Shown here: positions 1 through 64,000 of the stretch, piece by piece
How the letters are laid out: each line of letters opens with the position of its first letter
Position numbering within the stretch: the stretch's first letter is position 1
Assembly: GCA_963746695.1 (NCBI GenBank)
Contig: CAVVCP010000023.1
Coordinates: forward strand, 37,413 to 101,412
Length of the DNA: 64,000 nucleotides
From: an uncultured Solirubrobacterales bacterium
Lineage (GTDB): Bacteria > Actinomycetota > Thermoleophilia > Solirubrobacterales > Solirubrobacteraceae
Reading direction: 5' to 3'
Program-made: the position numbers and the translations under genes
Notes under the pieces: model-generated
What the model saw: only the letters and a program-made list of their open reading frames with translations
Told to the model about the DNA's origin: nothing
Databases searched by the model: none

Positions 1-698
1 AGTTCGTGGACTGCAACCGCGAGGACCTCTGCATGTCGTTCAAGGACTTCGAGGCAAAGGCGGACAAGCACAAGCCGAAAGCCGCGTTCCTCGTGCACAT
101 CGGCGGCCACCTCGCGTTCGAGGTCGAGGAGATCGCCCACTACTGCTCGGAGAACGGCATCTTCCTGATCGAGGACTGCGCCCACGCTCACGGCGCGGAG
201 TGGAACGGCCGGCTGCCGGGCACGTACGGCGACGCCGGCGTGTTCTCGCTGTACGCGACCAAGACGATCACGACCGGCGAGGGTGGCGTGCTCGTCTCCA
301 CGAGGCCCGAGGTCGTCGAGTACGCGCGCGCGTTCCGCAACTACGGCAAGCCGAGCTACGAGGTGCCCGGCCTCAACTTCCGGATGAGCGAGTTCACCGC
401 GGCGCTCGGTCTCGCGCAGATCGAACGATTGCCGGAGATCGTGGCGTGGAAGAACGAGATCGCCACGCAACATCTCGACCCGGTCAACCCCAGCCGGCTC
501 GAACTCCCCCGCGGAATGACCTCAGGCTTCTACAAGTACATCGTGTTCGAGTGGCTCGAGCGCTCGACCGGTCGCGTGTACGACGAGCCCTGCCACCGGA
601 TCATGGGACACGACGTGAAGCTGCCCAACAGCGACTGGGTGGCGCGCAACCATTCGTGCGTTCCGCTGTATTACCGACCGGTGAGCGAAGGCGCATGA
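1..698 (+). CDS. DegT/DnrJ/EryC1/StrS-family sugar aminotransferase, C-terminal part (5' end outside window)
   Basis: Reading frame is open to the window edge. FLIEDCAHAHG and LYATKTITTGEGG (PLP-lysine region) are typical of the family. The stop overlaps the next start (ATGA at 695-698). Confidence 0.85.
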   Translation, partial: FVDCNREDLCMSFKDFEAKADKHKPKAAFLVHIGGHLAFEVEEIAHYCSENGIFLIEDCAHAHGAEWNGRLPGTYGDAGVFSLYATKTITTGEGGVLVSTRPEVVEYARAFRNYGKPSYEVPGLNFRMSEFTAALGLAQIERLPEIVAWKNEIATQHLDPVNPSRLELPRGMTSGFYKYIVFEWLERSTGRVYDEPCHRIMGHDVKLPNSDWVARNHSCVPLYYRPVSEGA

Positions 699-3406
699 GA
701 GTCCTGGTTACCGGCGGCTCGGGCTTCATCGGCTCGCACGTGGTCGACAAGCTCCGCGTGCAGGGCCATGAGCCCGTGATCTACGACCTGCGGCCGTCCC
801 CCTGGCACGAGCCTGGCAGCGTCGAGACCGTCCTCGGGTCGATCACCGACCGCGAGGCGCTCGAGCGGGCGCTCCACAGCTGCGACGCGGTCGCCCACCT
901 CGCGGCCGTCGCCGACGTCAACGATGTCCACGCCGAGCCCGAGGACGCCGAGCGCGTCAACGCTCGCGGGACGGTGACCGTGCTCGAGGCCGCGCGGCGG
1001 GCCGGCGTCAAGCGGATCGTCTACGCGAGCACGATCTGGGTCTACTCGGACTGCGAGCAGGAGGTCGTCGACGAGGACACGCTGCTGCCGCCGCCTTCCC
1101 ATCTCTACACCAGCACGAAGCTGGCGGGAGAGCTGTACTGCAAGGCCTATCAGGAGCTGTACGGGATCGACTACACGATCCTGCGGTTCGGGATCCCGTA
1201 CGGGCCACGCGCGCGCGAGGCCGCCGTGATCCCCGCGTTCGTGAACAAGGCGCTGCGCGGGGAGCCGCTGACGCTCGCCGGCGACGGCGGCCAGTCGCGC
1301 CGGTTCGTGTACGTCGAGGACCTCGCCGAGGGCGTCGCGCTCGGGGTCGGCGACGTCGCCCAAAACCGGGTCTACAACCTCGCCAGCGACGAGAACGTGA
1401 CGATCAAGCAGATCGCGGTGAACGTTCAGCGGTTGCTCGGCGACGTCGAGATCGTCTACACGCCGGCGCGGCCGGGCGATTTCGGCGGGAAGGTCGTCCT
1501 GTCTGACCGTGCCGAGCGCGAGCTCGGCTGGACCGCGCGAACGCCGTTCTCGGAAGGCGTCCGGCGCTATGTCGAGTGGCGCCAGGAGCAGACCGCGAGG
1601 TCGGCCGAGCGCGAGGCGGCCGCGGTGATCCCGGCGGGCGAGCCCGACTTCGAGTCCGGGCCCCGCAAGGTGCTCATCATCTCGGCCGACATCGGCGAGG
1701 GCCACGACCTGCCCGCGCGGGCGGTGGCGCGCGAGTTCCACGACGAGGATCCCGACGCGCTGGTGGCGATCGTAAACGGACTTCCCGCGATGGGCTGGTT
1801 CCTGACCAAGCTCCTGCGCGAGAACTCCGAGTTCATGTTCCGCTGGGTGCCGTGGCTGTTCGACCTCCAGTACCGCCTGTTCATGGGGTTCGCGCCGACC
1901 CGGTGGTTCTCGATGAAGATGCTCACGATGCTCGGCCGCCGCGGGCTGATGCGGTTGATCCGTGCTCACAACCCGGACGTGATCGTGTCCACCTACCCCG
2001 GTGTGACGGCCGTGTTGGGCGAGCTACGGCGGACAGGGCGCTTGAAGGTGCCGGTGTACTCCTCGATCACCGATCTCGCGGGCATGCAGTTCTGGGCCCA
2101 CCCCGGGGTCGACCTGCACTTCGTCACCCATCCGGAGACGATCGAGGAGGTCGAGAGCATCGCCGGCCCCGGGAGCGTCCGCTGGGCCAAGCCGCCGACC
2201 TCGCCGGCGTTCCTGGCCGCGCGCTCCCGCGAGGACGCCCGCCGCGCGCTTGGCTTGCCCGGCGACGACACGAAGGTGATCGCGGTGTCCGGCGGCGGCT
2301 GGGGCGTAGGCGACCTGCTCGGCGCCACCCGCGTTGCGCTCGAGGTCCCCGGCGCGCTCGTCCTATGTCTGTGCGGCCGCAACGACAAGCTGCGGGCTCG
2401 GATCTCGAACGAGCTCGGGACCGAACCGCGCCTGCGCGTGATGGGCTTCACCGACCGGATGGGCGACGTGCTCGCGGCGAGCGACGCGCTCGTGCACTCG
2501 AGCGCCGGGCTGACCGTGCTCGAGGCGATCATCCGCGGTTGCCCGGTGATCTCGTACGGCTTCGGCTACGGTCACGTCCGCGTCTCGAACCAGGCGCTCG
2601 AGCGGTTCGGGCTGGCGCAGGTCGCGCGGACGACGGCGGACATCGGCCCCGCGCTCGACCGCGCGCTCGTGCACCGACCCGAGCCCGACCCCTCGTTCGC
2701 CCGGCGGCCGTCGACGGCGTCGCTGATCCTCTCGAACGACCGGCGGGTCGTGGCGCTCCCGGTGTGGCGCGTGCGCACCGCGCGGTGGGCCATCACGGGC
2801 GCGGCGGCGCTGACGATCCTTGGCTGGACGCTCACGACCGGCGCCTCGTACAGCCTCGTCTCCCACTTCGTGCACATCCGTCCGGTGACCGCGGTCGACA
2901 CCACCCGGCCCGAGGTCGGGGTGCTCGTCGACGCCCCGGCGAGCCAGATCCCGGCGATCGCCACGTACCTGTCCGAGCGCGGCATCCGTGCCTCGTTCAC
3001 AATCAGCCAGTCCTCGTATCTGCAGGCGCCGCTCGTCATGGCCTACGGGGATCAGGCGGTGCCGCGGCTCCCCCACGGCGGTCTCGTCCGCTGGCTAGGG
3101 ACGCGCGACGAGCTCCACGACCTGATCTCGAGCCACCACTTCCTGTACGCCTCGAGCGGGCCGAGCGTCGGACAGTGGTGGATGGCGCACGCCACCGGAG
3201 GCCGGCTCGTCGCCGGCGCGATCCGGCTGCAGGACAAGGACGACAGCGTCGGGCATATGCGCGCGGGCGAGGTGGTCGAACTCAAGTGCTCGAACCCGAC
3301 CCAGGTGACGATGCTGGTCGCCAAGCTCAACCAGGGGCTCGACACCTATCACCTGCGCGCGGTGCCGGTCGGCCAGCTGATTCGCGACGCCGGCTCGACC
3401 GTATAG
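695..3406 (+). CDS. Fusion protein: NAD-dependent sugar epimerase/dehydratase (SDR) + GT28 MGDG-synthase/UgtP-like glycosyltransferase + TM helix + uncharacterised C-terminal domain
   Basis: ATG at 695 (MRVLVTGGSGFIGSHVV; YTSTKLAGE as YxxxK). No stop codon until 3406. From about 1660: PRKVLIISADIGEGHDLPARAV ... SGGGWGVGD ... MGFTDRM ... SSAGLTVLEA (MGDG_synth / Glyco_tran_28_C pattern). Hydrophobic WAITGAAALTILGWTLTTGA at about 2790-2850. The 200..694 part of the tracked ORF is out of frame with the aminotransferase gene and was discarded. Confidence 0.8.
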   Translation: MRVLVTGGSGFIGSHVVDKLRVQGHEPVIYDLRPSPWHEPGSVETVLGSITDREALERALHSCDAVAHLAAVADVNDVHAEPEDAERVNARGTVTVLEAARRAGVKRIVYASTIWVYSDCEQEVVDEDTLLPPPSHLYTSTKLAGELYCKAYQELYGIDYTILRFGIPYGPRAREAAVIPAFVNKALRGEPLTLAGDGGQSRRFVYVEDLAEGVALGVGDVAQNRVYNLASDENVTIKQIAVNVQRLLGDVEIVYTPARPGDFGGKVVLSDRAERELGWTARTPFSEGVRRYVEWRQEQTARSAEREAAAVIPAGEPDFESGPRKVLIISADIGEGHDLPARAVAREFHDEDPDALVAIVNGLPAMGWFLTKLLRENSEFMFRWVPWLFDLQYRLFMGFAPTRWFSMKMLTMLGRRGLMRLIRAHNPDVIVSTYPGVTAVLGELRRTGRLKVPVYSSITDLAGMQFWAHPGVDLHFVTHPETIEEVESIAGPGSVRWAKPPTSPAFLAARSREDARRALGLPGDDTKVIAVSGGGWGVGDLLGATRVALEVPGALVLCLCGRNDKLRARISNELGTEPRLRVMGFTDRMGDVLAASDALVHSSAGLTVLEAIIRGCPVISYGFGYGHVRVSNQALERFGLAQVARTTADIGPALDRALVHRPEPDPSFARRPSTASLILSNDRRVVALPVWRVRTARWAITGAAALTILGWTLTTGASYSLVSHFVHIRPVTAVDTTRPEVGVLVDAPASQIPAIATYLSERGIRASFTISQSSYLQAPLVMAYGDQAVPRLPHGGLVRWLGTRDELHDLISSHHFLYASSGPSVGQWWMAHATGGRLVAGAIRLQDKDDSVGHMRAGEVVELKCSNPTQVTMLVAKLNQGLDTYHLRAVPVGQLIRDAGSTV

Positions 3407-3427
3407 GCGTCTAGGCACGGGGGTCCA

Positions 3428-3455
3428 CGGGCGCGGCGCGCTCACGCCGCGCCCG
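3428..3455. terminator. GC-rich hairpin between convergent genes (possible bidirectional terminator)
   Basis: CGGGCGCGGCG (3428-3438), 6-nt loop, CGCCGCGCCCG (3445-3455): a perfect 11-bp stem. No clear U-tract. Confidence 0.5.
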
Positions 3456-3468
3456 GGCCGTCTTCGGG

Positions 3469-6138
3469 TCAGGTGAACGCGATGCCGGTCGGCTCGGTGG
3501 CAAGGCCCGCCTGGGCCGTATTCGTCACTGCGTTCGTCGTCGTGTCGATGATCGCGAGCGACCCCGACACGTTGCACGCCACCCACATGTAGCGGTTGTC
3601 GGGGGCGAGCGCGATCGCGGTTGGGATCTGGTTGGGCTGGGTGAACGTCGTCACCGTGTCGGTGTACGTGAACGAACCAAGTGGGATCTTGTTCGTCACC
3701 CTCTGGGTGGCGGTGTTGATCACCGACACAGTGTTCTCGTTGGCGTTGGTCACGTACGCGCTCGAGCCGTCCGACTTGAACGCGGTGCTCCATGGAGTGC
3801 TGCCGACCCCGATCCGACCAACGGTGCGGAGCGACGACGTAGCCAGGACTACGACCTGGTCACGCTCGGAGTCGGTCACCCAGGCATGCTTGCCGTCCGG
3901 TGTGACCGCCACACCGTGCGGTTGGTGGAGCGACTCGGATACCTTGCTCACCCTGCCGTTCGAGGTCTTGATGACGTACACGCCGTCGGCGCAGGTCACG
4001 AACACCAGCGAGCCGTCGGGGGACACCGTCACGATCTGCGGCGCCTCACCGACGTCGACCGTGCCGGTCACGGCCTGACTGGATACGTCTACGACCGACA
4101 CGGTGTCCGAGCCTCCCCGGCCGGTGTTCGGGCCGGTGTTGGCCACGTAGGCCGTCTTGCCGTCCGGCGTGATCGCGATCCCGTGGGGATATATCCCGAC
4201 CACGACCGTGGTCGTGATCTTGTTCGTTTGCGTACTGATCACCGACACGGTGTTCGTGCCGGACTCGGTGACCCACACCTCGCTCCCGTCCGGCGTCGCA
4301 GCGACGCCGTAGGGATTGGTCGTTCCGCTGCTGATCGCCGAGGCGAGCATGAACGTCGAGGTGTTGAAGATCCCGACGGCCCCGCCGACGATCGCCGGCA
4401 CGTAGGCATACGCGGTGCCTGCGATCAGCGGCTTGCCGGCCACCGCCTGGATCTTGGCCAGGTAGACCTGGTCACCGCCATCGCGCGCGAAGTCGGCGCG
4501 GTGGCTTGTGCGGTTCTCTTCCAGGCGGCTCGCGGTCGCGGGCAGCGCTTTGCGCGAGCCCGAGCGCTCCCACGGACGCGGCTGTGGGTTCCACGGCAGC
4601 CGCGGACGGCGCTTCTCCTGCACCGGCGGGGTCTGGGCCGCTCCCGGGATCGTCGGCGCCGGGAGCGTCTCGACCTCGTTCTCGGCCTGCCAGAACTCGC
4701 CGATCGTGTTCGGGAACGTCGGCGGGAACGTCGTCGACTTGCCGCCCGAGAATCCGAGCGCCGAGGTGAGATCGCCGAAGGTCTGACGGCGCCAGTCGGT
4801 GATGTTGGTCTCACGGACGCCGGTGAAGCTCTCGAGGAACTGGAGCACCGAGGTGTGGTCGAACTGCTCGGTGGCGACGAAGCCGCCGACCGTCCACGGC
4901 GAGACGATGAACGCCGGCACCCGGATTCCTCCGCCGATCGGCCAGTTCGGGGACGCCGGCGTGGTGTTCGCCTGGACGAACTCATCCTTCGTCCCGGCCG
5001 GCGGCAGCGGCGGTACGACGTGGTCGAACAGCCCGTCGTTCTCGTCGTAGTTGACGATGAACACGGTCTTCGACCACAGGTCGCGGTTTTCTGCGACCGC
5101 GTTCAGCTTCGACGCGAGGTAATTCGCCCCCGAAGCCGGGAGGTAGGACGGGTGCTCGCTCTGGCCCGAGGTCGGGACGATCCACGAAACGGTCGGAAGC
5201 TTGTCGTGCCGGGCGTCCCATTCGAACCGATCGGGCGGGTAGATCGTCAGGGCGCCCTCATACAGCGGTGAGCCGGGCTTCGCGGCCTGGTAGGCCTCGA
5301 AGAACTCCAGCACGTTGGTGCCGTAGTCGTCCTCTTCCTGGTAGATGCGCCAGCTGATCCCGGCCTTGGTTAGGCGCTCCGGGTATGTCGTCCACGTGTA
5401 CGGGGTTCCGGTGGCAGGACTGGGGACCACGTTCGAGATGACCGGGCCGCCATCTTTGCCCTCTGGATCGATCATCCCGGTCATCAGGTACATGCGGTTC
5501 GGCCAGGTCGGGCCGAGCAGCGAGCAGAAGTAGTGGTCGCACAGCGTGAACGTCTCGGCCAGCGCGAAGTGGAACGGGATGTCCTGGCGCTCGTAGTAAC
5601 CCATCGTGTATGGGCCGTGGCTGGTGCCGTCGGCCATGATGTGAGCCGGCAGCCAGTTGTTGTTGTAAGCGGTGGTCGGCTGCCCGGCCGTGGGCGGCAC
5701 CGTGATGTTCAGCGCGAAGTGCTGGTAATACCAGGCGTGAGACGTGGACGGGATCGCCTGCGCGCTGGTGGACTTCGTGTCCAGGTGCCAGGGGAGCAGG
5801 TAGCCGTCGGGGTTCTGACCCGGTCCCGTTCCGGTGGGCTCGTACTGGTAGAAGATCGACTTGCCCTGCACCGAATTGAACGGCGGAGTCGGGTCGGACT
5901 GGATCAGCGCGTTCGGGTCGCCGAAGCCGGCCACCCCGCCGAGCGTGCCGAAGTAGTGGTCGAACGAGCGGTTCTCCTGCATGTGGATGACCACGTGCTT
6001 GACGTCTCTGAGCGAGCCGCGTCGTGTTCCCTCGGCCGCGGCACGGGCAAGCGCCGGCGGCAGCATCGAGGAGGCGAGTATTCCGCCGGCACCGGCGGCG
6101 GCGGAGCTCAGCAAACGGCGGCGGGTTACCTCGGGCAT
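3469..6138 (-). CDS. Tat-exported phosphocholine-type phospholipase C / phosphoesterase fused to a C-terminal YVTN beta-propeller
   Basis: TRRRLLSSAAAGAGG twin-arginine signal. HVVIHMQENRSFDHYFGTLGG is a PLC/phosphoesterase-family signature. The last ~310 aa (about 3469-4416) are repeated blades of the type TPDG..AYVTN...TVSVI. Confidence 0.85.
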   Translation of the reverse strand: MPEVTRRRLLSSAAAGAGGILASSMLPPALARAAAEGTRRGSLRDVKHVVIHMQENRSFDHYFGTLGGVAGFGDPNALIQSDPTPPFNSVQGKSIFYQYEPTGTGPGQNPDGYLLPWHLDTKSTSAQAIPSTSHAWYYQHFALNITVPPTAGQPTTAYNNNWLPAHIMADGTSHGPYTMGYYERQDIPFHFALAETFTLCDHYFCSLLGPTWPNRMYLMTGMIDPEGKDGGPVISNVVPSPATGTPYTWTTYPERLTKAGISWRIYQEEDDYGTNVLEFFEAYQAAKPGSPLYEGALTIYPPDRFEWDARHDKLPTVSWIVPTSGQSEHPSYLPASGANYLASKLNAVAENRDLWSKTVFIVNYDENDGLFDHVVPPLPPAGTKDEFVQANTTPASPNWPIGGGIRVPAFIVSPWTVGGFVATEQFDHTSVLQFLESFTGVRETNITDWRRQTFGDLTSALGFSGGKSTTFPPTFPNTIGEFWQAENEVETLPAPTIPGAAQTPPVQEKRRPRLPWNPQPRPWERSGSRKALPATASRLEENRTSHRADFARDGGDQVYLAKIQAVAGKPLIAGTAYAYVPAIVGGAVGIFNTSTFMLASAISSGTTNPYGVAATPDGSEVWVTESGTNTVSVISTQTNKITTTVVVGIYPHGIAITPDGKTAYVANTGPNTGRGGSDTVSVVDVSSQAVTGTVDVGEAPQIVTVSPDGSLVFVTCADGVYVIKTSNGRVSKVSESLHQPHGVAVTPDGKHAWVTDSERDQVVVLATSSLRTVGRIGVGSTPWSTAFKSDGSSAYVTNANENTVSVINTATQRVTNKIPLGSFTYTDTVTTFTQPNQIPTAIALAPDNRYMWVACNVSGSLAIIDTTTNAVTNTAQAGLATEPTGIAFT

Positions 6139-6171
6139 GGAAAAGCCCCCCTTCGGGCTGACGTGACGACA

Positions 6172-6362
6172 TGGATTCGTTACCCACGAGCGCGCGGAGC
6201 GACACGGGGAATTTCGTTACCCACGGCCCGCGTGACGCGACGCGACGCCGCGGCGCGGGGATTCGTGACTGGACCGGCGGCCGGATCCTAGGTCGGGCCC
6301 GGAGGCACTGTGTTACCGCGATGCGTCGGTCGTGTTACCGAGACGTTGCCGGACCGGTGACC
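6172..6362. promoter_or_regulatory. Array of GTTACC-type direct repeats upstream of the phospholipase C gene (candidate PHO-box-like operator)
   Basis: ATTCGTTACCCACG at 6175-6188, ATTTCGTTACCCACG at 6211-6225, ATTCGTGAC at 6261-6269. GTTACC at 6312 and 6334, GTTGCC at 6345, GTGACC at 6357, giving 22/11/12-nt phasing. Confidence 0.3.
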
Positions 6363-6386
6363 GCGGCGTGTGGATGCACTTACCGG

Positions 6387-7400
6387 TTACCAGTGCACGC
6401 CGCGAGTGGCCCGCACGAACGCCCGCTCCTCGGGCGTCGGCTGGTGGTCGGGCTCCTTCGTGTCGCCCTCGGGGATCAGGTGGTAGGCGCGGTTGACGAC
6501 GAGGTCCTGTGCGCCCGGCGCGACCGCGTACGTCAGCTGGCCGATCGTGCCGAGCGTGGTCGCGATCCGCTTGGGGCGCTTGCGGATCGCCTCGGCGATG
6601 ATGTGGCCGGCATCCTTCGGGCTGAGGGTTGGGAAGCGGTCGTAGATCTTGGTCGGGGCGATCATCGGGGTGCGGACGAGCGGCATGTAGACGGTGGTGA
6701 TGTGCACGCCGTCGTTGATGATCTCCGGCCCGATCGACCGCGAGAACGCGTCGAGCGCGGCCTTCGACGCCACGTACGCGCTGAACCGCGGCGTGTTCAT
6801 CTGCAGGCCGATCGTGGAGATGTTCACGATGTGGCCCGACCCCCGCTCGCGCATCGTCGGCAGCAGGTTGAGGATCAGCTTGACCGCGGCGAAGTAGTTG
6901 AGCTGCATGGTCCGCTGGTAGTCGTGGAACCGGTCATAGGCCCGGTCGACGGAGCGGCGAATCGACTTGCCGGCGTTGTTGACGAGGACGTCGACGGCCT
7001 GGTGCTGCTCGAGCACCTCCGCGCACATCCGGTCGATGTCGTCGGTGTCGCTGAGATCGCAAGTGTGTACGTAGGCGACGCCACCGAGGCCCTCGATCTC
7101 GTCGGCGACCTCCTGAAGCTGGTCGTGTCGGCGGGCGACCAGCAGCATCGTCCCACCCGCCTCGCCGATCTCGAGCGCGGCCGCCTTGCCGATCCCCGAC
7201 GACGCACCGGTGATCATCACCGTGCGGCCGCTGACCGCGTCCGGGAGCGAGCGGGCGAGCACATCGCCGGCGCCAGGGATGCGCTGGCCGAACGCGCGTA
7301 GCGTGCGGATGCCGTCGGCGGCGAGGTCGAGTGGATTCGGAGGTGCCATCGCGGATGTGACCGTACCATCGCCGCGGGCCAGGGGTGTCAAGCAATCCAT
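6387..7400 (-). CDS. Short-chain dehydrogenase/reductase (SDR) family oxidoreductase
   Basis: VMITGASSGIGKAAA (TGxxxGxG), NNAG, YVASKAAL (YxxxK). An alternative start at 7349 (MAPPNP) is possible. Confidence 0.85.
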   Translation of the reverse strand: MDCLTPLARGDGTVTSAMAPPNPLDLAADGIRTLRAFGQRIPGAGDVLARSLPDAVSGRTVMITGASSGIGKAAALEIGEAGGTMLLVARRHDQLQEVADEIEGLGGVAYVHTCDLSDTDDIDRMCAEVLEQHQAVDVLVNNAGKSIRRSVDRAYDRFHDYQRTMQLNYFAAVKLILNLLPTMRERGSGHIVNISTIGLQMNTPRFSAYVASKAALDAFSRSIGPEIINDGVHITTVYMPLVRTPMIAPTKIYDRFPTLSPKDAGHIIAEAIRKRPKRIATTLGTIGQLTYAVAPGAQDLVVNRAYHLIPEGDTKEPDHQPTPEERAFVRATRGVHW

Positions 7401-7412
7401 CCGAGCCGCATG

Positions 7413-7426
7413 CGAACATGTGTTCG
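7413..7426. promoter_or_regulatory. LexA (SOS) box CGAACATGTGTTCG in front of the imuB-like gene
   Basis: Perfect palindromic GAAC-N4-GTTC core matching the actinobacterial/Gram-positive SOS box TCGAAC-N4-GTTCGA. The identical 14-mer recurs at 18367 and 46101. Confidence 0.8.
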
Positions 7427-7429
7427 CTC

Positions 7430-8620
7430 ATGGTCGCCTGCGTCCTCCTCCCTCGCTTCCAGCTCACCGTCGCCTCCGAGGGTCGTGCTGAGCTGTTGCA
7501 GGCGCCCACGGCGCTCGCCCCGGAGCCGGGGGGATTGCAGCAGGTCGGCGAGGTCTCGCTGTCGGCCGAGGCATTCGGCGTCCATCCTGGGATGCGCCTG
7601 GGGGAGGCGCTGGCGCGCTGCCCCCGTCTCACGCTCATACCTCCGGATCCCGTCGGCGTCGCCGACTCCTGGGAGCGCCTGCTCGTCCGCCTGGAATCGA
7701 TGGGCGCGGCAGTCGAGCCCGAGCGGCCGGGGCTTGTCTGCTTCGACGCGCGCGGGCTGCTGCGGTTGTATGGCGGGATCGAGGGGGTGCTGGCGGCGGC
7801 CCGCCGGAGCCTGCGGGTGCCGGCTCGCTACGGAGTGGCGCCGTCACGGTTCGCGGCGGTGGCGGCGGCGACTCGCGCCCGGGTGCGCCGGCCGGTGATC
7901 GTCTCCGGGGGGCGCAAGCAGGCGGGCGAGTTCCTCGCGCCGCTGCCGGTGACGCTGTTGCGGGCCAGGCCGGCGCTGGCCGAGCTGCCCGATGCGCTCG
8001 AGCGCCTGGGCATCGGCACCCTGGGCGAGCTGGCGGCGCTGGAGCCGGCGGCGCTGGCCGATCGGTTCGGTACGGCCGGTCTCCACGCCCACGAGCTGGC
8101 GAGCGGCGGCGACGGCGCCCTGCGGCCCCGGCCGGCGAGCGAGTACCTGCGCGAGGCGCTCGAGTTGCCGGAGGCAGCGTCGGGCATGCAGCTCGAGCGC
8201 GCGCTCGGGCTGCTGATCGATCGCCTGCTGGCGCGGCGAGAGCGACGCGGCCGGACGCTGCGGGCGGTGGTGCTGTCCGCGGCGCTCGTGGAGCACGGCG
8301 GCACGTGGCGCGAGCAGGTCGTGTTTCGCGAGGCGCTGGCCGATCCGGCGAGGATGCGGCTCGCGCTCGTCCCGCGGCTGGCGCTGATGCCGGCGCCGGC
8401 GCAGCAGCTGCGGCTCGCGGTCGAGCGGTTCGGACCGCACGCGAGCGATCAAGGGGGCCTGCTGGATGATCCGGTCGCAGCCCGAACGGCACGCCTGCGC
8501 GAGGCGATCCGTCAGGCCCGTGCCGCCGCGGGTCCCGATGCCGCCCTGCGCGTGCTCGAGGTCGATCCCCAATCGCGCGTCCCCGAGCGGCGCGCGGTGC
8601 TGACCCCATTCGAGGGATGA
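7430..8620 (+). CDS. imuB: ImuB-like Y-family DNA polymerase homologue (catalytically inactive type)
   Basis: MVACVLLPRFQL reads LLPRF where DinB-type enzymes carry D-x-D-x-F, so the catalytic aspartates are absent. Y-family-like body. A LexA box lies 4 nt upstream. Start chosen at ATG 7430; the tracked ORF opens at 7385. Confidence 0.7.
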   Translation: MVACVLLPRFQLTVASEGRAELLQAPTALAPEPGGLQQVGEVSLSAEAFGVHPGMRLGEALARCPRLTLIPPDPVGVADSWERLLVRLESMGAAVEPERPGLVCFDARGLLRLYGGIEGVLAAARRSLRVPARYGVAPSRFAAVAAATRARVRRPVIVSGGRKQAGEFLAPLPVTLLRARPALAELPDALERLGIGTLGELAALEPAALADRFGTAGLHAHELASGGDGALRPRPASEYLREALELPEAASGMQLERALGLLIDRLLARRERRGRTLRAVVLSAALVEHGGTWREQVVFREALADPARMRLALVPRLALMPAPAQQLRLAVERFGPHASDQGGLLDDPVAARTARLREAIRQARAAAGPDAALRVLEVDPQSRVPERRAVLTPFEG

Positions 8621-8674
8621 GCTCTCCCCGCCCGCGGTCGCTGGCCCATCGGGTCGCCAACCCACGGCGTGGGC

Positions 8675-8716
8675 TTACACACTTATCGTGGATGATTTAC
8701 ACAGATTCTGTGATTA
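8675..8716 (+). repeat. Left copy of paired TTACACA repeat (TTACACA-N15-TTACACA-GATTCTGTGATTA)
   Basis: TTACACA at 8675-8681 and 8697-8703 (22-nt spacing) in an AT-rich stretch. It mirrors the arrangement at 9941-9980. Confidence 0.6.
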
Positions 8717-8717
8717 G

Positions 8718-8737
8718 CGTTTCCGCGGAAACGTTTT
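8718..8737 (+). terminator. Intrinsic-terminator-like palindrome downstream of imuB and the convergent ATPase gene
   Basis: Perfect 16-nt palindrome CGTTTCCGCGGAAACG (8718-8733) followed by TTTT (8734-8737). Confidence 0.55.
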
Positions 8738-8746
8738 GGTTGTCGG

Positions 8747-9922
8747 TCACCCGAGCGGGTCCAGATCCCGAAGGTATGCCTGGAACAGAGGGTCAACTAT
8801 CCGCCAGTCGGCCCTTGCCACATGCTCGAGGATGCCGGCGCGCAGCAGCAGCTTCAGCACTCGGTCCCGGATCGCCGGGGGCAGTCGCCTCGGGACGGGA
8901 TCGCCTTTGGCCAGGGCGCGAGCGATCTGGAGTGCGTTCTTGTGAAGCCTCCTGATGTGCTCGACAGTCTGCTCCATGGTCGGAAGGTCGCTGTCGAGCG
9001 CGGCGTCGTAGCCCAGCTGCACCACGTCGAGATCGATATCGCGGCGATCGAGTTGGACGGAGACGAGATGGGTTTGCTGTGCAATCCGCATCGTCGCGCG
9101 TGGATGTTGTGCTCCGAGCTCCACGATTCGCGCAAGCGCCGGCGGGTCGATCGTGCAGTCGTCTGCCGAGAAGCGCTCGAACAATCCTCGAGACCAGTCA
9201 TCGGGTGCGATCGGATGCAGCCGGTGGAAGCTCCCAAAGCCGCTGAACGCTCGATGTCCCGGTGCAAACAGATCGCGCATCACGTGCTCGAGGCTGCCAG
9301 CGAACAGGAAGCTGACACTGGGACTTCGCTGGAACGCGGCTCGCATCCGCTTGGTGACGAGGTCGGGATCACCATAGGGGCGGCGCTCGCTCCCGAGCTC
9401 CTGAAACTCATCAAAAAACAGGACGAGCCGGCGTCCGTCCGCGCGGGCGGCTCGTTCGGGCAGGTCCAGGGCCAGGTCGAGTGCGCGGGCAGGATCCTGG
9501 GCGGCCCAACCCGGGGTGATCGCGAGCTCCACTCCGTCGCCGAGCTCGCCCTTGAGCTTGAGTATGGCGGCGGCTTGTGTCGCGCTCAGGGCGGCACGAC
9601 CCAGGTCCCTGGCTCGGCGCACGATGCGCCGAATCGGAGAGCGATTGGCGATCACCGCGACGGCCAGCGCCTCTGCCAACTCGGCGGCGTCCGAGATCCG
9701 GAACAGGTCCAGCCGAGCTGTGTAGCAGCCGCTGCGCTCGACGCGGCCGAGCGCAGCGTCGCACACGCTCGTCTTGCCGGTCCGCCGAGGTCCCGCGAGG
9801 ATCAGGTTTGTCCCGTTCGCGAGCGCTGTTGCAACCTCCCGGACATCGTCGGCTCGACCGATCAGTTGACTCGCTGGAATCGGAACGTCGGATGGAAACA
9901 GGTCACCACTGGCTTGCCGCAT
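8747..9922 (-). CDS. Orphan AAA+ ATP-binding protein (Orc1/Cdc6-like Arch_ATPase/DUF234-type) with C-terminal winged-helix-like region
   Basis: Walker A GPRRTGKTS, Walker B LVLFFDEFQEL. C-terminal ...ALQIARALAKGDPVPRRLPPAIRDRVLKLLLRAGILEH. Visibly lower GC than neighbours and AT-rich flanks. Confidence 0.75.
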   Translation of the reverse strand: MRQASGDLFPSDVPIPASQLIGRADDVREVATALANGTNLILAGPRRTGKTSVCDAALGRVERSGCYTARLDLFRISDAAELAEALAVAVIANRSPIRRIVRRARDLGRAALSATQAAAILKLKGELGDGVELAITPGWAAQDPARALDLALDLPERAARADGRRLVLFFDEFQELGSERRPYGDPDLVTKRMRAAFQRSPSVSFLFAGSLEHVMRDLFAPGHRAFSGFGSFHRLHPIAPDDWSRGLFERFSADDCTIDPPALARIVELGAQHPRATMRIAQQTHLVSVQLDRRDIDLDVVQLGYDAALDSDLPTMEQTVEHIRRLHKNALQIARALAKGDPVPRRLPPAIRDRVLKLLLRAGILEHVARADWRIVDPLFQAYLRDLDPLG

Positions 9923-9940
9923 TCGCGGATCATATCATTC

Positions 9941-9980
9941 TTACACAGTTTATGTGTAATTTTTACACAAATTGTGATAA
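9941..9980 (+). repeat. Right copy of paired TTACACA repeat, including perfect inverted repeat TTACACA-N5-TGTGTAA
   Basis: TTACACA at 9941-9947 and 9963-9969 (22-nt spacing). TGTGTAA at 9953-9959. AATTGTGATAA follows the second copy. Lies in the divergent promoter between the ATPase gene and the 79-aa gene. Confidence 0.6.
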
Positions 9981-9987
9981 TCCTTCG

Positions 9988-10227
9988 ATGAGCGGGCCGC
10001 GCCGGCTGTCCGTTCCCCGCCGGGTGGCGGTCAGCGCCGAGGAGGGTCGGCCGCTGATCGTCGACGGCCGGGAGGTCGACTCGGTGCGGGAGTCGTGGCT
10101 GGTGGAAGACCGCTGGTGGACCGATCGGCCGGTTCGCCGGCACTACTGGGAGGTGGTCACGACTTGCGGCCGGGATGAGGTCGTGTTCTGCGACCTCGAG
10201 AAGGGGAGGTGGTGGCGGCAGCGCTGA
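9988..10227 (+). CDS. Small Trp/Arg-rich conserved-looking protein (79 aa), unknown function
   Basis: ATG at 9988, in frame with tracked ORF 9577..10227. Sequence ...RESWLVEDRWWTDRPVRRHYWEVV...GRWWRQR. Codon usage looks like host genes. Confidence 0.55.
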   Translation: MSGPRRLSVPRRVAVSAEEGRPLIVDGREVDSVRESWLVEDRWWTDRPVRRHYWEVVTTCGRDEVVFCDLEKGRWWRQR

Positions 10228-10245
10228 GCCTAAACTCAAAACTTC

Positions 10246-11421
10246 ATGGCTGATCTGGCCGGCACCCCGTTCGATCCCGGTTCCGGGGCGCTCGACCCTG
10301 GTCCCGCGGCCGTGGGCACGTGGAGCGGCGGGCGGTTCATGCACTTCGGCGAGCCGCTCGACGACGAGCGCTTCATCGCGCTGATCACCCCGGATGAGTC
10401 GATCCGAACGGTGATGACGGCTGACGTGTACGGCGCCGGCGAGGCGGACCGGATGCTCGGCCGCGCGATCGAGGGCCGGACGCGGAGCGAGATGTGCGTC
10501 GTCGGAGCCGTGGGCCACGATTTCTACGAGGGCGAGCGAGACGGCCCCAGGGGATTCCCGCGGTTCACCGATCCCGGCCTGCGCGACGCGTCGGGTTACG
10601 CGGACTACCTGCGGATGGCGACCGAACGCAGCCTCGAGCGGTGCGGGATCGACAGCTTCGACCTGCTGCTGCTGCACAACCCCGACCGCACCGGCTACAC
10701 GAGCGAGGTCGTGTGGGAAGGGATGGCAGGGCTGCGCGAGGCCGGGCTGACGCGGCTGATCGGGGTGGCGCCCGGGCCGGCCAACGGCTTCACGCTCGAC
10801 CTGATCGACTGCCTGGAGCGGTTCGGCGCGCTGCTCGACTGGGCGATGATCATCCTCAACCCGCTCGAGCCGTGGCCGGGAGAGCTGTGCCTCGACGCCG
10901 CCGCGGCCGCCGGGGTGAAGGTGATCACCCGCGTGGTCGACTACGGCGGCCTGTTCTTCGACGACCTCGTCCCGGGTCAGGAGCTGGCGCGCCAGGACCA
11001 CCGGAGCTTCCGGCCCGCGGGATGGATCGAGCTGGGGCGGGAGCGGCTCGAGCGGATGCGCCCGGTGGCCGAGCGGACCGGTCTGACGATGATCCAGCTC
11101 GCGTGTCAGTGGAACATGGCGCACGCGCCGGTCGCGTGCGTGGTGCCGACGCTGATCCAGGAGAGGGGTCCCGGCGCGCGGCCGGTCGAGAGCAAGCGGG
11201 CCGAGCTCGCCGCGTTGCCGGCGCAAGTGCGGCTGACCGCCGCGGACGTCGACGAGATCCGGTCGATCGGCGACAACACCGGCTGCATGGCGCTCAAGGG
11301 CGCGAGCCCCGAGCACTCCGGCGACGAGCGCCCGGATCGCTGGGACCTCGACGATCGCCTGGCGGCGGTCGCCCAGCGGTGGGGGATCGCGCCGGAGCGC
11401 CAGCTGGTCAAGGTGCCGTAG
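10246..11421 (+). CDS. Aldo/keto reductase family oxidoreductase
   Basis: DVYGAGEADRMLGRAI, LLLLHNPD, and the C-terminal IPGxx-like region are typical of AKRs. Confidence 0.8.
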   Translation: MADLAGTPFDPGSGALDPGPAAVGTWSGGRFMHFGEPLDDERFIALITPDESIRTVMTADVYGAGEADRMLGRAIEGRTRSEMCVVGAVGHDFYEGERDGPRGFPRFTDPGLRDASGYADYLRMATERSLERCGIDSFDLLLLHNPDRTGYTSEVVWEGMAGLREAGLTRLIGVAPGPANGFTLDLIDCLERFGALLDWAMIILNPLEPWPGELCLDAAAAAGVKVITRVVDYGGLFFDDLVPGQELARQDHRSFRPAGWIELGRERLERMRPVAERTGLTMIQLACQWNMAHAPVACVVPTLIQERGPGARPVESKRAELAALPAQVRLTAADVDEIRSIGDNTGCMALKGASPEHSGDERPDRWDLDDRLAAVAQRWGIAPERQLVKVP

Positions 11422-11431
11422 GCTGGAATAG

Positions 11432-11848
11432 ATGGCGACGAACTTCCGGCTCACGGGCGCATGTGGTTGCGGTGCGGTCCGCTTCGAGGTCACCGCTCCG
11501 CCGGTCTCAGCCCAGTACTGCCACTGCACGCGCTGCCAGCGCCGGACCGGCACCGGCGCGTCGGCGAGCGCGAGCCTCGAGGCCGGCTCGTTCCAGATCC
11601 TCACCGGTGAGGAGCGGCTGCGGGCGTGGAAGCCCGAGGGCGGCGCGGAGAAGTGGTTCTGCGGCGACTGCGGGTCGGCGCTGTTCAGCCGCAATTCCGA
11701 GGGCGGCGTCGGCGTCCGCCTCGGCGCGTTCGACGAGGACCCGGGCGTCCGGCCGGCCGCGCACCAGTTCGTGGCCTACGCGGCGGTGTGGGAACCGATC
11801 CCCGAGGACGGCCTGCCGCGCTACCCCGAGCGCCGCGTCGCTGACTGA
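11432..11848 (+). CDS. GFA (glutathione-dependent formaldehyde-activating / CENP-V) family protein
   Basis: CGCGAVRF ... CHCTRCQRRTG ... FCGDCGSALF zinc-cysteine pattern. Confidence 0.85.
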   Translation: MATNFRLTGACGCGAVRFEVTAPPVSAQYCHCTRCQRRTGTGASASASLEAGSFQILTGEERLRAWKPEGGAEKWFCGDCGSALFSRNSEGGVGVRLGAFDEDPGVRPAAHQFVAYAAVWEPIPEDGLPRYPERRVAD

Positions 11849-11858
11849 GCGATAGCTG

Positions 11859-12461
11859 CTAGCCAGCGTCCGGCTGCTCGGCGCGCACCCACTCGCAGCC
11901 GACCGACAGGTCCTCGACTCCCATCGCGGCGGCGACGTTCAGCCACATGCCGTACCGGAAGAACTCGTCGATTTGCTCGGAATCGGCGTCGGCCAGCCCC
12001 TGCACGTGGACGACGAGTCGCGCGTAACACGCTCGTACGCGATCGCGGATGACCTCGTCGTCGCACGCGGCGTAGGCCTGGAGCTGGAGCATGAGGTAGT
12101 CGTGATCGGTGGACAGCAGTTCGACATAAGCGTTGCCCATCGCCTTCAGCACGTCGACGTCAGGCGGGGCCGTGGCCGGGTCAAACTCCGACGCCACTTG
12201 GGTGAACAGGCCGGCCACCCTGTCGAAGCACCGCTCGACGGCGGCGATGAACAGCTCGCGCTTGTTGGCGAACAGGCTGAACACGTACGGCTGAGCGACC
12301 CCGACGCGCCGCGCGATCCGGTCCACCGGGGTGCCGTGGAGGCCGCCGCGGGCGAACTCGTGAACCGCCGCCTGAATCAGCGCGTCCCGGCGCTCTGCAG
12401 CCGGGACGCGCTGACGGGGTGACTTGTCTGGTGTCGCCGGAGTGGTTGCCATGACCGTCAA
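11859..12461 (-). CDS. TetR/AcrR family transcriptional regulator
   Basis: N-terminal HTH RRDALIQAAVHEFARGGLHGTPVDRIARRVGVAQPYVFSLFANKRELF. Sits immediately downstream of the MFS gene. Confidence 0.9.
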   Translation of the reverse strand: MTVMATTPATPDKSPRQRVPAAERRDALIQAAVHEFARGGLHGTPVDRIARRVGVAQPYVFSLFANKRELFIAAVERCFDRVAGLFTQVASEFDPATAPPDVDVLKAMGNAYVELLSTDHDYLMLQLQAYAACDDEVIRDRVRACYARLVVHVQGLADADSEQIDEFFRYGMWLNVAAAMGVEDLSVGCEWVRAEQPDAG

Positions 12462-12473
12462 GATAGGGCAGCG

Positions 12474-13931
12474 TCAGGCTGTCAGCTCGGCGAGCTCGCC
12501 CGGGTATCCGTCGGCGGCCGTATTCGCGGTCTCCGCAGCTTGCGCGCCAGCCGACGCACGCGTGCTGAACGGGAACGCCGCGGCGATCAGGGCGCCGGCC
12601 GCGACCACTGCCGCGCCCACCCACAGTGCCGGCGCCATGCCGCTCACGTAGGCCGCGGGGGAGGCGTAGCTGCCGTGGCTCGTGAACACCGTCGAAAGCA
12701 GGGCGATTCCGAGCACGCCGCCGAGCTCGCGGATCGCGTTCGTGGCTCCCGATGCCTGCCCGGTCTGCGAGGTGCGGACCGACGCCAGCACCGCGTTCGC
12801 GGACGGCGCGAATACGAGCGCCATGCCGGTGCCGGCGAGCACGAACGGGATCACCAGGCTGGCGTACGTGGTGTCGACGGCGGCCAGCGTGGCCATCCAC
12901 CCGAGCGCGATCGCCTGCAGGCCGAGCCCGGCGACCATGAACGGCCGGCTGCCGTACCGCTCGGACATGAATCCGGCGAGCGGCGAGACGACGAGCACCG
13001 CCCCGGTCCAGGCCAGGAGCTTGACCCCGGCCTGCAGCGGCGAGTTGTGGAGCACGTTCTGCATGAACTGGGCCAGGAAGAAGATCGACCCGAACATCCC
13101 GAAGTACATCGCGAGCGACACCGCGTTGGTCACGGCGAACCCGCGGTTGGAGAAGAACTCCATCGGCAGCATCGGCTCGGCTGTGCGCAACTCGTGCCGG
13201 ATGAAGGCCAGCACCAGCAGTGCGCCCGCGGCCAGGCTGATCACGACCTCCGGGCTGCCCCAGCCGACCGACTGCGAGCGCACGAGCCCGAACACGATTC
13301 CGAACAGACCGGTCGAGGCGAGTCCGAGGCCGGCGAGATCGAGCCGTTTGACCTCTCCGCGGCTCTCGGTCAGGCGCGAGGCGGCGAGCGGGATCAGCGC
13401 CAGCCCGATCGGGACGTTGACCCAGAAAATCCAGTGCCACGAGGCGACCTCGGTCAGGGCGCCGCCGACGAGCGGGCCGAGCGCGACGCCGATGCCGCTG
13501 ATCCCCGACCACACTCCGAGCGCGAGTCCGCGCTGCTCGGCCGGGTACGCCTCGGCGAGCAGCGTCAGCGTCAGCGGGGTGACGATCGCCGCGCCGGCGC
13601 CCTGCACGGCCCGCGCCGCAATCAGGAAGGCGATCGAGGGGGACAGCGCCGCCGCCGCCGAGCCCGCGGTGAACACCGCGATGCCGGCGATGAACATGCG
13701 CTTGCGCCCGAGTCGGTCGCCGAGCGCCGCGCCGGTCAGCAGTAGGACCGCGTAGGCGAGCACGTACGCGTTCACGGTCCACTCGAGGGTCTGGATCGAG
13801 GCTCCAAGATCCCGGCGGATGCTCGGCAGCGCGACGTTCACGACCAGGTTGTCGAGAACCATCATGAACAGCCCGATCGACACGATCGCCAGGGTCCAAC
13901 CCCGGTGCGTCCTACTCGTTAGTCCTGACAT
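12474..13931 (-). CDS. MFS transporter, DHA2 (EmrB/QacA, 14-TMS) family
   Basis: LFMMVLDNLVVNVALPSIRRDLG ... GALGDRLGRKRMF motifs. Polytopic hydrophobic profile. Confidence 0.9.
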   Translation of the reverse strand: MSGLTSRTHRGWTLAIVSIGLFMMVLDNLVVNVALPSIRRDLGASIQTLEWTVNAYVLAYAVLLLTGAALGDRLGRKRMFIAGIAVFTAGSAAAALSPSIAFLIAARAVQGAGAAIVTPLTLTLLAEAYPAEQRGLALGVWSGISGIGVALGPLVGGALTEVASWHWIFWVNVPIGLALIPLAASRLTESRGEVKRLDLAGLGLASTGLFGIVFGLVRSQSVGWGSPEVVISLAAGALLVLAFIRHELRTAEPMLPMEFFSNRGFAVTNAVSLAMYFGMFGSIFFLAQFMQNVLHNSPLQAGVKLLAWTGAVLVVSPLAGFMSERYGSRPFMVAGLGLQAIALGWMATLAAVDTTYASLVIPFVLAGTGMALVFAPSANAVLASVRTSQTGQASGATNAIRELGGVLGIALLSTVFTSHGSYASPAAYVSGMAPALWVGAAVVAAGALIAAAFPFSTRASAGAQAAETANTAADGYPGELAELTA

Positions 13932-13947
13932 ACCCGCCTCCTACTGC

Positions 13948-13987
13948 TTAGTGAGTGCTAACTAGACAGAAGATTAGCAGCGACTAA
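13948..13987. promoter_or_regulatory. Two TTAG-N6-CTAA imperfect palindromes upstream of the MFS-TetR operon (candidate TetR operators)
   Basis: TTAGTGAGTGCTAA at 13948-13961 and TTAGCAGCGACTAA at 13974-13987, 17-56 nt upstream of the MFS start in an AT-rich divergent intergenic region. Confidence 0.4.
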
Positions 13988-14023
13988 TAACTTGTCAAGA
14001 CCCGAACCGAATTCGGGCGCTTT

Positions 14024-16261
14024 ATGCTCGTTCTACGGCCAGCGGGGTATCCGTGTGGGTTGGTGAGCAGGGAACCAGCCAAACAATCACGACCGTCGCC
14101 CGACCGCTCGACCGCGGCACGGGACCGTGCGCCCAGGGCGACCCGCCGGGTCGAGCTGACGCATTGGGGCGGACTCGACGGCCTCCGCGGGATCGCGGTG
14201 GCCGCGGTTCTGCTGTACCACGGCGGCGTCACATGGGCGCCGGGCGGGTTCCTCGGGGTCGAGGTGTTCTTCGTCCTCTCCGGCTTCTTGATCACCTCGC
14301 TGCTGCTCGCCGAGTGGAGCCGATCGGCGGCGATCTCGCTCGGTGCCTTCTGGATGAGGCGCGCGCGGCGGCTGCTGCCGGCGCTGTTCTGCCTGGTCGC
14401 GGTGATCGGCCTCTACTACGCCGCGGCCGGGTCCTCGCAGGCCATCCCCGGTCTCAAGGGCGACGGGATCTCGGCGCTGACCTACTACAGCAACTGGCAC
14501 CAGATCGCCGCCGGCACGAGCTACTTCGCGGCCAGCGGGCCGGTGTCGCCGCTCGAGCACACATGGTCGCTGGCGATCGAGGAGCAGTTCTACCTGTGCT
14601 GGCCGATCCTGGTCGGCGGCGTGCTGTGGCTCGCGAGCCGCGGCAGGTCGCGCTCTGACCGGCGCCCGCTGCTGGTGCTGCTCGGCCTGAGCGTGGCCGG
14701 TGTGGTCGCGTCGGCAATCGACACCGCCCTGCTGTTCGACGGTGGCAAGAACCTCGACCGGGTCTACTACGGGACCGACACGCGCGCGGCCAGCCTGCTC
14801 GTCGGCGCCTCGCTTGCGATTGGCCTCGCGGTCTTGCGGGCGGGAGCGGCCGGTGGCGCGGGGGCGGGCGCGGCACGCTGGTGGCGGCCGGCGCCGGGCT
14901 CGCCGCGGGCTCGGGCGTTTGGCCTGGGCGCCGCGGTCGCGCTTGCCGGCGTGCTCGCGGCGACCGCGTTCGTCAACGGCTCTGACGGATGGCTGTACCC
15001 GTACGGGCTGCTCGGCCTCGACCTCGCCGTCGTCACGCTGATCGTGGCCGCGGTCGCGTTCCCGGCCTCGCTCGCGGCGCGGGTGATCGCGGTCCGGCCG
15101 CTGCGTGCGCTCGGGAAGATCTCCTATGGGCTGTATCTCTGGCACTTCCCGCTGTTCCTGTGGCTGACCGTCTCGTCGGTCGGGGTCGGCGGGACCGAGT
15201 TGCTGCTCGTCCGACTCACGGCCACCGTCGCGATCAGCGTCGCGTCGTTCTTCCTGATCGAGCAGCCGATCCGCCAGCGCAGGCGGCCGACCTGGCTGAT
15301 CCGGGCGCTCACGCCGCTGGCGGCGGGCGGCGCCGTGGCCGCGCTGCTTCTGGCGTCGGCAGCGGATCAGCTGCCGGTCGGCGTGCCCGCGGCGGCGACG
15401 CTGCCCAAGCCCCCTCCGGGGCTCGCCGGCAAGGATCCAGCGTGCACGATCACGCTGAAGGACGCTCCGCAGTACGGGCTGGCGCCGCCGCCGACGAGCA
15501 AGGAGACGACATTCGAGTACAACGCGCTCGGCTACCACCAGCTGCGCTGGAGCGGCACCGCGCAGAAGACGTTCCAGACCTGCCCGCCCAAGAGCGTGCT
15601 GATGGTCGGCGACTCGATGGCGTTCACACTCGGCCTGCCGTGGCTCGAGGACGAGCAGAAGTACGGGATCCAGCTCGCGGACGCCGCGCTGCTCGGCTGC
15701 GCGTTCACGACGGCCGAGGGCGAGCTCGACGTCGACGGCACCTGGACGGCCCAGTCGACCGACTGCATGAACGAGGTGGCGCTGTGGGAGAGGGAGAAAC
15801 AGCAGCTGCACGCCAAGGCGGTCGTGGTCGAGCTCGGCTACCGCGATCAGTTCGACTGGAAGATCAACGGCAAGGTCGTCCATCTCGGCCAGCCGGCATT
15901 CGACGCGTACGTCCGCAAGCAGATCGACCAGTTCGTCCGGGTCCTCGGCGCCGGCGGGACCAAGATCCTGTTCCTGTCTGTCCCCTACACGAGCCCGCCG
16001 AACAATCCTGACGGTTCGCCGGCGCCCGCCGCCGACCCAGCGCGGCATCAGCTGATCAACCAGATGCTGCAGGAGGCCGCGCGCGAGCACCCCTCGAACG
16101 TCCAGGTGCTCGACCTCGACCAGACCGTCTCGCCGGGCGACCACTACAACGCGACCGTCAACGGCCAGCGCTGCCGGTTCGACGGCGTCCACTTCAGCCT
16201 GTACTGCGCCGAGCTCGTCGAGCCGCAGGTGCTCGGCGAGGTCCGCAAGACGCTCGGCTGA
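14024..16261 (+). CDS. Acyltransferase-3 (OafA-like) membrane protein with C-terminal SGNH hydrolase domain
   Basis: LDGLRGIAVAAVLLYHGG...GVEVFFVLSGFLITS (acyltransferase 3). About 10 TM segments. C-terminal MVGDSMAF ... DGVHFS (SGNH blocks). The exact start is uncertain. Confidence 0.85.
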   Translation: MLVLRPAGYPCGLVSREPAKQSRPSPDRSTAARDRAPRATRRVELTHWGGLDGLRGIAVAAVLLYHGGVTWAPGGFLGVEVFFVLSGFLITSLLLAEWSRSAAISLGAFWMRRARRLLPALFCLVAVIGLYYAAAGSSQAIPGLKGDGISALTYYSNWHQIAAGTSYFAASGPVSPLEHTWSLAIEEQFYLCWPILVGGVLWLASRGRSRSDRRPLLVLLGLSVAGVVASAIDTALLFDGGKNLDRVYYGTDTRAASLLVGASLAIGLAVLRAGAAGGAGAGAARWWRPAPGSPRARAFGLGAAVALAGVLAATAFVNGSDGWLYPYGLLGLDLAVVTLIVAAVAFPASLAARVIAVRPLRALGKISYGLYLWHFPLFLWLTVSSVGVGGTELLLVRLTATVAISVASFFLIEQPIRQRRRPTWLIRALTPLAAGGAVAALLLASAADQLPVGVPAAATLPKPPPGLAGKDPACTITLKDAPQYGLAPPPTSKETTFEYNALGYHQLRWSGTAQKTFQTCPPKSVLMVGDSMAFTLGLPWLEDEQKYGIQLADAALLGCAFTTAEGELDVDGTWTAQSTDCMNEVALWEREKQQLHAKAVVVELGYRDQFDWKINGKVVHLGQPAFDAYVRKQIDQFVRVLGAGGTKILFLSVPYTSPPNNPDGSPAPAADPARHQLINQMLQEAAREHPSNVQVLDLDQTVSPGDHYNATVNGQRCRFDGVHFSLYCAELVEPQVLGEVRKTLG

Positions 16262-16331
16262 CCGGTCGGCAACATAGTCAGCTAACGGATCCCTAAGGTG
16301 ATCGGCTGACCGCGCCGTTACTTTCCCCGAA

Positions 16332-17609
16332 GTGCGTCGCTACCTGTGGGCACCCCTGGCGCTGTTCCTGCTCCTGCTGCTGAGGCTCGGTGGCGGGTTG
16401 CTCGACCCCGACAGCCCGGCCTCGGCGACACCGGTTCCGGTCCCGGCGGGCAGCCACTGGATCGCCACCTGGGGGGCGGCGCCGCAGGCCGCCACCGGCG
16501 GCAACCTGTCGCGCGCCGGGTTCCGCGACGCCACGATCCGGGAGATCGTGTTCACGAGCGCGGGCGGGGTCCGGGTCAGGGTGCGGCTGACGAACGCGTT
16601 CGGAAGCGCGCCGCTGCGGATCGGGCGGGCGACGATCGCGCTCGCGGGAAGCGGGCCGAGGATCGTCGGCGGGACCTCGCGCGCGCTGTACTTCGGCGGC
16701 CGCCGGTCCGTGGTGATCCCGCCCGGGGCCGAGGCGACGAGCGAGCCGGCGACGCTCAGGGTGCCCGCAGCGACGCACCTGGCGATCAGCCTGTTCTTGC
16801 CGGACGCGACGGGTCCCGCGACCCAGCACGCCGACGCCCAGCAGGTCAGCTATGTCGCGACCGGCGCTCACGCCACCGGTTCGAGCCGGGCGTTCCGGAC
16901 CGAAACGCGATCCTGGTATTTCCTCGACGGCGTCGATGTGCTCGGTGCCCGGCGGGCGCTCGGATCGGTTGTGGCGCTCGGTGACTCGATCACCGACGGG
17001 GTCGGCTCGCCGCTCGACAAGAACGAGCGGTGGCCGAACGACCTCGCCACCCGGCTGAACGACCTGTCGGGAGCGACGCTGGCCGTCGTCGACGAGGGCA
17101 TCGGCGGCAACCGAGTGCTGAACAACGCGCTGTGCTGCGGGGTCAACGCGATCGCCCGGTTCGAGCGCGACGTGCGCGACCAGACCGGCGCCCGGGACGT
17201 GATCCTGCTCGAGGGGATCAACGACATCGGCTACAGCCAGAACCACGGTCCGCTGACCGCGCCGCACACCCGGGTCTCCGCGCTGCAGATCGTCGAGGGC
17301 TACGAGCGGATCATCGCGCTCGCGCACACGGCCGGCCTGAAGATCTTCGGCGCGACGCTGACGCCGTTCGAGGGCGCGCGCTACTGGACGCCGGGCGGCG
17401 AGGCCAAGCGCGAGGCGGTCAACAACTGGATCCGCACCAGCGGGGCGTTCGACGGCGTGATCGATTTCGCCGCCGCGGTCGCAGATCCGGGTGACCCCGA
17501 AAGGCTCAACCCCGCCGACGACAGCGGCGATCACCTGCATCCGAACGCTCGCGGCTACAAGGCGATGGCGGCGGCGATCGACCTCGCGAAGCTCCTGGCC
17601 GCGGGCTAA
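16332..17609 (+). CDS. Secreted SGNH/GDSL hydrolase family protein
   Basis: Signal peptide MRRYLWAPLALFLLLLL. VVALGDSITDG, GINDIG, DHLHPN blocks. Confidence 0.85.
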   Translation: MRRYLWAPLALFLLLLLRLGGGLLDPDSPASATPVPVPAGSHWIATWGAAPQAATGGNLSRAGFRDATIREIVFTSAGGVRVRVRLTNAFGSAPLRIGRATIALAGSGPRIVGGTSRALYFGGRRSVVIPPGAEATSEPATLRVPAATHLAISLFLPDATGPATQHADAQQVSYVATGAHATGSSRAFRTETRSWYFLDGVDVLGARRALGSVVALGDSITDGVGSPLDKNERWPNDLATRLNDLSGATLAVVDEGIGGNRVLNNALCCGVNAIARFERDVRDQTGARDVILLEGINDIGYSQNHGPLTAPHTRVSALQIVEGYERIIALAHTAGLKIFGATLTPFEGARYWTPGGEAKREAVNNWIRTSGAFDGVIDFAAAVADPGDPERLNPADDSGDHLHPNARGYKAMAAAIDLAKLLAAG

Positions 17610-18335
17610 CTACGGACCGTGCCGCCCGTCCCCGCCCTGGCGGCGTCGCGCGAGATAGTCCCACAGCATCTCGCGCTGCCGCTCGGCCCACACGGTCTCG
17701 CGTTTTCGGAGCGCCTCCGCGTCTGAGGACCAGCGGCGCGGTCCCCCGAACCCGTGGGTGAGCACCTGCTGGTGGGCGGCCTTCTCGAGCAGCACGGCGT
17801 TGATCACGGCGTCACGGACGTCCTTGCCCGCGGTCACGATCCCGTGGTTGACGAGCAGCAGCGCTGGCCGCTCGCCGATCGTGGCCGCGACGTCGGCGCC
17901 CATCTTGGAGGTCACGATCAGCTCGGCCGTCTTGGTGTAACGGGGCACTCCGGGCGGCACGAACAGGGTGCCGGCGTGCGACACCGGCCGCAACGGCTGT
18001 CCGCTGGCGCCGAGCGCGATCGAGTGCGGCGGGTGGGAGTGGACGACGCCGCCGACCTCGGGCCGCGCCCGCATGACCTCGGTGTGGATCGGCCATTCGA
18101 CGTGGCGCGGGCGATCGCCGGCGAGCACCTCGCCGTCGAAGCCGACGAGGATGATCTGGTCCGCGGTGATCTCCTCGAAGCCGAAGCCGGCGGCCTTCAT
18201 CCACACGCCGCGACCATCGGGGTCGCGGGCCGAGACGTGTCCCCAGATGTAGTCGTCGTGACCGTTCGCGCCGAGGATGCGGCACCCGAGGGCAACGAGC
18301 TCGCGGAGCTCATCGGTGCCGTCCGAGTTGGTCAT
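17610..18335 (-). CDS. Class II aldolase/adducin family protein
   Basis: VVHSHPPHSIALGA and LLVNHGIVTAG motifs. Confidence 0.85.
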   Translation of the reverse strand: MTNSDGTDELRELVALGCRILGANGHDDYIWGHVSARDPDGRGVWMKAAGFGFEEITADQIILVGFDGEVLAGDRPRHVEWPIHTEVMRARPEVGGVVHSHPPHSIALGASGQPLRPVSHAGTLFVPPGVPRYTKTAELIVTSKMGADVAATIGERPALLLVNHGIVTAGKDVRDAVINAVLLEKAAHQQVLTHGFGGPRRWSSDAEALRKRETVWAERQREMLWDYLARRRQGGDGRHGP

Positions 18336-18363
18336 GCGCGGAGAATGACATTGTCCGCGGCGG

Positions 18364-21300
18364 ATGCGAACATGTGTTCGAGTGTCGCCGCCATACGTTG
18401 AACTTCATTGCCACTCGGCCTTCTCGTTCCTCGATGGCGCCTCGCTGCCCGACGAGATCGTTCCCGCCGCGCTCGAGCTCGGGTACGAAGCGGTTGCCCT
18501 GACCGACCACAACACGGTCTCGGGGTCGATGGAGTTCGCGGTCTCCGCGCGGGCGCTCGGGCTGAGTCCGATCCACGGCGCCGAAATCGACCTCGCGCCG
18601 GGTGACTCTCCCGGGGGCCGCCACCTGACGCTGCTCGTGCAGGACGCGGGCGGCTGGTCCAACTTGTGCCGGATCCTGACCCGCGCGCATGCCCACACGC
18701 GTGAGAAGCCGGGACCTCCCTCGCAGGCGTTCGTCGAGCTCGCGGATGTTCTGGACAACGCGCAGGGGCTGATCTGCCTGAGCGGTTGCGCGCTGCGCGG
18801 GGTGCACGACGAGTTCACGCTCAGGCGGCTGCTCGATGCGTTTGGGGCAGACCGTCTCCGCGTCGAGTTGCAACGGCCATTCCTGCGTGACGATCGCGCC
18901 CGCAACCGCAGCCTCGAGCGCGTCGCGCAGCGTCTCGGCGTCCGGTGCGTCGCGACCGGGAACGTGCATGCGCACACGCGCGTTCGCGCGCCGTTGCAGG
19001 ACGCGCTGGTGGCGGTTCGCCTGCACACCACGCTCGATGCCTCAGAGCCGGAGCGGCGAGGCAACTTCAGCCATGTGCTCGCCGCGCCGGCGGCGATGGC
19101 GAGTCGCTTTTCCGAGCATCCGGAGGCGGTCGCGGAGACGGTGGCGCTCGCGGAGCGGCTGCGGTTCGATCTGAGCAGCGACCTCGGCTACAGGTATCCG
19201 GGGGCGGAGGACGCGGCGGCGATGCGCAACCTCTCGGAGCTGTGTCAGTCGCGACTCGAGGAGCGATACCAGGGCGGAGAGGAGGTGCGCGCGGGCGCCG
19301 CCGCCCGGCTCGAGCAGGAGCTGAGGATCATCGAGAGGCTCGGCCTGCCCGGGTTCTTCCTGCTCCATCACGACATGCTCGAGCTGGCCCGGGAGGTCGC
19401 GCTCGAGGTGCGCGGCGCCGGCAGCGTCCGGGGGCTGCTGCCGCCGGGGCGGGGTCGCGGCTCGAGCGTCTCCTCGATCGTCTGCTTCCTCACCGGTCTC
19501 TCGCACGTCGATCCGATCGAGAACGACCTGCTGATCGGCCGCTTCCTGAACGAGGAGCTGACCGCGCTGCCGGATATCGACCTCGACTTCCCGCGCGACA
19601 TCAGGGAGAAGCTGATCCCGCGGGTTCACGAGCGCTACGGCCACGACCGCTCGGCGCTGGTGGCGGCGTTCCCGACCTACCGCGCCCGCGGCGCGATCCG
19701 CGAGCTCGGCAAGGCGCTGGGGCTGCCGCCGGGGGAGATCGAACGGGTGGCCCGGGGCAGCGAGGGGTGGGACGCGCGCGATGTCGGCAGTGACATCGAA
19801 AACGTGTTCAGCGGCCGGCGCGAGGCGACGGGTCGATGGGCATGGCTCGCGCGGCTGGCGGCCGAGGCCCACGGGCTTCCGCGCCACCTGAGCCAGCACT
19901 CGGGCGGGATGATCGTCGCGACCCGGCCGCTGATCGACTGTTGCCCGATCGTGCCCGCGGCGATGGAGGGCCGCCAGATCGTCCAGTGGGACAAGGACTC
20001 GTGCTCGGACGCGGGGTTCCTGAAGATCGACCTGCTCGGGCTCGGGATGCTGTCGGCGGTCGAGCGGTCGGTGGAGATGATCTCTCGCACCCGGGGCGAG
20101 CAGATCGACCTGAGCCGGATCGCGTATGACGATCCGGCCACATACGAATGCATCCAGAACGCGGACACGACTGGGGTGTTCCAGATCGAGAGCCGGGCGC
20201 AGATGCAGTCGCTGTACCGGACCCGGCCCGAGAACCTCAAGGACATCACGATCCAGGTCGCGATCGTCCGGCCGGGGCCGATCCAGGGAGGCGCGGTCAA
20301 CCCGTACATCGAGCGCCGCCAGCGGCTGCGCGTCGATCCCGACTACGAGGTCCCGTACGAGCATCCGTCGCTCGAGCCCGCGCTGCGCGAGACGCTCGGC
20401 TCGATCATCTTCCAGGATCAGGTGATCGAGGTCGCGATCGCGTTCGCCGGGTTCTCGCCGGGTGAGGCCGAGGGGCTGCGGCGGGCGATGAGCCGCAAGC
20501 GCTCGGATGCCGCGATCGAGGCGTACCACCGGCGGTTCGTCGCGGGCGCCCGACGGCGGCACGGGGTCGACGAGGAGACGGCCGAGCGCGTGTTCTCGAT
20601 GGTCCGTGGCTTCTCGGGGTTCGGCTTCCCGAAGGCGCATGGCGCCGCGTTCGGCCTGCTCGCCTACCAATCGACCTGGCTGCGCGTCCACTACGGCCCC
20701 GAGTTCCTGTGCTCGCTGCTGAACGAGCAGCCGATGGGCTTCTACCCGCCCGACGCGCTCGTCCACGAGGCCCAGCGGCGGGGAATCGGGGTGCTGGCGC
20801 CCGACGTCAACGAGAGTGGCGCGAGTTGCGGGATCGAGGACTCCGGGGTCGTCCGGATCGGGCTCGGCTACGTCCGGGGCGTCACCGAGCAGGAGGTGAC
20901 CGAACTGGTCGCGGTCCGCGAGGCCGGCGGGCGGTTTCGCACGCTCGCCGATCTCGCCTCGCGCGCGAGCTCGAGCGCCGCCTCGCTGGAGATGCTCGCC
21001 TGGTCGGGGGCCTGCGACTCGCTCGTACCCGAGGCGATGGCCGGCTCGGCGCGCCGGATCGCGCTATGGCAACTCGGCGTGGCGACGCCGGGGCGAAGGG
21101 TGCCCGGCGGGGTGCAGCTGGCGCTGCCGCTGGACCTGCCGGCGCCGCCCGAGCTGCGAGCGCTCACGCCGTGGGAGTCGATGCTGGCCGACTACGGCAC
21201 GACCGGGCTGACCGCGCACGCGCATCCGATCGCGCTGCTGCGAGACCGGCTACCCGACCACACTGTGGCGAGCCGCGCTCTGGGGACGTTGCGCCACGGC

Positions 21301-21708
21301 ACGCGCGTGAGGGTGGGCGGGTTGGTGGTGGCGCGGCAGCGCCCGGGCACGGCGAACGGGATCGTGTTCGTGCTGCTCGAGGACGAGTACGGGACGATCA
21401 ACCTGATCGTCCCCGCGCCGGTCTATGAGCGCCACCGGCTGACGGTGAGAACCGAGCCGTTGATGCTGGCCGAGGGCAAGCTCGAGTGCCTGCCGGCGGC
21501 CGGCGGCGCGATCAACGTGCTGGTCGATCGGGTCCAGCCGATTGCGGCGCCCGACCATCTGGTCGCCGAGGTCAAGGACTTCTCGATGCTCGACGAGCAG
21601 GTGCGGCGGGGGCTGGCCGAACAGCGAACGTCCCGCGAGACGGATGCGGAGGATTTCCGCGCGGTCGCTCCGCCGGTGATGAGCTTTGCCTCGGGGCGGC
21701 GGCGATGA
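18364..21708 (+). CDS. dnaE2: Error-prone DNA polymerase III alpha-like subunit DnaE2
   Basis: PHP domain YVELHCHSAFSFLDGAS. About 1100 aa Pol III alpha architecture without a tau/OB extension. LexA box at the start. Confidence 0.9.
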   Translation: MRTCVRVSPPYVELHCHSAFSFLDGASLPDEIVPAALELGYEAVALTDHNTVSGSMEFAVSARALGLSPIHGAEIDLAPGDSPGGRHLTLLVQDAGGWSNLCRILTRAHAHTREKPGPPSQAFVELADVLDNAQGLICLSGCALRGVHDEFTLRRLLDAFGADRLRVELQRPFLRDDRARNRSLERVAQRLGVRCVATGNVHAHTRVRAPLQDALVAVRLHTTLDASEPERRGNFSHVLAAPAAMASRFSEHPEAVAETVALAERLRFDLSSDLGYRYPGAEDAAAMRNLSELCQSRLEERYQGGEEVRAGAAARLEQELRIIERLGLPGFFLLHHDMLELAREVALEVRGAGSVRGLLPPGRGRGSSVSSIVCFLTGLSHVDPIENDLLIGRFLNEELTALPDIDLDFPRDIREKLIPRVHERYGHDRSALVAAFPTYRARGAIRELGKALGLPPGEIERVARGSEGWDARDVGSDIENVFSGRREATGRWAWLARLAAEAHGLPRHLSQHSGGMIVATRPLIDCCPIVPAAMEGRQIVQWDKDSCSDAGFLKIDLLGLGMLSAVERSVEMISRTRGEQIDLSRIAYDDPATYECIQNADTTGVFQIESRAQMQSLYRTRPENLKDITIQVAIVRPGPIQGGAVNPYIERRQRLRVDPDYEVPYEHPSLEPALRETLGSIIFQDQVIEVAIAFAGFSPGEAEGLRRAMSRKRSDAAIEAYHRRFVAGARRRHGVDEETAERVFSMVRGFSGFGFPKAHGAAFGLLAYQSTWLRVHYGPEFLCSLLNEQPMGFYPPDALVHEAQRRGIGVLAPDVNESGASCGIEDSGVVRIGLGYVRGVTEQEVTELVAVREAGGRFRTLADLASRASSSAASLEMLAWSGACDSLVPEAMAGSARRIALWQLGVATPGRRVPGGVQLALPLDLPAPPELRALTPWESMLADYGTTGLTAHAHPIALLRDRLPDHTVASRALGTLRHGTRVRVGGLVVARQRPGTANGIVFVLLEDEYGTINLIVPAPVYERHRLTVRTEPLMLAEGKLECLPAAGGAINVLVDRVQPIAAPDHLVAEVKDFSMLDEQVRRGLAEQRTSRETDAEDFRAVAPPVMSFASGRRR
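18367..18380. promoter_or_regulatory. LexA (SOS) box CGAACATGTGTTCG at the dnaE2 start
   Basis: Same 14-mer as at 7413 (17-nt identity ATGCGAACATGTGTTCG). It overlaps ATG 18364. An alternative GTG start lies at 18382. Confidence 0.8.
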
Positions 21709-21777
21709 CCCTGGGCGCGGCGGCGATGACGCACCCGGTGCTCCGTTCCCGAGGTCAGCGCGGTAAGGTCCCGCACC

Positions 21778-22293
21778 GTGCTACCCGTCCTGTTCTTCGC
21801 GGCGTTCTGGGTCGTGCTGGGCCTCGGCGTGCTCGTGTTCGGCGTTCGCAGTGGCCCCGGTGGTGCGTCGGAGCCGGGATGGCGAGGGCGGCGGGCGATG
21901 GGCATTACGCTGGCGGTCGTCTACGTGGCGTTCGGAGTCGTGCTCCCGGTCGTGTTCCTGGTCGGCAATCGCAACAGCGCCAACGGACAGGTGGGCGGGA
22001 TCCACCTGACCGCCGCCGAGAAGCGGGGACGCGAGATCTTCGGTGAGAAGTGCGGGCTGTGCCACACGCTCGCCGCGGCCAACGCCGTCGGCAAGGTGGG
22101 CCCGAACCTCGACATGATCCAACCGACCGAGGCGCTCGTGCTGCACACAATCGCATACGGCTGTCTGCAGAACCCGCCGTCGGGGAGCCAGGAGGCGTGC
22201 CTGGGCGAGGGGACGATGCCCGCCGACGTCGTGCAGGGCGTCGACGCGGCCGACGTGGCGAAGTTCGTCAGCAAGGTCGCGGGCCAGGAGTAG
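21778..22293 (+). CDS. Membrane-anchored c-type cytochrome
   Basis: Two N-terminal hydrophobic helices, then haem motif CGLCH with a downstream Met (GEGTMPAD). Confidence 0.75.
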   Translation: MLPVLFFAAFWVVLGLGVLVFGVRSGPGGASEPGWRGRRAMGITLAVVYVAFGVVLPVVFLVGNRNSANGQVGGIHLTAAEKRGREIFGEKCGLCHTLAAANAVGKVGPNLDMIQPTEALVLHTIAYGCLQNPPSGSQEACLGEGTMPADVVQGVDAADVAKFVSKVAGQE

Positions 22294-22397
22294 CCGCCCT
22301 CTGCATACGGGCTGGCTGGACGGCCAGGCCGCATATTGCGCGGAAATGGTCAGGAATGAGACAGCGTTCCGTCCGTCCGCGCTGTTAGGATCGCCGC

Positions 22398-22530
22398 GCG
22401 AAAAGCTGAATTCCCGCGCCGCTTGACTCGAGAGCGGAGGGAGCGGGGGACCCAAGTTGTTGGGGCGAATCGCCTTGAATGCGTAGCGCCGCTCTTTCGG
22501 TGCGAGCCCGTCAGCTAACCCCGTAAGCAC
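22398..22530 (+). promoter_or_regulatory. Cyclic-di-AMP riboswitch (ydaO/yuaA-type leader)
   Basis: GAGCGGGGGACCCA (22441-22454), GGGGCGAATC (22462-22471) and GAGCCCGTCAGCTAACCCCGTAAGC (22504-22528) match the conserved cores of the ydaO motif. An AAGAGG Shine-Dalgarno sequence and ATG 22551 follow. Confidence 0.8.
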
Positions 22531-22550
22531 GAGAAAGAGGACGGTCTTAC

Positions 22551-22937
22551 ATGCCCAATGCAGGCGCCCCTGCGCGTTCTACGCGCCGGAACGTCGTGCC
22601 GTGGTGGGAGGAACTCGACAGCGAAGCGTTTCGCGAGTTTCGAGCTGCCACGGAGGCATCATCACCAGCTCCCGAGATCACCGAGCGTGAGCAGCTCGAG
22701 CTGACGTCGACCGCTTCTTACACGTACGACGGCAACGGCCGACGGACGGTGCACATCACCGGCCGCGGGGCCGAGCGCAACCTGCCGGTCACCCGTCCCA
22801 CGCTGCGGCGCCACGAGCGCGAGGGCTTCAGGCCCGACCGGGCGGCGTTGTGGGCGGTGCTGCTCGGGATGTTGCTGATCGTGGTCGCCGCCACGAGCGC
22901 CCACGCGGCGGTGCTCGCGCACCAGCTGCCCCACTGA
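22551..22937 (+). CDS. Hypothetical tail-anchored membrane protein (128 aa) downstream of the c-di-AMP riboswitch
   Basis: Shine-Dalgarno AAGAGG 11 nt upstream. C-terminal TM ALWAVLLGMLLIVVAATSAHAAV. No recognisable domain. Confidence 0.6.
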   Translation: MPNAGAPARSTRRNVVPWWEELDSEAFREFRAATEASSPAPEITEREQLELTSTASYTYDGNGRRTVHITGRGAERNLPVTRPTLRRHEREGFRPDRAALWAVLLGMLLIVVAATSAHAAVLAHQLPH

Positions 22938-23152
22938 AGTCCCCTCACCCTTACGGACCTCGCGTCCGCCGCTGATCCAGGCTTTACGGGCGGACGTATA
23001 TACAAGTGTTGGGCCGATGCTAAGTCGCCCAAAAGTAGTGCGTCCATCACTTGTGCGGCTGTCCCCGCCCAACTAAACTTATCTAGCGTAAGCAGGTCTC
23101 GAAAGTGAAGGGCTTCAGGCCCTTCAGCCCCCCTGACCTCCTGGTGGTCACC

Positions 23153-23716
23153 ATGAAGACTTCGATGAGCAGATTCCAAATCCACGACGACCTGACCGCC
23201 CCCGAGGGCTCGGTTCCGGTTCTGCGAGGGGCACTCGCGACGGGCGGTCAGCTGCCGAACTTCCTCGGTGTGCTGGCGGGCTCGCCGGCGGCGTTGCGGG
23301 CATACGCCCGCTTCCGCTCAGAGCTCCGGCACGGCAAGCTGACGCTGCCGACGCTCGAGCGCATTGCGCTCGCCGTGGCCGAGTACTACCAGTCCGAGCC
23401 GGGGATCGCGATGCACTCGCGAACCGCTCGGGCGGCCGGGCTGGCCCTCGACGAGGTGGCGCTGGCGCGGCAGTTCAACTCCAAGGACCAACGGGAGGCA
23501 GCACTCCTGCGCTACCTCCAGGCGATGCTCGAGGAACGCGGCCGCGCCCCGATGCACCTCCACGAGGAGGCGCGCGAGGCCGGCTGGGACGACGAGCAGA
23601 TCCTGGAGGCGATCGCGACCGTCTCGCTGGAGGGGTTCACCGCGATGGTGAACGTCGCCGGCGAGGTGCCCGTCGACGGCTCGAGCGAGGCGTCGCGGGC
23701 CCTGCAAGCAGCGTAA
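23153..23716 (+). CDS. Carboxymuconolactone decarboxylase (AhpD-like) family protein
   Basis: LPTLERIALAVAEYYQSEPGIAMHSRTARAAG is a typical CMD-family region. Start uncertain (tracked ORF opens at 23105; ATGs at 23153 and 23165). Confidence 0.75.
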   Translation: MKTSMSRFQIHDDLTAPEGSVPVLRGALATGGQLPNFLGVLAGSPAALRAYARFRSELRHGKLTLPTLERIALAVAEYYQSEPGIAMHSRTARAAGLALDEVALARQFNSKDQREAALLRYLQAMLEERGRAPMHLHEEAREAGWDDEQILEAIATVSLEGFTAMVNVAGEVPVDGSSEASRALQAA

Positions 23717-23732
23717 GCTCCACAATCCAGAG

Positions 23733-24110
23733 ATGGCAGCGCCCGAGGACACGGCCGAGTCTGATCGCGGCGACACGCGCGGGACAGCGTGTTGTCCCCT
23801 GTACCACGAGGCGGTTGAGCTGGTCGGCCGCCGCTGGACGGGCGCGATCCTCGCGGTGCTGATGGAGGGCACACTGCGCTTCTCCGAGATCGCGCAGGCC
23901 GTGCCGGAGCTGTCCGACCGCCTGCTGTCCGAGCGGATGAAGGAGCTCGAGGGCCGTGGCATGGTCGAGCGCAACGTGATCTCCGGGCCGCCGCTCCGCG
24001 TCGAGTACTCGCTCTCGCAGATGGGTCGCGAGCTCGAGCCGGCGATCGGCGAGCTCCAGCGCTGGGCCACCCGCTGGCTCAGCGGGCGCAGCCTCTCCAC
24101 CCGGCTTTAA
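23733..24110 (+). CDS. HxlR family transcriptional regulator
   Basis: CPLYHEAVELVGRRWTGAILAVLMEGTLRFSEI...LSERMKELEGRGMVER...YSLSQMG. Confidence 0.9.
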   Translation: MAAPEDTAESDRGDTRGTACCPLYHEAVELVGRRWTGAILAVLMEGTLRFSEIAQAVPELSDRLLSERMKELEGRGMVERNVISGPPLRVEYSLSQMGRELEPAIGELQRWATRWLSGRSLSTRL

Positions 24111-24135
24111 GCAAGCAAGTAACGTTCGCAGCTCG

Positions 24136-25475
24136 ATGGCTGCGACCGCCGATCCACTCACCCAAGCCGACGTCGTCGCGCTGGTCGGGGAGCAGGACAT
24201 CAGATTCATCCGGCTCTGGTTCACCGACATCCTCGGCCAGCTGAAGGCGTTCTCGATCAACGCCACCGAGCTGACCGACGCGTTCGAGGGCGGGATGGGC
24301 TTCGACGGCTCCTCGATCACCGGCTTCAACCCGATCGAGGAATCGGACATGATCGCGGTGCCCGACCCGACAACGTTCCGTGCGTTGCCGTGGCGCCCCG
24401 CCGAGCAGGGGGTGGCGCGGATGTTCTGCGACATCCAGACGCCCGAGCGCACGCCGTACGAGGGGGACCCGCGGCACGTGCTGCGCCGAGCGGTCGACCG
24501 GGCCAGGGCGATGGGGTTCGACCACTTCTACGTCGGGCCCGAGCTCGAGTACTTCTACTTCAAGAGCCCGAAGTCGACCGAGGTCCTCGACGAGGGCGGC
24601 TACTTCGACCTGACGACGCTCGACGCGGGATCGGACCTCCGCCGGGAGACCGTACTCGCGCTCGACCAGCTCGGGATCCACACCGAGTACGCCCACCACG
24701 AGGTCGGGCCGAGCCAGCACGAGATCGACATGCGCTACGCGGACGCGATGAAGATGGCCGACGACTGCATGACCTACCGGATCACGGTCAAGGAATACGC
24801 CATGAAGTACGGCCTGCACGCGACGTTCATGCCCAAGCCGCTGTTCGGCAAGAACGGCTCCGGGATGCACACGCACCAGTCGCTGTTCCGGGGCGAGCAG
24901 AACGCGTTCTTCGACGCCGACGATCCGTACTACCTCTCGGACGTCGGCAAGGCGTTCATCGCCGGGCAGCTCCGCCACGCCCGCGAGACCTGCTCGATCT
25001 TCGCCCAGTGGGTCAACTCCTACAAGCGGCTGGTTCCCGGCTACGAGGCGCCGGTATACCTGGCGTGGTCGCGGCGGAACCGCTCGGCACTCGTGCGCGT
25101 GCCTATGTACCACCCGGGCCGGGAGCGCACCACGCGCATGGAGTTGCGGTGTCCGGACCCGGCGTGCAACCCGTACCTGACGTTCGCGGTGCTGCTCCAG
25201 GCCGGGCTCGAGGGGATCGAGCACGGCTACGAGCTGCCCGACCCGATGGAGACGAACCTCTATCACCTCTCCTCAGAGGAGCGCCGGCGGCTCGGGATCG
25301 AGCAGCTCCCGGCGACGCTGGGCGACGCAATCGAGCTCACCGCCCAGTCGGAGCTCGTCCTGCGCTCGCTCGGCGAGCACATGTTCAACCGCTACATCGA
25401 GATCAAGCGCCAGGAGTGGGAGGACTACCGGGTCCAGGTGACCCCGTGGGAGCTCGAGCGGTACCTGCCGGTGCT

Positions 25476-25479
<4 letters not shown>
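24136..25479 (+). CDS. glnA: Type I glutamine synthetase (glutamate-ammonia ligase)
   Basis: [70 protein letters not shown]. Confidence 0.95.
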
Positions 25480-27452
<1,973 letters not shown>

Positions 27453-27536
27453 GTAGGTCAGGCTACCCGAGCGCAGACGGGCGCAATACGCTACGAGCAC
27501 CGGTTACGAGGACCGCGCCACCGAGGAGGAAACCAC

Positions 27537-27929
27537 TTGCCAGCACACCGCGAGTCGATAAGGGCGCCAGGCGCTCCCGAGGCAGTAGGCCCGTACGTCC
27601 ACGCCGTGCGTGCGGGCGACCTGTTGTTCTGCTCTGGCCAGATCCCGCTCGACCCGAAGACCGGGGACCTCGTCGGCGCGACCGCTGCCGACCAGGCCGG
27701 CCGCTGTCTGGAGAACCTGGCCGCGGTCTGCGACGCCGCGGGGGCTACGCTCGGAGACGCGGTGCGCCTGACCGTGTACCTGACCGACATGGCGTCGTTC
27801 GCCTCGGTCAACGAGGTGTACGCGTCGTTCTTCGAGTCCGACCCGCCGGCGCGGGTGGCGATCGCCGTGGCGGGACTTCCTCGGGGCGCGCTGGTCGAGA
27901 TCGACGCGGTGGTGGCGATCCCTGGCTGA
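27537..27929 (+). CDS. ridA: RidA (YjgF/TdcF) family reactive-intermediate deaminase
   Basis: TTG start 7 nt after GGAGGA. APEAVGPYVHAV...FCSGQIPLDP...ARVAIAVAGLPRGALVEIDAV. The upstream part of tracked ORF 26079..27929 is antisense to the DUF255 gene and was discarded. Confidence 0.85.
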   Translation: MPAHRESIRAPGAPEAVGPYVHAVRAGDLLFCSGQIPLDPKTGDLVGATAADQAGRCLENLAAVCDAAGATLGDAVRLTVYLTDMASFASVNEVYASFFESDPPARVAIAVAGLPRGALVEIDAVVAIPG

Positions 27930-28023
27930 CACGGCCCGATCCGCCGGTGTCAGCGCACCGGTCACCGCCGACGACATCCGCCGCGCCGCCCGGACGATCG
28001 CCGGCGTCGTCCGTGAGACGCCC

Positions 28024-29172
28024 GTGCTCAGCTCGGCCACGCTGAGCGAGCGGGCGGGCGGGACCGTCGCGCTCAAGGCCGAGAACCTCCAGCGGACGGG
28101 CTCGTTCAAGCTGCGGGGGGCGCTGTCGAAGCTGAGCGCGCTCGGCGACGGGTGCGCCGCCGGCGTGGTCTGCGGCAGCGCCGGCAACCACGCCCAGGCC
28201 GTCGCTTACGCGGCCAAGGCCCGCGGGGTGCCGTGCTTCGTGTTCATGCCCGAGGGCGCTCCGATCGCCAAGGTCGAAGCCGCGACGTCGCTCGGCGCGA
28301 CGGTGTCGATGGCCGGCGCGACCGTCGACGAGGCGCTCGACGCCGCACACGAGCTTGTCGCCCGGGACGAGCGGATCGCATTCGTCCATCCGTTCGAGGA
28401 TCCGGACGTGATCGCCGGCCAGGGCACGCTCGGGCTCGAGCTGCTCGAGCAGGTCCCCGATCTGGCCCGCGTGGTCGTGCCGATCGGCGGCGGCGGCCTC
28501 ATCAGCGGCGTCGCGATCGCGCTCAAGTCCGCCCGCGAAGCGATCGAGGTCGTCGGCGTCCAGGTCGCGAGCTGCGCTCCGGTACAGGCATCGCTCGCCG
28601 CCGGCAAGCCGGTGCCGGTCCGCTCGGCGCTGACGATCGCCGACGGGATCGCGGTCAAGCGGCCCGGCGAGCTGACGCTGTCGCTGATCGACCGGTGGGT
28701 CGACGACGTGGTCACGGTCGAGGAGGACGAGGTCGCCGAGGCGATGGTGTTCCTGCTCGAGCGCGCCAAGCTCGTGGTCGAGGGCGCGGGCGCCGTCGGG
28801 GTGGCCGCGCTGCTCTCGGGCCGGATCCCGGCGGCGCCGTCGGGGACGACGGTCGTCGTGCTGTCAGGCGGCAACGTCGACGCCGGGCTGCTGGCCGAGG
28901 TGGCCCGGCGTCACGAGAGTCAGTCCGGCCGGCGGCTCGTGCTGCTCGCGTCGCTTCCCGACCGGCCGGGATCACTGGCGCGACTGCTCGCGCTCGTCGG
29001 CGAGCAGCGCGCGAACCTGCTCGACGTCGAGCACATCCGCGAGGGATTCGACCTCCACGTCCGCGAGACCGCGGTGCAGCTCGTGCTCGAGACGCGCGGT
29101 CAGGCCCACGCCGAGCGCGTGGCCGAGGCCGTCCGCGCCGCCGGGTACGACGCGCCGCGCGCGCTGCGGTAG
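28024..29172 (+). CDS. ilvA: Threonine ammonia-lyase (threonine dehydratase) with C-terminal ACT-like domain
   Basis: LKAENLQRTGSFKLRGA (PLP lysine), GNHAQAVAYAA, GGGGLISG. Homology continues upstream of GTG 28024 (TADDIRRAARTIAGVVRETPVL) with no ATG/GTG/TTG there. The true start may be CTG 27922. Confidence 0.85.
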   Translation: MLSSATLSERAGGTVALKAENLQRTGSFKLRGALSKLSALGDGCAAGVVCGSAGNHAQAVAYAAKARGVPCFVFMPEGAPIAKVEAATSLGATVSMAGATVDEALDAAHELVARDERIAFVHPFEDPDVIAGQGTLGLELLEQVPDLARVVVPIGGGGLISGVAIALKSAREAIEVVGVQVASCAPVQASLAAGKPVPVRSALTIADGIAVKRPGELTLSLIDRWVDDVVTVEEDEVAEAMVFLLERAKLVVEGAGAVGVAALLSGRIPAAPSGTTVVVLSGGNVDAGLLAEVARRHESQSGRRLVLLASLPDRPGSLARLLALVGEQRANLLDVEHIREGFDLHVRETAVQLVLETRGQAHAERVAEAVRAAGYDAPRALR

Positions 29173-29906
29173 TCGCGGGCCTGCTCGACGATCGCGGCCA
29201 CCACGCGGCTCTGCTCGTCGGCCTCGGGATGCCATTGGACGCCGAGCACGAACCTCCGGCCGGGCGCCTCGATCGCCTCGGGCAGGTCGTCGATCGTCGA
29301 GCGGCCGGTGATCTCGAGCCCGTCGCCGACGATGGCGACGCCCTGGTGATGATGGGACTTGGTGGCGTGGAGCTCCTCGCCGGCGGCGCGCGCGACGAGC
29401 GAGCCCGGGGTCAGGCGCACGTCGTGATCTGAGCCGACGAAGCTGCCCGGGGTGCGGCGGTGCTCCTCGTGGCCGAGCTCCTCGGGCAGGTGCTGGCGGA
29501 GCGTCCCGCCGTAGGCCACGTTGATCAGCTGCATGCCCCGGCAGATGCCGAGTACCGGGAGGTCGCGCTGCACCGCCCGGGTGGCGAGCGCGAGCTCCGC
29601 GCGGTCGCGCTCGGGCACGAGGTGGTGGGTCTCGGGATGGCGATCGGCGCCGTAGCAGGCCGGGTCGATGTCATTTCCGCCGGCCAGGATCAGCCCGTCG
29701 AGCAGGTCGAGCATCTGATCGGGGTCCTCCTCGAACTCCCCGTCGGGCGGGATCATCACCGCCATCCCGCCGGCCCGCTGGATCGCATCGATGTAGGTGA
29801 CCGCGAGCAGCGCGGCGTCGCGCTCCCACACTCCCCACTTCGCGCGGGCCAGCGCCGTGCAGATTCCGATCACGGGCCGCGAATCGCTCATTGCCGAATC
29901 GCTCAT
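29100..29906 (-). CDS. Gamma-glutamyl-GABA hydrolase-like class I glutamine amidotransferase (peptidase C26)
   Basis: VIGICT...LDGLILAGGNDIDP...LGICRGMQLINVAYGGTL...HHQGV. The ATG overlaps the stop of the upstream acyl-CoA synthetase gene (ATGA at 29903-29906). Confidence 0.85.
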   Translation of the reverse strand: MSDSAMSDSRPVIGICTALARAKWGVWERDAALLAVTYIDAIQRAGGMAVMIPPDGEFEEDPDQMLDLLDGLILAGGNDIDPACYGADRHPETHHLVPERDRAELALATRAVQRDLPVLGICRGMQLINVAYGGTLRQHLPEELGHEEHRRTPGSFVGSDHDVRLTPGSLVARAAGEELHATKSHHHQGVAIVGDGLEITGRSTIDDLPEAIEAPGRRFVLGVQWHPEADEQSRVVAAIVEQARDYRSARGASYPAARTASATRSAWA

Positions 29907-31342
29907 CGCCCTCTCAGGCTAGCCCGCTGGATCTTCCCCGACGTCGTCTTGGGCAGCTCGTCGGTGAAGTCGACGATCCGCGGGTACTTGTACGGCGCGG
30001 TCTGGCGCTTGACGTGCTCCTGCAGCTCGGTCGCGAGCGCCTCGCCGGGGGCGAACCCGTCGCGGAGCACGACCACCGCGCGCACGACCGCGCCCCGCTC
30101 CTCGTCCGGGGCGGCGACAACCGCCGCCTCGGCCACGGCATCGTGCGAGACCAGCGCCGACTCCACCTCAAACGGCCCGATCCGATAGCCCGAGGAGATG
30201 ATCAGGTCGTCGGACCGCCCCTCGAAGTACAGGTAGCCGTCCTCGTCGGCGCTGACCCGGTCGCCGGTTCGCCACGGCCGCTCGGCCGGCGAGCGCGTCC
30301 CGTCGAGATAAGCGACGAAGAACGTCGGGTCGCTGGCCGGGTCAGCGAGCACGAGCTCGCCGTCGTCGACGCGGAGCTGGACGCCGGGCAGCGGCCGTCC
30401 CATCGACCCGGGACGGACCGGCTCGCCGGCGGGGTTGCCGGTCAGCTGCCCGGTCTCGGTCTGCCCGTAGCCGTCGCGGATCGCGAGCCCGATCCCCTCG
30501 GTGAACGTGCGGAGGACGTCGGGGTTGAGCGCCTCGCCGGCGGCGACCAGCGACCGCATCGCGGGCAGCGGGCGGAGCTCGGTCCGCTTGGCGATCACGC
30601 GGTATTCGGTCGGCGCCATGCAGAGCACGTTGACCCGCTCGGAGGCGAGCAGCTCGAGCCGCTGCGCCGGGTCGAACCGCTCGTCGTGGAGCAGTGCGGT
30701 GGCGCCACGGATCCATGGCGCGATGAACACGTTCCGCGCCGACTTCGACCAGCCGCTCGCGGCCGTGCACCAGACGACATCGCCGGGCCGCGCGTCGAGC
30801 CAGTGCTCGGCCTGGAGCCGCTGGCCGGGCAGGTAGCGCTGGCCGTGGACGACGCCCGTCGGCTCGCCGGTGGTGCCGCTGGTGAACACGATCAGGCCCG
30901 GGTCATCCGGATCGAGCTCGGCGGCCGGGGCCGGGTCGGCCCGGTAGAGAGACTCGTCGGGCACGGTCAGGACCGTGCACGGCGGGGCCGCGCGCTCGAG
31001 CTCGCCGGCGTTCCGCTCGTCGGCGACTATCAGCATCGGCCGCGCGGCCGCGATCCGCTGCGCGAGGTCCTTGGCCCGGAGCTGCTCGTTGCACGGAAGC
31101 GAAACCGCGCCGATCCGGAAGCACGCGACCATCGTCAGCACCCACTCGGGGCGGTTGCCGATCACGGTCATCACGACGTCGCCGCGTTCGACCCCGTGTG
31201 CGGCGAACGTGCCCGCGAGGCGAGCGCTGCGGTCGGCGACCTCGGCGAAGCTCCACTCGCGCCGGCGGCCGTCGCGGGCGAGCTCGATCAGCGCCGTGCG
31301 GTCAGCGGGGGCGCCGTCGACGACGTCTCGCGCGAAATTCAT
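29903..31342 (-). CDS. AMP-binding acyl-CoA synthetase (medium-chain type)
   Basis: FTSGTTGEPTGVVH, DGYGQTETG, SGKIQR. Start taken at MNFARDVV (31342); the tracked ORF extends to 31528. Confidence 0.85.
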   Translation of the reverse strand: MNFARDVVDGAPADRTALIELARDGRRREWSFAEVADRSARLAGTFAAHGVERGDVVMTVIGNRPEWVLTMVACFRIGAVSLPCNEQLRAKDLAQRIAAARPMLIVADERNAGELERAAPPCTVLTVPDESLYRADPAPAAELDPDDPGLIVFTSGTTGEPTGVVHGQRYLPGQRLQAEHWLDARPGDVVWCTAASGWSKSARNVFIAPWIRGATALLHDERFDPAQRLELLASERVNVLCMAPTEYRVIAKRTELRPLPAMRSLVAAGEALNPDVLRTFTEGIGLAIRDGYGQTETGQLTGNPAGEPVRPGSMGRPLPGVQLRVDDGELVLADPASDPTFFVAYLDGTRSPAERPWRTGDRVSADEDGYLYFEGRSDDLIISSGYRIGPFEVESALVSHDAVAEAAVVAAPDEERGAVVRAVVVLRDGFAPGEALATELQEHVKRQTAPYKYPRIVDFTDELPKTTSGKIQRASLRGR

Positions 31343-31637
31343 CCCGGCGGCCAGTCTGCCAGGATCGGGTGCGGTGACGTTCTGGCGCGGGGTCCTGTGG
31401 TTGCGCCTGCATCCCAAACTCAAACATTCGTCCAAATTTGGGAACTTTGATGAAGTTTCCGTCACAATCGGCGCATCGGCCGCCGGCGCAAGGGGGCCTA
31501 GACCGACAACATGCGGGTTCGGCTCCATTGGAGCTCGTCAGCGGAGCTGGCGATCGGTTTGGTTGCGGCCGGCGGCGATTATTTTTAACGACCCGAGGTT
31601 TTCCCTGGCCGTAATGGCCCGTTGGTAAGCTCGCGGC

Positions 31638-32498
31638 ATGGGGCTGATGACCGGAACCGGGCCGCTGAGCCGCGATCCAGCGGGAATGTTCAACTTCGAG
31701 GCGCCGGAGCCGGGCCGCGCGCTGTACATGGAGCCCTGCTACAAGCGGGTCCGCGTCGTGGTCGGCGGCGAGACGATCGCCGACAGCCACCGCACGCTGC
31801 TGCTGTCCGAATCCGGGCACCAGCCGGGCTACTACTTCCCGCCTGAGGACGTCCGCGCGGACGTGCTCGAGCCCTCCGACCGGCACACGCGCTGCCCCAA
31901 GAAGGGCGAGGCGTCCTACCACACGATCCGGGTCGGCGACAAGGTCGTCGAGGCCGGCGCGTGGTACTACCCGGCGCCGCTAGCGGGCGCAGAGCCGCTC
32001 AGGGACATGATCGCGTTCTACTGGGACCGGATGGATCAGTGGTTCGAGGAGGACGAGGAGGTGTTCGTCCACCCGCGCGACCCGTACCACCGGGTCGATG
32101 TGATCCCGACCTCACGCCACATCAAGGTCTCACTCGACGGCGAGGTGCTGGCCGAGAGCACGCAGGCGATGGCGCTGTTCGAGTCGAACCTGCCGACGCG
32201 CTGGTATCTCCCGCGCGAGGACGTCTCCGTCGAGGTCGAGTCAACCGACACGCTCACACGGTGCCCGTACAAGGGCACAGCCAGCTACTACGCGGTCAAG
32301 CGCGAGAACGGCGAGGCCGTCAAGGACCTGATCTGGTACTACGACGATCCGCTCCGGGCGGTCGACCAGATTGCCGGGCGACTGTGCTTCTTCAACGAGC
32401 GCTGCGACGTCGAGGTTGACGGGAAGCTCGAGGGCCGGCCCGACACCACCTGGAAGCACGGGGTCAAGTCAGAGGCCCCGGCGGCCGCCCGCAGCTGA
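31638..32498 (+). CDS. Tandem DUF427 domain protein
   Basis: Two copies of the pattern RV.V..GGE.IADS......ESG....YYFP.EDV......S...T.CP.KG.ASY. Confidence 0.75.
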   Translation: MGLMTGTGPLSRDPAGMFNFEAPEPGRALYMEPCYKRVRVVVGGETIADSHRTLLLSESGHQPGYYFPPEDVRADVLEPSDRHTRCPKKGEASYHTIRVGDKVVEAGAWYYPAPLAGAEPLRDMIAFYWDRMDQWFEEDEEVFVHPRDPYHRVDVIPTSRHIKVSLDGEVLAESTQAMALFESNLPTRWYLPREDVSVEVESTDTLTRCPYKGTASYYAVKRENGEAVKDLIWYYDDPLRAVDQIAGRLCFFNERCDVEVDGKLEGRPDTTWKHGVKSEAPAAARS

Positions 32499-32544
32499 AC
32501 CCCGCGGCCACCTTCAGCTGAACCCCGCCCCGCGCCGGCTGGGT

Positions 32545-33783
32545 ATGCTCGCCCGCATGGCTATCGCGACCCCGTTTACCGACAAGACCGACGAACAGAA
32601 GGCGATCTGCGAGATGGTGCGCCAGTTCGCCGACGAGCAGATCCTCCCGAACGCCGAGCACTACGACCACGAGGACGAGTTCCCCGAACCGATCGTCGAG
32701 CAGATGAAGGAGCTCGGGCTGTTCGGGGTCACGATTCCCGAGGAGTTCGACGGGATGGGGCTCGACCTCACGACGTACGCGATGATCGTCGAGGAGCTGT
32801 CGCGGGGCTGGATCTCGATCTCGGGCATCGTCAACACCCATTTCATCGGGTCCTACCTGCTGATGAAGTTCGGGACCGACGCGCAGAAGCAGAAGTACCT
32901 GCCGAAGATGGCCACCGGCGAGATGCGCGCGGCGTTCTCGCTGTCGGAGCCCGAGCTCGGGTCCGACGTGGCCGCGATCAAGACTGCCGCGAAGAGGCTT
33001 TCCGACGACACGGGCGACCCGGCGGTATATGAGATCAACGGCACGAAGATGTGGGTCACGAACGGCCTGCGGTCCTCGCTCGTGTTCGTCCTGGTCCGCA
33101 CCGATCCGAACGCCGACCCCAAGCACCGGGGCCTCACCTGCTTCATCGCCGAGAAGGAGCCGGGCGTCGCCGAGAACACCGGCGACTACGCCGGCTTCAA
33201 CGTCCCGCCCCAGATCAAGAAGATGGGCTACAAGGGCGTCGAGTCGACCGAGCTCGTGTTCGACGGCTACCGGTGCCCGGCCGAGAACATCCTCGGCGGC
33301 GAGGAGGCCGGCCTCAACAAGGGCTTCGGGCAGATGATGGACGCGCTCGAGCTGGGCCGGGTCAACGTCGCCGCTCGGGGGGTCGGGCTGGCGCAGAGAG
33401 CGCTGGAGCTCGCGCTCCGGTACTCCCAGGAGCGGCGGGCGTTCGGCAAGCCGATCGCCGAGCACCAGGCGATCCAGTTCAAGCTCGCCGACATGGCGAC
33501 CCAGGTCGAGGCCGCGCGCCTGCTGACCCACCGGGCGGCGCGGATGAAGGACGCCGGCGAGCGCTCCGACATCGAGGCGGGCATGGCCAAGCTGTTCGCG
33601 TCCGAGGCGGGCCGCTTCTGCGCCGAGGAGTGCCTGCGCATCCACGGCGGCTACGGCTACTCCAAGGAGTACGAGATCGAACGCATCTACCGGGACGCAC
33701 CGCTGCTGTTGATCGGCGAGGGGACCTCCGAGATCCAGCGCATGGTGATCGGCCGAAAGCTGCTCCAGCGCAACAAGATCTGA
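32545..33783 (+). CDS. Acyl-CoA dehydrogenase
   Basis: AFSLSEPELGSDVAA, KMWVTNG, IHGGYGYSKEYEIERIYRDAPLLLIGEGTSEIQ. Start at 32545 or 32557. Confidence 0.9.
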   Translation: MLARMAIATPFTDKTDEQKAICEMVRQFADEQILPNAEHYDHEDEFPEPIVEQMKELGLFGVTIPEEFDGMGLDLTTYAMIVEELSRGWISISGIVNTHFIGSYLLMKFGTDAQKQKYLPKMATGEMRAAFSLSEPELGSDVAAIKTAAKRLSDDTGDPAVYEINGTKMWVTNGLRSSLVFVLVRTDPNADPKHRGLTCFIAEKEPGVAENTGDYAGFNVPPQIKKMGYKGVESTELVFDGYRCPAENILGGEEAGLNKGFGQMMDALELGRVNVAARGVGLAQRALELALRYSQERRAFGKPIAEHQAIQFKLADMATQVEAARLLTHRAARMKDAGERSDIEAGMAKLFASEAGRFCAEECLRIHGGYGYSKEYEIERIYRDAPLLLIGEGTSEIQRMVIGRKLLQRNKI

Positions 33784-34151
33784 TGGCCGGCGACACCAAA
33801 TCCCTGATCGAAACCGCGGTGACGCGGTTCCTCGACGAGGTGCCGGCGCTCGCCAACCTCAAGCTCGTGGCGGGCCTCGAGCTGCGCGCACGCGGCGAGC
33901 CCCAGCTCTACCGCGTCGAGGTGCCCGGGCCGAAGGTGACCAAGGGCTTCGCCGCCGATGCCAAGGTGAACATCTCGGTGTCGCGCTCGCACTTCAACGA
34001 GCTCGCCACCAAGGGTCACATCCGCGACTGGCGCGAGGCGTTCGAACACGGCGACGCGCAGGCGACCGGTATCGAGCAGGTGATGAAGCTGATCGTCAAC
34101 GTGGTCGAGCGCCACGAGGAGCGCTCGCGGCTACGGAAGGCGCACCACTAG
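33783..34151 (+). CDS. SCP2 sterol-carrier-like small protein
   Basis: TGATG overlap with the acyl-CoA dehydrogenase stop. ...DAKVNISVSRSHFNELATKG...DAQATGIEQVMKL resembles an SCP2 fold (weak). Confidence 0.5.
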   Translation: MAGDTKSLIETAVTRFLDEVPALANLKLVAGLELRARGEPQLYRVEVPGPKVTKGFAADAKVNISVSRSHFNELATKGHIRDWREAFEHGDAQATGIEQVMKLIVNVVERHEERSRLRKAHH

Positions 34152-34161
34152 CCCGGCCGGG

Positions 34162-35961
34162 TCAGCGACGGGCCGCGAGCTCCTCGGCCTCTGACAGCTG
34201 CTCCTCGACGAGCGCGAGGCCGGCGTCCCAGAACCCCGGGTCGGTGAGGTCGATCCCGACGATCCCCGCCAGCTCCTCGGGGCTGCGCGATCCGCCGGCC
34301 GACAACAGCTCGAGGTAGCGCGGGACGAACGGATCGCCCTCGCGGAGGTAACGGCTGTAGACCGACAGCGCGAGCAGCAGCCCGTACGCGTAGGCGTACA
34401 CATAGCCCGGCGTGTTGATGAAGTGCGGCACGTAGGACCACCACATCCGGTAGCCCCCGGTGATCTCGAGCGAGTCGCCGAACAGCTCTTCCTGGGTCTC
34501 GACCCAGGCGTCGGAGATCCGGTCGGCCGCCAGCTCGCCCTCGGATCGCCGGCGGGTGTGGACGAGGTGCTCGAACCGGTTCATCGCCATCTGGCGGAAC
34601 ACGGTGGCGATCGCGCCGTCGACCCGCTCGGCGAGCAGGCCGAGACGCTGCTCGTCGTCGGTGACGTCGTCGAGCATCCGGCCGAACACGAGCTCCTCGC
34701 CGAACACCGACGCGGTCTCGGCCAGCGTCAGCGGCGTCGATTGGTGGAACACGCCCTGATCCTGGGCGAGCGCGGCGTGCAGCCCGTGCCCGAGCTCGTG
34801 CGCCATCGTCAGCACGTCGCGGCGCGTCGCGGTGAAGTTGAGCATCACGTACGGGTGGACGCTCGGCACGGTGTAGGCGCAGAACGCGCCGCCCCGCTTG
34901 TGGGGGCGGGTCGGGGCGTCGATCCAGCGCTCGTCGAAGAACCGCCGCGCGATCTTGCCGGCCACGGGCGAGAACGACTGGTAGGTGTCGAGTACGAGGT
35001 CACGCGCATCGCCGAACGAGTACGGGAGGTCCTCAGCGAGTACGGGTGCGGCCCGGTCGTAGTCGGCGAGCCGGTCGATGCCGAGCAGCTTGGCCTTGAG
35101 CGCGTACCACCGCTGAGGGATGTCGAAGCGACTGCGGACCGCCTCGATCAGCGCCATCACCGACTCGTCTGAGGCCTCATTGGACAGGTTGCGGCTGGCG
35201 AGCCAGTTCGGGTAGTGGCGGAGCCGGTCCTCGACCGACTTGTCGTACACGAGCGTGTTGTAGATGAAGCCGCGCGTGCGCAGGCCGGGCTCGAGCGCGG
35301 CCGACACCGCGTCCGCGGCGGCGCGGCGAACATCGCGGTCGGGCGACTGGAGGCGGCTGAGCGCGATCTCGAGCGTCAGCTCCTCGTCGTCGAGGTCGAC
35401 CCGCAGCGCGGCGAGCAGCTCGCCGAACAGGCGGCCCCACGCGGCCTGGCTCGAGATCGACTTCTCGGCGAGGATCTTCTCCTCGCTCTCCGAGAGCAGG
35501 TGGGGACGGTAGCGCCGCACGCTGCGCAGGTGATGGCGGTAGCGGTCGAGCGCGTCGGAGGCGAGCAGCTCCTCGACGCGGGCGTCGTCGAGTGCGGCCC
35601 ACTCGAGCTCGAAGAACAGCAGCAGCGTCTCGACCTCGGTGGCGCGCTCCTGGACGAGCTGCAGCAGCGCTCCGCGCGCTGGGTCGGCCGTGTCGGTGGC
35701 GAACTGGAGGCTCGCGTACGAGCCGGCGCGCCCGATCAGCTCGTTGATCGCTTCGAGCTCGGCCATCGCGGCCTGCAGCGCGGCGGCGTCGAGCTGTGCG
35801 ACCTTGCCGGCGTAGGTCTCGGCGAACTTCGAGGCGCGCTCGCGGCTCTCCTCGAGCATGCGCTCGGCGCCGGCGCGACCCTCGCCGTCTACGAGCGGGT
35901 CGAGGTCCCACGCGGTGTCGAGCAGTTCCGGGTCGGTGAGCGGATCGGCAGCAGTAGTCAT
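34162..35961 (-). CDS. pepF: M3-family oligoendopeptidase F
   Basis: HELGHGLH zinc motif. 599 aa from MTTAADPL (ATG 35961). The upstream extension of tracked ORF 34162..36828 was discarded. Confidence 0.9.
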   Translation of the reverse strand: MTTAADPLTDPELLDTAWDLDPLVDGEGRAGAERMLEESRERASKFAETYAGKVAQLDAAALQAAMAELEAINELIGRAGSYASLQFATDTADPARGALLQLVQERATEVETLLLFFELEWAALDDARVEELLASDALDRYRHHLRSVRRYRPHLLSESEEKILAEKSISSQAAWGRLFGELLAALRVDLDDEELTLEIALSRLQSPDRDVRRAAADAVSAALEPGLRTRGFIYNTLVYDKSVEDRLRHYPNWLASRNLSNEASDESVMALIEAVRSRFDIPQRWYALKAKLLGIDRLADYDRAAPVLAEDLPYSFGDARDLVLDTYQSFSPVAGKIARRFFDERWIDAPTRPHKRGGAFCAYTVPSVHPYVMLNFTATRRDVLTMAHELGHGLHAALAQDQGVFHQSTPLTLAETASVFGEELVFGRMLDDVTDDEQRLGLLAERVDGAIATVFRQMAMNRFEHLVHTRRRSEGELAADRISDAWVETQEELFGDSLEITGGYRMWWSYVPHFINTPGYVYAYAYGLLLALSVYSRYLREGDPFVPRYLELLSAGGSRSPEELAGIVGIDLTDPGFWDAGLALVEEQLSEAEELAARR

Positions 35962-35978
35962 GTAAACGGAGCTTACCT

Positions 35979-38105
35979 TCAGCTTTGTGGGCACTTCGCG
36001 ACGTCGAGCGGACCGCGGAGGCGGAACACGACGACCGGCTGGCCTTCGGCGGATTCGCTGAACACCCGGGTGGCGTTCTTGTCCGAAGCCGTCCACCGGG
36101 TTTCGGGCGAGGGGCTGAGTACCGCCGGGTGCCACGGGTCGCGGGCCGGCGTCGTGACCAGGTACGTCAGGTGCTCGGCGTTGACCGCGGTTCGCCACTC
36201 CGGGCAGCTGGCGATCGGCGTGAACGATCCGTGCGCCCCGCGGTTCGCGACGTAGACGACCCGGTTCGAGTCGTCGAGGCCGTCCAGCGGATATGCGAAG
36301 AAGCCGCCGAACGTGCCGACGACGCCGACGTGCTGGTCGTGCACGGTCCGGAACAGGGCCCACACCTTCGCCAGGTAGGAGACGTTCGGCTGATACGCGT
36401 ACCGGCCGCGCAGGTAGTGCCCCTGGAGGCTGTAGCCGGCCGCACCGGTCGCGAGGACGACGAGGGCGATCGCGATCGCGGTGAGCGCCGCGACGGTGCG
36501 CGGGGTTCTCGACGCGCGCCGCACGGTGAGCGCGATGCCGATGAGGAGCACCACGCCGGCGGCGATCGCCACCGCGCCGAGCGCGTGGCTCGACGGCCAC
36601 AGCCGGCTCTGCGCGATCGTGCCCGCGAGCAGGATCGCGAGGCTTGCCGCGACGGCCGGCCGGGCGCGGCCCGACAGCGCGGGCGCGAGCGGGGCGACCG
36701 CCAGTGACAGCGCCAGCGCGGGCGCGAGGTAGCGCAGGTTGAACGCGAACCCGAGCGGGTCGCCGGCGGGGCCCGCGGCGGTCTCGGGCGTGATCAGGAA
36801 GGCCGCGAGCGAGAACAGCGCCACGCATCCCAGCATCCGGACGACCAGGGCTTGGGAAGAAAGTCGGGAATAGTCCGACTTACTTCCCAAGCGCCCGGGG
36901 AGCAGGCACAGGATCGGGCCGATGACCGCCACCGCCAGCACGGCCCACCACCAACGGCCGAGGCCGGCGGCGAGCGCCGGCTTTGCGAACGCGCTCCAGA
37001 AGTGCGTGCTCGTCAGGTAGTGGGCGACGCTGTAGCCGGTGTGCTGCTGCAGGGGCGGCGCGGGCGTCGAGAGCGCGCCGCCCAGGCTGGTCCACGGCAG
37101 CGGGTTGCCGACCGCGAACAGGTTTCGGGCGTACCAGAAGCCGCCGGCCAGGATCAGCGGGCCGAGCCACAGGAGCGCGGTGCCAGCGCGCCGGCCACGG
37201 GGGGCGATCACGACCACGCCGACCGTGAGCGCTAGCACCGGGGCGAGCACCGTGAGCTTGGTTCCGACCGCGAGGCCCGCGGCGATTGCCGCCAGCGTCC
37301 GCGCGGCCGGGCGCTCGGGCTCGGTGATGAGTAGCGCCGCGGCCGCGAGCAGGAAGAACACCGCGACGACGTCGTTGGCCGCGCTGCCCGCCTGGGAGTA
37401 GTCCATCATCGTCGTGCCCATCGCGAGCGCCGCGCCGATCGTGGTGGCACCGCCGACGCCACGCGGCCGCCCGATGCAATAGGCCGCGAGGAGCGTGAGC
37501 GAGAGCCACAGCAGGTTCAGCCCCGGCGACAGCGTGTCGCGCCCGAGCAGCACAATCCCGAGCCCGTGCAGCAGCTCAGCGGTGGCGGGATAGAACGGCG
37601 TCAGGTACTCGACATCGGTGAACCGCAGCCCGGTGATGCTCCCGGTCTGTGCGAAGCTCGCCGCCCACGGCAGGTGGTACCAGAGCGAATCGAACCCGCG
37701 GATGCCGACGTCGTAGGACTGGACCGTGAGCGCGCCCCACTCGGCGATCACGGCCGCCCCCGCGAGGATCGCGACCCCGGTCGCCACCGCGACCTCCCAT
37801 CCGACGTCCGGGGAGTTGTGCGGGTGGACCGCGCGCGGCGGGCCGAGCCACCGGATCGTGGCCAGCGCGGCGAGCACGCACGCGCCGAGCACCGGACCGA
37901 GCTCGAACAGCCCGACCGCGCCGAGTAGCTCGAGGATCCCGACCAGCAGCGCGACCCCGATCACGGTCTCGGCCAGTCGCGCCGGCGCCCCGGCCCAGTC
38001 GCCGAGCCAGCGCCGGCGCATGATGACCGCCGCCAGCGCGAGCGAGCCGATCACGACCACCAGCGCCGCCGCGCCGAGCACGTAGCGCCCGAAGCTCGTA
38101 TTCAC
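35979..38105 (-). CDS. Large polytopic membrane protein with C-terminal soluble domain (GT-C/PMT_2-like glycosyltransferase candidate)
   Basis: More than 12 hydrophobic segments, then a ~130-aa soluble tail. No catalytic motif is confidently recognised. Confidence 0.55.
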   Translation of the reverse strand: MNTSFGRYVLGAAALVVVIGSLALAAVIMRRRWLGDWAGAPARLAETVIGVALLVGILELLGAVGLFELGPVLGACVLAALATIRWLGPPRAVHPHNSPDVGWEVAVATGVAILAGAAVIAEWGALTVQSYDVGIRGFDSLWYHLPWAASFAQTGSITGLRFTDVEYLTPFYPATAELLHGLGIVLLGRDTLSPGLNLLWLSLTLLAAYCIGRPRGVGGATTIGAALAMGTTMMDYSQAGSAANDVVAVFFLLAAAALLITEPERPAARTLAAIAAGLAVGTKLTVLAPVLALTVGVVVIAPRGRRAGTALLWLGPLILAGGFWYARNLFAVGNPLPWTSLGGALSTPAPPLQQHTGYSVAHYLTSTHFWSAFAKPALAAGLGRWWWAVLAVAVIGPILCLLPGRLGSKSDYSRLSSQALVVRMLGCVALFSLAAFLITPETAAGPAGDPLGFAFNLRYLAPALALSLAVAPLAPALSGRARPAVAASLAILLAGTIAQSRLWPSSHALGAVAIAAGVVLLIGIALTVRRASRTPRTVAALTAIAIALVVLATGAAGYSLQGHYLRGRYAYQPNVSYLAKVWALFRTVHDQHVGVVGTFGGFFAYPLDGLDDSNRVVYVANRGAHGSFTPIASCPEWRTAVNAEHLTYLVTTPARDPWHPAVLSPSPETRWTASDKNATRVFSESAEGQPVVVFRLRGPLDVAKCPQS

Positions 38106-38129
38106 GCCCGCTACGCTCCGCTCGTTGCC

Positions 38130-38615
38130 ATGACCGCGCGAAGACTAGGCGTCCCGACAGCGCTTATCTGCGCGCTGCTAATGGTTGTGATGCTCGGCGG
38201 CTGCGGCTCGAGCCAGTCGGATCGGACGCCGACGGTCAGCGATCTGCCGCTGGTTCCGGGCGCCAAGATCGCAACCCAGGTCCGGACCTGCGACCAGGGC
38301 GCGCGGGCGTTCTGCACGATCCAGCTCGTCGTGCTCGACCACGGCTACCAATCCTCCGACGTGCTCGCGCTCGACGAAAGCCATAAGCTCCGCAAGTCCG
38401 GGTGGTCGCTGGCCGACGGCGACACCGGCGAGGAGACCGCCGCCAACTCGCCGGGCCACAAGCTGCGGCTCACATTCTCGACCGCGATCGGCGACCTCCG
38501 GCAGATCGACCTCGGCCAGATCAACCGGGCCCGCCCGATCACTCTCGCGCTGTCGAGCTCGATCTTCGACCGGACGCCGGCGATGTCGATGATGCTCGAG
38601 GTCGGGGCTTCGTAG
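38130..38615 (+). CDS. Putative lipoprotein
   Basis: Signal peptide with lipobox LMVVMLGGC. Confidence 0.65.
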   Translation: MTARRLGVPTALICALLMVVMLGGCGSSQSDRTPTVSDLPLVPGAKIATQVRTCDQGARAFCTIQLVVLDHGYQSSDVLALDESHKLRKSGWSLADGDTGEETAANSPGHKLRLTFSTAIGDLRQIDLGQINRARPITLALSSSIFDRTPAMSMMLEVGAS

Positions 38616-38618
38616 CGC

Positions 38619-39824
38619 TCAGGCGTCGGCGAGCACGAGACGGCGGTCGGGGCCGACCGAGATCGCCTTGCGCCCCGCCAGCAGGTCGCGCAAATCGGCG
38701 CCGACGAGCTCCGAGCGCCACCCCTCGAGCGTCCGCACGTCGGGCTCGGACTCGCGCCGGCGCGAGGCGGCGACGATCAGCTCGAGCTCGTTGCGTGAAG
38801 CGATCAGCTCATAGGCGAGGCCGGCCTCGAGCGAGCGCGCCCGCAGCAGCGCCTCGGCGAGCACGATCAGCGGCGCGTCCTCGGGCTCCGAGCGGCCGCG
38901 AGGCTCGTCGCGGGGGATCGGCTCCGCCTCCATGCCGGCGGCGATCGCCTCGAGCATCGCGGCGCCGCGCCGGCGGATCCCCGACGGGTGAATGCCGCGG
39001 ATCTGCTCGAGCGCGCCGACGTTCGACGGGTGGCGCTTGGCGAGCTCCACGAGGGCCGGATCGCCGAGCACCGAGCCGACCGGCCGGTCCTCCTCGGACG
39101 CGGTCTTCTCACGCCACGCCGCGAGCTCGCGCGCGACCGCGCGGGCGCGCGGGTCGAGCTGCCCGACGCGCGGCAGTCGCTCCCAGGCCGAGTACGGGTC
39201 GCGCTCGTCGCTGGCCGACTCGAGCCGGCGGCACTCCTCGCGCGCCCAGCCGAGCCGGCCGGTCTGGGTGAGGCGGCGCTGAACCTCATCCGCGAGCTCG
39301 AGCAGGTGCGCGACGTCCTCGGCGGCGTAGCTCAGCTGCTCGGCGGTCAGCGGCCGGGCATCCCATCGCGTGTAGCTCGCGGTCTTGCCGACCCGCCGGC
39401 CGAGCATCGTCCCGAGCAGGTTGCCGTACCCGGTCTGCGCGCTCGCGCCCGCGAATCCGGCCGCGAGCTGGGTGTCGAAGATGTTCGTGACCTCGGTTCC
39501 CCACGCCCGGCGGAGGATCGCGACGTCCTGGCGGCCGGCGTGGAGCACTACCTCGACCTCCGGGTCGGCGAGCAGCTGCGCGATCGGCGTCGCGTCGACC
39601 CCGCCTTCGAGGGGATCGATCAGCGAGATGCGCGGGCCCTCGCCACCGTTGTCGTCGACGGCGATCTGCACCAGGCACAGCAGCGCCCGGTAGCGGCCCT
39701 CGGACATGAACTCGGTGTCGATCCCGATCCGCCCGCTGGCGCGCGCGACGGCCGCCGCCGACGCCACCTCCTCCGAGTTCGCTATCGGCGCGGAGGTTTC
39801 GCGGATCGTCTGCATGCCCATCAA
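38619..39824 (-). CDS. rnd: Ribonuclease D (DEDD 3'-5' exonuclease + HRDC)
   Basis: IGIDTEF, HAGRQDVAIL, YAAEDVAHLL exonuclease motifs and a C-terminal HRDC-like region. Confidence 0.85.
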   Translation of the reverse strand: MMGMQTIRETSAPIANSEEVASAAAVARASGRIGIDTEFMSEGRYRALLCLVQIAVDDNGGEGPRISLIDPLEGGVDATPIAQLLADPEVEVVLHAGRQDVAILRRAWGTEVTNIFDTQLAAGFAGASAQTGYGNLLGTMLGRRVGKTASYTRWDARPLTAEQLSYAAEDVAHLLELADEVQRRLTQTGRLGWAREECRRLESASDERDPYSAWERLPRVGQLDPRARAVARELAAWREKTASEEDRPVGSVLGDPALVELAKRHPSNVGALEQIRGIHPSGIRRRGAAMLEAIAAGMEAEPIPRDEPRGRSEPEDAPLIVLAEALLRARSLEAGLAYELIASRNELELIVAASRRRESEPDVRTLEGWRSELVGADLRDLLAGRKAISVGPDRRLVLADA

Positions 39825-39930
39825 CGGAGACTACCGAGGCACGCGTGCGCGAGATTCGGTCCGGACGGGCCCGCGTGGCCCCACGGACGCCAAGCGAAGC
39901 GCGGCCCCAATCCGACCTCCCTGGTAGGAT

Positions 39931-40431
39931 ATGGACCCGATGATCTTCTCGTCGAAGGCCGAGTACGGCGTGCGCCTGATGGTTGAGCTCGGGCGCCAGT
40001 CCCCGGAGCAGCCCACCTCGCTGAAGGCGATCGCCGACGCGGAGGGACTGCCGCTGGCGTACCTCGAGCAGGTGGTCGCGCGGCTGCGCAAGGCGGGCCT
40101 CGTGATGAGCGCTCGCGGCGCTCACGGCGGCTACTGGCTCGCGCGGCCGGCGGAGGAGATCGCGATGGTGGACGTGGTCCAGGCGCTCGAGGGGGCGATC
40201 GCCCCGATGGAGTGCTTCGTCCACGACCACACCGAGCGCGTGCTGTGCTCACACGAGCCCGACGCCGGCCGCGGCTGCGCCACCAAGCTGCTGTGGACCC
40301 GCGTGCAGGGCGGCATCATCCGCTCGCTGCAGACGACCACGCTCGCCGAGCTCGTCGAGTTCTCTCGGCGCACCGAGCGCATTCCCGTGAACGCGGAGGG
40401 ACTCCGCGTGGCGGCCGCCCCGACCGCCTGA
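39931..40431 (+). CDS. Rrf2 family transcriptional regulator (probable Fe-S-sensing regulator of the downstream suf genes)
   Basis: SSKAEYGVRLMVELG...LPLAYLEQVVARLRKAGLVMSARGAHGGYWLARP, then three Cys (MECF...LCSHE...GCATK). Confidence 0.85.
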   Translation: MDPMIFSSKAEYGVRLMVELGRQSPEQPTSLKAIADAEGLPLAYLEQVVARLRKAGLVMSARGAHGGYWLARPAEEIAMVDVVQALEGAIAPMECFVHDHTERVLCSHEPDAGRGCATKLLWTRVQGGIIRSLQTTTLAELVEFSRRTERIPVNAEGLRVAAAPTA

Positions 40432-40454
40432 AGACTTCGAAACGAAAGTTGGAA

Positions 40455-41219
40455 ATGGCTGATCTAGAGATTCGCAACCTTCACGTCCGCGCCGGGGACA
40501 AGCAGATCCTGCGGGGCCTGGATCTGGCCGTCGGCAAGGGTGAGATCCATGCGCTGATGGGCCCGAACGGCTCGGGCAAGTCGACCCTCGCCAACGCGGT
40601 CATGGGCCATCCGGGGCTCGAGGTGACCGAGGGCCAGATCATCTTCAAGGGTCAGGACATCACCGAGGCCGACCCCGACGAGCGCGCTCGGATGGGTCTG
40701 TTCATGGCCTTCCAGTACCCGGTCGCGGTGCCCGGGGTGACCGTCACCAAGTACCTGCGCACGGTGATGAACGCCCATCGCGACGCAAACGGGGAGGAGC
40801 CGGTCCCGCTGCGCGAGTTCCGCGAGACGGTCGAGGCCGCGATGAAGCTGACCAACATTCCTCGGGACTTCTCGACGCGGTATCTGAACGAGGGGTTCTC
40901 GGGCGGCGAGAAGAAGCGGATGGAGATCCTCCAGCTGGCCTTGCAGAAGCCGCTGATGGCGATCCTGGACGAGACCGACTCCGGGTTGGACATCGACGCG
41001 TTGCGGGTGGTCGCGAACGGGGTGAACGCGGTCGCGGGCCCGGACATGGGCGTGCTGATCATCACCCACTACCAGCGGATCCTGCACCTCGTCCAGCCCA
41101 GCCACGTGCACGTCATGTACCAGGGGCGGATCGTCCGCGAGGGCGGCCCTGAGCTGGTCGACGCGCTCGAGGCCAAGGGCTACGGCTGGATCACCGACGA
41201 CATCGACAAGGCCGCCTGA
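40455..41219 (+). CDS. sufC: Fe-S cluster assembly ATPase SufC
   Basis: LEIRNLHV...ALMGPNGSGKSTL...FSGGEKKR...LDETDSGLDIDAL...ITHYQRIL. Confidence 0.95.
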   Translation: MADLEIRNLHVRAGDKQILRGLDLAVGKGEIHALMGPNGSGKSTLANAVMGHPGLEVTEGQIIFKGQDITEADPDERARMGLFMAFQYPVAVPGVTVTKYLRTVMNAHRDANGEEPVPLREFRETVEAAMKLTNIPRDFSTRYLNEGFSGGEKKRMEILQLALQKPLMAILDETDSGLDIDALRVVANGVNAVAGPDMGVLIITHYQRILHLVQPSHVHVMYQGRIVREGGPELVDALEAKGYGWITDDIDKAA

Positions 41220-42463
41220 TGACGGCCACGGCGTCCACTCCCCTCGCTGAGGTCGCCGCCCAGTTCCCGGTGCTGCGGAACCGGCTGTTCGACGGGCAAC
41301 CGGTCGCGTACCTCGACTCGGCGGCGACGTCGCAGACCCCGGACGCCGTGATCGACGCGATGACGTCGTACTACACGCAGCACCGCGCGTCGATCCATCG
41401 AGGCGTGTACCCGCTCGCGGCCGAGGCCACCGATCTGTATGAGGGCGCCCGCGGCCGGATCGCTTCGTGGCTCGGATCGACTCCGGAGGAGACGATCTTC
41501 ACGGCGAACGCCACCGCCGCGATCAACATGGTCGCGTACACGTGGGGGCGCCAGAACGTCCAGCGCGGCGACCTCGTGGTGCTGACCGAGATGGAGCACC
41601 ACTCGAACATCGTTCCGTGGCAGCTGCTGTGTCAGGACCGCGAGGCCGAGCTCGCGTACGTGCCTGTTTTGTCTGACGGGCTGCTGGACTTGGAGGCTTT
41701 CGATTCGCTGCTGGCGCGAGGGCCTCGGTTGGTTGCCGTCGTGCACGTCTCGAACGTGCTCGGGACCGTGAATCCAGTGGCCGCGATCGCGCAGCGGGCT
41801 CATGCTGCGGGGGCGGTCGTAATGGTGGACGGGACGCAGGCGGTGCCGCAGATGCCGGTATGGCTGCCCGATCTGGACGTCGACTTCTACGCGTGGACCG
41901 GCCACAAGGCGTACGGCCCGACGGGGATCGGGGTCCTGCACGGGCGGCGCGCGCTGCTCGAGGAGATGCCGCCGTTCATCGGTGGCGGTCACATGATCCG
42001 CACTGTCGCCGCGAACGAGTCGACGTGGACGGACCTGCCGTGGAAGTTCGAGGCGGGGACGTCGCAGATCGCCGAGGCGATCGGGCTCGGCGCCGCCGTG
42101 GATTGGATCGGCGCGCTTGGGATCGATTCGATCCGCGCCCATGAGCAGGTTCTTGTGGGATCGGCCCTTGAGCGTCTGGGCTCCGAGGTGCCGGGCTTGA
42201 CGATTCAAGGCCCGGCCTCGGCCGCGGACCGGGGTGCGCTCGTGTCGTTCACCTTGGACGGCGCTCACCCACACGACATCGCGGACATCCTCGGGAGTCA
42301 GGGCGTGTGCGTGCGTGCCGGGCACCATTGCGCGCAACCGCTCATGCGCCGGCTGGGTGTGCACGCGACCACTCGCGCGTCGTTTGCGGTCCACAACTCG
42401 ACGTCCGACATCGATCGGCTGATCGAGGGCCTCGGGCGCGTTCGCAGCACCCTGCAACTCTGA
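41219..42463 (+). CDS. sufS: Cysteine desulfurase SufS (class V aminotransferase)
   Basis: YLDSAATSQ, HHSNIVPWQ, WTGHKAYGPTGIG (PLP lysine), RAGHHCAQP (catalytic Cys). Confidence 0.95.
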   Translation: MTATASTPLAEVAAQFPVLRNRLFDGQPVAYLDSAATSQTPDAVIDAMTSYYTQHRASIHRGVYPLAAEATDLYEGARGRIASWLGSTPEETIFTANATAAINMVAYTWGRQNVQRGDLVVLTEMEHHSNIVPWQLLCQDREAELAYVPVLSDGLLDLEAFDSLLARGPRLVAVVHVSNVLGTVNPVAAIAQRAHAAGAVVMVDGTQAVPQMPVWLPDLDVDFYAWTGHKAYGPTGIGVLHGRRALLEEMPPFIGGGHMIRTVAANESTWTDLPWKFEAGTSQIAEAIGLGAAVDWIGALGIDSIRAHEQVLVGSALERLGSEVPGLTIQGPASAADRGALVSFTLDGAHPHDIADILGSQGVCVRAGHHCAQPLMRRLGVHATTRASFAVHNSTSDIDRLIEGLGRVRSTLQL

Positions 42464-42513
42464 ACCGCGGCGCGGCTACGGCGCGGCGGCCGGCGGTAGG
42501 CTGCGGAGCCGAG

Positions 42514-43561
42514 GTGCCGCCGGTCAACCTCTACAGCGACACGCAGACGCGCCCGACCGAAGGGATGAGGGCGGCGATCGCATCCGCTGTCGTTGGCGAT
42601 GAGCAGAGAGGGCTCGACCCCACGACCTCGGCCTTGGAGGAGCGGGTGGCCTCGTTGTTGGGCTTCGAGGCCGCGGTGTTCCTGCCGAGCGGGACGATGT
42701 GCAACCAGATCGCGTTGCGGCTGCACGCGCGGCCGGGCGGGGATGAACTGCTGCTCGACCGGGCGGCGCACCCGATCACTTCCGAGGCCGGCGGCGCGGC
42801 GCAGGTCTCAGGGCTGATGATCCGCGCGTTGGACGGAGACCGCGGGGTGTTCACCGGCGCGCAGTTGGAGGCGGCTCTGCGGCCGGCTGACAATCGCTAT
42901 ATGGCCGCGATCGCGGGTGGTGTCGGTCGAGCAGACGAGCAACCGCGGCGGCGGCCGGGTGTGGCCGGTTTCGGTGGTCTCCGAGGTTTTGGAGGTCGCG
43001 CGCCGGCATGGGCTGCGGGCGCATATGGACGGCGCGCGTCTGATGAATGCGGTGGTGGCGTCGGGGGTATCGGCGGCTTCGTATGCGAGCGGGTTCGATA
43101 CGGCGTGGCTCGATTTCACGAAGGGGTTGGGCGCGCCCGTGGGCGCGGTCCTGGCCGGCTCGCGGTCGCTGATCGATGAGGCGTGGCGGTGGAAGCAGAT
43201 GCTCGGCGGAGCGTTCCGGCAGTCGGGGATCGTCGCCGCCGGCTGCCTGTACGCGCTCGACCACCACGTGGATCGGCTGGCCGAGGATCACTCGAACGCC
43301 CAGTTGCTCGCTCGCGGGTTGGCGGCGCTTCCCGGCGTGCGGGGGTTGGACCCAGCGGCGGTCGAGACGAACATCGTCTTCTTCGAGGTCGACGACGCCC
43401 CCGCGCTCGTCCGGCGGGTTGCAGATCGCATCGACATCCAGGCGTCCGGGCCGACTCAGATCCGGGCGGTGACGCACATGGACGTGTCGCGCGCGGACAT
43501 CGAACTCGCGCTGGCCGCATTCGCTTCGGAGCTGGGGTCGGCGGCGCGGGAGCCGGGGTGA
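42514..43561 (+). pseudogene. ltaE: Low-specificity L-threonine aldolase interrupted by a +1 frameshift near 42898-42905
   Basis: Frame 1 reads VNLYSDTQTRPTEGMRAAIA...LRPADNRY. Frame 2 continues PRSRVVSVEQTSNRGGGRVWP...HMDGARLMNA. Four nucleotides (ATGG) sit between the last good codon of frame 1 and the first of frame 2, inside TATATGG. Confidence 0.75.
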
Positions 43562-44277
43562 GCCGGCGCGCCGCGCCGCTCGTGACCGAGGGACTGGGGC
43601 GCTCGTACGGTCAGCTGGACGCGCTCGAGGGACTCAGCCTCACGCTCGAGCCTGGTGAGTGCGTCGCGCTGATCGGCGCCAACGGCAGTGGCAAGTCGAC
43701 CGCGGTCAGGCTGATCACCGGGCTGCTCACGCCGAGCCGCGGAACCGTGCGGATCTGCGGGTGGGACCCTTACGCTGAGCCCGAGGCCGAGGGCGCCCGG
43801 GCCGCCGTGGCCGTGGTTCCCGACATGCCTTTGCTGTACGAGGACTTGTCGGTGCATCAGCATCTCGAGCTGGTGGCGATGGCGCACGGCGTCGACGACA
43901 GCGCGGTCGATGCGCGGATAGACGGGCTGCTGGACCGCTTGGATTTGGCCGCGCGCGCTACGTACCTCCCGCGCGCGCTCTCGCGCGGGATGCGACAGAA
44001 GACGCAGCTCGCTTGCGCGCTGATCCGGCCGGCGGCGCTGCTCGTGCTCGACGAGCCGGTCGTCGGCCTCGATCCGCCGTCGCAGGTGCTCCTGCGCGAC
44101 TTGCTGGTGGCGGCGAAGGTCGAGGGGGTGGCGGTCCTGATGACCACCCATCAGCTCCGCTTCGCGGACGGGGTCGCCGACCGGGGCGTGGTGCTCGAGG
44201 AGGGTCGCGTCGCCGACGAGGGACCGTGGCCGGAGCTCTACGCGCGCTCGGCCGCGCGCGGGTGGCAGTCGTATTGA
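43558..44277 (+). CDS. ABC transporter ATP-binding protein
   Basis: GANGSGKST (Walker A), LSRGMRQK (signature), LLVLDEP (Walker B). GTGA overlap with the aldolase stop. Confidence 0.9.
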   Translation: MSRRAAPLVTEGLGRSYGQLDALEGLSLTLEPGECVALIGANGSGKSTAVRLITGLLTPSRGTVRICGWDPYAEPEAEGARAAVAVVPDMPLLYEDLSVHQHLELVAMAHGVDDSAVDARIDGLLDRLDLAARATYLPRALSRGMRQKTQLACALIRPAALLVLDEPVVGLDPPSQVLLRDLLVAAKVEGVAVLMTTHQLRFADGVADRGVVLEEGRVADEGPWPELYARSAARGWQSY

Positions 44278-45944
44278 GCTCGGTCGTGGCGGCGTCCGCC
44301 TCGCCCCGCGGGCCCGATGTCTCGGCGATCCAGCGGTGGCTCGCGGCCGCGCATCGCTCGCCTTCGCTGCGGCAGCGGCTGTCGACGATCTACACGGCGG
44401 TGCTGGTGCTCGCGATCGGTGGCGTGGTCGTGTACGGCACGGCCAGCTCGGCGCTGGCGCAGGTCGTGAGCGCGGACGCGGTCGCGCGGTGGGGTCCGTC
44501 GCTGATGCTGCTCGCGCTGCTCGGCGCGGCCCACTGGGGGACCGTGCAGGGTCCGGTCGTGTTCTCGATGGCCGATGTCGCGCACCTGCTGGGGGCGCCG
44601 TTGCCGCGGGCACCGCTGGTGGCGCGGCCCTTGCGACGCGCGTTCGCTTTCGGCTTTTCCGGTGGCGTTCTGATCGCGGTCGTGCTGCTGGTCGGCCTGA
44701 CCGGGGATCATCGTCACGTCGCGGTGGCGCGGATGGTGGGCGTCGCGGGTGGGCTCGGGCTGTCGGGCGTGATCGCGGTGGCGCTCGCGTGGATGGTGTC
44801 GAGCTCTGCGCGCTTCGAGTCCGTGCTGCGCCGCCTTTCGTGGCCCGTGGTGGCTCTTGCCGGCGGGCTGGCGATCGTGGCGGGAGTGGGCGGGAGCGTC
44901 GGGCGGACGGTGGCGCTGTGGTCGGGGCCGTGGGGGTGGGCGGTCCAGGCCGGCGCGGGTGTCTCGTCTGGGGTGGAGTGGGTTGTCGCGTTGGCCGGGC
45001 TTGCGGTTTTCGCAGTTGTGGCCGTGGCGTTTGCGTGGAGGCGGCGGGGCTTGGGCGAGTCGGAGCGGTTCGCGCGGCGGGCCGAAGGGCGGACACAGCT
45101 ACAGGCCTCGCTGATGTCGTTCGACGCGCGGACCAGCCGGCGGGCGTTGGCTTCGGTCGCGCTGCGCGCGGGTGTGAGCGGTCGCGGCGGCGGTCTGCGG
45201 CGGTTGCGCCGGCGGCTGTCTTCGGTGGATGTGCGGTGGCTCGGAGGGCGCCGCGCGGGGGAGTTGGCTGTCGTGTGGCGCGATGCCCTCGTGTTGACTG
45301 AGCTCCCGCAGCGGGTCGTGCAGTCCGCCGCGCTGGCGGCGGGGGGCGCGGCGTTCGTGCTCGTGGATGTGGGGCGGTCTGCGGGCGTGATCGTGGGTGC
45401 CGTGCTGATCTACGCGGGCGCAGCGCGGCTACTCGAGCCGATGCGGATCGAGCTCGACGCCCCCAGCCGGGGCTCGGTGTTCCTCGGCATCCGGACCGGG
45501 CGGGCGCTGATGGCTCACATGCTCGTTCCTTCCGTGGTCGTTTGCTTTTGCGTGGCGGTGTGCGCGGTCGGGCTCGCCCTGGCCGACGTGGTTGCGGGCG
45601 GCGGAGTGCTTGCCAGGGGTGAGCCGGCGGCCGCGCTCGCGCTCGTTTGCGTAAGTCCGGCGGTGGTCTGCTGCGCCGGCATGTCCGCGCGCCGGCGCGG
45701 CCAGCTACCGCAGGAGCTGCTGGCGACAGCGATCGTGAGCGACCCCTCGGGCGGTGGGCTCGTGCTCCTCGGCTGGCTGTTGCTGTGGCCGGCGGTGGCG
45801 GCGGCGGTCGTTTTTGTGCCGATCAAGGCCGTGGCTTTGGGTGTGCGTCCGGGGGCGGTTGCCGCGGTCGTGGCGGTGGCGGTGGCCGCAATGGTGGTGG
45901 CGGTGGCGATGCTGGCGCAGCGCCGCGATCCGGCTGAGGACTAG
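44262..45944 (+). CDS. Unknown polytopic membrane protein coupled to the ABC ATPase (no recognisable permease family)
   Basis: GTG 44262 or TTG 44274 overlaps the ATPase stop. About 10-12 hydrophobic segments separated by Arg-rich loops. Confidence 0.6.
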   Translation: MAVVLSSVVAASASPRGPDVSAIQRWLAAAHRSPSLRQRLSTIYTAVLVLAIGGVVVYGTASSALAQVVSADAVARWGPSLMLLALLGAAHWGTVQGPVVFSMADVAHLLGAPLPRAPLVARPLRRAFAFGFSGGVLIAVVLLVGLTGDHRHVAVARMVGVAGGLGLSGVIAVALAWMVSSSARFESVLRRLSWPVVALAGGLAIVAGVGGSVGRTVALWSGPWGWAVQAGAGVSSGVEWVVALAGLAVFAVVAVAFAWRRRGLGESERFARRAEGRTQLQASLMSFDARTSRRALASVALRAGVSGRGGGLRRLRRRLSSVDVRWLGGRRAGELAVVWRDALVLTELPQRVVQSAALAAGGAAFVLVDVGRSAGVIVGAVLIYAGAARLLEPMRIELDAPSRGSVFLGIRTGRALMAHMLVPSVVVCFCVAVCAVGLALADVVAGGGVLARGEPAAALALVCVSPAVVCCAGMSARRRGQLPQELLATAIVSDPSGGGLVLLGWLLLWPAVAAAVVFVPIKAVALGVRPGAVAAVVAVAVAAMVVAVAMLAQRRDPAED

Positions 45945-45971
45945 CGCGCGGGCCTGCGTGTCCCCGTGGGT

Positions 45972-45998
45972 TTGCGTTCCCGCGGGAACGCAACTTTT
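45972..45998 (+). terminator. Intrinsic terminator after the ABC-associated membrane gene
   Basis: Perfect 22-nt palindrome TTGCGTTCCCGCGGGAACGCAA (45972-45993) followed by CTTTT. Confidence 0.65.
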
Positions 45999-46099
45999 GG
46001 GTTGCAGGTTGTGTGCGGCTGCTCGTTCGCCTTCGGGGCCGGACCGGCACGTTCCGCCCGCAAACGCGGCCTTTTCCGTCCGACCGGGGGCGTAGTCTA

Positions 46100-46114
46100 T
46101 CGAACATGTGTTCG
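46100..46114. promoter_or_regulatory. LexA (SOS) box TCGAACATGTGTTCG overlapping the HNH gene start codon
   Basis: Third exact copy of CGAACATGTGTTCG. The central ATG (46106) is the in-frame start of the DUF222-HNH gene. Confidence 0.75.
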
Positions 46115-47446
46115 GGTAGATCAAATAGGCGGGACAACGAACCGTCGCCGGGGCCGGGGCCGGGGCCGGGGCCGGCGTCGCTCGAGACGCTCGAGCGGGA
46201 GATCTGCGAGCTGGCTGCGCACATCGCGGTGGCGACGTGCCGGTGGCTCGGGCTGGTGGCCGAATTCGACGACCGGCGCGGCTGGGCCGAGTGGGGCGTG
46301 AAATCGTGCGCGCACTGGCTTTCGTGGCGATGTTCGGTCGCGCTGGGAGCGGCCCGCGAGCGGGTCCGGGTCGCGCATCGGCTGCAGGAACTGCCGCTGG
46401 TGCGGGAGGCGTTCTCGCGAGGGGAGCTGTCGTACTGCAAAGTTCGCGCGCTCACGCGGGCGGCGACGCCGGCGACCGAGGCCGGGCTCCTCGAGATCGC
46501 GCGACACGCGACCGGGGCGCAGCTCGAGAAGCTGATCCGGTGCTACTCGAGCGCGCTGTCGGCGACGCTCGGCGCCGCCCAACGGGCGCAGGAGCTCCGG
46601 TACCTCAGATGGAGCTGGAACGACGACGGTTCGGTGCATCTCGAGGGCCGGCTTCCAGCGGATGACGGCGGGCTCGTGATCAACGCGTTGCAGGCCGTGC
46701 AGGCCGAGCCCGGAGAGCACGAGGCATCGTTGCCCTCCCCGGTCGCGGCGTGTCGCGCAGATGCGCTGGTGGCGCTGGCGAGGACGGCGATGGCCGCTAA
46801 CGCGGATGGTGCCGGTGGCGGCGGTGGCGGGAGGCCGGATCCGTGCGAGCTCGTGGTCCACGTCGACGCCGCGACGCTCGCGGCCGACGAGGTGGTCGAG
46901 CGGGCGGAGCTGGCGGATGGCCCGGCGGTGGCTCCCGAGACTGTGCGCCGGCTGGGGTGTGATGCGGCAGTCGTCCGGATCATCGAGCGCGACGGGGAGC
47001 CGCTTTCGGTCGGCCGGCGAACGCGGACGATCCCGCCGGCGCTGCGGCGGGCGCTGCGAAGCCGGGACGGCGCGTGCCGGTTCCCCGGGTGTACTCACGA
47101 GCGGTTCCTGCACGCGCACCACATCCAGCACTGGGCGCGGGGCGGTGCGACGGCACTGGAGAACCTGGTCCAGCTGTGCTCGTACCACCATCGGCTGGTG
47201 CACGAGGGCGGGTTCCGGGTCGAGCGAGAGGGTCGTGGCGGGGTGCGGTTCCGGCGGCCGGACGGGCGGGCGGTGCCGGCAGCGCCGGGAAGCAGGCCGG
47301 CGCGAGGAGCGGCGCTGGGCGAGCAGCACCGGGCGCGGGGGATCGCGGTGGATGCGAACACGTGCCGGCCGCTATCCGCCGGTGATCGACTGGATTACGG
47401 ACTGGCGCTCGATGCGCTGTTGCCGCGGGCGCTCGCTGGGGGGTGA
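46106..47446 (+). CDS. DUF222 domain-containing HNH endonuclease (actinobacterial 13E12-repeat-like family)
   Basis: LEREICELAAHIAVATCRWLGLVAEFDDRRGW...SCAHWLSWRCS (DUF222). C-terminal RDGACRFPGCTH...HAHHIQHWARGG.T.LENLVQLCSYHHRLVHEGG (HNH). Confidence 0.85.
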   Translation: MCSGRSNRRDNEPSPGPGPGPGPASLETLEREICELAAHIAVATCRWLGLVAEFDDRRGWAEWGVKSCAHWLSWRCSVALGAARERVRVAHRLQELPLVREAFSRGELSYCKVRALTRAATPATEAGLLEIARHATGAQLEKLIRCYSSALSATLGAAQRAQELRYLRWSWNDDGSVHLEGRLPADDGGLVINALQAVQAEPGEHEASLPSPVAACRADALVALARTAMAANADGAGGGGGGRPDPCELVVHVDAATLAADEVVERAELADGPAVAPETVRRLGCDAAVVRIIERDGEPLSVGRRTRTIPPALRRALRSRDGACRFPGCTHERFLHAHHIQHWARGGATALENLVQLCSYHHRLVHEGGFRVEREGRGGVRFRRPDGRAVPAAPGSRPARGAALGEQHRARGIAVDANTCRPLSAGDRLDYGLALDALLPRALAGG

Positions 47447-47476
47447 TCGGGACCTCGCCCGCTACGCTAGTCAGAG

Positions 47477-47881
47477 ATGGACGATCTCTACCGCGAGAAC
47501 ATCCTCGACCATTACAAGCGGCCGCACAACTGGAGCCCGCCGGGGGAGGCGATCGAGAGCCCGGACCTGGAGTTTCACGATCTGAACCCGCTGTGTGGGG
47601 ATGAGCTGACGGTGCAGTTGGCGCTGGACGGCGACGGGCGGATCGTGGACGTGCGGTTCTCGGGGCATGGATGCGCGATCTCGCAGGCGGCGGCGTCGAT
47701 GGCGTCGGACGAGGTCAAGGGGATGCACGTGGAGCAGCTGTTGCGGCTGGACCGGTCGTTCGTGCTCGACCTGCTCGGGATCGACATCTCGGCGACCCGG
47801 ATCAAGTGCGCGCTGCTGTCGCTGAAGGTGCTGAAGGGCGCGTCTCTTGGGCACGCGGCCGACTGGGAGTCGGCGGCGTAG
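47477..47881 (+). CDS. sufU: SUF-system Fe-S scaffold/sulfur acceptor SufU (NifU-like)
   Basis: [14 protein letters not shown]...NPLCGDE...GHGCAIS...RIKCALL. Confidence 0.9.
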
Positions 47882-47882
47882 C

Positions 47883-47907
47883 AAATCCTAGTTTCGCGCT
47901 AGGATTT
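47883..47907 (+). other. AT-rich perfect hairpin between sufU and the Rieske gene
   Basis: AAATCCTAG (47883-47891), 7-nt loop, CTAGGATTT (47899-47907). Ends 5 nt before GTG 47913. Confidence 0.5.
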
Positions 47908-47912
47908 AGTTT

Positions 47913-48230
47913 GTGCCGCAAGTGATCGAAGTCTGCAACCTGGCCGAGCTCGGACCCGGCGAGATGCGCCTGGTTGAGTGGGAGGACCTCGAGATCGGCG
48001 TGTTCAACTGCGCCGGGACGGTCTACGCGATCGAGGATCGGTGCTCGCACGACAACGGCACGCTGGTCGAGGGAGAGCTCGACCAGGAGGCTTGCACGAT
48101 CGAATGTCCGCGACATGGGTCGCTGTTCGATCTGAAGACCGGGAAGCCGATGACTTTGCCCGCGTACGTTCCGGTGGACACGTACCCGGTGATCATCGAA
48201 GACGAGACGATCAAGCTGGAGGTGGAGTAA
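47913..48230 (+). CDS. Rieske [2Fe-2S] ferredoxin-like protein of the suf operon
   Basis: CSHD...(16)...CPRHGSLF, i.e. the Rieske CxH...CxxH pattern. Confidence 0.85.
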
Positions 48231-49657
48231 TGGCTGTCGAACTCACGGAGAACCAGCAGCTCGCGGCCATCAACGCCGATTACGAGCAGCGATACGGCTT
48301 CAAGGACGCTGAGCACTACCTGTACAAGGCGCCGAAGGGGTTGAACCGGGAGATCGTGGAGAAGATCTCCGAGTTCAAGTCCGAGCCGCAGTGGATGCGC
48401 GACTTCCGGCTGAAGGCGCTCGACCATTTCCTGTCGCGTCCGCAGCCGACGTGGGGCTCGCCGATGCTGCAGGAAATCGACTACAACAACATCCACTACT
48501 TCGTCCGGGCATCCGAGCGCTCCGAGCGCTCGTGGGACGATGTGCCCGACGACGTCAAGAAGACGTTCGACCGGCTCGGGATTCCCGAGGCCGAGCGCAA
48601 GTTCCTTTCAGGCGTGGGCGCCCAGTACGAGTCAGAGGTCGTCTACCACCAGGTGCACGAGGATCTCGAGAAGCAGGGCGTGATCTTCACGGACATGGAC
48701 ACGGCGCTGCGCGAGCACGAGGACATCGTGCGCGAGTACTTCGCCACGATAATCCCGCCGAACGACAACAAGCTGGCGGCGCTGAACTCGGCCGTGTGGT
48801 CGGGCGGCTCGTTCGTCTACGTGCCCGAGGGCGTGCACGTGGAGATGCCGCTCCAGGCGTACTTCCGGATCAACACCGAGAACATGGGCCAGTTCGAGCG
48901 GACGCTGATCATCGCCGAGCCCGGCTCGTACGTGCACTACGTCGAGGGTTGTACCGCGCCGACGTACTCGTCGAATTCGCTGCACTCGGCCGTGGTCGAA
49001 CTGCTGGCCAAGCCGGGCGCGCGGATCCGTTATACGACGGTGCAGAACTGGTCGACGAACGTGTTCAACCTGGTGACCAAGCGCGCGGTGGCGCAGGAGG
49101 ACGCGACGGTCGAGTGGGTCGACTGCAACCTCGGCTCGCGCCTGACGATGAAGTATCCGAGCGTGTACCTGATGGGCGAGCGGGCCCACGGTGAGATCCT
49201 GTCGATCGCGTTTGCGGGCAAGGGCCAGCATCAGGACGCCGGCGGGAAGATCATCCACGCGGCGCCGAACACGACCTCGAACATCTTCGCCAAGTCGATC
49301 TCCAAGGACGGCGGACGGGGCTCGTATCGCGGGCTGCTCGAGATCGCCAAGGGCGCCCACGGCGCGCGCTCGAAGGTGGTCTGCGACGCGCTGCTGCTCG
49401 ACGAGCATTCGCGCTCGGACACGTACCCGACGATCAGGATCGGCGAGGACGACGTGAACGTCGGCCACGAGGCGACGGTTTCGAAGGTCGGCGACGACCA
49501 GCTGTTCTACCTGATGTCGCACGGCATCCCCGAGGATGAGGCGTCGAAGCTGATCGTCAACGGGTTCATCGAGCCGATCACCAAGGAGCTCCCGATGGAG
49601 TACGCGGTCGAGATGAACCGCCTGATCGAGCTGCAGATGGAGGGCTCGATTGGCTAG
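48230..49657 (+). CDS. sufB: Fe-S cluster assembly protein SufB
   Basis: TAATG overlap start. [12 protein letters not shown]..., [17 protein letters not shown], long beta-helix region, [13 protein letters not shown]. Confidence 0.95.
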
Positions 49658-50810
49658 CGCCTCCGCTCCCGCCGTGGAGCTGCCCACGTTCAAGGGCCGC
49701 CCCGGGTGGGAGTTCACGGACATCTCGAGCCTGGACCTGGCCGCGTACGAGCGGGTGGGCGGTGCCGAGGCCGAGGCCGCGGGCGCGCAGCCGCTGTGGG
49801 TGTTGCCGGCCGCGGCCGAACTGCCCGACGGCGTGATCGTCTCGACGCTCGACGCGCCCGAACACCGGGAGCTGATCGAACGCCACCTGGGCTCGCTGGT
49901 GTCGCCCGATGACGACGCGTTCGTGGCGCTCAACGACGCCGGCGCCCGTGCGAGCGCGTTCGTGTACGTCCCGCGCGGCGTGGTGTTGACCGAGCCGATC
50001 TCACTGACCAGCGTGCAGGCCCGCACCGGAACCCTGCTCAACCAGCGCACGCTGGTAGTGCTCGACGAGGGCGCGGAGGCCGAGGTGTGGGAGCAGTTCC
50101 TGTCCGGGTCGGACGACCTCGACGGCGTGTTCAACACCGTCACCGAGCTCGTGGTTGGCCAGGCCGCGCGGCTTCGCTACGTGTGCGGCCAGGGACTGTC
50201 CGAGAAGAGTTGGATCTTCGGGGCCCAGCGGGCGGAGGTCGGACGCGATGCCTCACTGGACTGGGTCGCGCTCGGGTTCGGCTCGGCTCGCGGCCACGTG
50301 CGAATGGAGACGCGGCTCGCCGGCGAGGGATCCGAGGCCCGCGTGACCGGCGCGTACGCGACCCATGCCCGCCAGCACATCGACTTCGACACGACGCAGG
50401 AGCACGCTGCGGCGAACACCACATCGGATCTCGCGTTCCGCGGCGTTCTCCAGGACCGCTCGACCGCGGTCTGGAAGGGCAACATCATCGTCGATCCGGG
50501 CGCGCAGAAGACCGACGCGTTCCAGGAGTCGCGGAACCTGCTGCTGTCAAAGCGTGCTCACGCTGACGCCATCCCCGGGCTCGAGATCCAGGCCAACGAT
50601 GTGCGGTGCACGCACGCCGCAGCGGTGGCGCAGGTCGATCCCGAGCAGCTGTTCTACCTGCGCTCGCGCGGGCTGCCGCTCGAGGTGGCCAAGCGGCTGG
50701 TGATCGAAGGCTTCCTGGCGACGTTGGTCGAGCGGTTCGAGGCAGGCCCCGTGCGCGAGGTGCTGAGCGACGTGCTCGAGCGCCGGCTCGCGCTGATCCT
50801 CGGCGGCTAG
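49650..50810 (+). CDS. sufD: Fe-S cluster assembly protein SufD
   Basis: Follows and overlaps sufB. ...[22 protein letters not shown]...[30 protein letters not shown]. Confidence 0.9.
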
Positions 50811-50827
50811 ACGAGCTCCTCGGCGGC

Positions 50828-51697
50828 CTAGACGAGCTCGTCGAGGGCCTCGAGCTCGTCTTCCTCGAGCTCGAGCTGGGCGGCCTCGAGGTTCTCCTTG
50901 AAGTGCGAGATCGAGCTCGTACCCGGGATCGGCAGGATCACCGGCGAATGGGCGAGCAGCCACGCGACCGCGACCTGTCGGGCCGTGGCGCCGTGACGTC
51001 GGGCGCTCTCCTGCACCGCGGGGCCGTGGCGGGCGATGTCGTTCCCGCTCGCGATCGGCGCCCAGGGGAAGAACGCGAGCTGCTGTTGCGCGCACTCCTG
51101 CAGGACGTCCTCGGAGGCGCGATCGACGACGTTGTAGCGGTTCTGGACCGAGACAATCGGCACGATCTGCTGGGCTCGCTCGAGGTCATCGAGGCCGACG
51201 TTGGACACGCCGATATGGCGGATCTTCCCCTCCTCCTGAAGCTCGGCGAGCGCGCCGATCGAGTCCTCGATCGGCACCTTCGGGTCGACGGTGTGGAGCT
51301 GGTAGAGGTCGATCCGCTCGAGCCCCAGCCGCTTGAGCGAGGCCTCGCAGCAGCGTCGCAGCCGGTCCGGGCGGCAGTTTGCCACCCAGCGGTTGGGGCC
51401 TGGGCGTTCGAGCCCGCCCTTGGTGGCGATCACGAGGTCGTCGGGATAGGGGCGGAGCGCCTCGGCGATCAGCAGCTCGGAGACCTCGGGACCGTAGGAG
51501 TCGGCGGTGTCGATCAGGTTCACGCCGTCCTGGACGACCCGGCGGAGGAGGTCGCGGCAGCCCGCTGGATCCGCGGGCTCGCCCCAGATTCCGGCGCCGG
51601 TGATGCGCATCGCGCCGAAGCCGAGGCGGCCGACCTCGAGATCGCCGCCGAGGAGGAAGGTGTCGGTGTCAGTCATCGCGCGCGAGGTTACCGGCAT
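50828..51697 (-). CDS. Aldo/keto reductase
   Basis: LGFGAMRITG, IDTADSYG, YQLH, IPIPGTSS motifs. Confidence 0.9.
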   Translation of the reverse strand: MPVTSRAMTDTDTFLLGGDLEVGRLGFGAMRITGAGIWGEPADPAGCRDLLRRVVQDGVNLIDTADSYGPEVSELLIAEALRPYPDDLVIATKGGLERPGPNRWVANCRPDRLRRCCEASLKRLGLERIDLYQLHTVDPKVPIEDSIGALAELQEEGKIRHIGVSNVGLDDLERAQQIVPIVSVQNRYNVVDRASEDVLQECAQQQLAFFPWAPIASGNDIARHGPAVQESARRHGATARQVAVAWLLAHSPVILPIPGTSSISHFKENLEAAQLELEEDELEALDELV

Positions 51698-51726
51698 CCC
51701 GCAGGCGTACGATCCCGCCCACGATC

Positions 51727-51990
51727 ATGGCCAGGCGACCCCCAATGCTGATCCCGCTTGGATATGGCAAGTTCGTTCGCGCGGACCGAGTGTTCGCCCT
51801 GGTCCCGCTCGAGGGGCCAGACCGCGGCGACGGCCGGCGGACGTTTGTCTACGTGGACGGGATCGAGGAGCCGATCATCGCTTCGCGCTCGGAGGGGGCG
51901 ATCGCGCGCGATGTTGCCGCCGCGCTTGGACGAGGCGCGGGCCGGCTGCGGGACGGCCTGGAGCTGCCCGGCCAAGAGGCGCTTTTCTGA
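51727..51990 (+). CDS. RemA-like (DUF370) small regulator
   Basis: LIPLGYGKFVRADRVFALVPLE...RRTFVYVDGIEEPIIASRSEGAI parallels Bacillus RemA (INIGFGN.V.A.R..AIV.P......R......). Assignment from memory of the family. Confidence 0.6.
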   Translation: MARRPPMLIPLGYGKFVRADRVFALVPLEGPDRGDGRRTFVYVDGIEEPIIASRSEGAIARDVAAALGRGAGRLRDGLELPGQEALF

Positions 51991-52133
51991 TCTTGAGGGT
52001 TCTAAACCGCTTTGGACGAATGTTCTATTTGGCGTCCTCGCGGCCGCGCCGATACCTCAGCGAGTAGCGAGCAGCGAGTCCGAAACAGTCAGTGTCGCCT
52101 GGGGGCTGACGCCGACACAACGAGAGGTAGAGA

Positions 52134-52571
52134 ATGCGTGGAAATGTCTACCGTCATGGGAGGCGGCGGACAGGTTCGTTCCTGCTGGCCGTAGTCGCCG
52201 GGGCGGCCGTCGCGCTGGCGATCTTGCTGACATCGGTCTCGTCGGCGATGGCGAAGAGCCTCGCAGTCGCGCCCGTGCAATCCCCGGCACCCGTGGTCCA
52301 CAGCGCCCCGCCGCCGCCGGTCGCCGCCGTCCACGCGCCCACCCCGCCGCCGGTCGCGGCCGTTCATGCGCCCACGCCGCCGCCGGTTGCGGCTGTTCAC
52401 GCGCCCACGCCGCCGCCGGTCGTCGCGGTACACGCGCCCACGCCGCCGCCGGTTGCGGCGGTTCACGCGCCCACCCCGCCGCCGGTTGCGGTACACACGC
52501 CACCGCCGCCGGTCGTGGTTTTGAAGGTTCCGCCGCCGGTCGCGCACGCCGCGGGACACAAGATCGCTTGA
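52134..52571 (+). CDS. Membrane-anchored/secreted proline-rich protein with 11-aa tandem repeats (VHAPTPPPVAA)
   Basis: Shine-Dalgarno-like GAGAGG upstream. N-terminal hydrophobic FLLAVVAGAAVALAILL. About six repeat units. The stop lies 8 nt before the GGDEF-EAL start. Confidence 0.6.
   Translation: MRGNVYRHGRRRTGSFLLAVVAGAAVALAILLTSVSSAMAKSLAVAPVQSPAPVVHSAPPPPVAAVHAPTPPPVAAVHAPTPPPVAAVHAPTPPPVVAVHAPTPPPVAAVHAPTPPPVAVHTPPPPVVVLKVPPPVAHAAGHKIA
52296..52520 (+). repeat. 33-bp tandem repeat, about 6.5 copies, in frame inside the proline-rich gene
   Basis: Units begin at codons V55, V66, V77, V88, V99, V110 and V120 of ORF 52134. The DNA unit is like GTCCACGCGCCCACCCCGCCGCCGGTCGCGGCC with synonymous drift. 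Confidence 0.85.
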
Positions 52572-52579
52572 GCGCTCGG

Positions 52580-54592
52580 ATGGCAACGATCTCGCGCACG
52601 CCCCGGATCAGCGAGTTTGTTCTGTACGTAGCACTGGTCGCTCTGCTGGCGGCCACCGTTCTTATCGCCCTGCCCTGGGTCAGGGAATGGCAGATCGACC
52701 AGCCGGCGCTGTTCCTCATGCTGTCGGCGTTCGTGCTCGCGGGGGAACTGCTGCCGATCCCGGTCCCGCGCCGGCGAGGGCTGGCGCGGGTCACGATCTC
52801 GGCCGCGTTCGCGTTCGCGATCCTGCTGCGATTCGGTCCCGGCCCGGCCGCGCTTGTCTATGTCTCGAGCTCGGTGTTCGCGGACGTGGTCGGGCGCGTG
52901 GCCCCGCTCAAGATCCTCTTCAACGCCGCCCAGTACCTGCTCGCGATCGTCGCGGCCGCCGGCGTCCTGCTGCTCGCTCACTCGCTCCCGCTCGGGACGA
53001 TGACGGGCTCCGAGCTGCCGATCGTGCTCGCCGCGGCGACCGCGTTCTTCATCACCAACCACGTGCTCGCGTGCGTCGCGGGCGCACTGCTGGCGCGGCT
53101 TCCGATCCGCGCCTACCTGCGCGACGACCTGGCGTTCCAGGCCTGGACCGCCGGCTGCGTGCTGGCGTTCGCGCCCGCGCTGGTGGCGTCCGCCGACGCG
53201 AGCGTGGCGCTCGTACCGGTGTGCTTCATACCGATGCTCGCGGTGTACTTCGGCGGCCGGCAGGCCGCGCTCTCGAGCCACCGGGCACACCATGACGCGC
53301 TCACCGGTCTGCCCAACCGCTCGTCGATGTCGGAGACGCTCCATGAGGCGCTGAACGGCGCCGAGCGCGCCGGCCGGCCGCTGGCCGTGATGTTGCTCGA
53401 CCTCGACGACTTCAAGTCGATCAACGACACGCTCGGCCACGAGCTCGGCGACCTGACCCTTCAGCGGGTCGCGCGGCGGCTGCGTCAGGCGGTCGGTGAG
53501 TCGACGGTCCTCGCGCGGATCGGCGGCGATGAGTTCGCGGTGCTGATCGAGGGGCCGCAGGCCGAGGCCGAGGCGATCGCCGAGCGGCTGCTCGAGGCGC
53601 TCGACCACCCGCTCGAGGTTGACTCGGTCGCGCTTCACATCTGCGCCAGCATCGGGATCGCGTGCTTCCCGCAGCACGGCCGGACCGCGCCCGAGCTGAT
53701 CCGCCACGCGGACGTGGCCATGTACTGCGCCAAGGGGTCGGACGCCGCGTTCCAGACCTACGCCGAAGAGGACGACGAGTACAGCATCGACCGCCTGGCG
53801 CTTGCGGCTCAGCTCCGCCGAGGGATCGAGCGGGGCGAGCTGGTCGTCCACTACCAGCCGAAGGTGCCGCTCGACGGCGGCGCGACGCTTGCGCTCGAGG
53901 CGCTCGTGCGGTGGAACCATCCGCAGCTGGGCTGCATCGGCCCGGATGGGTTCATCCCGCTCGCCGAGCAGACCGGAATCATCAAGCCGCTCACCGAGAA
54001 GGTGCTGGAGGCCGCGCTCGAGCAGTGCAAGCGCTGGCGCCGCGATGGCCTAGAGGTGACGGTGTCGGTCAACGTCTCGACGCGCAGCCTGCTCGACCAC
54101 GATCTGCTGACGGTGATCGGGATGCTGCTGGCGCGGCTCGACCTAGATGCCTCGGCGCTCCAGCTCGAGATCACCGAGAGCCGGATCGTCGCGGACCTGC
54201 CGCGGGCGCGGGCCGCGCTCGAGGAGCTGCGGGCGATGGGCGTGATGATCGCGATCGACGACTTCGGGACGGGCTACTCGTCGCTGTCCCAACTCCAGCA
54301 GCTGCCGGTCGACGAGATCAAGATCGACCGCTCGTTCGTGACGCGGATGGAGACCGACCGCCAGGACGCGGTGCTCGTCCATTCGATCATCGATCTCGGC
54401 CGGAATCTGGGGCTGCGGGTGACCGCGGAGGGCGTCGAGACGCAGAACGTCAAGGACGTGCTCGCGGAGCTCGGCTGCGACTTCGCGCAGGGGTTCCACG
54501 TGGGGCGGCCGGCGGTCGCCAACGAATGTACGCGGTACCTCGGGCCGGGCCGTCCCGCCGCCGCGGTGATCCCGCTGGCGTCAGCGCGCTAG
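52580..54592 (+). CDS. Membrane-bound GGDEF/EAL protein (diguanylate cyclase/phosphodiesterase)
   Basis: ATG 52580. About 8 TM segments, then RIGGDEFAV (GGDEF), EALVRWNHP (EAL), DDFGTGYSS. The 51758..52579 part of the tracked ORF was discarded. Confidence 0.9.
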   Translation: MATISRTPRISEFVLYVALVALLAATVLIALPWVREWQIDQPALFLMLSAFVLAGELLPIPVPRRRGLARVTISAAFAFAILLRFGPGPAALVYVSSSVFADVVGRVAPLKILFNAAQYLLAIVAAAGVLLLAHSLPLGTMTGSELPIVLAAATAFFITNHVLACVAGALLARLPIRAYLRDDLAFQAWTAGCVLAFAPALVASADASVALVPVCFIPMLAVYFGGRQAALSSHRAHHDALTGLPNRSSMSETLHEALNGAERAGRPLAVMLLDLDDFKSINDTLGHELGDLTLQRVARRLRQAVGESTVLARIGGDEFAVLIEGPQAEAEAIAERLLEALDHPLEVDSVALHICASIGIACFPQHGRTAPELIRHADVAMYCAKGSDAAFQTYAEEDDEYSIDRLALAAQLRRGIERGELVVHYQPKVPLDGGATLALEALVRWNHPQLGCIGPDGFIPLAEQTGIIKPLTEKVLEAALEQCKRWRRDGLEVTVSVNVSTRSLLDHDLLTVIGMLLARLDLDASALQLEITESRIVADLPRARAALEELRAMGVMIAIDDFGTGYSSLSQLQQLPVDEIKIDRSFVTRMETDRQDAVLVHSIIDLGRNLGLRVTAEGVETQNVKDVLAELGCDFAQGFHVGRPAVANECTRYLGPGRPAAAVIPLASAR

Positions 54593-55245
54593 CCGGCGAC
54601 CTGCTGGTACAGCGAGGGCAGGCTCGGGTAGCCGCTCGAGGCCCAGCCTGAGTTCTGAAGCGCCGAGATCTGCGTCGCCGCCGGTTGGCCGGCGGTGTTG
54701 AGGATCGCCTGGATCCCTGAGCTGGCGGTGCCGTAGCCGGGGATCGTGTTCTGGCCCTTGAGCCAGCCCGCGGTGGCGTCGGCGGCGGTGGTCGGGTCGC
54801 TCCAGATCGAGTCGCTCGAGCCGTAGGTGGCGCTGTCGGTATAGCCGATGTTGAGCCAGTCGTTGTTGCCCTGGCTCTGCCGCGACTGGGCGGCGCCACC
54901 CGACTCCTCGGCCAGCAGCCAGGCCGAGACGACGCTCGGGTCCATCCCGGTGTCGGCGGCGAGGCGCGAGGCGAACTGCTGCTGGTTCGAGGTCAGCATG
55001 CTCTGGGCGCTCGACGGAAGCGCGCCGCCGGTGCCGGCGGTCGATCCCGTGTCCTGCGCCTGGGCCAGCGCGCTCGCGAAGGTCGACGACGAGCCCGTCC
55101 CCGTGGACGCGGTCCCGGTGGCGGTACCGGCCGCGCTCTGACTGGTCGCGGCCGCGACCGAGGGGTCAAACGCGGTCTGAAGTGAGGCGATCTGCGCTTG
55201 GATCTGCGAGACGCGGGTTACGGCATCGGTGTAGCTCATCGACAA
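54589..55245 (-). CDS. Hypothetical protein with low-complexity Ala/Thr/Gly/Ser-rich N-terminal half
   Basis: TTG 55245 or ATG 55239. C-terminal half ...VVSAWLLAEESGG...NNDWLNIGYTDS...GWLKGQNTIPGYG has unknown function. Confidence 0.5.
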   Translation of the reverse strand: MSMSYTDAVTRVSQIQAQIASLQTAFDPSVAAATSQSAAGTATGTASTGTGSSSTFASALAQAQDTGSTAGTGGALPSSAQSMLTSNQQQFASRLAADTGMDPSVVSAWLLAEESGGAAQSRQSQGNNDWLNIGYTDSATYGSSDSIWSDPTTAADATAGWLKGQNTIPGYGTASSGIQAILNTAGQPAATQISALQNSGWASSGYPSLPSLYQQVAG

Positions 55246-55303
55246 CCAAGTGATCGGCGGCTCGCGGATTCGCTTGAACGCGCGGACCCTGGCAGACGCG
55301 CGC

Positions 55304-55346
55304 GCTGACGCGCCCGCTGACGCGCCGGCGCCCGCTGACGCGCCGG
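55304..55346. repeat. GCTGACGCGCC direct repeats in the divergent promoter region
   Basis: GCTGACGCGCC at 55304, 55316 and 55334. Perfect 16-mer CCCGCTGACGCGCCGG at 55313-55328 and 55331-55346. Confidence 0.6.
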
Positions 55347-55401
55347 GGCAAGCTGAGCGTTTTCCGCGCTACAGGAATCCGCGACGGCGCCGATCACGTG
55401 T

Positions 55402-56289
55402 GTGATGGCGTTCCCTCGATCCGGCGCTCCGAAAGTCGTGCTGCTGTGCGGTGGTCTCGGCACCCGTATGCGCGAGGAGACCGAATACCGGCCCAAGCCG
55501 CTCGTCACCGTCGGCGGAAAGCCGCTGCTGTGGCACATCATGAAGCTCTTCTCCGCCCACGGGTGCACTGAGTTCATTTGCTGCCTGGGCTATCGCGGCG
55601 CGATGATCAAGGAGTACTTCCTCGACTACCGGGCGCTCAGCACCGACATGACCGTGTCGCTCGCCACGGGCACGGTGGAGTACGCCCGCCAGGAGGTCGA
55701 GGACTGGAAGGTCACGCTGGTCGACACGGGGGAGAGCACGATGACCGGCGCCCGGGTCAAGCGGGTCCAGCATCATCTCGAGGACGACGAGCTGTTCCTC
55801 TGCACGTACGGCGACGGCGTCGCCGACATCGACATCTCGGCGTTGATCGAGTTCCATCGCTCCCACGGTCGACTGGCCACGGTCACCGGCGTCCGGCCGC
55901 CGTCGGCATTCGGGGAGCTTGCGCTCGCCGGCAGCGAGGTGACGAGCTTTGTCGAGAAGCCTGCCGTGAGCGGGTCGCTGATCTCGGGAGGATTCTTCGT
56001 ATTCAACCGCGAGGTGCTCGACCGCCTGTCGGTCGACCCATCGTGCGTGCTCGAGCGCGAGCCGCTGGAGTGCCTGGCGCGGGACGGCGAGCTGCGCATG
56101 TACCACCACGACGGCTTCTGGCAGTGCGCCGACACGGTGCGTGACGTCGACTCCCTACGCGGAATGTGGGATCGCGGCCAGGCCCCGTGGCGGGTGTGGG
56201 ACGATCGGCGGGCGCAAGCGGAATCACACCCGGGCCGGCGAGCGAGCGATCGCGTCGACTCGCTTCTGTACGCCGCGGGACTGCGGTGA
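55402..56289 (+). CDS. rfbF: Glucose-1-phosphate cytidylyltransferase
   Basis: VVLLCGGLGTRMREETEYRPKPLVTVGGKPLLWHIMK...GARVKRV...YGDGVADIDI...EKP...ISGGFFVF...DGFWQCADT. Confidence 0.9.
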   Translation: MMAFPRSGAPKVVLLCGGLGTRMREETEYRPKPLVTVGGKPLLWHIMKLFSAHGCTEFICCLGYRGAMIKEYFLDYRALSTDMTVSLATGTVEYARQEVEDWKVTLVDTGESTMTGARVKRVQHHLEDDELFLCTYGDGVADIDISALIEFHRSHGRLATVTGVRPPSAFGELALAGSEVTSFVEKPAVSGSLISGGFFVFNREVLDRLSVDPSCVLEREPLECLARDGELRMYHHDGFWQCADTVRDVDSLRGMWDRGQAPWRVWDDRRAQAESHPGRRASDRVDSLLYAAGLR

Positions 56290-57248
56290 GCGGGTCCGCG
56301 GGCACCAGCGGGCGACTGCTCGTCACCGGCGCGTCCGGCTTTGTGGGGGCGGCGGTGGTGCGTCTGGCGCTGGAGCGCGGATACGCGGTGACCGCGTTGG
56401 TCGGGCCCCGGTCGGATCTGGCGCGGCTCGAGACGGTCAGGCGCGAGGTCGAGATTGCCCGGGTCGACATCACCGATGGCCAGGCTTTGGCCGGGGTCGT
56501 CGCGGTGGCCCGCCCCGTGGCCTGCGTGCATCTGGCCGCGAGCGGCGCCGTCGTACGCGAGGATGATCTCGCCACGCTGATCGCCGCGAACGCCACCGCT
56601 CCCGCGGTGCTGGCCGAGGCGCTGGCCGACGCCGGCGCCCGCAGGCTTGTGACCGCCGGCTCGAGCTCCGAGTACGGGACCCCGCCGGGGGCGATGGACG
56701 AGGCCTCAGCCGCTCGTCCGGACGACTTCTACGGCGTCGCCAAGCTGGCGGGCGGGCTGCTGGCCCGGATCGCCGGCGCCCGGCACGGACTCGAGACCGT
56801 GCACATGCGACTGTTCTCGGTCTACGGTCCGGGTGAGGACCCGCGCCGGCTGGTCCCGTCGCTGATCGATGCGCTGCTGACCGGACGGCCGCTCGCGCTC
56901 ACGCCGGGCGGGCAAGTGCGCGACTTCGTGTACGTCGACGACGTGGCCGACGCGCTGCTCGAGGCAGTGCGGCGCCCGGACCTGGGCGGCCACACGCTGA
57001 ATGTGGGCACAGGCGTGCAGACGAGCGTTCGCGAGCTGGGTGCGATCGTGGCCGGTCAACTCGGCGGCGAGCACCTGCTCCGCTTCGGGCAGCTGCCCTA
57101 TCGCCCCGACGAGCGTTTCAGCTGGCGAGCGTCCACCGAGCTGGCCGCGCGGATCCTGGGATGGCGCGCGCGCACCGCATTGCCGGAAGGCATCGCCCGC
57201 ACGATCGAAGCGGCCCGGGGCCGCGCGGGAGATCGGATCGCGGCATGA
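56286..57248 (+). CDS. NAD-dependent sugar epimerase/reductase (SDR)
   Basis: GTGA overlap start. LLVTGASGFVGAAVV, YGVAKLAG (YxxxK). Confidence 0.85.
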   Translation: MSGSAGTSGRLLVTGASGFVGAAVVRLALERGYAVTALVGPRSDLARLETVRREVEIARVDITDGQALAGVVAVARPVACVHLAASGAVVREDDLATLIAANATAPAVLAEALADAGARRLVTAGSSSEYGTPPGAMDEASAARPDDFYGVAKLAGGLLARIAGARHGLETVHMRLFSVYGPGEDPRRLVPSLIDALLTGRPLALTPGGQVRDFVYVDDVADALLEAVRRPDLGGHTLNVGTGVQTSVRELGAIVAGQLGGEHLLRFGQLPYRPDERFSWRASTELAARILGWRARTALPEGIARTIEAARGRAGDRIAA

Positions 57249-58057
57249 GCAGCGAGACCACCGCCCACGAGGTGCGACGGCTGACGGTCGAGCTCGCGCT
57301 GGAAGCCGGCACCTGCCACATCGGCTCGGCGCTCGGAATCGCCGACGTCCTGACCGTCCTCTTCTTCGAGCTGATGCCGGTCGATCCGTCCATCCCGTCG
57401 TCGCCGCTGAAGGACACGTTCATCCTGAGCAAGGCCCACGCGGGCTCGGCGCTGCTGTCCGTGTTGGCGGTGCGCGGCACGATCGATCGCGACGAGTTGC
57501 GGCGCGAGTACTGCCGCGACGGCGGGGCGTACGGCGGTCACGCCGAGCGCGGCACGCCGGGCGTGGAGATCTCGGGCGGGTCGCTCGGGCACGGGCTGCC
57601 GATCGCGATCGGGCGAGCGATTGCCGATCGTCTCGACGGCCGGCTGCGCCGGACCTACTGCCTGATGGGCGACGGCGAGACCGACGAGGGCTCGGTGTCG
57701 GAGGCCGCCGCGCTGGCCGGGCGACTGGGGCTTGGACAGCTCGTGGCGATCATCGACGCCAACGGCCACCAGGGCCTCGACCGCGAGCTGACGTCCGGTC
57801 ACTGGGAGCGCCTCGCCGGGCGCTTTGAGTCCGCCGGCTGGGACGTCGCCAACGTGGACGGGCACGACCACGATGCCCTGCGGCGCGCGCTCGGCGTGGC
57901 CGCCGGTAGTCGGCCGCGCTGTGTTCTCGCCCACACCATCAAGGGCAAGGGCATCCCGTTCATGGAGGGCCGCTTCGACTCCCACTACAAGTCGTTCAAG
58001 CCGGAGCAGCGGGACATGGTGCTGACCGCGCTCGCCCAGGGGAGGGCCGCGGCATGA
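57245..58057 (+). CDS. Transketolase N-terminal (ThDP/PP-binding) subunit
   Basis: HIGSALGIADVLTVLFF, SKAHAG, GSLGHGLPIAIG, GDGETDEGSVSEA. Confidence 0.9.
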   Translation: MSSETTAHEVRRLTVELALEAGTCHIGSALGIADVLTVLFFELMPVDPSIPSSPLKDTFILSKAHAGSALLSVLAVRGTIDRDELRREYCRDGGAYGGHAERGTPGVEISGGSLGHGLPIAIGRAIADRLDGRLRRTYCLMGDGETDEGSVSEAAALAGRLGLGQLVAIIDANGHQGLDRELTSGHWERLAGRFESAGWDVANVDGHDHDALRRALGVAAGSRPRCVLAHTIKGKGIPFMEGRFDSHYKSFKPEQRDMVLTALAQGRAAA

Positions 58058-58983
58058 GGGACGCTTTCGCCGCTGCGCTGACGCATGGTGCGGCCGAGAA
58101 TGAGCGCGTCTGCCTTGTGCTGGCTGACCTCGGCGTCGGCGTGTTCGACGAGTTCGAGCGCACGGCGCCCGGCCGGATCCTCAACGTCGGGATCGCCGAG
58201 CAGACGATGGTCGGGGTGGCTGCCGGTCTTGCCCAGGCCGGCAAGCGCGCGGTCGCGTACACGATCGCGCCGTTCATCACCTCTCGCGCGCACGACCAGG
58301 TTCGCGTCGACGTCGCCGCCGGCAACGCCAACGTCCTGCTGGTCGGCGTGGGCGGTGGCGTCGCCTACGGATACCTCGGGCTGACCCATCACGCGATCGA
58401 CGATCTGGCCGCGATGCGGGCGCTGCCGAACATGACCGTGCTGAGTCCCTGCGATCCCCAGGACACCACCGGTGCCGTGCACGCGGCGCTCGCCCTGGAC
58501 GGACCGGCCTACCTTCGACTCGGCAAGAACGGCGAGCCGGGGTTGCTGCCCGACGGGGCGGAATTCACGCTCGGGCGTGCAACGCGCGTACGCGCTGGTA
58601 AGGACGTCACGATCGCCTCCACGGGCACGATCCTGGGTAGCGCGATCGGCGCCGCCGAGCTTCTCGCCCGCGACGGAATCGACGCTGCCGTACTCCATTT
58701 CGGGACGGTCAAGCCACTCGACGAGGACGCGGTGCTGAGCGCTCTCGCCGACACCGGGCTGATCCTTGCGCTTGAGGAGCACTCGGTGCTCGGCGGCTTC
58801 GGGAGCGCGGTCGCCGAGGTCGCGGCAGCGTCCGGAGCCGGGCGGGTGCTGCGTATCGGCTTCCCCGACTGCTTCGTGCACGAGGTGGGTGGGCGCGAGT
58901 ACCTGCTGGCGCACTACGGCCTGGACGCTGCCGGCGTCGCCGCCCGGGTACGGGTCGCGCTCGGGGAGAAGGTGGCGGGATGA
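58054..58983 (+). CDS. Transketolase C-terminal (pyrimidine-binding) subunit
   Basis: NVGIAEQTMVGVAAGLA, GLTHHAIDDLAAMRALPNMTV, TVKPLDE. Confidence 0.9.
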   Translation: MRDAFAAALTHGAAENERVCLVLADLGVGVFDEFERTAPGRILNVGIAEQTMVGVAAGLAQAGKRAVAYTIAPFITSRAHDQVRVDVAAGNANVLLVGVGGGVAYGYLGLTHHAIDDLAAMRALPNMTVLSPCDPQDTTGAVHAALALDGPAYLRLGKNGEPGLLPDGAEFTLGRATRVRAGKDVTIASTGTILGSAIGAAELLARDGIDAAVLHFGTVKPLDEDAVLSALADTGLILALEEHSVLGGFGSAVAEVAAASGAGRVLRIGFPDCFVHEVGGREYLLAHYGLDAAGVAARVRVALGEKVAG

Positions 58984-60215
58984 GTTGGGCAGTTCATCCG
59001 CGCGGCGGCTGCCGGGTGTGCGGTTCGCCCAACGTGCCCGAGTTCCTCGACCTGGGCGCGGCACCTTTCACCGACGACTTTGTCACCCCCGAGAGCCGCG
59101 GCGAGGAGTTCGTCGCCCCGTTGAAGGTGGCGATCTGCCGCGAGTGCTGGACGGCCCAGACCCAGCACGATGTGGAGGTCGACGAGTACTACCGCGATTA
59201 CAACTACAGCGTGGCGGCATCCCCCTTCGCCCAGCGGTTCATGGCCAGACTGGCGCAGGAGACGCTCGGTCGATACGCCTCCGGACCCGAAGCGCGCGTG
59301 CTCGAGGTGGGCTCCGGCGATGGCGCCCAACTCGAGCAGTTCCAGGCGCTGGGGGCGCGGGTGCTCGGCTTCGAGCCCTCCGCCGAGCTGTGCGCCACCT
59401 CGCGGGCGGCCGGCGTCCCCGTGGCGGAGTGCCTGTTCGAAGCCGGCACGGTCGGGGCGATTCCCGCCGACATGCGTCCGGCTGACGTGGTCCTGCTCAC
59501 CTACACGTTCGATCACCTCCCCGATCCACTGTCGTTCCTGGAGGCGGTCGGCACGGTGCTCGACCCCTCGCATGGCGTGCTGGTGATCGAGGTGCACGAC
59601 CTTGAGGAGATCATGCGCCGGCGCGAGACGTGCCTGTTCGAGCACGAGCACTCCGTCTACCTGAGCCGGCAGTCGTTCCGCCGGCTTCTGGAGCGGGCGG
59701 GCTTCGTGCTGCTCAGCACCGAGCTCCTGCCCGCGCGCGAGCGCCGCGGCAACTCACTCCTGGTCGTCGCCGCGCCACGCGCCACCCGGCACGTGCCCGA
59801 CGCGGGCGCGCCCGATATCCCCGAGCTGGAGCGGTGGGAGACCTATGCCGGCTTTGGCGACGCCGTCGCGGCCAGCCACAGCGCTCTGCGCGAGTACGTG
59901 CGCGCGCGCCGCGCCGAGGGCGTGCGCGTGGCCGGCTACGGTGCCGGCGGGCGCGGGGTGATGACGCTCGCCGTGTCCGGCCTGCACTCCGGCGACGTCG
60001 CATACCTGTGCGATCGCAGCCCGCACGCGCACGGACTGTTTGCCCCGAAGTCGCACGTGCCCATCTGCCCCCCCAGCCGGCTGGCCGAGGACCCGGTCGA
60101 TGAGCTGATCGTGTTCTCTTACGGCTACATGGACGAGATCCGCGAGCAGCTCGAGCGCGAGCTGCCGGTCGTGCCCCGGCTCACCTCGGTCCTCGACCTG
60201 CTCGCAGTCAGATAG
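58980..60215 (+). CDS. NDP-hexose C-methyltransferase-like protein (Zn-ribbon + SAM MTase + C-terminal domain), copy 1
   Basis: CRVCGS...CRECWTAQ zinc ribbon, LEVGSGDGAQL SAM motif, C-terminal GYGAGGRG Rossmann-like domain, as in TylC3-type enzymes. Confidence 0.75.
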   Translation: MSWAVHPRGGCRVCGSPNVPEFLDLGAAPFTDDFVTPESRGEEFVAPLKVAICRECWTAQTQHDVEVDEYYRDYNYSVAASPFAQRFMARLAQETLGRYASGPEARVLEVGSGDGAQLEQFQALGARVLGFEPSAELCATSRAAGVPVAECLFEAGTVGAIPADMRPADVVLLTYTFDHLPDPLSFLEAVGTVLDPSHGVLVIEVHDLEEIMRRRETCLFEHEHSVYLSRQSFRRLLERAGFVLLSTELLPARERRGNSLLVVAAPRATRHVPDAGAPDIPELERWETYAGFGDAVAASHSALREYVRARRAEGVRVAGYGAGGRGVMTLAVSGLHSGDVAYLCDRSPHAHGLFAPKSHVPICPPSRLAEDPVDELIVFSYGYMDEIREQLERELPVVPRLTSVLDLLAVR

Positions 60216-61386
60216 AGCGCGGCGGCGGCAGCAGCTCGAGCGGCGTGCCGAGCACGGCGATCGTCCCGCGGAAGCCCAGCGGGCCGCGGAGCTCGGCGAT
60301 GATCTCGTCGCGGTAGGCGAGCGCGGTCAGGACCACGAGGTCGACGGGCTGCTCGCGCAACCGCTCGGGCGCCACCACCGGTAGGTGGGTGATCGGCGTC
60401 AGCCGTCCCTGCTTGTGGGGGTCCGAGTCGATCACGTAGGCGAAGCCCTCGGCTCCGGCGGCGGCGAGGCTGGCCAGGCCCTTGGCCCCCGATCCCCAGG
60501 CGGCCACGCGGCGCCCCGCCGCGACGTGGGAGCGCACGAGCGCGCGCAGCTCGTCCGCCACGTCGGTGACCGACTGCTGCAGCCCGGCGAAGTCCCGCCC
60601 GGAGTCGACCCGGACCAGAGCCTGCAGGAACTCTCCACCCATGCCGCGGGTCACCTCGAGCACCAGGAAGCCGTTGGTCTCGAGCGCCCGGGCCAGCGTC
60701 CCGGCGCTGAAGTAGTTGACGTGATCGCGGAAGAAGTCGTAGAAGCGATGGTGCTCGAGCGCCTGCTCGAGGCTGGGAACCTCGACCAGCCCGACGCCGT
60801 CGTCGGTGAGTGACCGGCGGATGCCCTGGAGGAAGTCGTTCGGGTCCGGGATGTGCTCGAGCACCTCGCGGGTGGCGAAGGCGTCGTAGGGGCCGCCGGG
60901 GATCGGATCAGCGGCGGTCACATAGCCGCCCAGCACGTCGTGGCCGGCGGCCAACGCCAGCTCGCGGAACGGCGCGGAGGGCTCGAGGCCGGTGGCGTCG
61001 ACCCCGAGCTCGCGCAGCACCCCGAGGTAGTGACCGTCACCGCACCCGACCTCGATAACGCGCCGTCCCGGCAGCTCGAACCGCTCGACGAAGCCGCGGG
61101 CCTGCTCGCGCTGGAACTCGCGCATCTGCGGCGAGTGGCTGACCGTCATCACGTACTCGTCGTAGTAGCTGCTGTCCGGGTCGACAAGAAGCTGGACGTG
61201 GCCGCAGCGCTCACAGCGGTAGACCTCCAGGCTGATCGGCTCGTCGTGCGCGGCCTCGGACGGGGTGAGGAGGTAGGAGATGTTGCGGGGCGCGCGGTCG
61301 AGGCGGAGGCTTGGCAAGAGCTCGGTGGAGTGGCACAGCCGGCACGCGGCGCCGGCAATCGCCTCGGCTGGTGGACGCCCGGTCAC
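60208..61386 (-). CDS. NDP-hexose C-methyltransferase-like protein, copy 2 (diverged paralogue, convergent with copy 1)
   Basis: GTG 61386 overlaps the stop of the upstream gene (GTGA). CRLCHS...CERCGHVQ, IEVGCGDGHYL, AWGSGAKG. The tracked ORF upstream extension to 61575 was discarded. Confidence 0.75.
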   Translation of the reverse strand: MTGRPPAEAIAGAACRLCHSTELLPSLRLDRAPRNISYLLTPSEAAHDEPISLEVYRCERCGHVQLLVDPDSSYYDEYVMTVSHSPQMREFQREQARGFVERFELPGRRVIEVGCGDGHYLGVLRELGVDATGLEPSAPFRELALAAGHDVLGGYVTAADPIPGGPYDAFATREVLEHIPDPNDFLQGIRRSLTDDGVGLVEVPSLEQALEHHRFYDFFRDHVNYFSAGTLARALETNGFLVLEVTRGMGGEFLQALVRVDSGRDFAGLQQSVTDVADELRALVRSHVAAGRRVAAWGSGAKGLASLAAAGAEGFAYVIDSDPHKQGRLTPITHLPVVAPERLREQPVDLVVLTALAYRDEIIAELRGPLGFRGTIAVLGTPLELLPPPRSI

Positions 61387-62381
61387 GCCCGGTCGTAGAC
61401 GTAGCGGCGGTACCAGTCGATCGTTCGGCGTAGCCCTTCCTCCAAGCTCACCCGGGGGGCCCAGCCGGACATCGTGCGCAGCTTGGTCGAGTCGACCCAT
61501 TGCCGGCTGATCTCGCCCGCGGGGGTGCCGGTGCCGCGGACGTCGGGCTCGACGCCCGTCTCGGCGACCTGGCACATCAGCGCCACCACCTCGAGCACCG
61601 AATGAGGCTGATCGCCGCCGGCGTTGAATGCCTCGCCGCCGCCCCGGCGCTCCTCGAGCAGTTGGGCGATCGCCAGGTAGGCGTCGACCGCGTCCTCGAC
61701 GTACAAGAAGTCGCGCTGCAGCGTGCCGTCGGAGCGGATCACCGGCCGCCGTCCCTCGATCGCCGCCATCGCCGCCTCGGGCACGAGACGGGACAGGTTC
61801 AAGTCGCCGCCGCCGTACAGGTTGGCGAAGCGGGTGACGGCTACCGGCAGCTCGAACGTGTGCCAGTAGCTGCGGGCGATCATGTCGGTGGCCGCCTTGG
61901 AGACGTCATAGGGGTAGCGCGGCGTGAGCGCGAAGTCCTCTCGGTAGGGCAGCTGGTCGTGGATCCCGTACGCCTTGTCCGACGCGGCCACGACGACGCG
62001 CGCGACTCGGAGATGCCGGCAGGCCTCGAGCAGCGTCCAGGTCCCGCGGATGTTCGTCTCGAACGTCGACAGCGGCGCGGTGTTGGCGATTCCCACGATC
62101 GTCTGGGCGGCCAGGTGGAAGACCGTGTCCACCTCGTACTCGCCGAGCGCGCGCTCGATCAGCGGGCCGTCGCAGATGTCGCCGTGGACGACGTTGACGT
62201 GACGCTCGGTGCCCTCGAGCTCGAGTGCCGAGCCGGGCACCGAGTCGCGCTTGAGCACGGTGGTCCGGGCGCCCTCCGCGATCAGCCGCTTGACCATCCA
62301 GCTGCCGAGGAGGCCGTACGCCCCGGTGACGAACACCGAGCGGCCGCGCAGCGTGCCGGGGCTGGACGGAGGGTGCGCCAT
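61383..62381 (-). CDS. CDP-glucose 4,6-dehydratase-like NAD-dependent dehydratase
   Basis: VFVTGAYGLLGSWMVKRL, HLAAQTIV, TNIRGTWTLLEA, YDVSKAA (YxxxK). Confidence 0.8.
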   Translation of the reverse strand: MAHPPSSPGTLRGRSVFVTGAYGLLGSWMVKRLIAEGARTTVLKRDSVPGSALELEGTERHVNVVHGDICDGPLIERALGEYEVDTVFHLAAQTIVGIANTAPLSTFETNIRGTWTLLEACRHLRVARVVVAASDKAYGIHDQLPYREDFALTPRYPYDVSKAATDMIARSYWHTFELPVAVTRFANLYGGGDLNLSRLVPEAAMAAIEGRRPVIRSDGTLQRDFLYVEDAVDAYLAIAQLLEERRGGGEAFNAGGDQPHSVLEVVALMCQVAETGVEPDVRGTGTPAGEISRQWVDSTKLRTMSGWAPRVSLEEGLRRTIDWYRRYVYDRA

Positions 62382-62392
62382 CGACGCGAAGA

Positions 62393-63691
62393 TTACGGCC
62401 CGGTCAGCCGGCCAGCGTCAGCAGCTGCCTCGCCTCGGCATCCTCGGGATCGCGCTCGATCACACTGGCGGCGTCGGCATGGGCGCCAACACGATCGCCG
62501 CCGGCGAGGCGGATGGCGCCCCGGTTGAGCAGCGCATCCCGGTCGTGCGGGGCGACGAACAGCGCGTGCTCGACGTAGGCGCGCGGCATCCGCGAGACCG
62601 AGGTGGTGCGCGGTGACCGCGAGGTCGTTCCAGGCGGCGGACAAGCCGGGCAGGCGTGCCGCGGCCTCGGCAAACCGCTGCGCTGCGGCCTGTGCGTCCC
62701 CGCCCGCGAACGCCTCCTCGCCCGCGGCCACCAGCTCGCGGGCGATTCGATCGTCGCCCACGGCGCGAGCCGCGTCGTCGAGCACCACGAGGAGATCACG
62801 GCGGCCCTGGGCGCGGGCCAGCCTCCACAGATAGTCGCGCAGGCCCTGAGACTGGGGGAAGCGGGCGACGGCCTCGGCGAGCCGCTCGATGGGCAGGCGT
62901 TCCCAGAGGTCGAAGGCCCAGCCGTTCACGTAGAACCCGTCCAGGGTCGCTCCGAACTCGGCCTCCGACAGGCCGGCGTGTAGACCGTCGTCGTAGAGAG
63001 CGGTGAAGTCGAGCGTCATGATCGTATGCCGGCGGTCGGCCCAGGTGATCTCGGTGCCCCCGTCGAGCAGGGGCTCGGCGGCCGCGACGCACGGGCCATC
63101 CAGGCCGGCGCGGAAGAACCACAGGAGCGGGATGTAGGCGTTGTCGGTGTGGACCTCGCGGATCGACTGCTGCAAGCCGCGGGTGCGAACGATCGAGGCC
63201 GACATGAACGTCAACCAGTGATGGTGGGCGCGGTACATGTCGGCGGCGTCGGCGTAGCGCTCGACGTGGCCTCGCGCGGGCGACGTTCCGACCACCCGCC
63301 CGGAGGGGTCGACCCACCGGTGGGGCAGGTGAAGCCACGCCGGCCGCTCCGCGCGGAGCAGACCCACGACCGTGGCCAGGGCGCCGTCGTGGGGGATGTC
63401 GTCGTCGCCGATCAGCCACAGGTACTCGCTGTCGCCGGCATGATCGATGAGCCATTGGATGTTGGGCGGTGCACCGAGGTTGGTTGGCTGGCGGTGAACA
63501 CGCAGCCAGGGCAGGCGCTCCGCCGCTTCTCGCAGCAGCTCGGGCGTTCGATCCGCGGAGGCGTTGTCGGACACGAACACGGTGACGTCCTCGCCGGCGT
63601 GGCTCAGCTGCCGCTCGAGGCAGGCGAGCAGGCGCTCGAGGTCGTCCGCGCGCTCGAACGTCGGTATGCCGATGCACAGCAGCGAGCTCAC
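62393..63691 (-). CDS. Family 2 glycosyltransferase with C-terminal TPR-like region (the TPR reading frame appears shifted near 62578-62590)
   Basis: GTG 63691 overlaps the stop of the upstream gene. IGIPTFERADDLERLL...VSDNASAD...IGDDD (GT2). TPR-like text continues in a second frame (ORF 62404..62799 tail). Confidence 0.75.
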   Translation of the reverse strand: MSSLLCIGIPTFERADDLERLLACLERQLSHAGEDVTVFVSDNASADRTPELLREAAERLPWLRVHRQPTNLGAPPNIQWLIDHAGDSEYLWLIGDDDIPHDGALATVVGLLRAERPAWLHLPHRWVDPSGRVVGTSPARGHVERYADAADMYRAHHHWLTFMSASIVRTRGLQQSIREVHTDNAYIPLLWFFRAGLDGPCVAAAEPLLDGGTEITWADRRHTIMTLDFTALYDDGLHAGLSEAEFGATLDGFYVNGWAFDLWERLPIERLAEAVARFPQSQGLRDYLWRLARAQGRRDLLVVLDDAARAVGDDRIARELVAAGEEAFAGGDAQAAAQRFAEAAARLPGLSAAWNDLAVTAHHLGLADAARLRRARAVRRPARPGCAAQPGRHPPRRRRSCWRPCRRRQCDRARSRGCRGEAAADAGRLTGP

Positions 63692-64000
63692 GCCGCCTCG
63701 CTCCGGGCCCGGCGCTCGTAGAACCGGGCGCGGACGGCCTCGGTGGCGGCCAGCGCGTCCGCGGGCGGCGCCAGGGCGTCTACCTGTGCGCCGCGCAGGA
63801 TGTCCGCGTAGCGCGGACCCATCACGTCCCACGTGTAGGAAGCCTGCCAGTGGGCGAGCCCGGCGGCGCCCAGCTCGCGGGCCGCGGCCGGGGCGTCGAG
63901 CAGGAAGTCGATGCCGTCGCCGAACATCCGCAGCGGGAGGATCAGGCCGCCGGCGTGGTCGTGCACGGCGCCACAGGTGGGGGTGGCGATCCACGGAAGG
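63688..64000 (-). CDS. Family 1 (GT4-like) glycosyltransferase, C-terminal part (5' end outside window)
   Basis: The frame is open to the window edge. ...GLILPLRMFGDGIDFLLDAPAAARELGAAG resembles a GT1 C-terminus. Weak because the fragment is short. Confidence 0.5.
   Translation of the reverse strand, partial: LPWIATPTCGAVHDHAGGLILPLRMFGDGIDFLLDAPAAARELGAAGLAHWQASYTWDVMGPRYADILRGAQVDALAPPADALAATEAVRARFYERRARSEAA

Follow-up and report, generated by a model that had tools for sequence, protein, structure and literature searches.

Genes at the imuB locus

The window, which is the whole stretch of 64,000 nt that was analysed, carries a gene for an AAA+ ATPase between an imuB-like gene and a small gene for a 79-aa protein. 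The genes and the first operator are as follows.

7413 to 7426, + strand: LexA (Cheo-type) box, canonical actinobacterial, CGAACATGTGTTCG, exact match, directly before the imuB-like gene
7430 to 8620, + strand: imuB-like Y-family polymerase, 396 aa (Pfam IMS PF00817, E 1.9e-8; conserved synteny)
8747 to 9922, - strand: AAA+ ATPase, 391 aa, with lid and C-terminal winged helix (Pfam AAA_16, structure prediction)
9988 to 10227, + strand: 79-aa tryptophan-rich protein (>1,200 homologues, synteny)
18364 to 21708, + strand: dnaE2, error-prone polymerase (NCBIfam NF004225, E 2.9e-287)

The N-terminal motif of the imuB-like protein is MVACVLLPRFQL, in which the catalytic aspartates are apparently missing (by eye), and the gene appears to encode the N-terminal part of ImuB, an inactive polymerase. 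The 79-aa protein has more than 1,200 homologues (identity among the best 120 listed, 74 to 89%), W75, W76 and R74 are invariant in its family, and in most relatives the start of its gene overlaps the imuB stop codon. A PDB profile search and other profile and structure searches with this family gave no match; from context and composition, the protein is probably a standalone ImuB-C domain. The third mutasome component, dnaE2, lies 8 kb off and has its own LexA box (18367 to 18380); the boxes at 18367 and at 46101 are identical to that before imuB. No imuA was seen in the window or in the fetched loci, and tblastn searches of plasmids with the 79-aa protein and ImuB gave no matches.

Split ImuB mutasome operons with an inactive PolY, a standalone ImuB-C and DnaE2 have been described, ImuB-C being a small domain, described as beta-rich, with conserved C-terminal tryptophan and basic residues and encoded beside the PolY/DnaE2 gene (Timinskas & Venclovas 2019, PMC6511836; Aravind et al. 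2013, PMC3765255). The window resembles these operons in its Y-family gene, which is apparently inactive and preceded by a LexA box, in its small tryptophan-rich gene, which overlaps the imuB stop in relatives and has a conserved C-terminal tryptophan, and in the LexA box of its dnaE2; nor was any imuA seen. Unlike in those operons, an AAA+ gene lies between the two halves, an arrangement that neither paper mentions.

The ATPase has the Walker A motif GPRRTGKT and the Walker B motif FFDEF and scored 36.1 bits with AAA_16 (cut-off, 32.6). With PF01637 it reached 17.2 bits, under the cut-off of 33.2 bits; this family was matched by 62 of 69 homologues at E<0.01 (best, 5e-16), and a profile of the ATPase family found 2FNA (E 3.6e-13, over the full length) and 2QEN (E 5.4e-12) in the PDB. 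These matches point to a divergent subfamily within the ATPase_2 superfamily, and its branch comprises about 1,700 cluster representatives. G49, K50 and D171 are invariant among the 69 homologues and E172 nearly so. An AF2 model from a shallow alignment (sequences with at least 77% identity) had a pLDDT of 56 and was replaced by one from a deeper alignment, with a pLDDT of 95.9 and a pTM of 0.92. Foldseek matched this model to 2QEN (TM 0.70/0.77) and 2FNA (0.64/0.70), followed by DNA-bound Orc1/Cdc6 (TM about 0.5 to 0.57). The three-domain fold with the winged helix last agrees with ATPase_2, and the C termini of some family members match the winged-helix families AbiEi_4, TrmB, GntR and ScpB.

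The sequence-only reading had assigned the protein to the Orc1/Cdc6-like Arch_ATPase/DUF234 proteins. This holds at the level of fold and superfamily, but the DUF234 domain (PF03008) was absent from Pfam scans of 34 close and 69 distant homologues. No Cdc6/ORC Pfam family was listed for the ATPase or the 69 homologues, and PDB sequence matches of the family to ORC4 were weak and confined to the P-loop region. Membership in the Orc1/Cdc6 initiators was rejected, the resemblance being one of fold and not of sequence, and so was a STAND NTPase or MalT-LAL-type regulator, since the protein is only 391 aa long, lacks a repeat domain and has an ATPase_2/Orc-like fold. The idea of a defence module drew no support from the PADLOC models, whose best matches to the ATPase were fragments covering the P-loop only (E 7e-4 to 0.05). 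A search of IMG/VR gave no relatives of the ATPase, and a phage origin was rejected.

Palindromic sites on both sides of the ATPase gene

TTACACA occurs five times in the 64 kb (8675, 8697, 9941 and 9963 on the + strand, 9953 on the - strand), and all five copies lie at the flanks of the ATPase gene, against 0.29 expected; none of 100 shuffles gave five. The pairs that had been noticed on the two flanks, with an equal spacing of 22 nt, were found at those positions and are unique in the window: even with two mismatches permitted, TTACACA-N15-TTACACA matched only 8675 to 8703 and 9941 to 9969 (0.02 expected in 64 kb). The tails after the second copies (GATTCTGTGATTA in the left flank, AATTGTGATAA in the right) read as earlier described, and the inverted repeat TTACACA-N5-TGTGTAA at 9941 to 9959 is indeed a perfect palindrome. 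The flanks had also been called AT-rich by eye; in a 60-nt GC scan, the lowest stretch of the window (0.27) lies in the right flank and the fourth lowest (0.42) in the left. Judged from the sequences, it is not the 7-mer direct repeat that forms the functional unit but a palindrome of 19 bp, TTACAC-N7-GTGTAA, which occurs in tandem pairs at a period of 22 bp. Three of the four palindromes in the window (8675 to 8693, 8697 to 8715 and 9963 to 9979) are degenerate in one arm. The sites and the elements around them are as follows.

8675 to 8693, no strand: far-side palindrome, outer copy, TTACACACTTATCGTGGAT, half-site match 10/12
8697 to 8715, no strand: far-side palindrome, inner copy, TTACACAGATTCTGTGATT, 9/12, starting 22 bp past the outer copy
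8716 to 8740, + strand: terminator-like hairpin, AGCGTTTCCGCGGAAACGTT then TTGG (terminator scan)
9929 to 9958, - strand: predicted sigma-70-type promoter of the ATPase gene, TACACA, 18-nt spacer, TATGAT
9941 to 9959, no strand: promoter-proximal palindrome, TTACACAGTTTATGTGTAA, 12/12, starting 37 nt before the ATPase ATG
9963 to 9979, no strand: second promoter-side palindrome, TTACACA-aat-TGTGATA, spacer 2 bp shorter, one degenerate arm
9973 to 9981, + strand: extended -10-like element of the 79-aa gene, TGTGATAAT, by eye

The predicted ATPase promoter is the sole promoter-like match between 8500 and 10100 (0.1 expected). Its -35 box lies inside the palindrome at 9941 to 9959, and its -10 box is 6 nt from the ATG, as for a leaderless transcript with no Shine-Dalgarno sequence. 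The palindrome at 9963 to 9979 overlaps the -10 region of the 79-aa gene; the element there, TGTGATAAT, would likewise be leaderless, being 6 nt before the ATG with no Shine-Dalgarno sequence, and is not conserved in relatives. The hairpin separates the far-side palindromes from the 3' end of the ATPase gene, which is antisense here; it is oriented towards transcription that arrives from imuB and is also present in the closest relatives (by eye). The SOS operator is distinct from the TTACAC sites, since the LexA box CGAACATGTGTTCG is unrelated to TTACAC-N7-GTGTAA; the sites were rejected as LexA boxes, the canonical box having another sequence and lying elsewhere. A search of Rfam for structured RNA gave no match at E up to 1.

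Palindrome pairs were found on both sides of the gene in all 22 complete orthologues (71 to 100% identity), the start of the nearest upstream palindrome always being 37 to 43 nt before the ATG, and the counterpart of the outer far-side copy is present in all relatives. The half-site positions contain 1.7 to 2.0 bits of information and the spacer mostly well below 1 bit, with a maximum of about 1.0. That the repeats are chance AT-rich promoter sequence with no specific function is already refuted: AT-rich intergenic regions are frequent in high-GC genomes, but the copy number and the paired pattern far exceed the expected 0.29 and 0.02, and the sites are kept in 22 orthologous loci despite variable spacers. 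In three close relatives, GC-rich repeats of 100 to 150 bp lie between the sites and the 79-aa gene. The two flanks align across 37 nt with 73% identity. Direct repeats of about 45 bp had been proposed as att-like or terminal remnants; what is conserved, however, are apparently functional palindromes and not integration scars.

A scan of about 1.06 Mb from Solirubrobacterales, with up to one mismatch allowed, found palindromes only beside the ATPase gene or in remnants of the same locus. Sites with near-perfect arms remain at two loci from which the ATPase has been deleted, as a shell (L048) and as a solo site (L056), which points either to very recent loss or to a binder encoded elsewhere. 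In about 50 high-GC metagenome contigs, TTACAC-N7-GTGTAA-N3-TTACAC occurs with no ATPase; two groups of contexts were checked, one with mreB, which is Rokubacteria-like, and one with OmpA-like/NtrC genes, which comes from diderm bacteria. The checked contigs are thus not actinobacterial and give no targets in this genome. The pattern was also present on 12 viral contigs with a GC content of 34 to 46%, from which we took these for chance matches.

Distant homologues (28 to 62% identity; seven contexts sampled) are encoded at unrelated loci and have tandem sites with different half-sites beside their genes. ACTAGC-N7-GCTAGT is present twice, on both flanks, at the gene of a homologue with 49% identity; TATCAC-N6-GTGATA (43%), TATTAC-N7-GTAATA (33%) and GGGGAC-N7-GTCCC[AT] (28%) each occur twice at their genes. 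The homologue with 45% identity has direct repeats of 22 bp, that with 62% GATCAC-N7-GTGATA, and that with 40% loosely arranged words on both flanks. The period of 22 bp is retained in the homologues with 49, 45, 43, 33 and 28% identity. The helix that precedes the invariant R354 differs among homologues that have different half-sites. Since the half-site changes with the protein in unrelated loci, the ATPase itself is very probably the binder of its flanking sites and an autoregulator. Four distant homologues have sites upstream only and a clear downstream pair was seen in two subfamilies only, and so the bracket may not be essential to the family. Of the two readings that had been offered, an acquired cassette or an operator set, the latter appears favoured by the strict co-occurrence of sites and ATPase, their fixed distance from the promoter and the co-variation of half-site and protein.

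If the sites belonged to a regulator encoded elsewhere, for example that of a second DNA-damage regulon for ImuB-C, the ATPase would be a passenger. We regard this as very unlikely. Solo and shell sites survive where the ATPase is gone (L048, L056, L013 and L054), and the site scan of this genome spans 64 kb only; the sites travel with the ATPase to a new neighbour, however (L042/L118; see below), relatives that have no cassette have no site before the 79-aa gene, the distant homologues have their own, different phased sites, and the triple half-site on other high-GC contigs belongs to another phylum where checked. Smaller still is the probability of an initiator-plus-iteron module, a relic or accessory replication or copy-control element like P1 repA with incC/incA or archaeal orc1-oriC. 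Orc1/Cdc6 is among the best fold matches, the sites are phased by 22 bp, direct repeats of 22 bp occur at the gene of one homologue, no spot in the window is more AT-rich than the promoter-side flank, and the layout recalls that of P1 and F. Against this, the unit is chromosomal, bound to a single locus and long co-diverged with its host, it has only two sites per side, and little besides the sites and promoter boxes makes up its AT-rich stretch; further replication genes are absent, and the nearest structural relatives are ATPase_2 proteins, for which the literature search gave no function, and not bona fide initiators.

An optional, probably old cassette

In 64 of 73 related Solirubrobacterales species, imuB and the 79-aa gene abut or overlap, with neither the cassette nor a repeat copy between them. 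The synteny expected of an insertion was thus found, but not the single repeat copy that had been expected to stay behind. Where present, the cassette is at the imuB locus (all 13 cases in genomes or long contigs, and about 10 in metagenomes). In L042/L118 the 79-aa gene has the cassette on its opposite side, and the divergent partner of the ATPase is a NUDIX gene; control of ImuB-C is therefore no general property. Deletion shells and solo sites are its decay forms. The ATPase gene is, as had been noticed, less GC-rich than its neighbours: its GC content is 0.660 and its GC3 0.747, compared to a GC3 of 0.87 to 0.93 in the neighbouring genes and a mean of 0.873 (standard deviation, 0.049) in 55 long ORFs of the window that had been pre-selected for a GC3 above 0.78. 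ATPase and ImuB distances correlate with r = 0.93 (Mantel, 0/2000); since the divergence of the ATPase tracks that of ImuB, the acquisition was not recent.

In agreement with the sequence-only reading, Pfam calls revealed no integrase or transposase within about 10 kb on each side. Both junctions have a sequence of 6 to 7 nt, ATGA(G/C)C, in common, which was rejected as a target-site duplication because it is too short and overlaps the imuB stop codon; no other candidate duplication was noticed. The left junction (8617 to 8674, which translates to MSSPRPRSLAHRVA) was considered as a decayed copy of the 5' end of the 79-aa gene, and this was rejected as well (local alignment versus shuffles in 11 loci, p = 0.1 to 0.8).

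The palindrome pairs might instead mark the ends of a small cassette that is mobile or was inserted site-specifically; they would then be recognised in mobilisation and would not be operators of transcription, and the ATPase would be cargo or a helper. Sites on both sides of the gene, the patchy presence across the host tree, the low GC3, the shells and solo sites, which resemble MITE-type or solo-LTR-type decay, and the changed position in L042/L118 would all fit. We nevertheless consider this unlikely, because the unit is always at the imuB locus, the ATPase and ImuB distances correlate, a transposase or integrase and IMG/VR relatives are missing, the left junction is no duplicate of the target, the upstream site keeps a fixed place at the promoter and four distant homologues have upstream sites only. 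A transposable element or integrated cassette was rejected on account of the missing recombinase, the single locus, the junction and the co-divergence with the host. What stands of the acquired-cassette reading is an optional insert with a low GC3, but not recent acquisition, integration scars or a recombinase. The site pair, the gene and the second site pair are probably an old, optional, self-contained cassette.

Proposed function and comparison with known systems

Taken as a whole, the likely explanation is that the ATPase is a site-specific DNA-binding AAA+ autoregulator with the cognate site TTACAC-N7-GTGTAA, encoded in an optional old cassette. Each palindrome would take an ATPase dimer via the C-terminal winged helices, and with the palindromes 22 bp (two helical turns) apart, two dimers would sit on the same face of the DNA. 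On the promoter side (9941 to 9979), the pair would cover the predicted -35 box of the ATPase gene as well as the -10 region of the divergent 79-aa gene; thus, the ATPase would repress itself and gate the 79-aa gene, probably in a nucleotide-dependent manner. The far-side pair (8675 to 8715) and the hairpin lie past the 3' end of the ATPase gene and would have no promoter to control. Most likely, this pair would act as a roadblock or insulator against SOS-induced transcription entering from imuB; alternatively, it may anchor the far end of a 1.27-kb loop that encloses the gene, in the manner of lambda OL-OR. In some Solirubrobacterales the cassette splits the imuB(N)/imuB-C pair, which is translationally coupled, and ImuB-C would then no longer depend on the LexA-controlled imuB promoter alone. 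The suggested role as a mutasome regulator shrinks to a local side effect at most, since relatives of the ATPase are found in unrelated loci and one arrangement has a NUDIX partner.

A wider reading, which we hold to be doubtful, is that ATPase_2-type AAA+/winged-helix proteins are widespread nucleotide-gated switches that bridge or insulate DNA with their own 22-bp-phased operators beside or around their genes, here forming an AND gate on mutagenesis. If true, two independent signals would be required before the error-prone polymerase complex assembles: ImuB-N and DnaE2 would await LexA cleavage, and ImuB-C the release of the ATPase.

Crystal structures from the large ATPase_2/Arch_ATPase family have been available since 2006 to 2008, and the sites would be the first clue to its function. 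With candidate cognate sites, a 22-bp geometry that is conserved and natural variants in specificity all readable from the genome, the family becomes directly testable. The natural presence/absence polymorphism would uncouple ImuB-C from its SOS-controlled partner, which could mean a second layer of control on error-prone DNA synthesis in common soil actinobacteria. Even if the ATPase is a local autoregulator only, this would correct its annotations as "hypothetical" and "ScpB" and that of the 79-aa protein as "CO dehydrogenase delta subunit."

The proteins of the closest structures, SSO1545 (2FNA) and PABY2304 (2QEN), are archaeal-type ATPase_2 proteins (Pfam PF01637) and share with the ATPase the build of AAA+ core, lid and C-terminal winged helix. 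A literature search on DUF234, PF01637, 2FNA and 2QEN found no function or DNA target; unlike these proteins, the ATPase has a candidate cognate site that can be read from the genome. Archaeal Orc1/Cdc6 (2QBY, 1W5T and 1FNN) also combines an AAA+ core and a winged helix with dyad-symmetric boxes beside its own gene, but the ATPase is bacterial and is encoded at a non-origin locus with only two sites per side.

The lambda CI gene sits between the tandem palindromic operators OL and OR, one set of which covers divergent promoters including its own, and pairs of CI dimers can bridge OL and OR by looping. The ATPase gene likewise lies between two tandem sets of palindromes, one of them over divergent promoters. 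CI is a small HTH protein with no NTPase, however, and a real promoter, PL, is under the control of its far operator, while convergent genes lie on either side of the far pair in the window; looping is known for CI and only proposed for the ATPase. In the iteron replicons P1 (incC-repA-incA) and F (ori2-repE-incC), the gene for a winged-helix protein lies between two arrays phased at about 19 to 22 bp, and the upstream array overlaps the gene promoter, leading to autorepression. The winged-helix gene of the window is similarly bracketed by phased sites, with the upstream set over the promoter. In contrast, the Rep proteins are not AAA+ proteins and iterons are direct repeats in longer arrays, and the P1 and F modules are plasmid origins, whereas the unit in the window is a stable chromosomal insert.

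Paired palindromes around the ATPase gene

The 64-kb window contains five copies of TTACACA, at 8675 (+), 8697 (+), 9941 (+), 9953 (-) and 9963 (+), and all five copies adjoin the gene of a 391-aa AAA+/winged-helix protein (the ATPase). By chance, 0.29 copies are expected and none of 100 shuffles got to five; TTACACA-N15-TTACACA matched at the two flanks of the gene only, with up to two mismatches allowed (0.02 expected), and chance repeats are excluded. The paired repeats described in the sequence-only reading were thus confirmed, as were its AT-rich flanks: of all 60-nt stretches in the window, the right flank contains the one lowest in GC (0.27) and the left the fourth lowest (0.42). The flanks are 73% identical over an alignment of 37 nt. 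The same reading had called the ATPase gene less GC-rich than its neighbours and free of an integrase or transposase; indeed, its GC3 is 0.747 versus 0.87 to 0.93 in neighbour genes, and no recombinase was called nearby. The features are as follows.

7430-8620 (+), imuB, encoding a 396-aa Y-family polymerase relative
8675-8715, far-side site pair, past the 3' end of the ATPase gene
8716-8735, terminator-like hairpin facing imuB, after the far-side pair
8747-9922 (-), ATPase gene
9958-9929 (-), predicted sigma-70-like promoter of the ATPase gene
9941-9979, promoter-side site pair
9988-10227 (+), 79-aa gene

The window was compared with 80 species-level genome loci carrying the 79-aa gene, all from Solirubrobacterales-type metagenome-assembled genomes, and four long contigs reached via ATPase homologues were added. 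The repeat unit proved to be a 19-bp palindrome, TTACAC-N7-GTGTAA, usually in two copies whose starts are 22 bp apart. In the window, only the palindrome at 9941-9959 is perfect, and the other three each have one degenerate arm. The proximal upstream palindrome starts 37 to 43 nt before the ATPase ATG in 22 of 22 complete orthologues (71 to 100% protein identity), with 12/12 half-site matches in nearly all of them. A second is recognisable in 17 of these loci, 22 bp further out, and one or two palindromes lie within 1 to 60 nt downstream of the stop codon. Half-site positions carry 1.7 to 2.0 bits and most spacer positions well under 1 bit (maximum, ~1.0), a profile that marks the palindrome as a protein-binding site. 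In ~1.06 Mb of the order's DNA, palindromes with at most one mismatch were restricted to positions beside the ATPase gene and to remnants at that locus. The scan of the source genome for extra sites covers 64 kb.

A look-alike, TTACAC-N7-GTGTAA-N3-TTACAC with GC-rich spacers, was seen in high-GC metagenome contigs (metagenome loci L088, L094-L096, L099, L101, L108, L115, L123, L167 and L179, and ~40 others). Neighbouring genes are mreB (in a Rokubacteria-like group), ferrochelatase, or those of an OmpA-like lipoprotein and an NtrC-type regulator (in a group from diderm bacteria). No ATPase homologue was found near the triple half-sites of these contigs, which may represent a lineage-wide regulatory motif.

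Residence and loss of the ATPase gene

The ATPase gene separates imuB from the 79-aa gene in 8 of the 80 genomes, in the window and in the four further contigs. In L042, and in L118 and L156 from metagenomes, it is instead found just past the 79-aa gene and divergent from a NUDIX gene, with palindromes still on both sides; the order is imuB, 79-aa gene, SRPBCC (Polyketide_cyc2), site pair, ATPase, site pair, NUDIX hydrolase (L042 6400-7700; L118 3443-5748; L156). Its presence is scattered over the neighbour-joining tree of ImuB plus the 79-aa protein, and pairwise ATPase distances correlate with those of ImuB (r = 0.93; 0 of 2000 Mantel permutations as high). This co-divergence rules out a recent import; the gene is an often-lost long-term resident, or its presence/absence is an ancient polymorphism that homologous recombination has reshuffled. 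A mobile element made up of the sites and the ATPase is also less plausible in light of this correlation, and the cassette occupies a single locus, has neither a recombinase nor a convincing duplication, and keeps its sites at a position locked to the promoter.

Stages of decay are found within one clade: L069 and L086 are complete, L048 is a shell and L056 has a single pair. In L048 (5839-5994), both operator pairs are nearly intact, ~75 bp apart, with only the last ~eight ATPase codons (LRSLDPLL, then stop) between them. These preserved sites suggest a very recent loss of the ATPase or a trans-acting binder. Solo remnants also occur in L013 and L054, and the good preservation of solo and shell sites gives some support to the idea that they belong to a foreign regulator.

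The ATPase family and its sites

That idea is weakened by distant homologues of the ATPase, in which the sites co-vary with the protein. In Pfam, the ATPase matched AAA_16 just above threshold and ATPase_2 and nSTAND1 weakly. We found 1,706 relatives among 1.8 billion cluster representatives searched, many of them full length (370 to 400 aa; 26 to 62% identity); ATPase_2 was matched by 62 of 69 relatives (best E, 5e-16), and some C termini of the 69 matched winged-helix families. Against the PDB, the family profile gave a full-length match to 2FNA (E, 3.6e-13) and also matched 2QEN (E, 5.4e-12). The AlphaFold2 model, based on a deep alignment of relatives (pLDDT, 95.9; pTM, 0.92), gave 2QEN (TM, 0.70/0.77), 2FNA (0.64/0.70) and then archaeal Orc1/Cdc6 proteins, including DNA-bound 2QBY, in Foldseek. 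The homologues share invariant Walker A and Walker B residues. PADLOC, NCBIfam and IMG/VR searches with the ATPase found nothing.

An N-terminal motif, LFP(T/S)DxP (residues 8 to 14), is invariant or nearly so down to 25% identity, with conservation of F9 and P10 seen in 69 sequences, and is modelled at a pLDDT of >95. By our reading, it is no match for a beta-clamp-binding motif.

Seven distant homologue contexts were compared, none of them an imuB locus.

Sites beside distant ATPase homologues (locus; identity to the window ATPase; site; position where recorded)
L224; 62%; GATCAC-N7-GTGATA plus an extra half-site 3 nt off
L219; 49%; ACTAGC-N7-GCTAGT, N3, ACTAGC-N7-GCTAGT; upstream and downstream
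L220; 45%; 22-bp direct repeat, 2.6 copies; upstream
L225; 43%; TATCAC-N6-GTGATA, N4, repeated, 22-bp period; upstream
L221; 40%; GGAGTAC words, loose arrangement; both flanks
L222; 33%; TATTAC-N7-GTAATA, two copies; upstream
L223; 28%; GGGGAC-N7-GTCCC[AT], two copies; upstream

The 22-nt spacing noted at the outset therefore extends beyond the window: 22-bp phasing recurs beside distant homologues and is a hallmark of the family, with a half-site that varies with the protein. The palindromes of L219, L222 and L223 were not found elsewhere in the same fetched loci, apart from one two-mismatch match (L222). In the C-terminal helix, the residues directly ahead of the invariant R354 vary from one of these proteins to another. 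The simplest reading of these comparisons is that the ATPase itself reads these sites.

A probable split ImuB and its proposed control

The imuB product matches PF00817; by eye, the acidic motif usual for catalysis is absent from it. Ahead of imuB, at 7413, is a canonical LexA box, CGAACATGTGTTCG, and an identical one stands ahead of dnaE2 at 18367. The window has three identical boxes (7410-7426, 18364-18380 and 46101-46114 regions), which suggests a small SOS regulon; those of imuB and dnaE2 are embedded in a common 17-mer, ATGCGAACATGTGTTCG, located at the start codon or overlapping it. The third is within the 5' part of the mechanical ORF of a DUF222/HNH endonuclease gene (46013-47446), and thus probably just upstream of that gene's true start.

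The 79-aa protein belongs to a tightly conserved family of >1,200 homologues, the best 120 listed being 74 to 89% identical, and no Pfam or NCBIfam model covers it. ImuB-like systems with the ImuB-C domain as a separate small protein are described in PMC3765255 and in section 17 of PMC6511836: it is beta-rich, has a conserved C-terminal tryptophan and is encoded beside an inactive PolY and DnaE2. With its invariant W75, W76 and R74, the 79-aa protein fits this description and, from its context, is probably the ImuB-C domain of a split ImuB, encoded as a standalone protein. The name "CO dehydrogenase/acetyl-CoA synthase delta subunit," given to it in several JGI records, seems to be a mis-annotation.

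Of 73 genome loci in which imuB is complete, 64 have no ATPase gene; in these, the imuB and 79-aa ORFs overlap (ATGA/GTGA) in 20, the gap is 0 to 30 bp in another 20, and the median is 14 bp. The junction is a hotspot of GC-rich tandem repeats. Three relatives with the cassette (L004 5880-6000, L011 5850-6000, L025 5880-5990) have units of ~18 to 21 bp between the operator pair and the start of the 79-aa gene; elsewhere, ahead of the 79-aa gene in L034, L061 and L042, the imuB 3' end is duplicated in tandem or repeats span 400 bp.

The predicted ATPase promoter (TACACA, 18-nt spacer, TATGAT), the sole sigma-70-like one found in 8500-10100, ends 6 nt before the ATG, with no Shine-Dalgarno sequence, and its -35 box falls within the perfect palindrome. 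Protein bound there would repress the ATPase's own leaderless transcript. The second promoter-side palindrome overlaps an element resembling an extended -10, TGTGATAAT, located 6 nt ahead of the ATG of the 79-aa gene. In the window strain, the complex probably also gates the 79-aa gene, whose promoter is not conserved among relatives. The far-side pair is situated where imuB and the ATPase gene converge, and L219 likewise has a pair between convergent genes. Since the far-side pair of the window has no promoter to act on, it is best explained as a roadblock/insulator, which would block SOS-induced imuB transcription antisense through the ATPase gene, or as the second anchor of a putative 1.27-kb loop.

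In cassette-free loci, a single LexA box precedes ImuB-N and the 79-aa protein, whose translation is coupled; where the cassette is present, 1.37 kb of antisense gene separates the two genes, together with a terminator and a promoter covered by operators, and the 79-aa gene may need a second signal. Given the NUDIX-linked arrangement and the unrelated distant contexts, ImuB-C gating would be a local consequence and not the purpose of the family.

By analogy with the DnaA/Orc clade, the nucleotide state of the AAA+ domain would control binding or bridging here. An initiator-and-iteron module finds no evidence of a replication role but is architecturally attractive, the arrangement being like those of P1, F and archaeal orc1.

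Follow-up and report, generated by a model that had tools for sequence, protein, structure and literature searches.

The locus, from a Solirubrobacterales-like actinobacterium of soil, is best explained as a self-contained nucleotide-sugar pathway, with its own transferases, for an unusual branched 6-deoxyhexose. In the reading that we favour, with a probability of about 0.5, a split transketolase (TK) would add a two-carbon (hydroxyacetyl) branch at C4 of a C-methylated CDP-4-keto-6-deoxyhexose, and an SDR would then reduce the branch ketone. If true, this places TK-type sugar branching, so far only proposed, in a CDP-hexose pathway.

Organization of the sugar island

Profile searches (Pfam and NCBIfam) and ORF inspection confirmed nine genes at positions 55405–64000 of the window (the whole 64-kb stretch of DNA analysed), all where the original prediction had placed them. 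On the + strand, rfbF, encoding an rfbF/ddhA-type glucose-1-phosphate cytidylyltransferase (55405–56289), is followed by an extended SDR (SDR1, 56286–57248; Pfam Epimerase, 4.8e-47), by the two subunits of the split transketolase (TK-N, ThDP diphosphate-binding, 57245–58057, Transketolase_N 8.8e-36; TK-C, pyrimidine-binding, 58054–58983, Transket_pyr and Transketolase_C) and by an NDP-hexose C-methyltransferase (MT1, 58980–60215; PF08421, PF13489 and PF08484). The translational coupling predicted for these genes is exact, successive start and stop codons overlapping as GTGA, ATGA, ATGA and ATGA. Convergent with this operon, the − strand carries a second NDP-hexose C-methyltransferase (MT2, 60208–61386, identified with Pfam, its start as in the gene call of contig L001), a CDP-glucose 4,6-dehydratase-like SDR (61383–62381), a GT2 glycosyltransferase with a C-terminal TPR-like region (62393–63691) and the C-terminal end of a GT1/GT4-type glycosyltransferase (63688–64000), whose gene continues past the window edge. 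GTGA overlaps occur twice in this operon, including that between the GT1 gene and the GT2 start. The MT1 and MT2 genes meet tail-to-tail at 60208–60215, as predicted, with both stop codons inside the overlap.

The divergent neighbour of the sugar operon (54589–55245, − strand, with ATG 55239 as the likely start) encodes a conserved 218-aa protein with a Ser/Thr/Gly-rich linker. Pfam and NCBIfam profile searches with this protein gave no matches; orthologues with 72–99% identity occupy the equivalent position in L001, L010 and L089.

CDP-glucose entry and C-methylation

RfbF scores 347.8 bits against TIGR02623 (equivalog cut-off 300.25) and also matches Pfam NTP_transferase. Its likely start is ATG 55405, with 55402 as an alternative, according to the gene call in L001, a 99%-identical contig. 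The dehydratase, found with Pfam and NCBIfam profiles, falls below both curated cut-offs (166.6 against 278 for the CDP type and 183.5 against 365 for the dTDP type), but in an alignment to 1rkx, the Yersinia CDP-glucose 4,6-dehydratase, it carries SDK, where dTDP enzymes have TDE, and GGGD, both motifs of the CDP type. The predicted products, CDP-D-glucose for RfbF and CDP-4-keto-6-deoxy-D-glucose for the dehydratase, are thus supported by the TIGR02623 score and by the motifs, and the entry point proposed earlier stands well supported.

Both methyltransferases contain a Methyltransf_13 (Zn ribbon) domain, a SAM domain and a Methyltransf_14 domain, and both match PDB 4rv9, an NDP-sugar 3-C-methyltransferase (4.9e-48 for MT1 and 3.3e-35 for MT2). 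Their predicted membership of the TylC3/TcaB9 family is therefore well supported, and the description of a common architecture with strong divergence holds, the two proteins being only 30% identical. Since the acidobacterial orthologues in L092 are 57% (MT1) and 58% (MT2) identical to those of the window, while MT1 and MT2 share 30%, the alignments indicate two distinct conserved functions. The two enzymes would methylate positions adjoining a carbonyl, most simply C3 and C5.

A conserved core with variable tailoring genes

The same genes recur in synteny, with 60–99% identity, in more than 12 independent contigs; the arrangement is therefore not due to chance. The core present in all relatives comprises rfbF, the dehydratase, TK-N, TK-C and the GT2-TPR gene, and the tailoring genes vary. 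The gene adjoining or coupled to the TK genes is SDR1 in the window, L004, L087 and L089, a different SDR in L008 and L010, and a GNAT-DegT aminotransferase fusion in L006, L007, L009 and L088. In acyl-branched sugars the branch ketone is known to be either reduced or transaminated (PMC12247030). RfbH/DdhC, the enzyme that leads to CDP-3,6-dideoxy-4-ketoglucose, is present in L089, L008, L010 and L088. The L089 set consists of RfbH (NF011936, 675 bits against a cut-off of 423), rfbF, dehydratase, TK and, directly after TK-C, an SDR1 67% identical to that of the window. From its gene content, L089 can be described as a yersiniose gene set with TK at the place of YerE. L087 carries eight genes as an isolated module, and in L092 (Pyrinomonadaceae) orthologues of all seven window enzymes form a single operon.

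A split transketolase with an altered acceptor pocket

The best PDB matches of both subunits are the chains of a split transketolase, 6yak (N chain) for TK-N (4.6e-46) and 6yaj for TK-C (1.1e-58). Residues for the ThDP cofactor and the donor are conserved: in E. coli numbering, TK-N retains the equivalents of H26, H66, H100, D155, N185 and H261, and TK-C those of R358, E411 and H473. The acceptor/phosphate-binding positions are altered. S385, H461 and D469, which canonical split TKs keep as S/T, H and D, are replaced in TK-C by G29, G100 and L108, and R520 by K158. Of 22 loci whose TK has Gly at the H461 position, 17 carry NDP-sugar genes within 10 kb; with other residues the figure is 2 of 66. 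This association is inflated by the shared ancestry of the loci. Window-type TKs form a group of their own, away from the canonical and the catabolic split TKs.

Proposed branching pathway and alternatives

In the proposed pathway, RfbF would supply CDP-D-glucose, and the SDK-motif dehydratase would convert it to CDP-4-keto-6-deoxy-D-glucose. MT1 and MT2 would C-methylate the sugar before or after branching. The heteromeric, ThDP-dependent TK would bring a two-carbon unit to the C4 ketone, most likely a dihydroxyethyl (glycolaldehyde) unit from a ketose phosphate or hydroxypyruvate, giving a tertiary alcohol with a hydroxyacetyl branch. For the donor, which the sequence alone does not give, a hydroxymethyl ketone is more probable than pyruvate. 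SDR1, which carries the GxxGxxG and YxxxK motifs, is proposed by analogy with YerF in yersiniose synthesis to reduce the branch ketone; its nearest solved relatives are 4-epimerase-like SDRs, with no known branch reductases among them, and a 4-ketoreductase is its alternative role. The expected product would be a CDP-6-deoxy-(di)-C-methyl-4-C-(1,2-dihydroxyethyl)hexose, presumably transferred by GT2-TPR together with GT1/GT2 enzymes beyond the window.

A 2025 review treats TK-type sugar branching as a proposal only (PMC12247030). The original prediction had not recognised the gene combination from a characterised pathway; this holds only in part, hydroxyacetyl branching of keto sugars by split TKs having already been proposed (PMC12247030). 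Its suggestion that TK branches a ketosugar gains from the RfbH/SDR or aminotransferase partners in relatives and from the altered acceptor pocket. It is weakened by the fact that, whichever variant of the locus is taken, the enzymes other than TK would by themselves yield a conventional sugar (3-C-methyl-6-deoxyhexose, 3,6-dideoxyhexose or 4-acetamido-3,4,6-trideoxyhexose), so that TK could have another role.

Such a role is what a conventional pathway would imply, in which the product is a vinelose- or virenose-like CDP-6-deoxy-3-C-methylhexose, SDR1 is the C4 ketoreductase and TK acts elsewhere, for instance on a small carbonyl or in precursor supply. RfbF, dehydratase, C-methyltransferase and SDR do make up a complete textbook pathway, contiguous in L090 and L092, the non-TK genes of the relatives are complete in the same way, and SDR1 resembles C4-acting SDRs. 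We nevertheless consider this unlikely: TK accompanies rfbF and the dehydratase without exception in four tailoring variants and two phyla, its genes are translationally coupled within the operon, its acceptor pocket is unlike that of canonical TKs, and no other substrate-supplying gene co-varies with it. Alternatively, the pair could behave like DXS or E1 enzymes and decarboxylate pyruvate or another 2-oxo acid, leaving an acetyl branch and, once reduced, a yersiniose-like 1-hydroxyethyl group. TK-C strongly matches DXS (TIGR00204, 158.9 bits; PDB 8a8y, 1.2e-33), and all characterised sugar-branching ThDP enzymes use 2-oxo acid donors (PMC12247030). However, the best relatives are split transketolases rather than DXS or E1, and all the His residues by which TKs hold the C1 hydroxyl of the donor, several of them common to DXS, are conserved, which makes an acetyl branch quite improbable. 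That the TK genes serve the pentose-phosphate pathway or sugar catabolism and lie in the cluster by chance is very hard to sustain. Most split TKs retrieved from genomes do sit in catabolic loci, among genes for an ABC transporter, FGGY kinase and DeoR regulator, yet these TKs are at most 48% identical to the window TK, form a separate clade and show a different pocket signature; in addition, the linkage to rfbF is kept over 60–99% identity with 4-nt start/stop overlaps, and the isolated L087 module also speaks against a chance association. Branching by a true transketolase remains the reading that we prefer.

Promoters and the glycan target

New in this analysis are sigma-28-type promoters ahead of every island operon and a flagellin neighbourhood in two relatives. 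In the window and L001, four operon starts have a sigma-28 (FliA/WhiG)-type motif 7–11 nt upstream. The motif facing the rfbF-SDR-TK-MT1 operon, TACA-N15-GCCGATCA (55370–55396, + strand), ends 8 nt before ATG 55405, a position that implies a leaderless transcript. The one facing the 218-aa gene, TCAA-N15-GCCGATCA (55251–55277, − strand), stops 11 nt short of ATG 55239. For comparison, the consensus published for sigma-28 is T(A/C)AA-N16-GCCGATAA (PMC12871210). The TK-bearing operons of L004, L010, L087, L088 and L089 have an equivalent motif ahead of them. In L008 and L089, flagellin genes adjoin the island and are themselves preceded by a sigma-28-type motif.

GT2 is the candidate for the enzyme that transfers the unusual sugar, perhaps to a protein. 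The predicted GT2-TPR architecture is secure for the GT2 domain (Glycos_transf_2, 1.4e-14) but not for the TPR in the window protein itself, where TPR_19 stays below threshold (E = 0.062); the TPR is clear in orthologues, including the 60%-identical one of L008. The partial GT1 keeps its assignment through a full-length, 528-aa orthologue in L001 with Glycos_transf_1.

Because sigma-28-type promoters precede every operon and flagellin adjoins the island in two relatives, the cluster is probably co-regulated with the flagellum, and the sugar probably goes onto flagellin or some other protein under sigma-28 control. A cell-envelope polysaccharide, with the branching pathway unchanged and a lipid-linked polymer as acceptor, is a serious though less favoured possibility. 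L092 ties the pathway to a Wzm/Wzt ABC exporter through the adjoining wzm/wzt genes, Wzy_C and LytR_C genes lie near the L004 locus, L001 continues with several more GT1 and GT2 genes, no flagellar genes occur within the 64-kb window, and flagellin is found within 10 kb in only 2 of about 13 related loci. It is the promoters, shared with the flagellins, the flagellin genes abutting the island in L008 and L089, and a GT2-TPR architecture similar to that of protein-directed transferases such as FlmG that argue against an envelope target and for a protein acceptor.

Comparison with known systems

The yersiniose A pathway of Yersinia pseudotuberculosis (DdhA-D, YerE, YerF) also starts from CDP-glucose with a CDP-type 4,6-dehydratase. 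As proposed here for the window, a CDP-6-deoxy-4-ketohexose receives a two-carbon unit at its C4 ketone from a ThDP enzyme, and the last step on the branch falls to an NAD(P)H reductase. The YerE substrate is CDP-3,6-dideoxy-4-keto-D-glucose (PMC12247030). YerE belongs to the decarboxylase/AHAS superfamily, whereas the window has a two-subunit transketolase, no RfbH, two C-methyltransferases and probably a hydroxymethyl ketone donor instead of pyruvate. The TylC3/TcaB9/mycarose 3-C-methyltransferases share the three-domain architecture and are strongly matched by MT1 and MT2; they act on dTDP-2,6-dideoxy or amino sugars, while MT1 and MT2 stand in a CDP context, as two paralogues conserved together.

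Split TKs have been proposed for hydroxyacetyl branching in miharamycin and amipurimycin, with 13 Streptomyces clusters in all named by Krug et al. 2024 (summarised in PMC12247030). According to that summary, they too lie inside sugar-tailoring clusters beside an enzyme that makes a keto sugar, with two-carbon transfer to a ketone proposed and none of them characterised. These are Streptomycete secondary-metabolite clusters for high-carbon sugars of nucleosides, and the likeness to the window TK is drawn from their description; the window cluster belongs to a CDP-hexose pathway of Solirubrobacterales that would serve a surface glycoconjugate, and Acidobacteriota and other phyla have counterparts of it. 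The two-subunit ThDP enzymes AlmDI/DII, KbDH-alpha/beta and AviB1/B2 likewise place a two-carbon branch on an NDP-keto sugar, and reduction or transamination of the branch ketone follows, mirroring the alternation of SDR and DegT among the relatives of the window; they differ in being of the alpha-keto acid dehydrogenase E1 family, with pyruvate as donor and dTDP-sugars as substrates, in antibiotic pathways. The closest solved structure for both TK subunits is the Carboxydothermus hydrogenoformans split transketolase (6yak/6yaj), which has the ThDP/Mg motif, the activating Glu and the donor His residues in common with the window TK but Ser, His and Asp where the latter has Gly29, Gly100 and Leu108. 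The split transketolase-like pair DesAB, the steroid-17,20-desmolase of Clostridium scindens, is proposed to cut a hydroxyacetyl side chain off a tertiary carbinol and leave a ketone, the reverse of the TK step proposed here, on a steroid and in a catabolic context. FlmG of Caulobacter, finally, also fuses a TPR module to a glycosyltransferase; its TPR binds flagellin and its expression is tied to the flagellar programme. It combines an N-terminal TPR with a GT-B domain and transfers pseudaminic acid, whereas the window enzyme has an N-terminal GT2 (GT-A) domain and a C-terminal TPR-like region.

Gene content and family assignments

Window genes were taken from a mechanical ORF listing and annotated with Pfam and NCBIfam, and every gene claimed in the original prediction was recovered in this way. 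[quoted passage not shown] All junctions are 4-nt start/stop overlaps, GTGA and then three times ATGA. The reverse strand carries a second C-methyltransferase gene (MT2, 60208-61386), a 4,6-dehydratase-like SDR gene (61383-62381), a GT2 glycosyltransferase gene (62393-63691) and the C-terminal end of a GT1 gene (63688-64000), with two 4-nt GTGA overlaps. The MT1 and MT2 genes do overlap tail-to-tail at 60208-60215, as had been proposed. The glycosyltransferase had been described as a GT2-TPR protein; its GT2 domain is clear, whereas the TPR region is sub-threshold in the window (E = 0.062) and clear in orthologues.

The window has a G+C content of ~70% and its nearest protein relatives come from MAGs of Solirubrobacteraceae, Baekduia and Conexibacter. 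Positions 1-55 kb hold housekeeping genes without relation to the cluster: a phosphoesterase, an IMS-family/DnaE2-like pair, an MFS transporter, an AT3-SGNH acyltransferase, glutamine synthetase, Suf genes, an aldo-keto reductase and a GGDEF-EAL protein. The IMS (ImuB-like) protein (7385-8620, +) and the DnaE2-like DNA polymerase III alpha paralogue (18364-21708, +) are suggestive of a damage-inducible mutagenesis cassette, likewise unrelated to the sugar genes. The fused AT3-SGNH acyltransferase (14024-16261, +) is of a type common among glycan O-acetyltransferases, at a distance of 40 kb from the island. At the very start of the window, a partial gene (3-461, +) for a DegT-family aminotransferase-like protein, 29-37% identical to RfbH and DegT queries, may mark a second sugar locus further upstream.

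The rfbF product scores 347.8 bits against the RfbF/DdhA model TIGR02623 (equivalog cut-off 300.25; model positions 2-255 of 255 covered), and this family membership supports CDP-glucose as its predicted product. The dehydratase falls below the cut-offs of both the CDP-type equivalog model TIGR02622 (RfbG/DdhB; 166.6 vs 278.45 bits) and the dTDP-type model (183.5 vs 365.1 bits). Aligned to the Yersinia CDP-glucose 4,6-dehydratase 1rkx, it carries the CDP-type Asp-Lys pair and the GGGD loop (aSDKaYg and GGGDlnlsRlVPe in the window, tSDKcYd and GGGDwaldRiVPd in 1rkx); dTDP enzymes have Asp-Glu at the SDK position (TDE, as in sTDEvYG). Family membership thus supports CDP-4-keto-6-deoxyglucose as its probable product. 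MT1 and MT2 have the common architecture and the strong divergence (30% identity) first noticed from the sequence: each comprises a PF08421 Zn-ribbon, a class I SAM domain and a PF08484 C-terminal domain, and each matches solved NDP-sugar 3-C-methyltransferases (4rv9, TcaB9). As members of this family they are expected to methylate carbons adjoining a carbonyl.

The transketolase has a changed acceptor pocket

The nearest solved relatives of TK-N and TK-C are the structures 6yak and 6yaj of the Carboxydothermus split transketolase. A look-up with the exact sequence of the window TK-C gave no match, and P0001, a 99% relative, stood in for it. In domain searches the subunits matched only transketolase, DXS and E1 families and none of the TPP_enzyme families; a YerE-like lyase, which has the AHAS/pyruvate-decarboxylase-type ThDP fold, is ruled out since the fold is wrong.

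The window subunits were aligned to the Carboxydothermus and human enzymes and residues were then put in E. coli numbering, their roles being those established by structural work on transketolases. The canonical cofactor-binding and catalytic set (EC 2.2.1.1) is entirely kept, including the ThDP/Mg GDG...N motif, the activating Glu and the catalytic His: H25, H65, H99, D143, N173 and H247 of TK-N correspond to E. coli H26, H66, H100, D155, N185 and H261, E49 and H112 of TK-C to E411 and H473, and the R358 equivalent is also present. Residues contacting the sugar phosphate and the acceptor hydroxyls are changed in TK-C, where S385, H461, D469 and R520 are replaced by Gly29, Gly100, Leu108 and Lys158. 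By these pocket residues the enzyme is not a canonical transketolase.

A survey of 88 split transketolases showed that the pocket pattern follows genomic context. At S385/H461/D469/R520, canonical enzymes from archaea and Firmicutes carry S/T, H, D and R, a large Rhizobium-type group carries S, S, L and R, and the enzymes of sugar clusters carry G, G, L/Q and K. With Gly at the H461 position, NDP-sugar genes lie within 10 kb in 17/22 loci, compared with 2/66 for other residues, counts that are inflated by relatedness of the loci; without the Solirubrobacterales clade and the MT1-derived loci the counts are 5/10 vs 2/66. In a rough neighbour-joining tree, sugar-linked transketolases stand apart from the canonical and catabolic groups.

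The Rhizobium-type enzymes (L011-L086, for example L011 3619-13433) are abundant and make up most split transketolases in genomes. Their loci are catabolic, with a ribose-type ABC transporter, an SDR, an FGGY kinase and a DeoR regulator, and have no linkage to NDP-sugar genes. These enzymes also lack the canonical His461 and Asp469, with Ser and Leu in their place, and may correspond to ketone-releasing transketolases such as apulose-4-phosphate transketolase.

Related loci share a core and differ in tailoring genes

TK-C has many homologues: in soil metagenomes, even the last of the 120 best clusters formed at 90% identity is at least 60% identical to it. Contexts were read for 13 related contigs, which were scanned with the window's proteins. 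Each holds rfbF, the dehydratase, TK-N, TK-C and GT2-TPR, and the tailoring genes vary. TK-N and TK-C are coupled inside the rfbF operon with the dehydratase in the same cluster, an arrangement kept in more than 12 loci.

Four types could be distinguished. Type A (the window, L001-L005 and L087) has SDR1, MT1 and MT2; in L087 the eight genes stand as an isolated module. In Type B (L006, L007, L009 and L088) a GNAT-DegT aminotransferase fusion is coupled to TK-C; RfbH is present in L007, L009 and L088 and was looked for in L006 without being found. Type C (L008 and L010) combines RfbH with a single methyltransferase and a different SDR. Type D (L089) carries RfbH, then rfbF-TKN-TKC-SDR1-GT2TPR and then the dehydratase. 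The identity of RfbH is unambiguous (NF011936, 675 bits vs a cut-off of 423), and Type D is therefore a yersiniose gene set with a transketolase in the place of YerE.

Loci in other lineages (L090-L092) were reached by searching with MT1. That of a Pyrinomonadaceae member of the Acidobacteriota (L092) reads wzm-wzt-rfbF-dehydratase-MT1(57%)-SDR(34%)-TylF-MT2(58%)-TKN-TKC-GT2, where percentages are identities; L090 and L091 resemble it with one methyltransferase. Judged by the L092 gene content, conservation of the Type A enzyme set extends across phyla, with MT1 and MT2 each conserved as an orthologue in its own right. Split transketolases outside the actinobacteria also adjoin DegT-type aminotransferases (L042 9195-12439, Anaerolineae; L056 9193-12032, Burkholderia; L069 3662-20434, Saccharibacillus), and these loci and L038 (109-10867, SAR86) hold such aminotransferases and/or an NDP-sugar dehydratase with GT2 homologues. 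This suggests a role of transketolases in sugar tailoring wider than the Streptomyces cases of the literature.

In the window, in L001 (a 99%-identical contig extending past the window end) and in L089, the island comes after SufB/D, aldo-keto reductase, GGDEF-EAL and a gene for a 218-aa protein (window ~48000-55245); L010 shares at least the last of these. Past the window end, GT1 and GT2 genes carry the island on in L001 by 5 kb or more. The island thus resembles a hypervariable glycan locus, a conserved chromosomal position with differing gene content. At L001 13330-15649 the dehydratase and GT2-TPR genes, both intact in the window, are fragmented by frameshifts, which we suspect to be assembly errors rather than pseudogenes and did not use as evidence on the window.

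Promoter motifs and the possible glycan target

The FliA/WhiG (sigma-28) consensus is T(A/C)AA-N16-GCCGATAA (PMC12871210). The pattern searched for was T(A/C)AA, a spacer of ~15-16 nt and GCCGA(TAA), no more than 200 bp ahead of a start codon. Two such motifs lie in the 160-bp divergent region 55245-55405: TCAA-N15-GCCGATCA at 55277-55251 (-), ending 11 nt before the start of the 218-aa gene, and TACA-N15-GCCGATCA at 55370-55396 (+), with one -35 mismatch, ending 8 nt before the rfbF ATG. A relaxed form of the motif has only three independent sites across the 64 kb of the window. In L001, at a window-equivalent position of ~65.3 kb, the following divergent region has the same motif pair (17240-17266, -, and 17272-17298, +), one facing the GT1-GT2TPR-dehydratase-MT2 operon and the other a GT2 gene. 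Across the window and L001, each island operon has a motif T(A/C)(A/C)A-N15-GCCGATCA whose end is only 7-11 nt upstream of the start codon, which implies leaderless transcripts. Elsewhere, a motif of this type precedes the transketolase-bearing operon in L004, L010, L087, L088 and L089, RfbH in L010 and L089, and the dehydratase in L007. The island is thus apparently under sigma-28 control.

The same divergent promoter region holds three direct copies of CGCTGACGCGCC within 42 bp (55303-55344), a sequence absent from the rest of the window; the first of them has diverged in L001. The neighbouring 218-aa protein (54589-55245, -), which has its own sigma-28-like promoter, contains a central stretch rich in Ser, Thr and Gly and matches no Pfam or NCBIfam family. 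It is 72-99% identical as divergent island neighbour in L001, L010 and L089, and may itself be glycosylated or be related to the flagellum.

In L008 (2869-4634, two copies) and L089 (19016-19882) the island borders directly on flagellin genes, and each of these three genes has a sigma-28-type motif ~70 nt upstream. TPR-glycosyltransferase fusions are known flagellin modifiers, and the TPR domain of FlmG binds flagellin (PMC7591256). The motifs shared with flagellin genes, together with the putative TPR-glycosyltransferase, suggest that the sugar may be carried by flagellin or by a different sigma-28-regulon protein. Against a flagellin target, the window has no flagellar gene, no flagellin homologue was found in its 64 kb or within 10 kb in L001, and in L092 and L004 the pathway is linked with genes for polysaccharide export or assembly.

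Proposed pathway and alternatives

We propose that the C4 ketone of CDP-4-keto-6-deoxyhexose would receive a C2 unit, bound to ThDP, from the transketolase, so that a tertiary alcohol bearing a hydroxyacetyl branch is formed, that SDR1 would reduce the branch ketone and that GT2-TPR and further transferases would use the finished sugar. For branching by the transketolase followed by reduction we estimate a probability of about 0.5. Among the strongest arguments are the invariant presence of the transketolase beside rfbF and the dehydratase, the changed acceptor pocket and the yersiniose-like composition of Type D. Another is the transketolase's neighbour, always an SDR or an aminotransferase, which matches the two documented fates of a branch ketone.

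The main weakness of this pathway is that the non-transketolase enzymes of every variant would also form a complete conventional pathway. The transketolase may therefore serve something else: it could act elsewhere while the other enzymes make a conventional sugar, an explanation to be set against its invariant linkage and its pocket. A 3,6-dideoxy pathway was rejected for the window, as the cluster encodes no RfbH homologue and the sole match is the distant partial DegT gene (3-461). The donor could also be a 2-oxo acid. The glycolyl-ACP route of QncN/QncL type was discarded, because the only domains of TK-C are Transket_pyr and Transketolase_C and genes for an ACP or lipoyl partner are lacking. 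On chemical grounds, the CDP-keto sugar was likewise rejected as donor, as cleavage between C3 and C4 would destroy the glycosyl donor, and so was extension at C6, because C6 is a methyl after 4,6-dehydration.

A much fuller reading builds on transketolase branching: a genuine ketone-accepting carboligase forming a C4 hydroxyacetyl branch, a surface-glycan family found across phyla (Thermoleophilia, Acidobacteriota, Chloroflexota and others), and, in this organism, a hitherto undescribed di-C-methyl, C2-branched 6-deoxyhexose put on flagellin by GT2-TPR under sigma-28. Taken jointly, this combination is less likely than not.

Significance

Transketolase-type sugar branching could be tested more simply in this locus and its relatives than in the Streptomyces systems, which makes an open enzymological question testable with accessible substrates, the predicted acceptor, CDP-4-keto-6-deoxyglucose or its 3-deoxy form, being obtainable with well-known enzymes. 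The transketolase is a small enzyme of wide distribution (in public metagenomes, at least 120 distinct clusters at 90% identity share 60% identity or more with TK-C), and its partners in natural variants are a reductase, an aminotransferase or C-methyltransferases. If the proposal is true, a third class of ThDP enzyme would take part in sugar branching, providing a biocatalyst for hydroxy-functionalised tertiary alcohols and a pointer to new sugars. It would also suggest that abundant soil Thermoleophilia bear such sugars on their flagella or surface proteins; the locus points to undescribed sugars on abundant soil bacteria.

Comparison with known systems

Pillarose is a natural 4-C-glycolyl sugar and vinelose a CDP-linked 3-C-methyl-6-deoxyhexose. 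DesAB, a split transketolase, is proposed to cleave the hydroxyacetyl side chain off the tertiary C17 of cortisol, and would be a chemical precedent for the window enzyme in the reverse direction.

YerE-like lyases and E1-type enzymes are established catalysts of ThDP-dependent acyl branching on NDP-keto sugars, YerE acting on CDP-3,6-dideoxy-4-keto-D-glucose (PMC12247030). Reduction of the branch ketone is documented for paulomycin, trioxacarcin and avilamycin, transamination for kibdelomycin (PMC12247030). The yersiniose set comprises DdhA, DdhB, DdhC, the ThDP enzyme and a reductase; Type D has a transketolase for YerE.

Full-text searches found no paper joining transketolase with cytidylyltransferase/C-methyltransferase, CDP-glucose/branched, O-antigen cluster or apulose, and nothing relevant on rfbF/rfbG together with transketolase; in Steitz et al. 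2022 transketolases go unmentioned. According to a 2025 review (PMC12247030), branching by transketolases is an unproven proposal, made for miharamycin, amipurimycin and 13 split transketolases, the latter all from Streptomycetes and none characterised, partly because the natural keto-sugar substrates of the Streptomyces systems were out of reach.

The window enzyme, set beside the Streptomyces split transketolases through the review's description rather than their sequences, is like the miharamycin/amipurimycin type in architecture and context, with N and C genes within a sugar-tailoring cluster that encodes a keto-sugar enzyme. Unlike these systems, it belongs to a CDP-hexose pathway predicted to serve a surface glycoconjugate, is combined with two C-methyltransferases, is of a type spread across phyla and lies in a cluster apparently under sigma-28 control.
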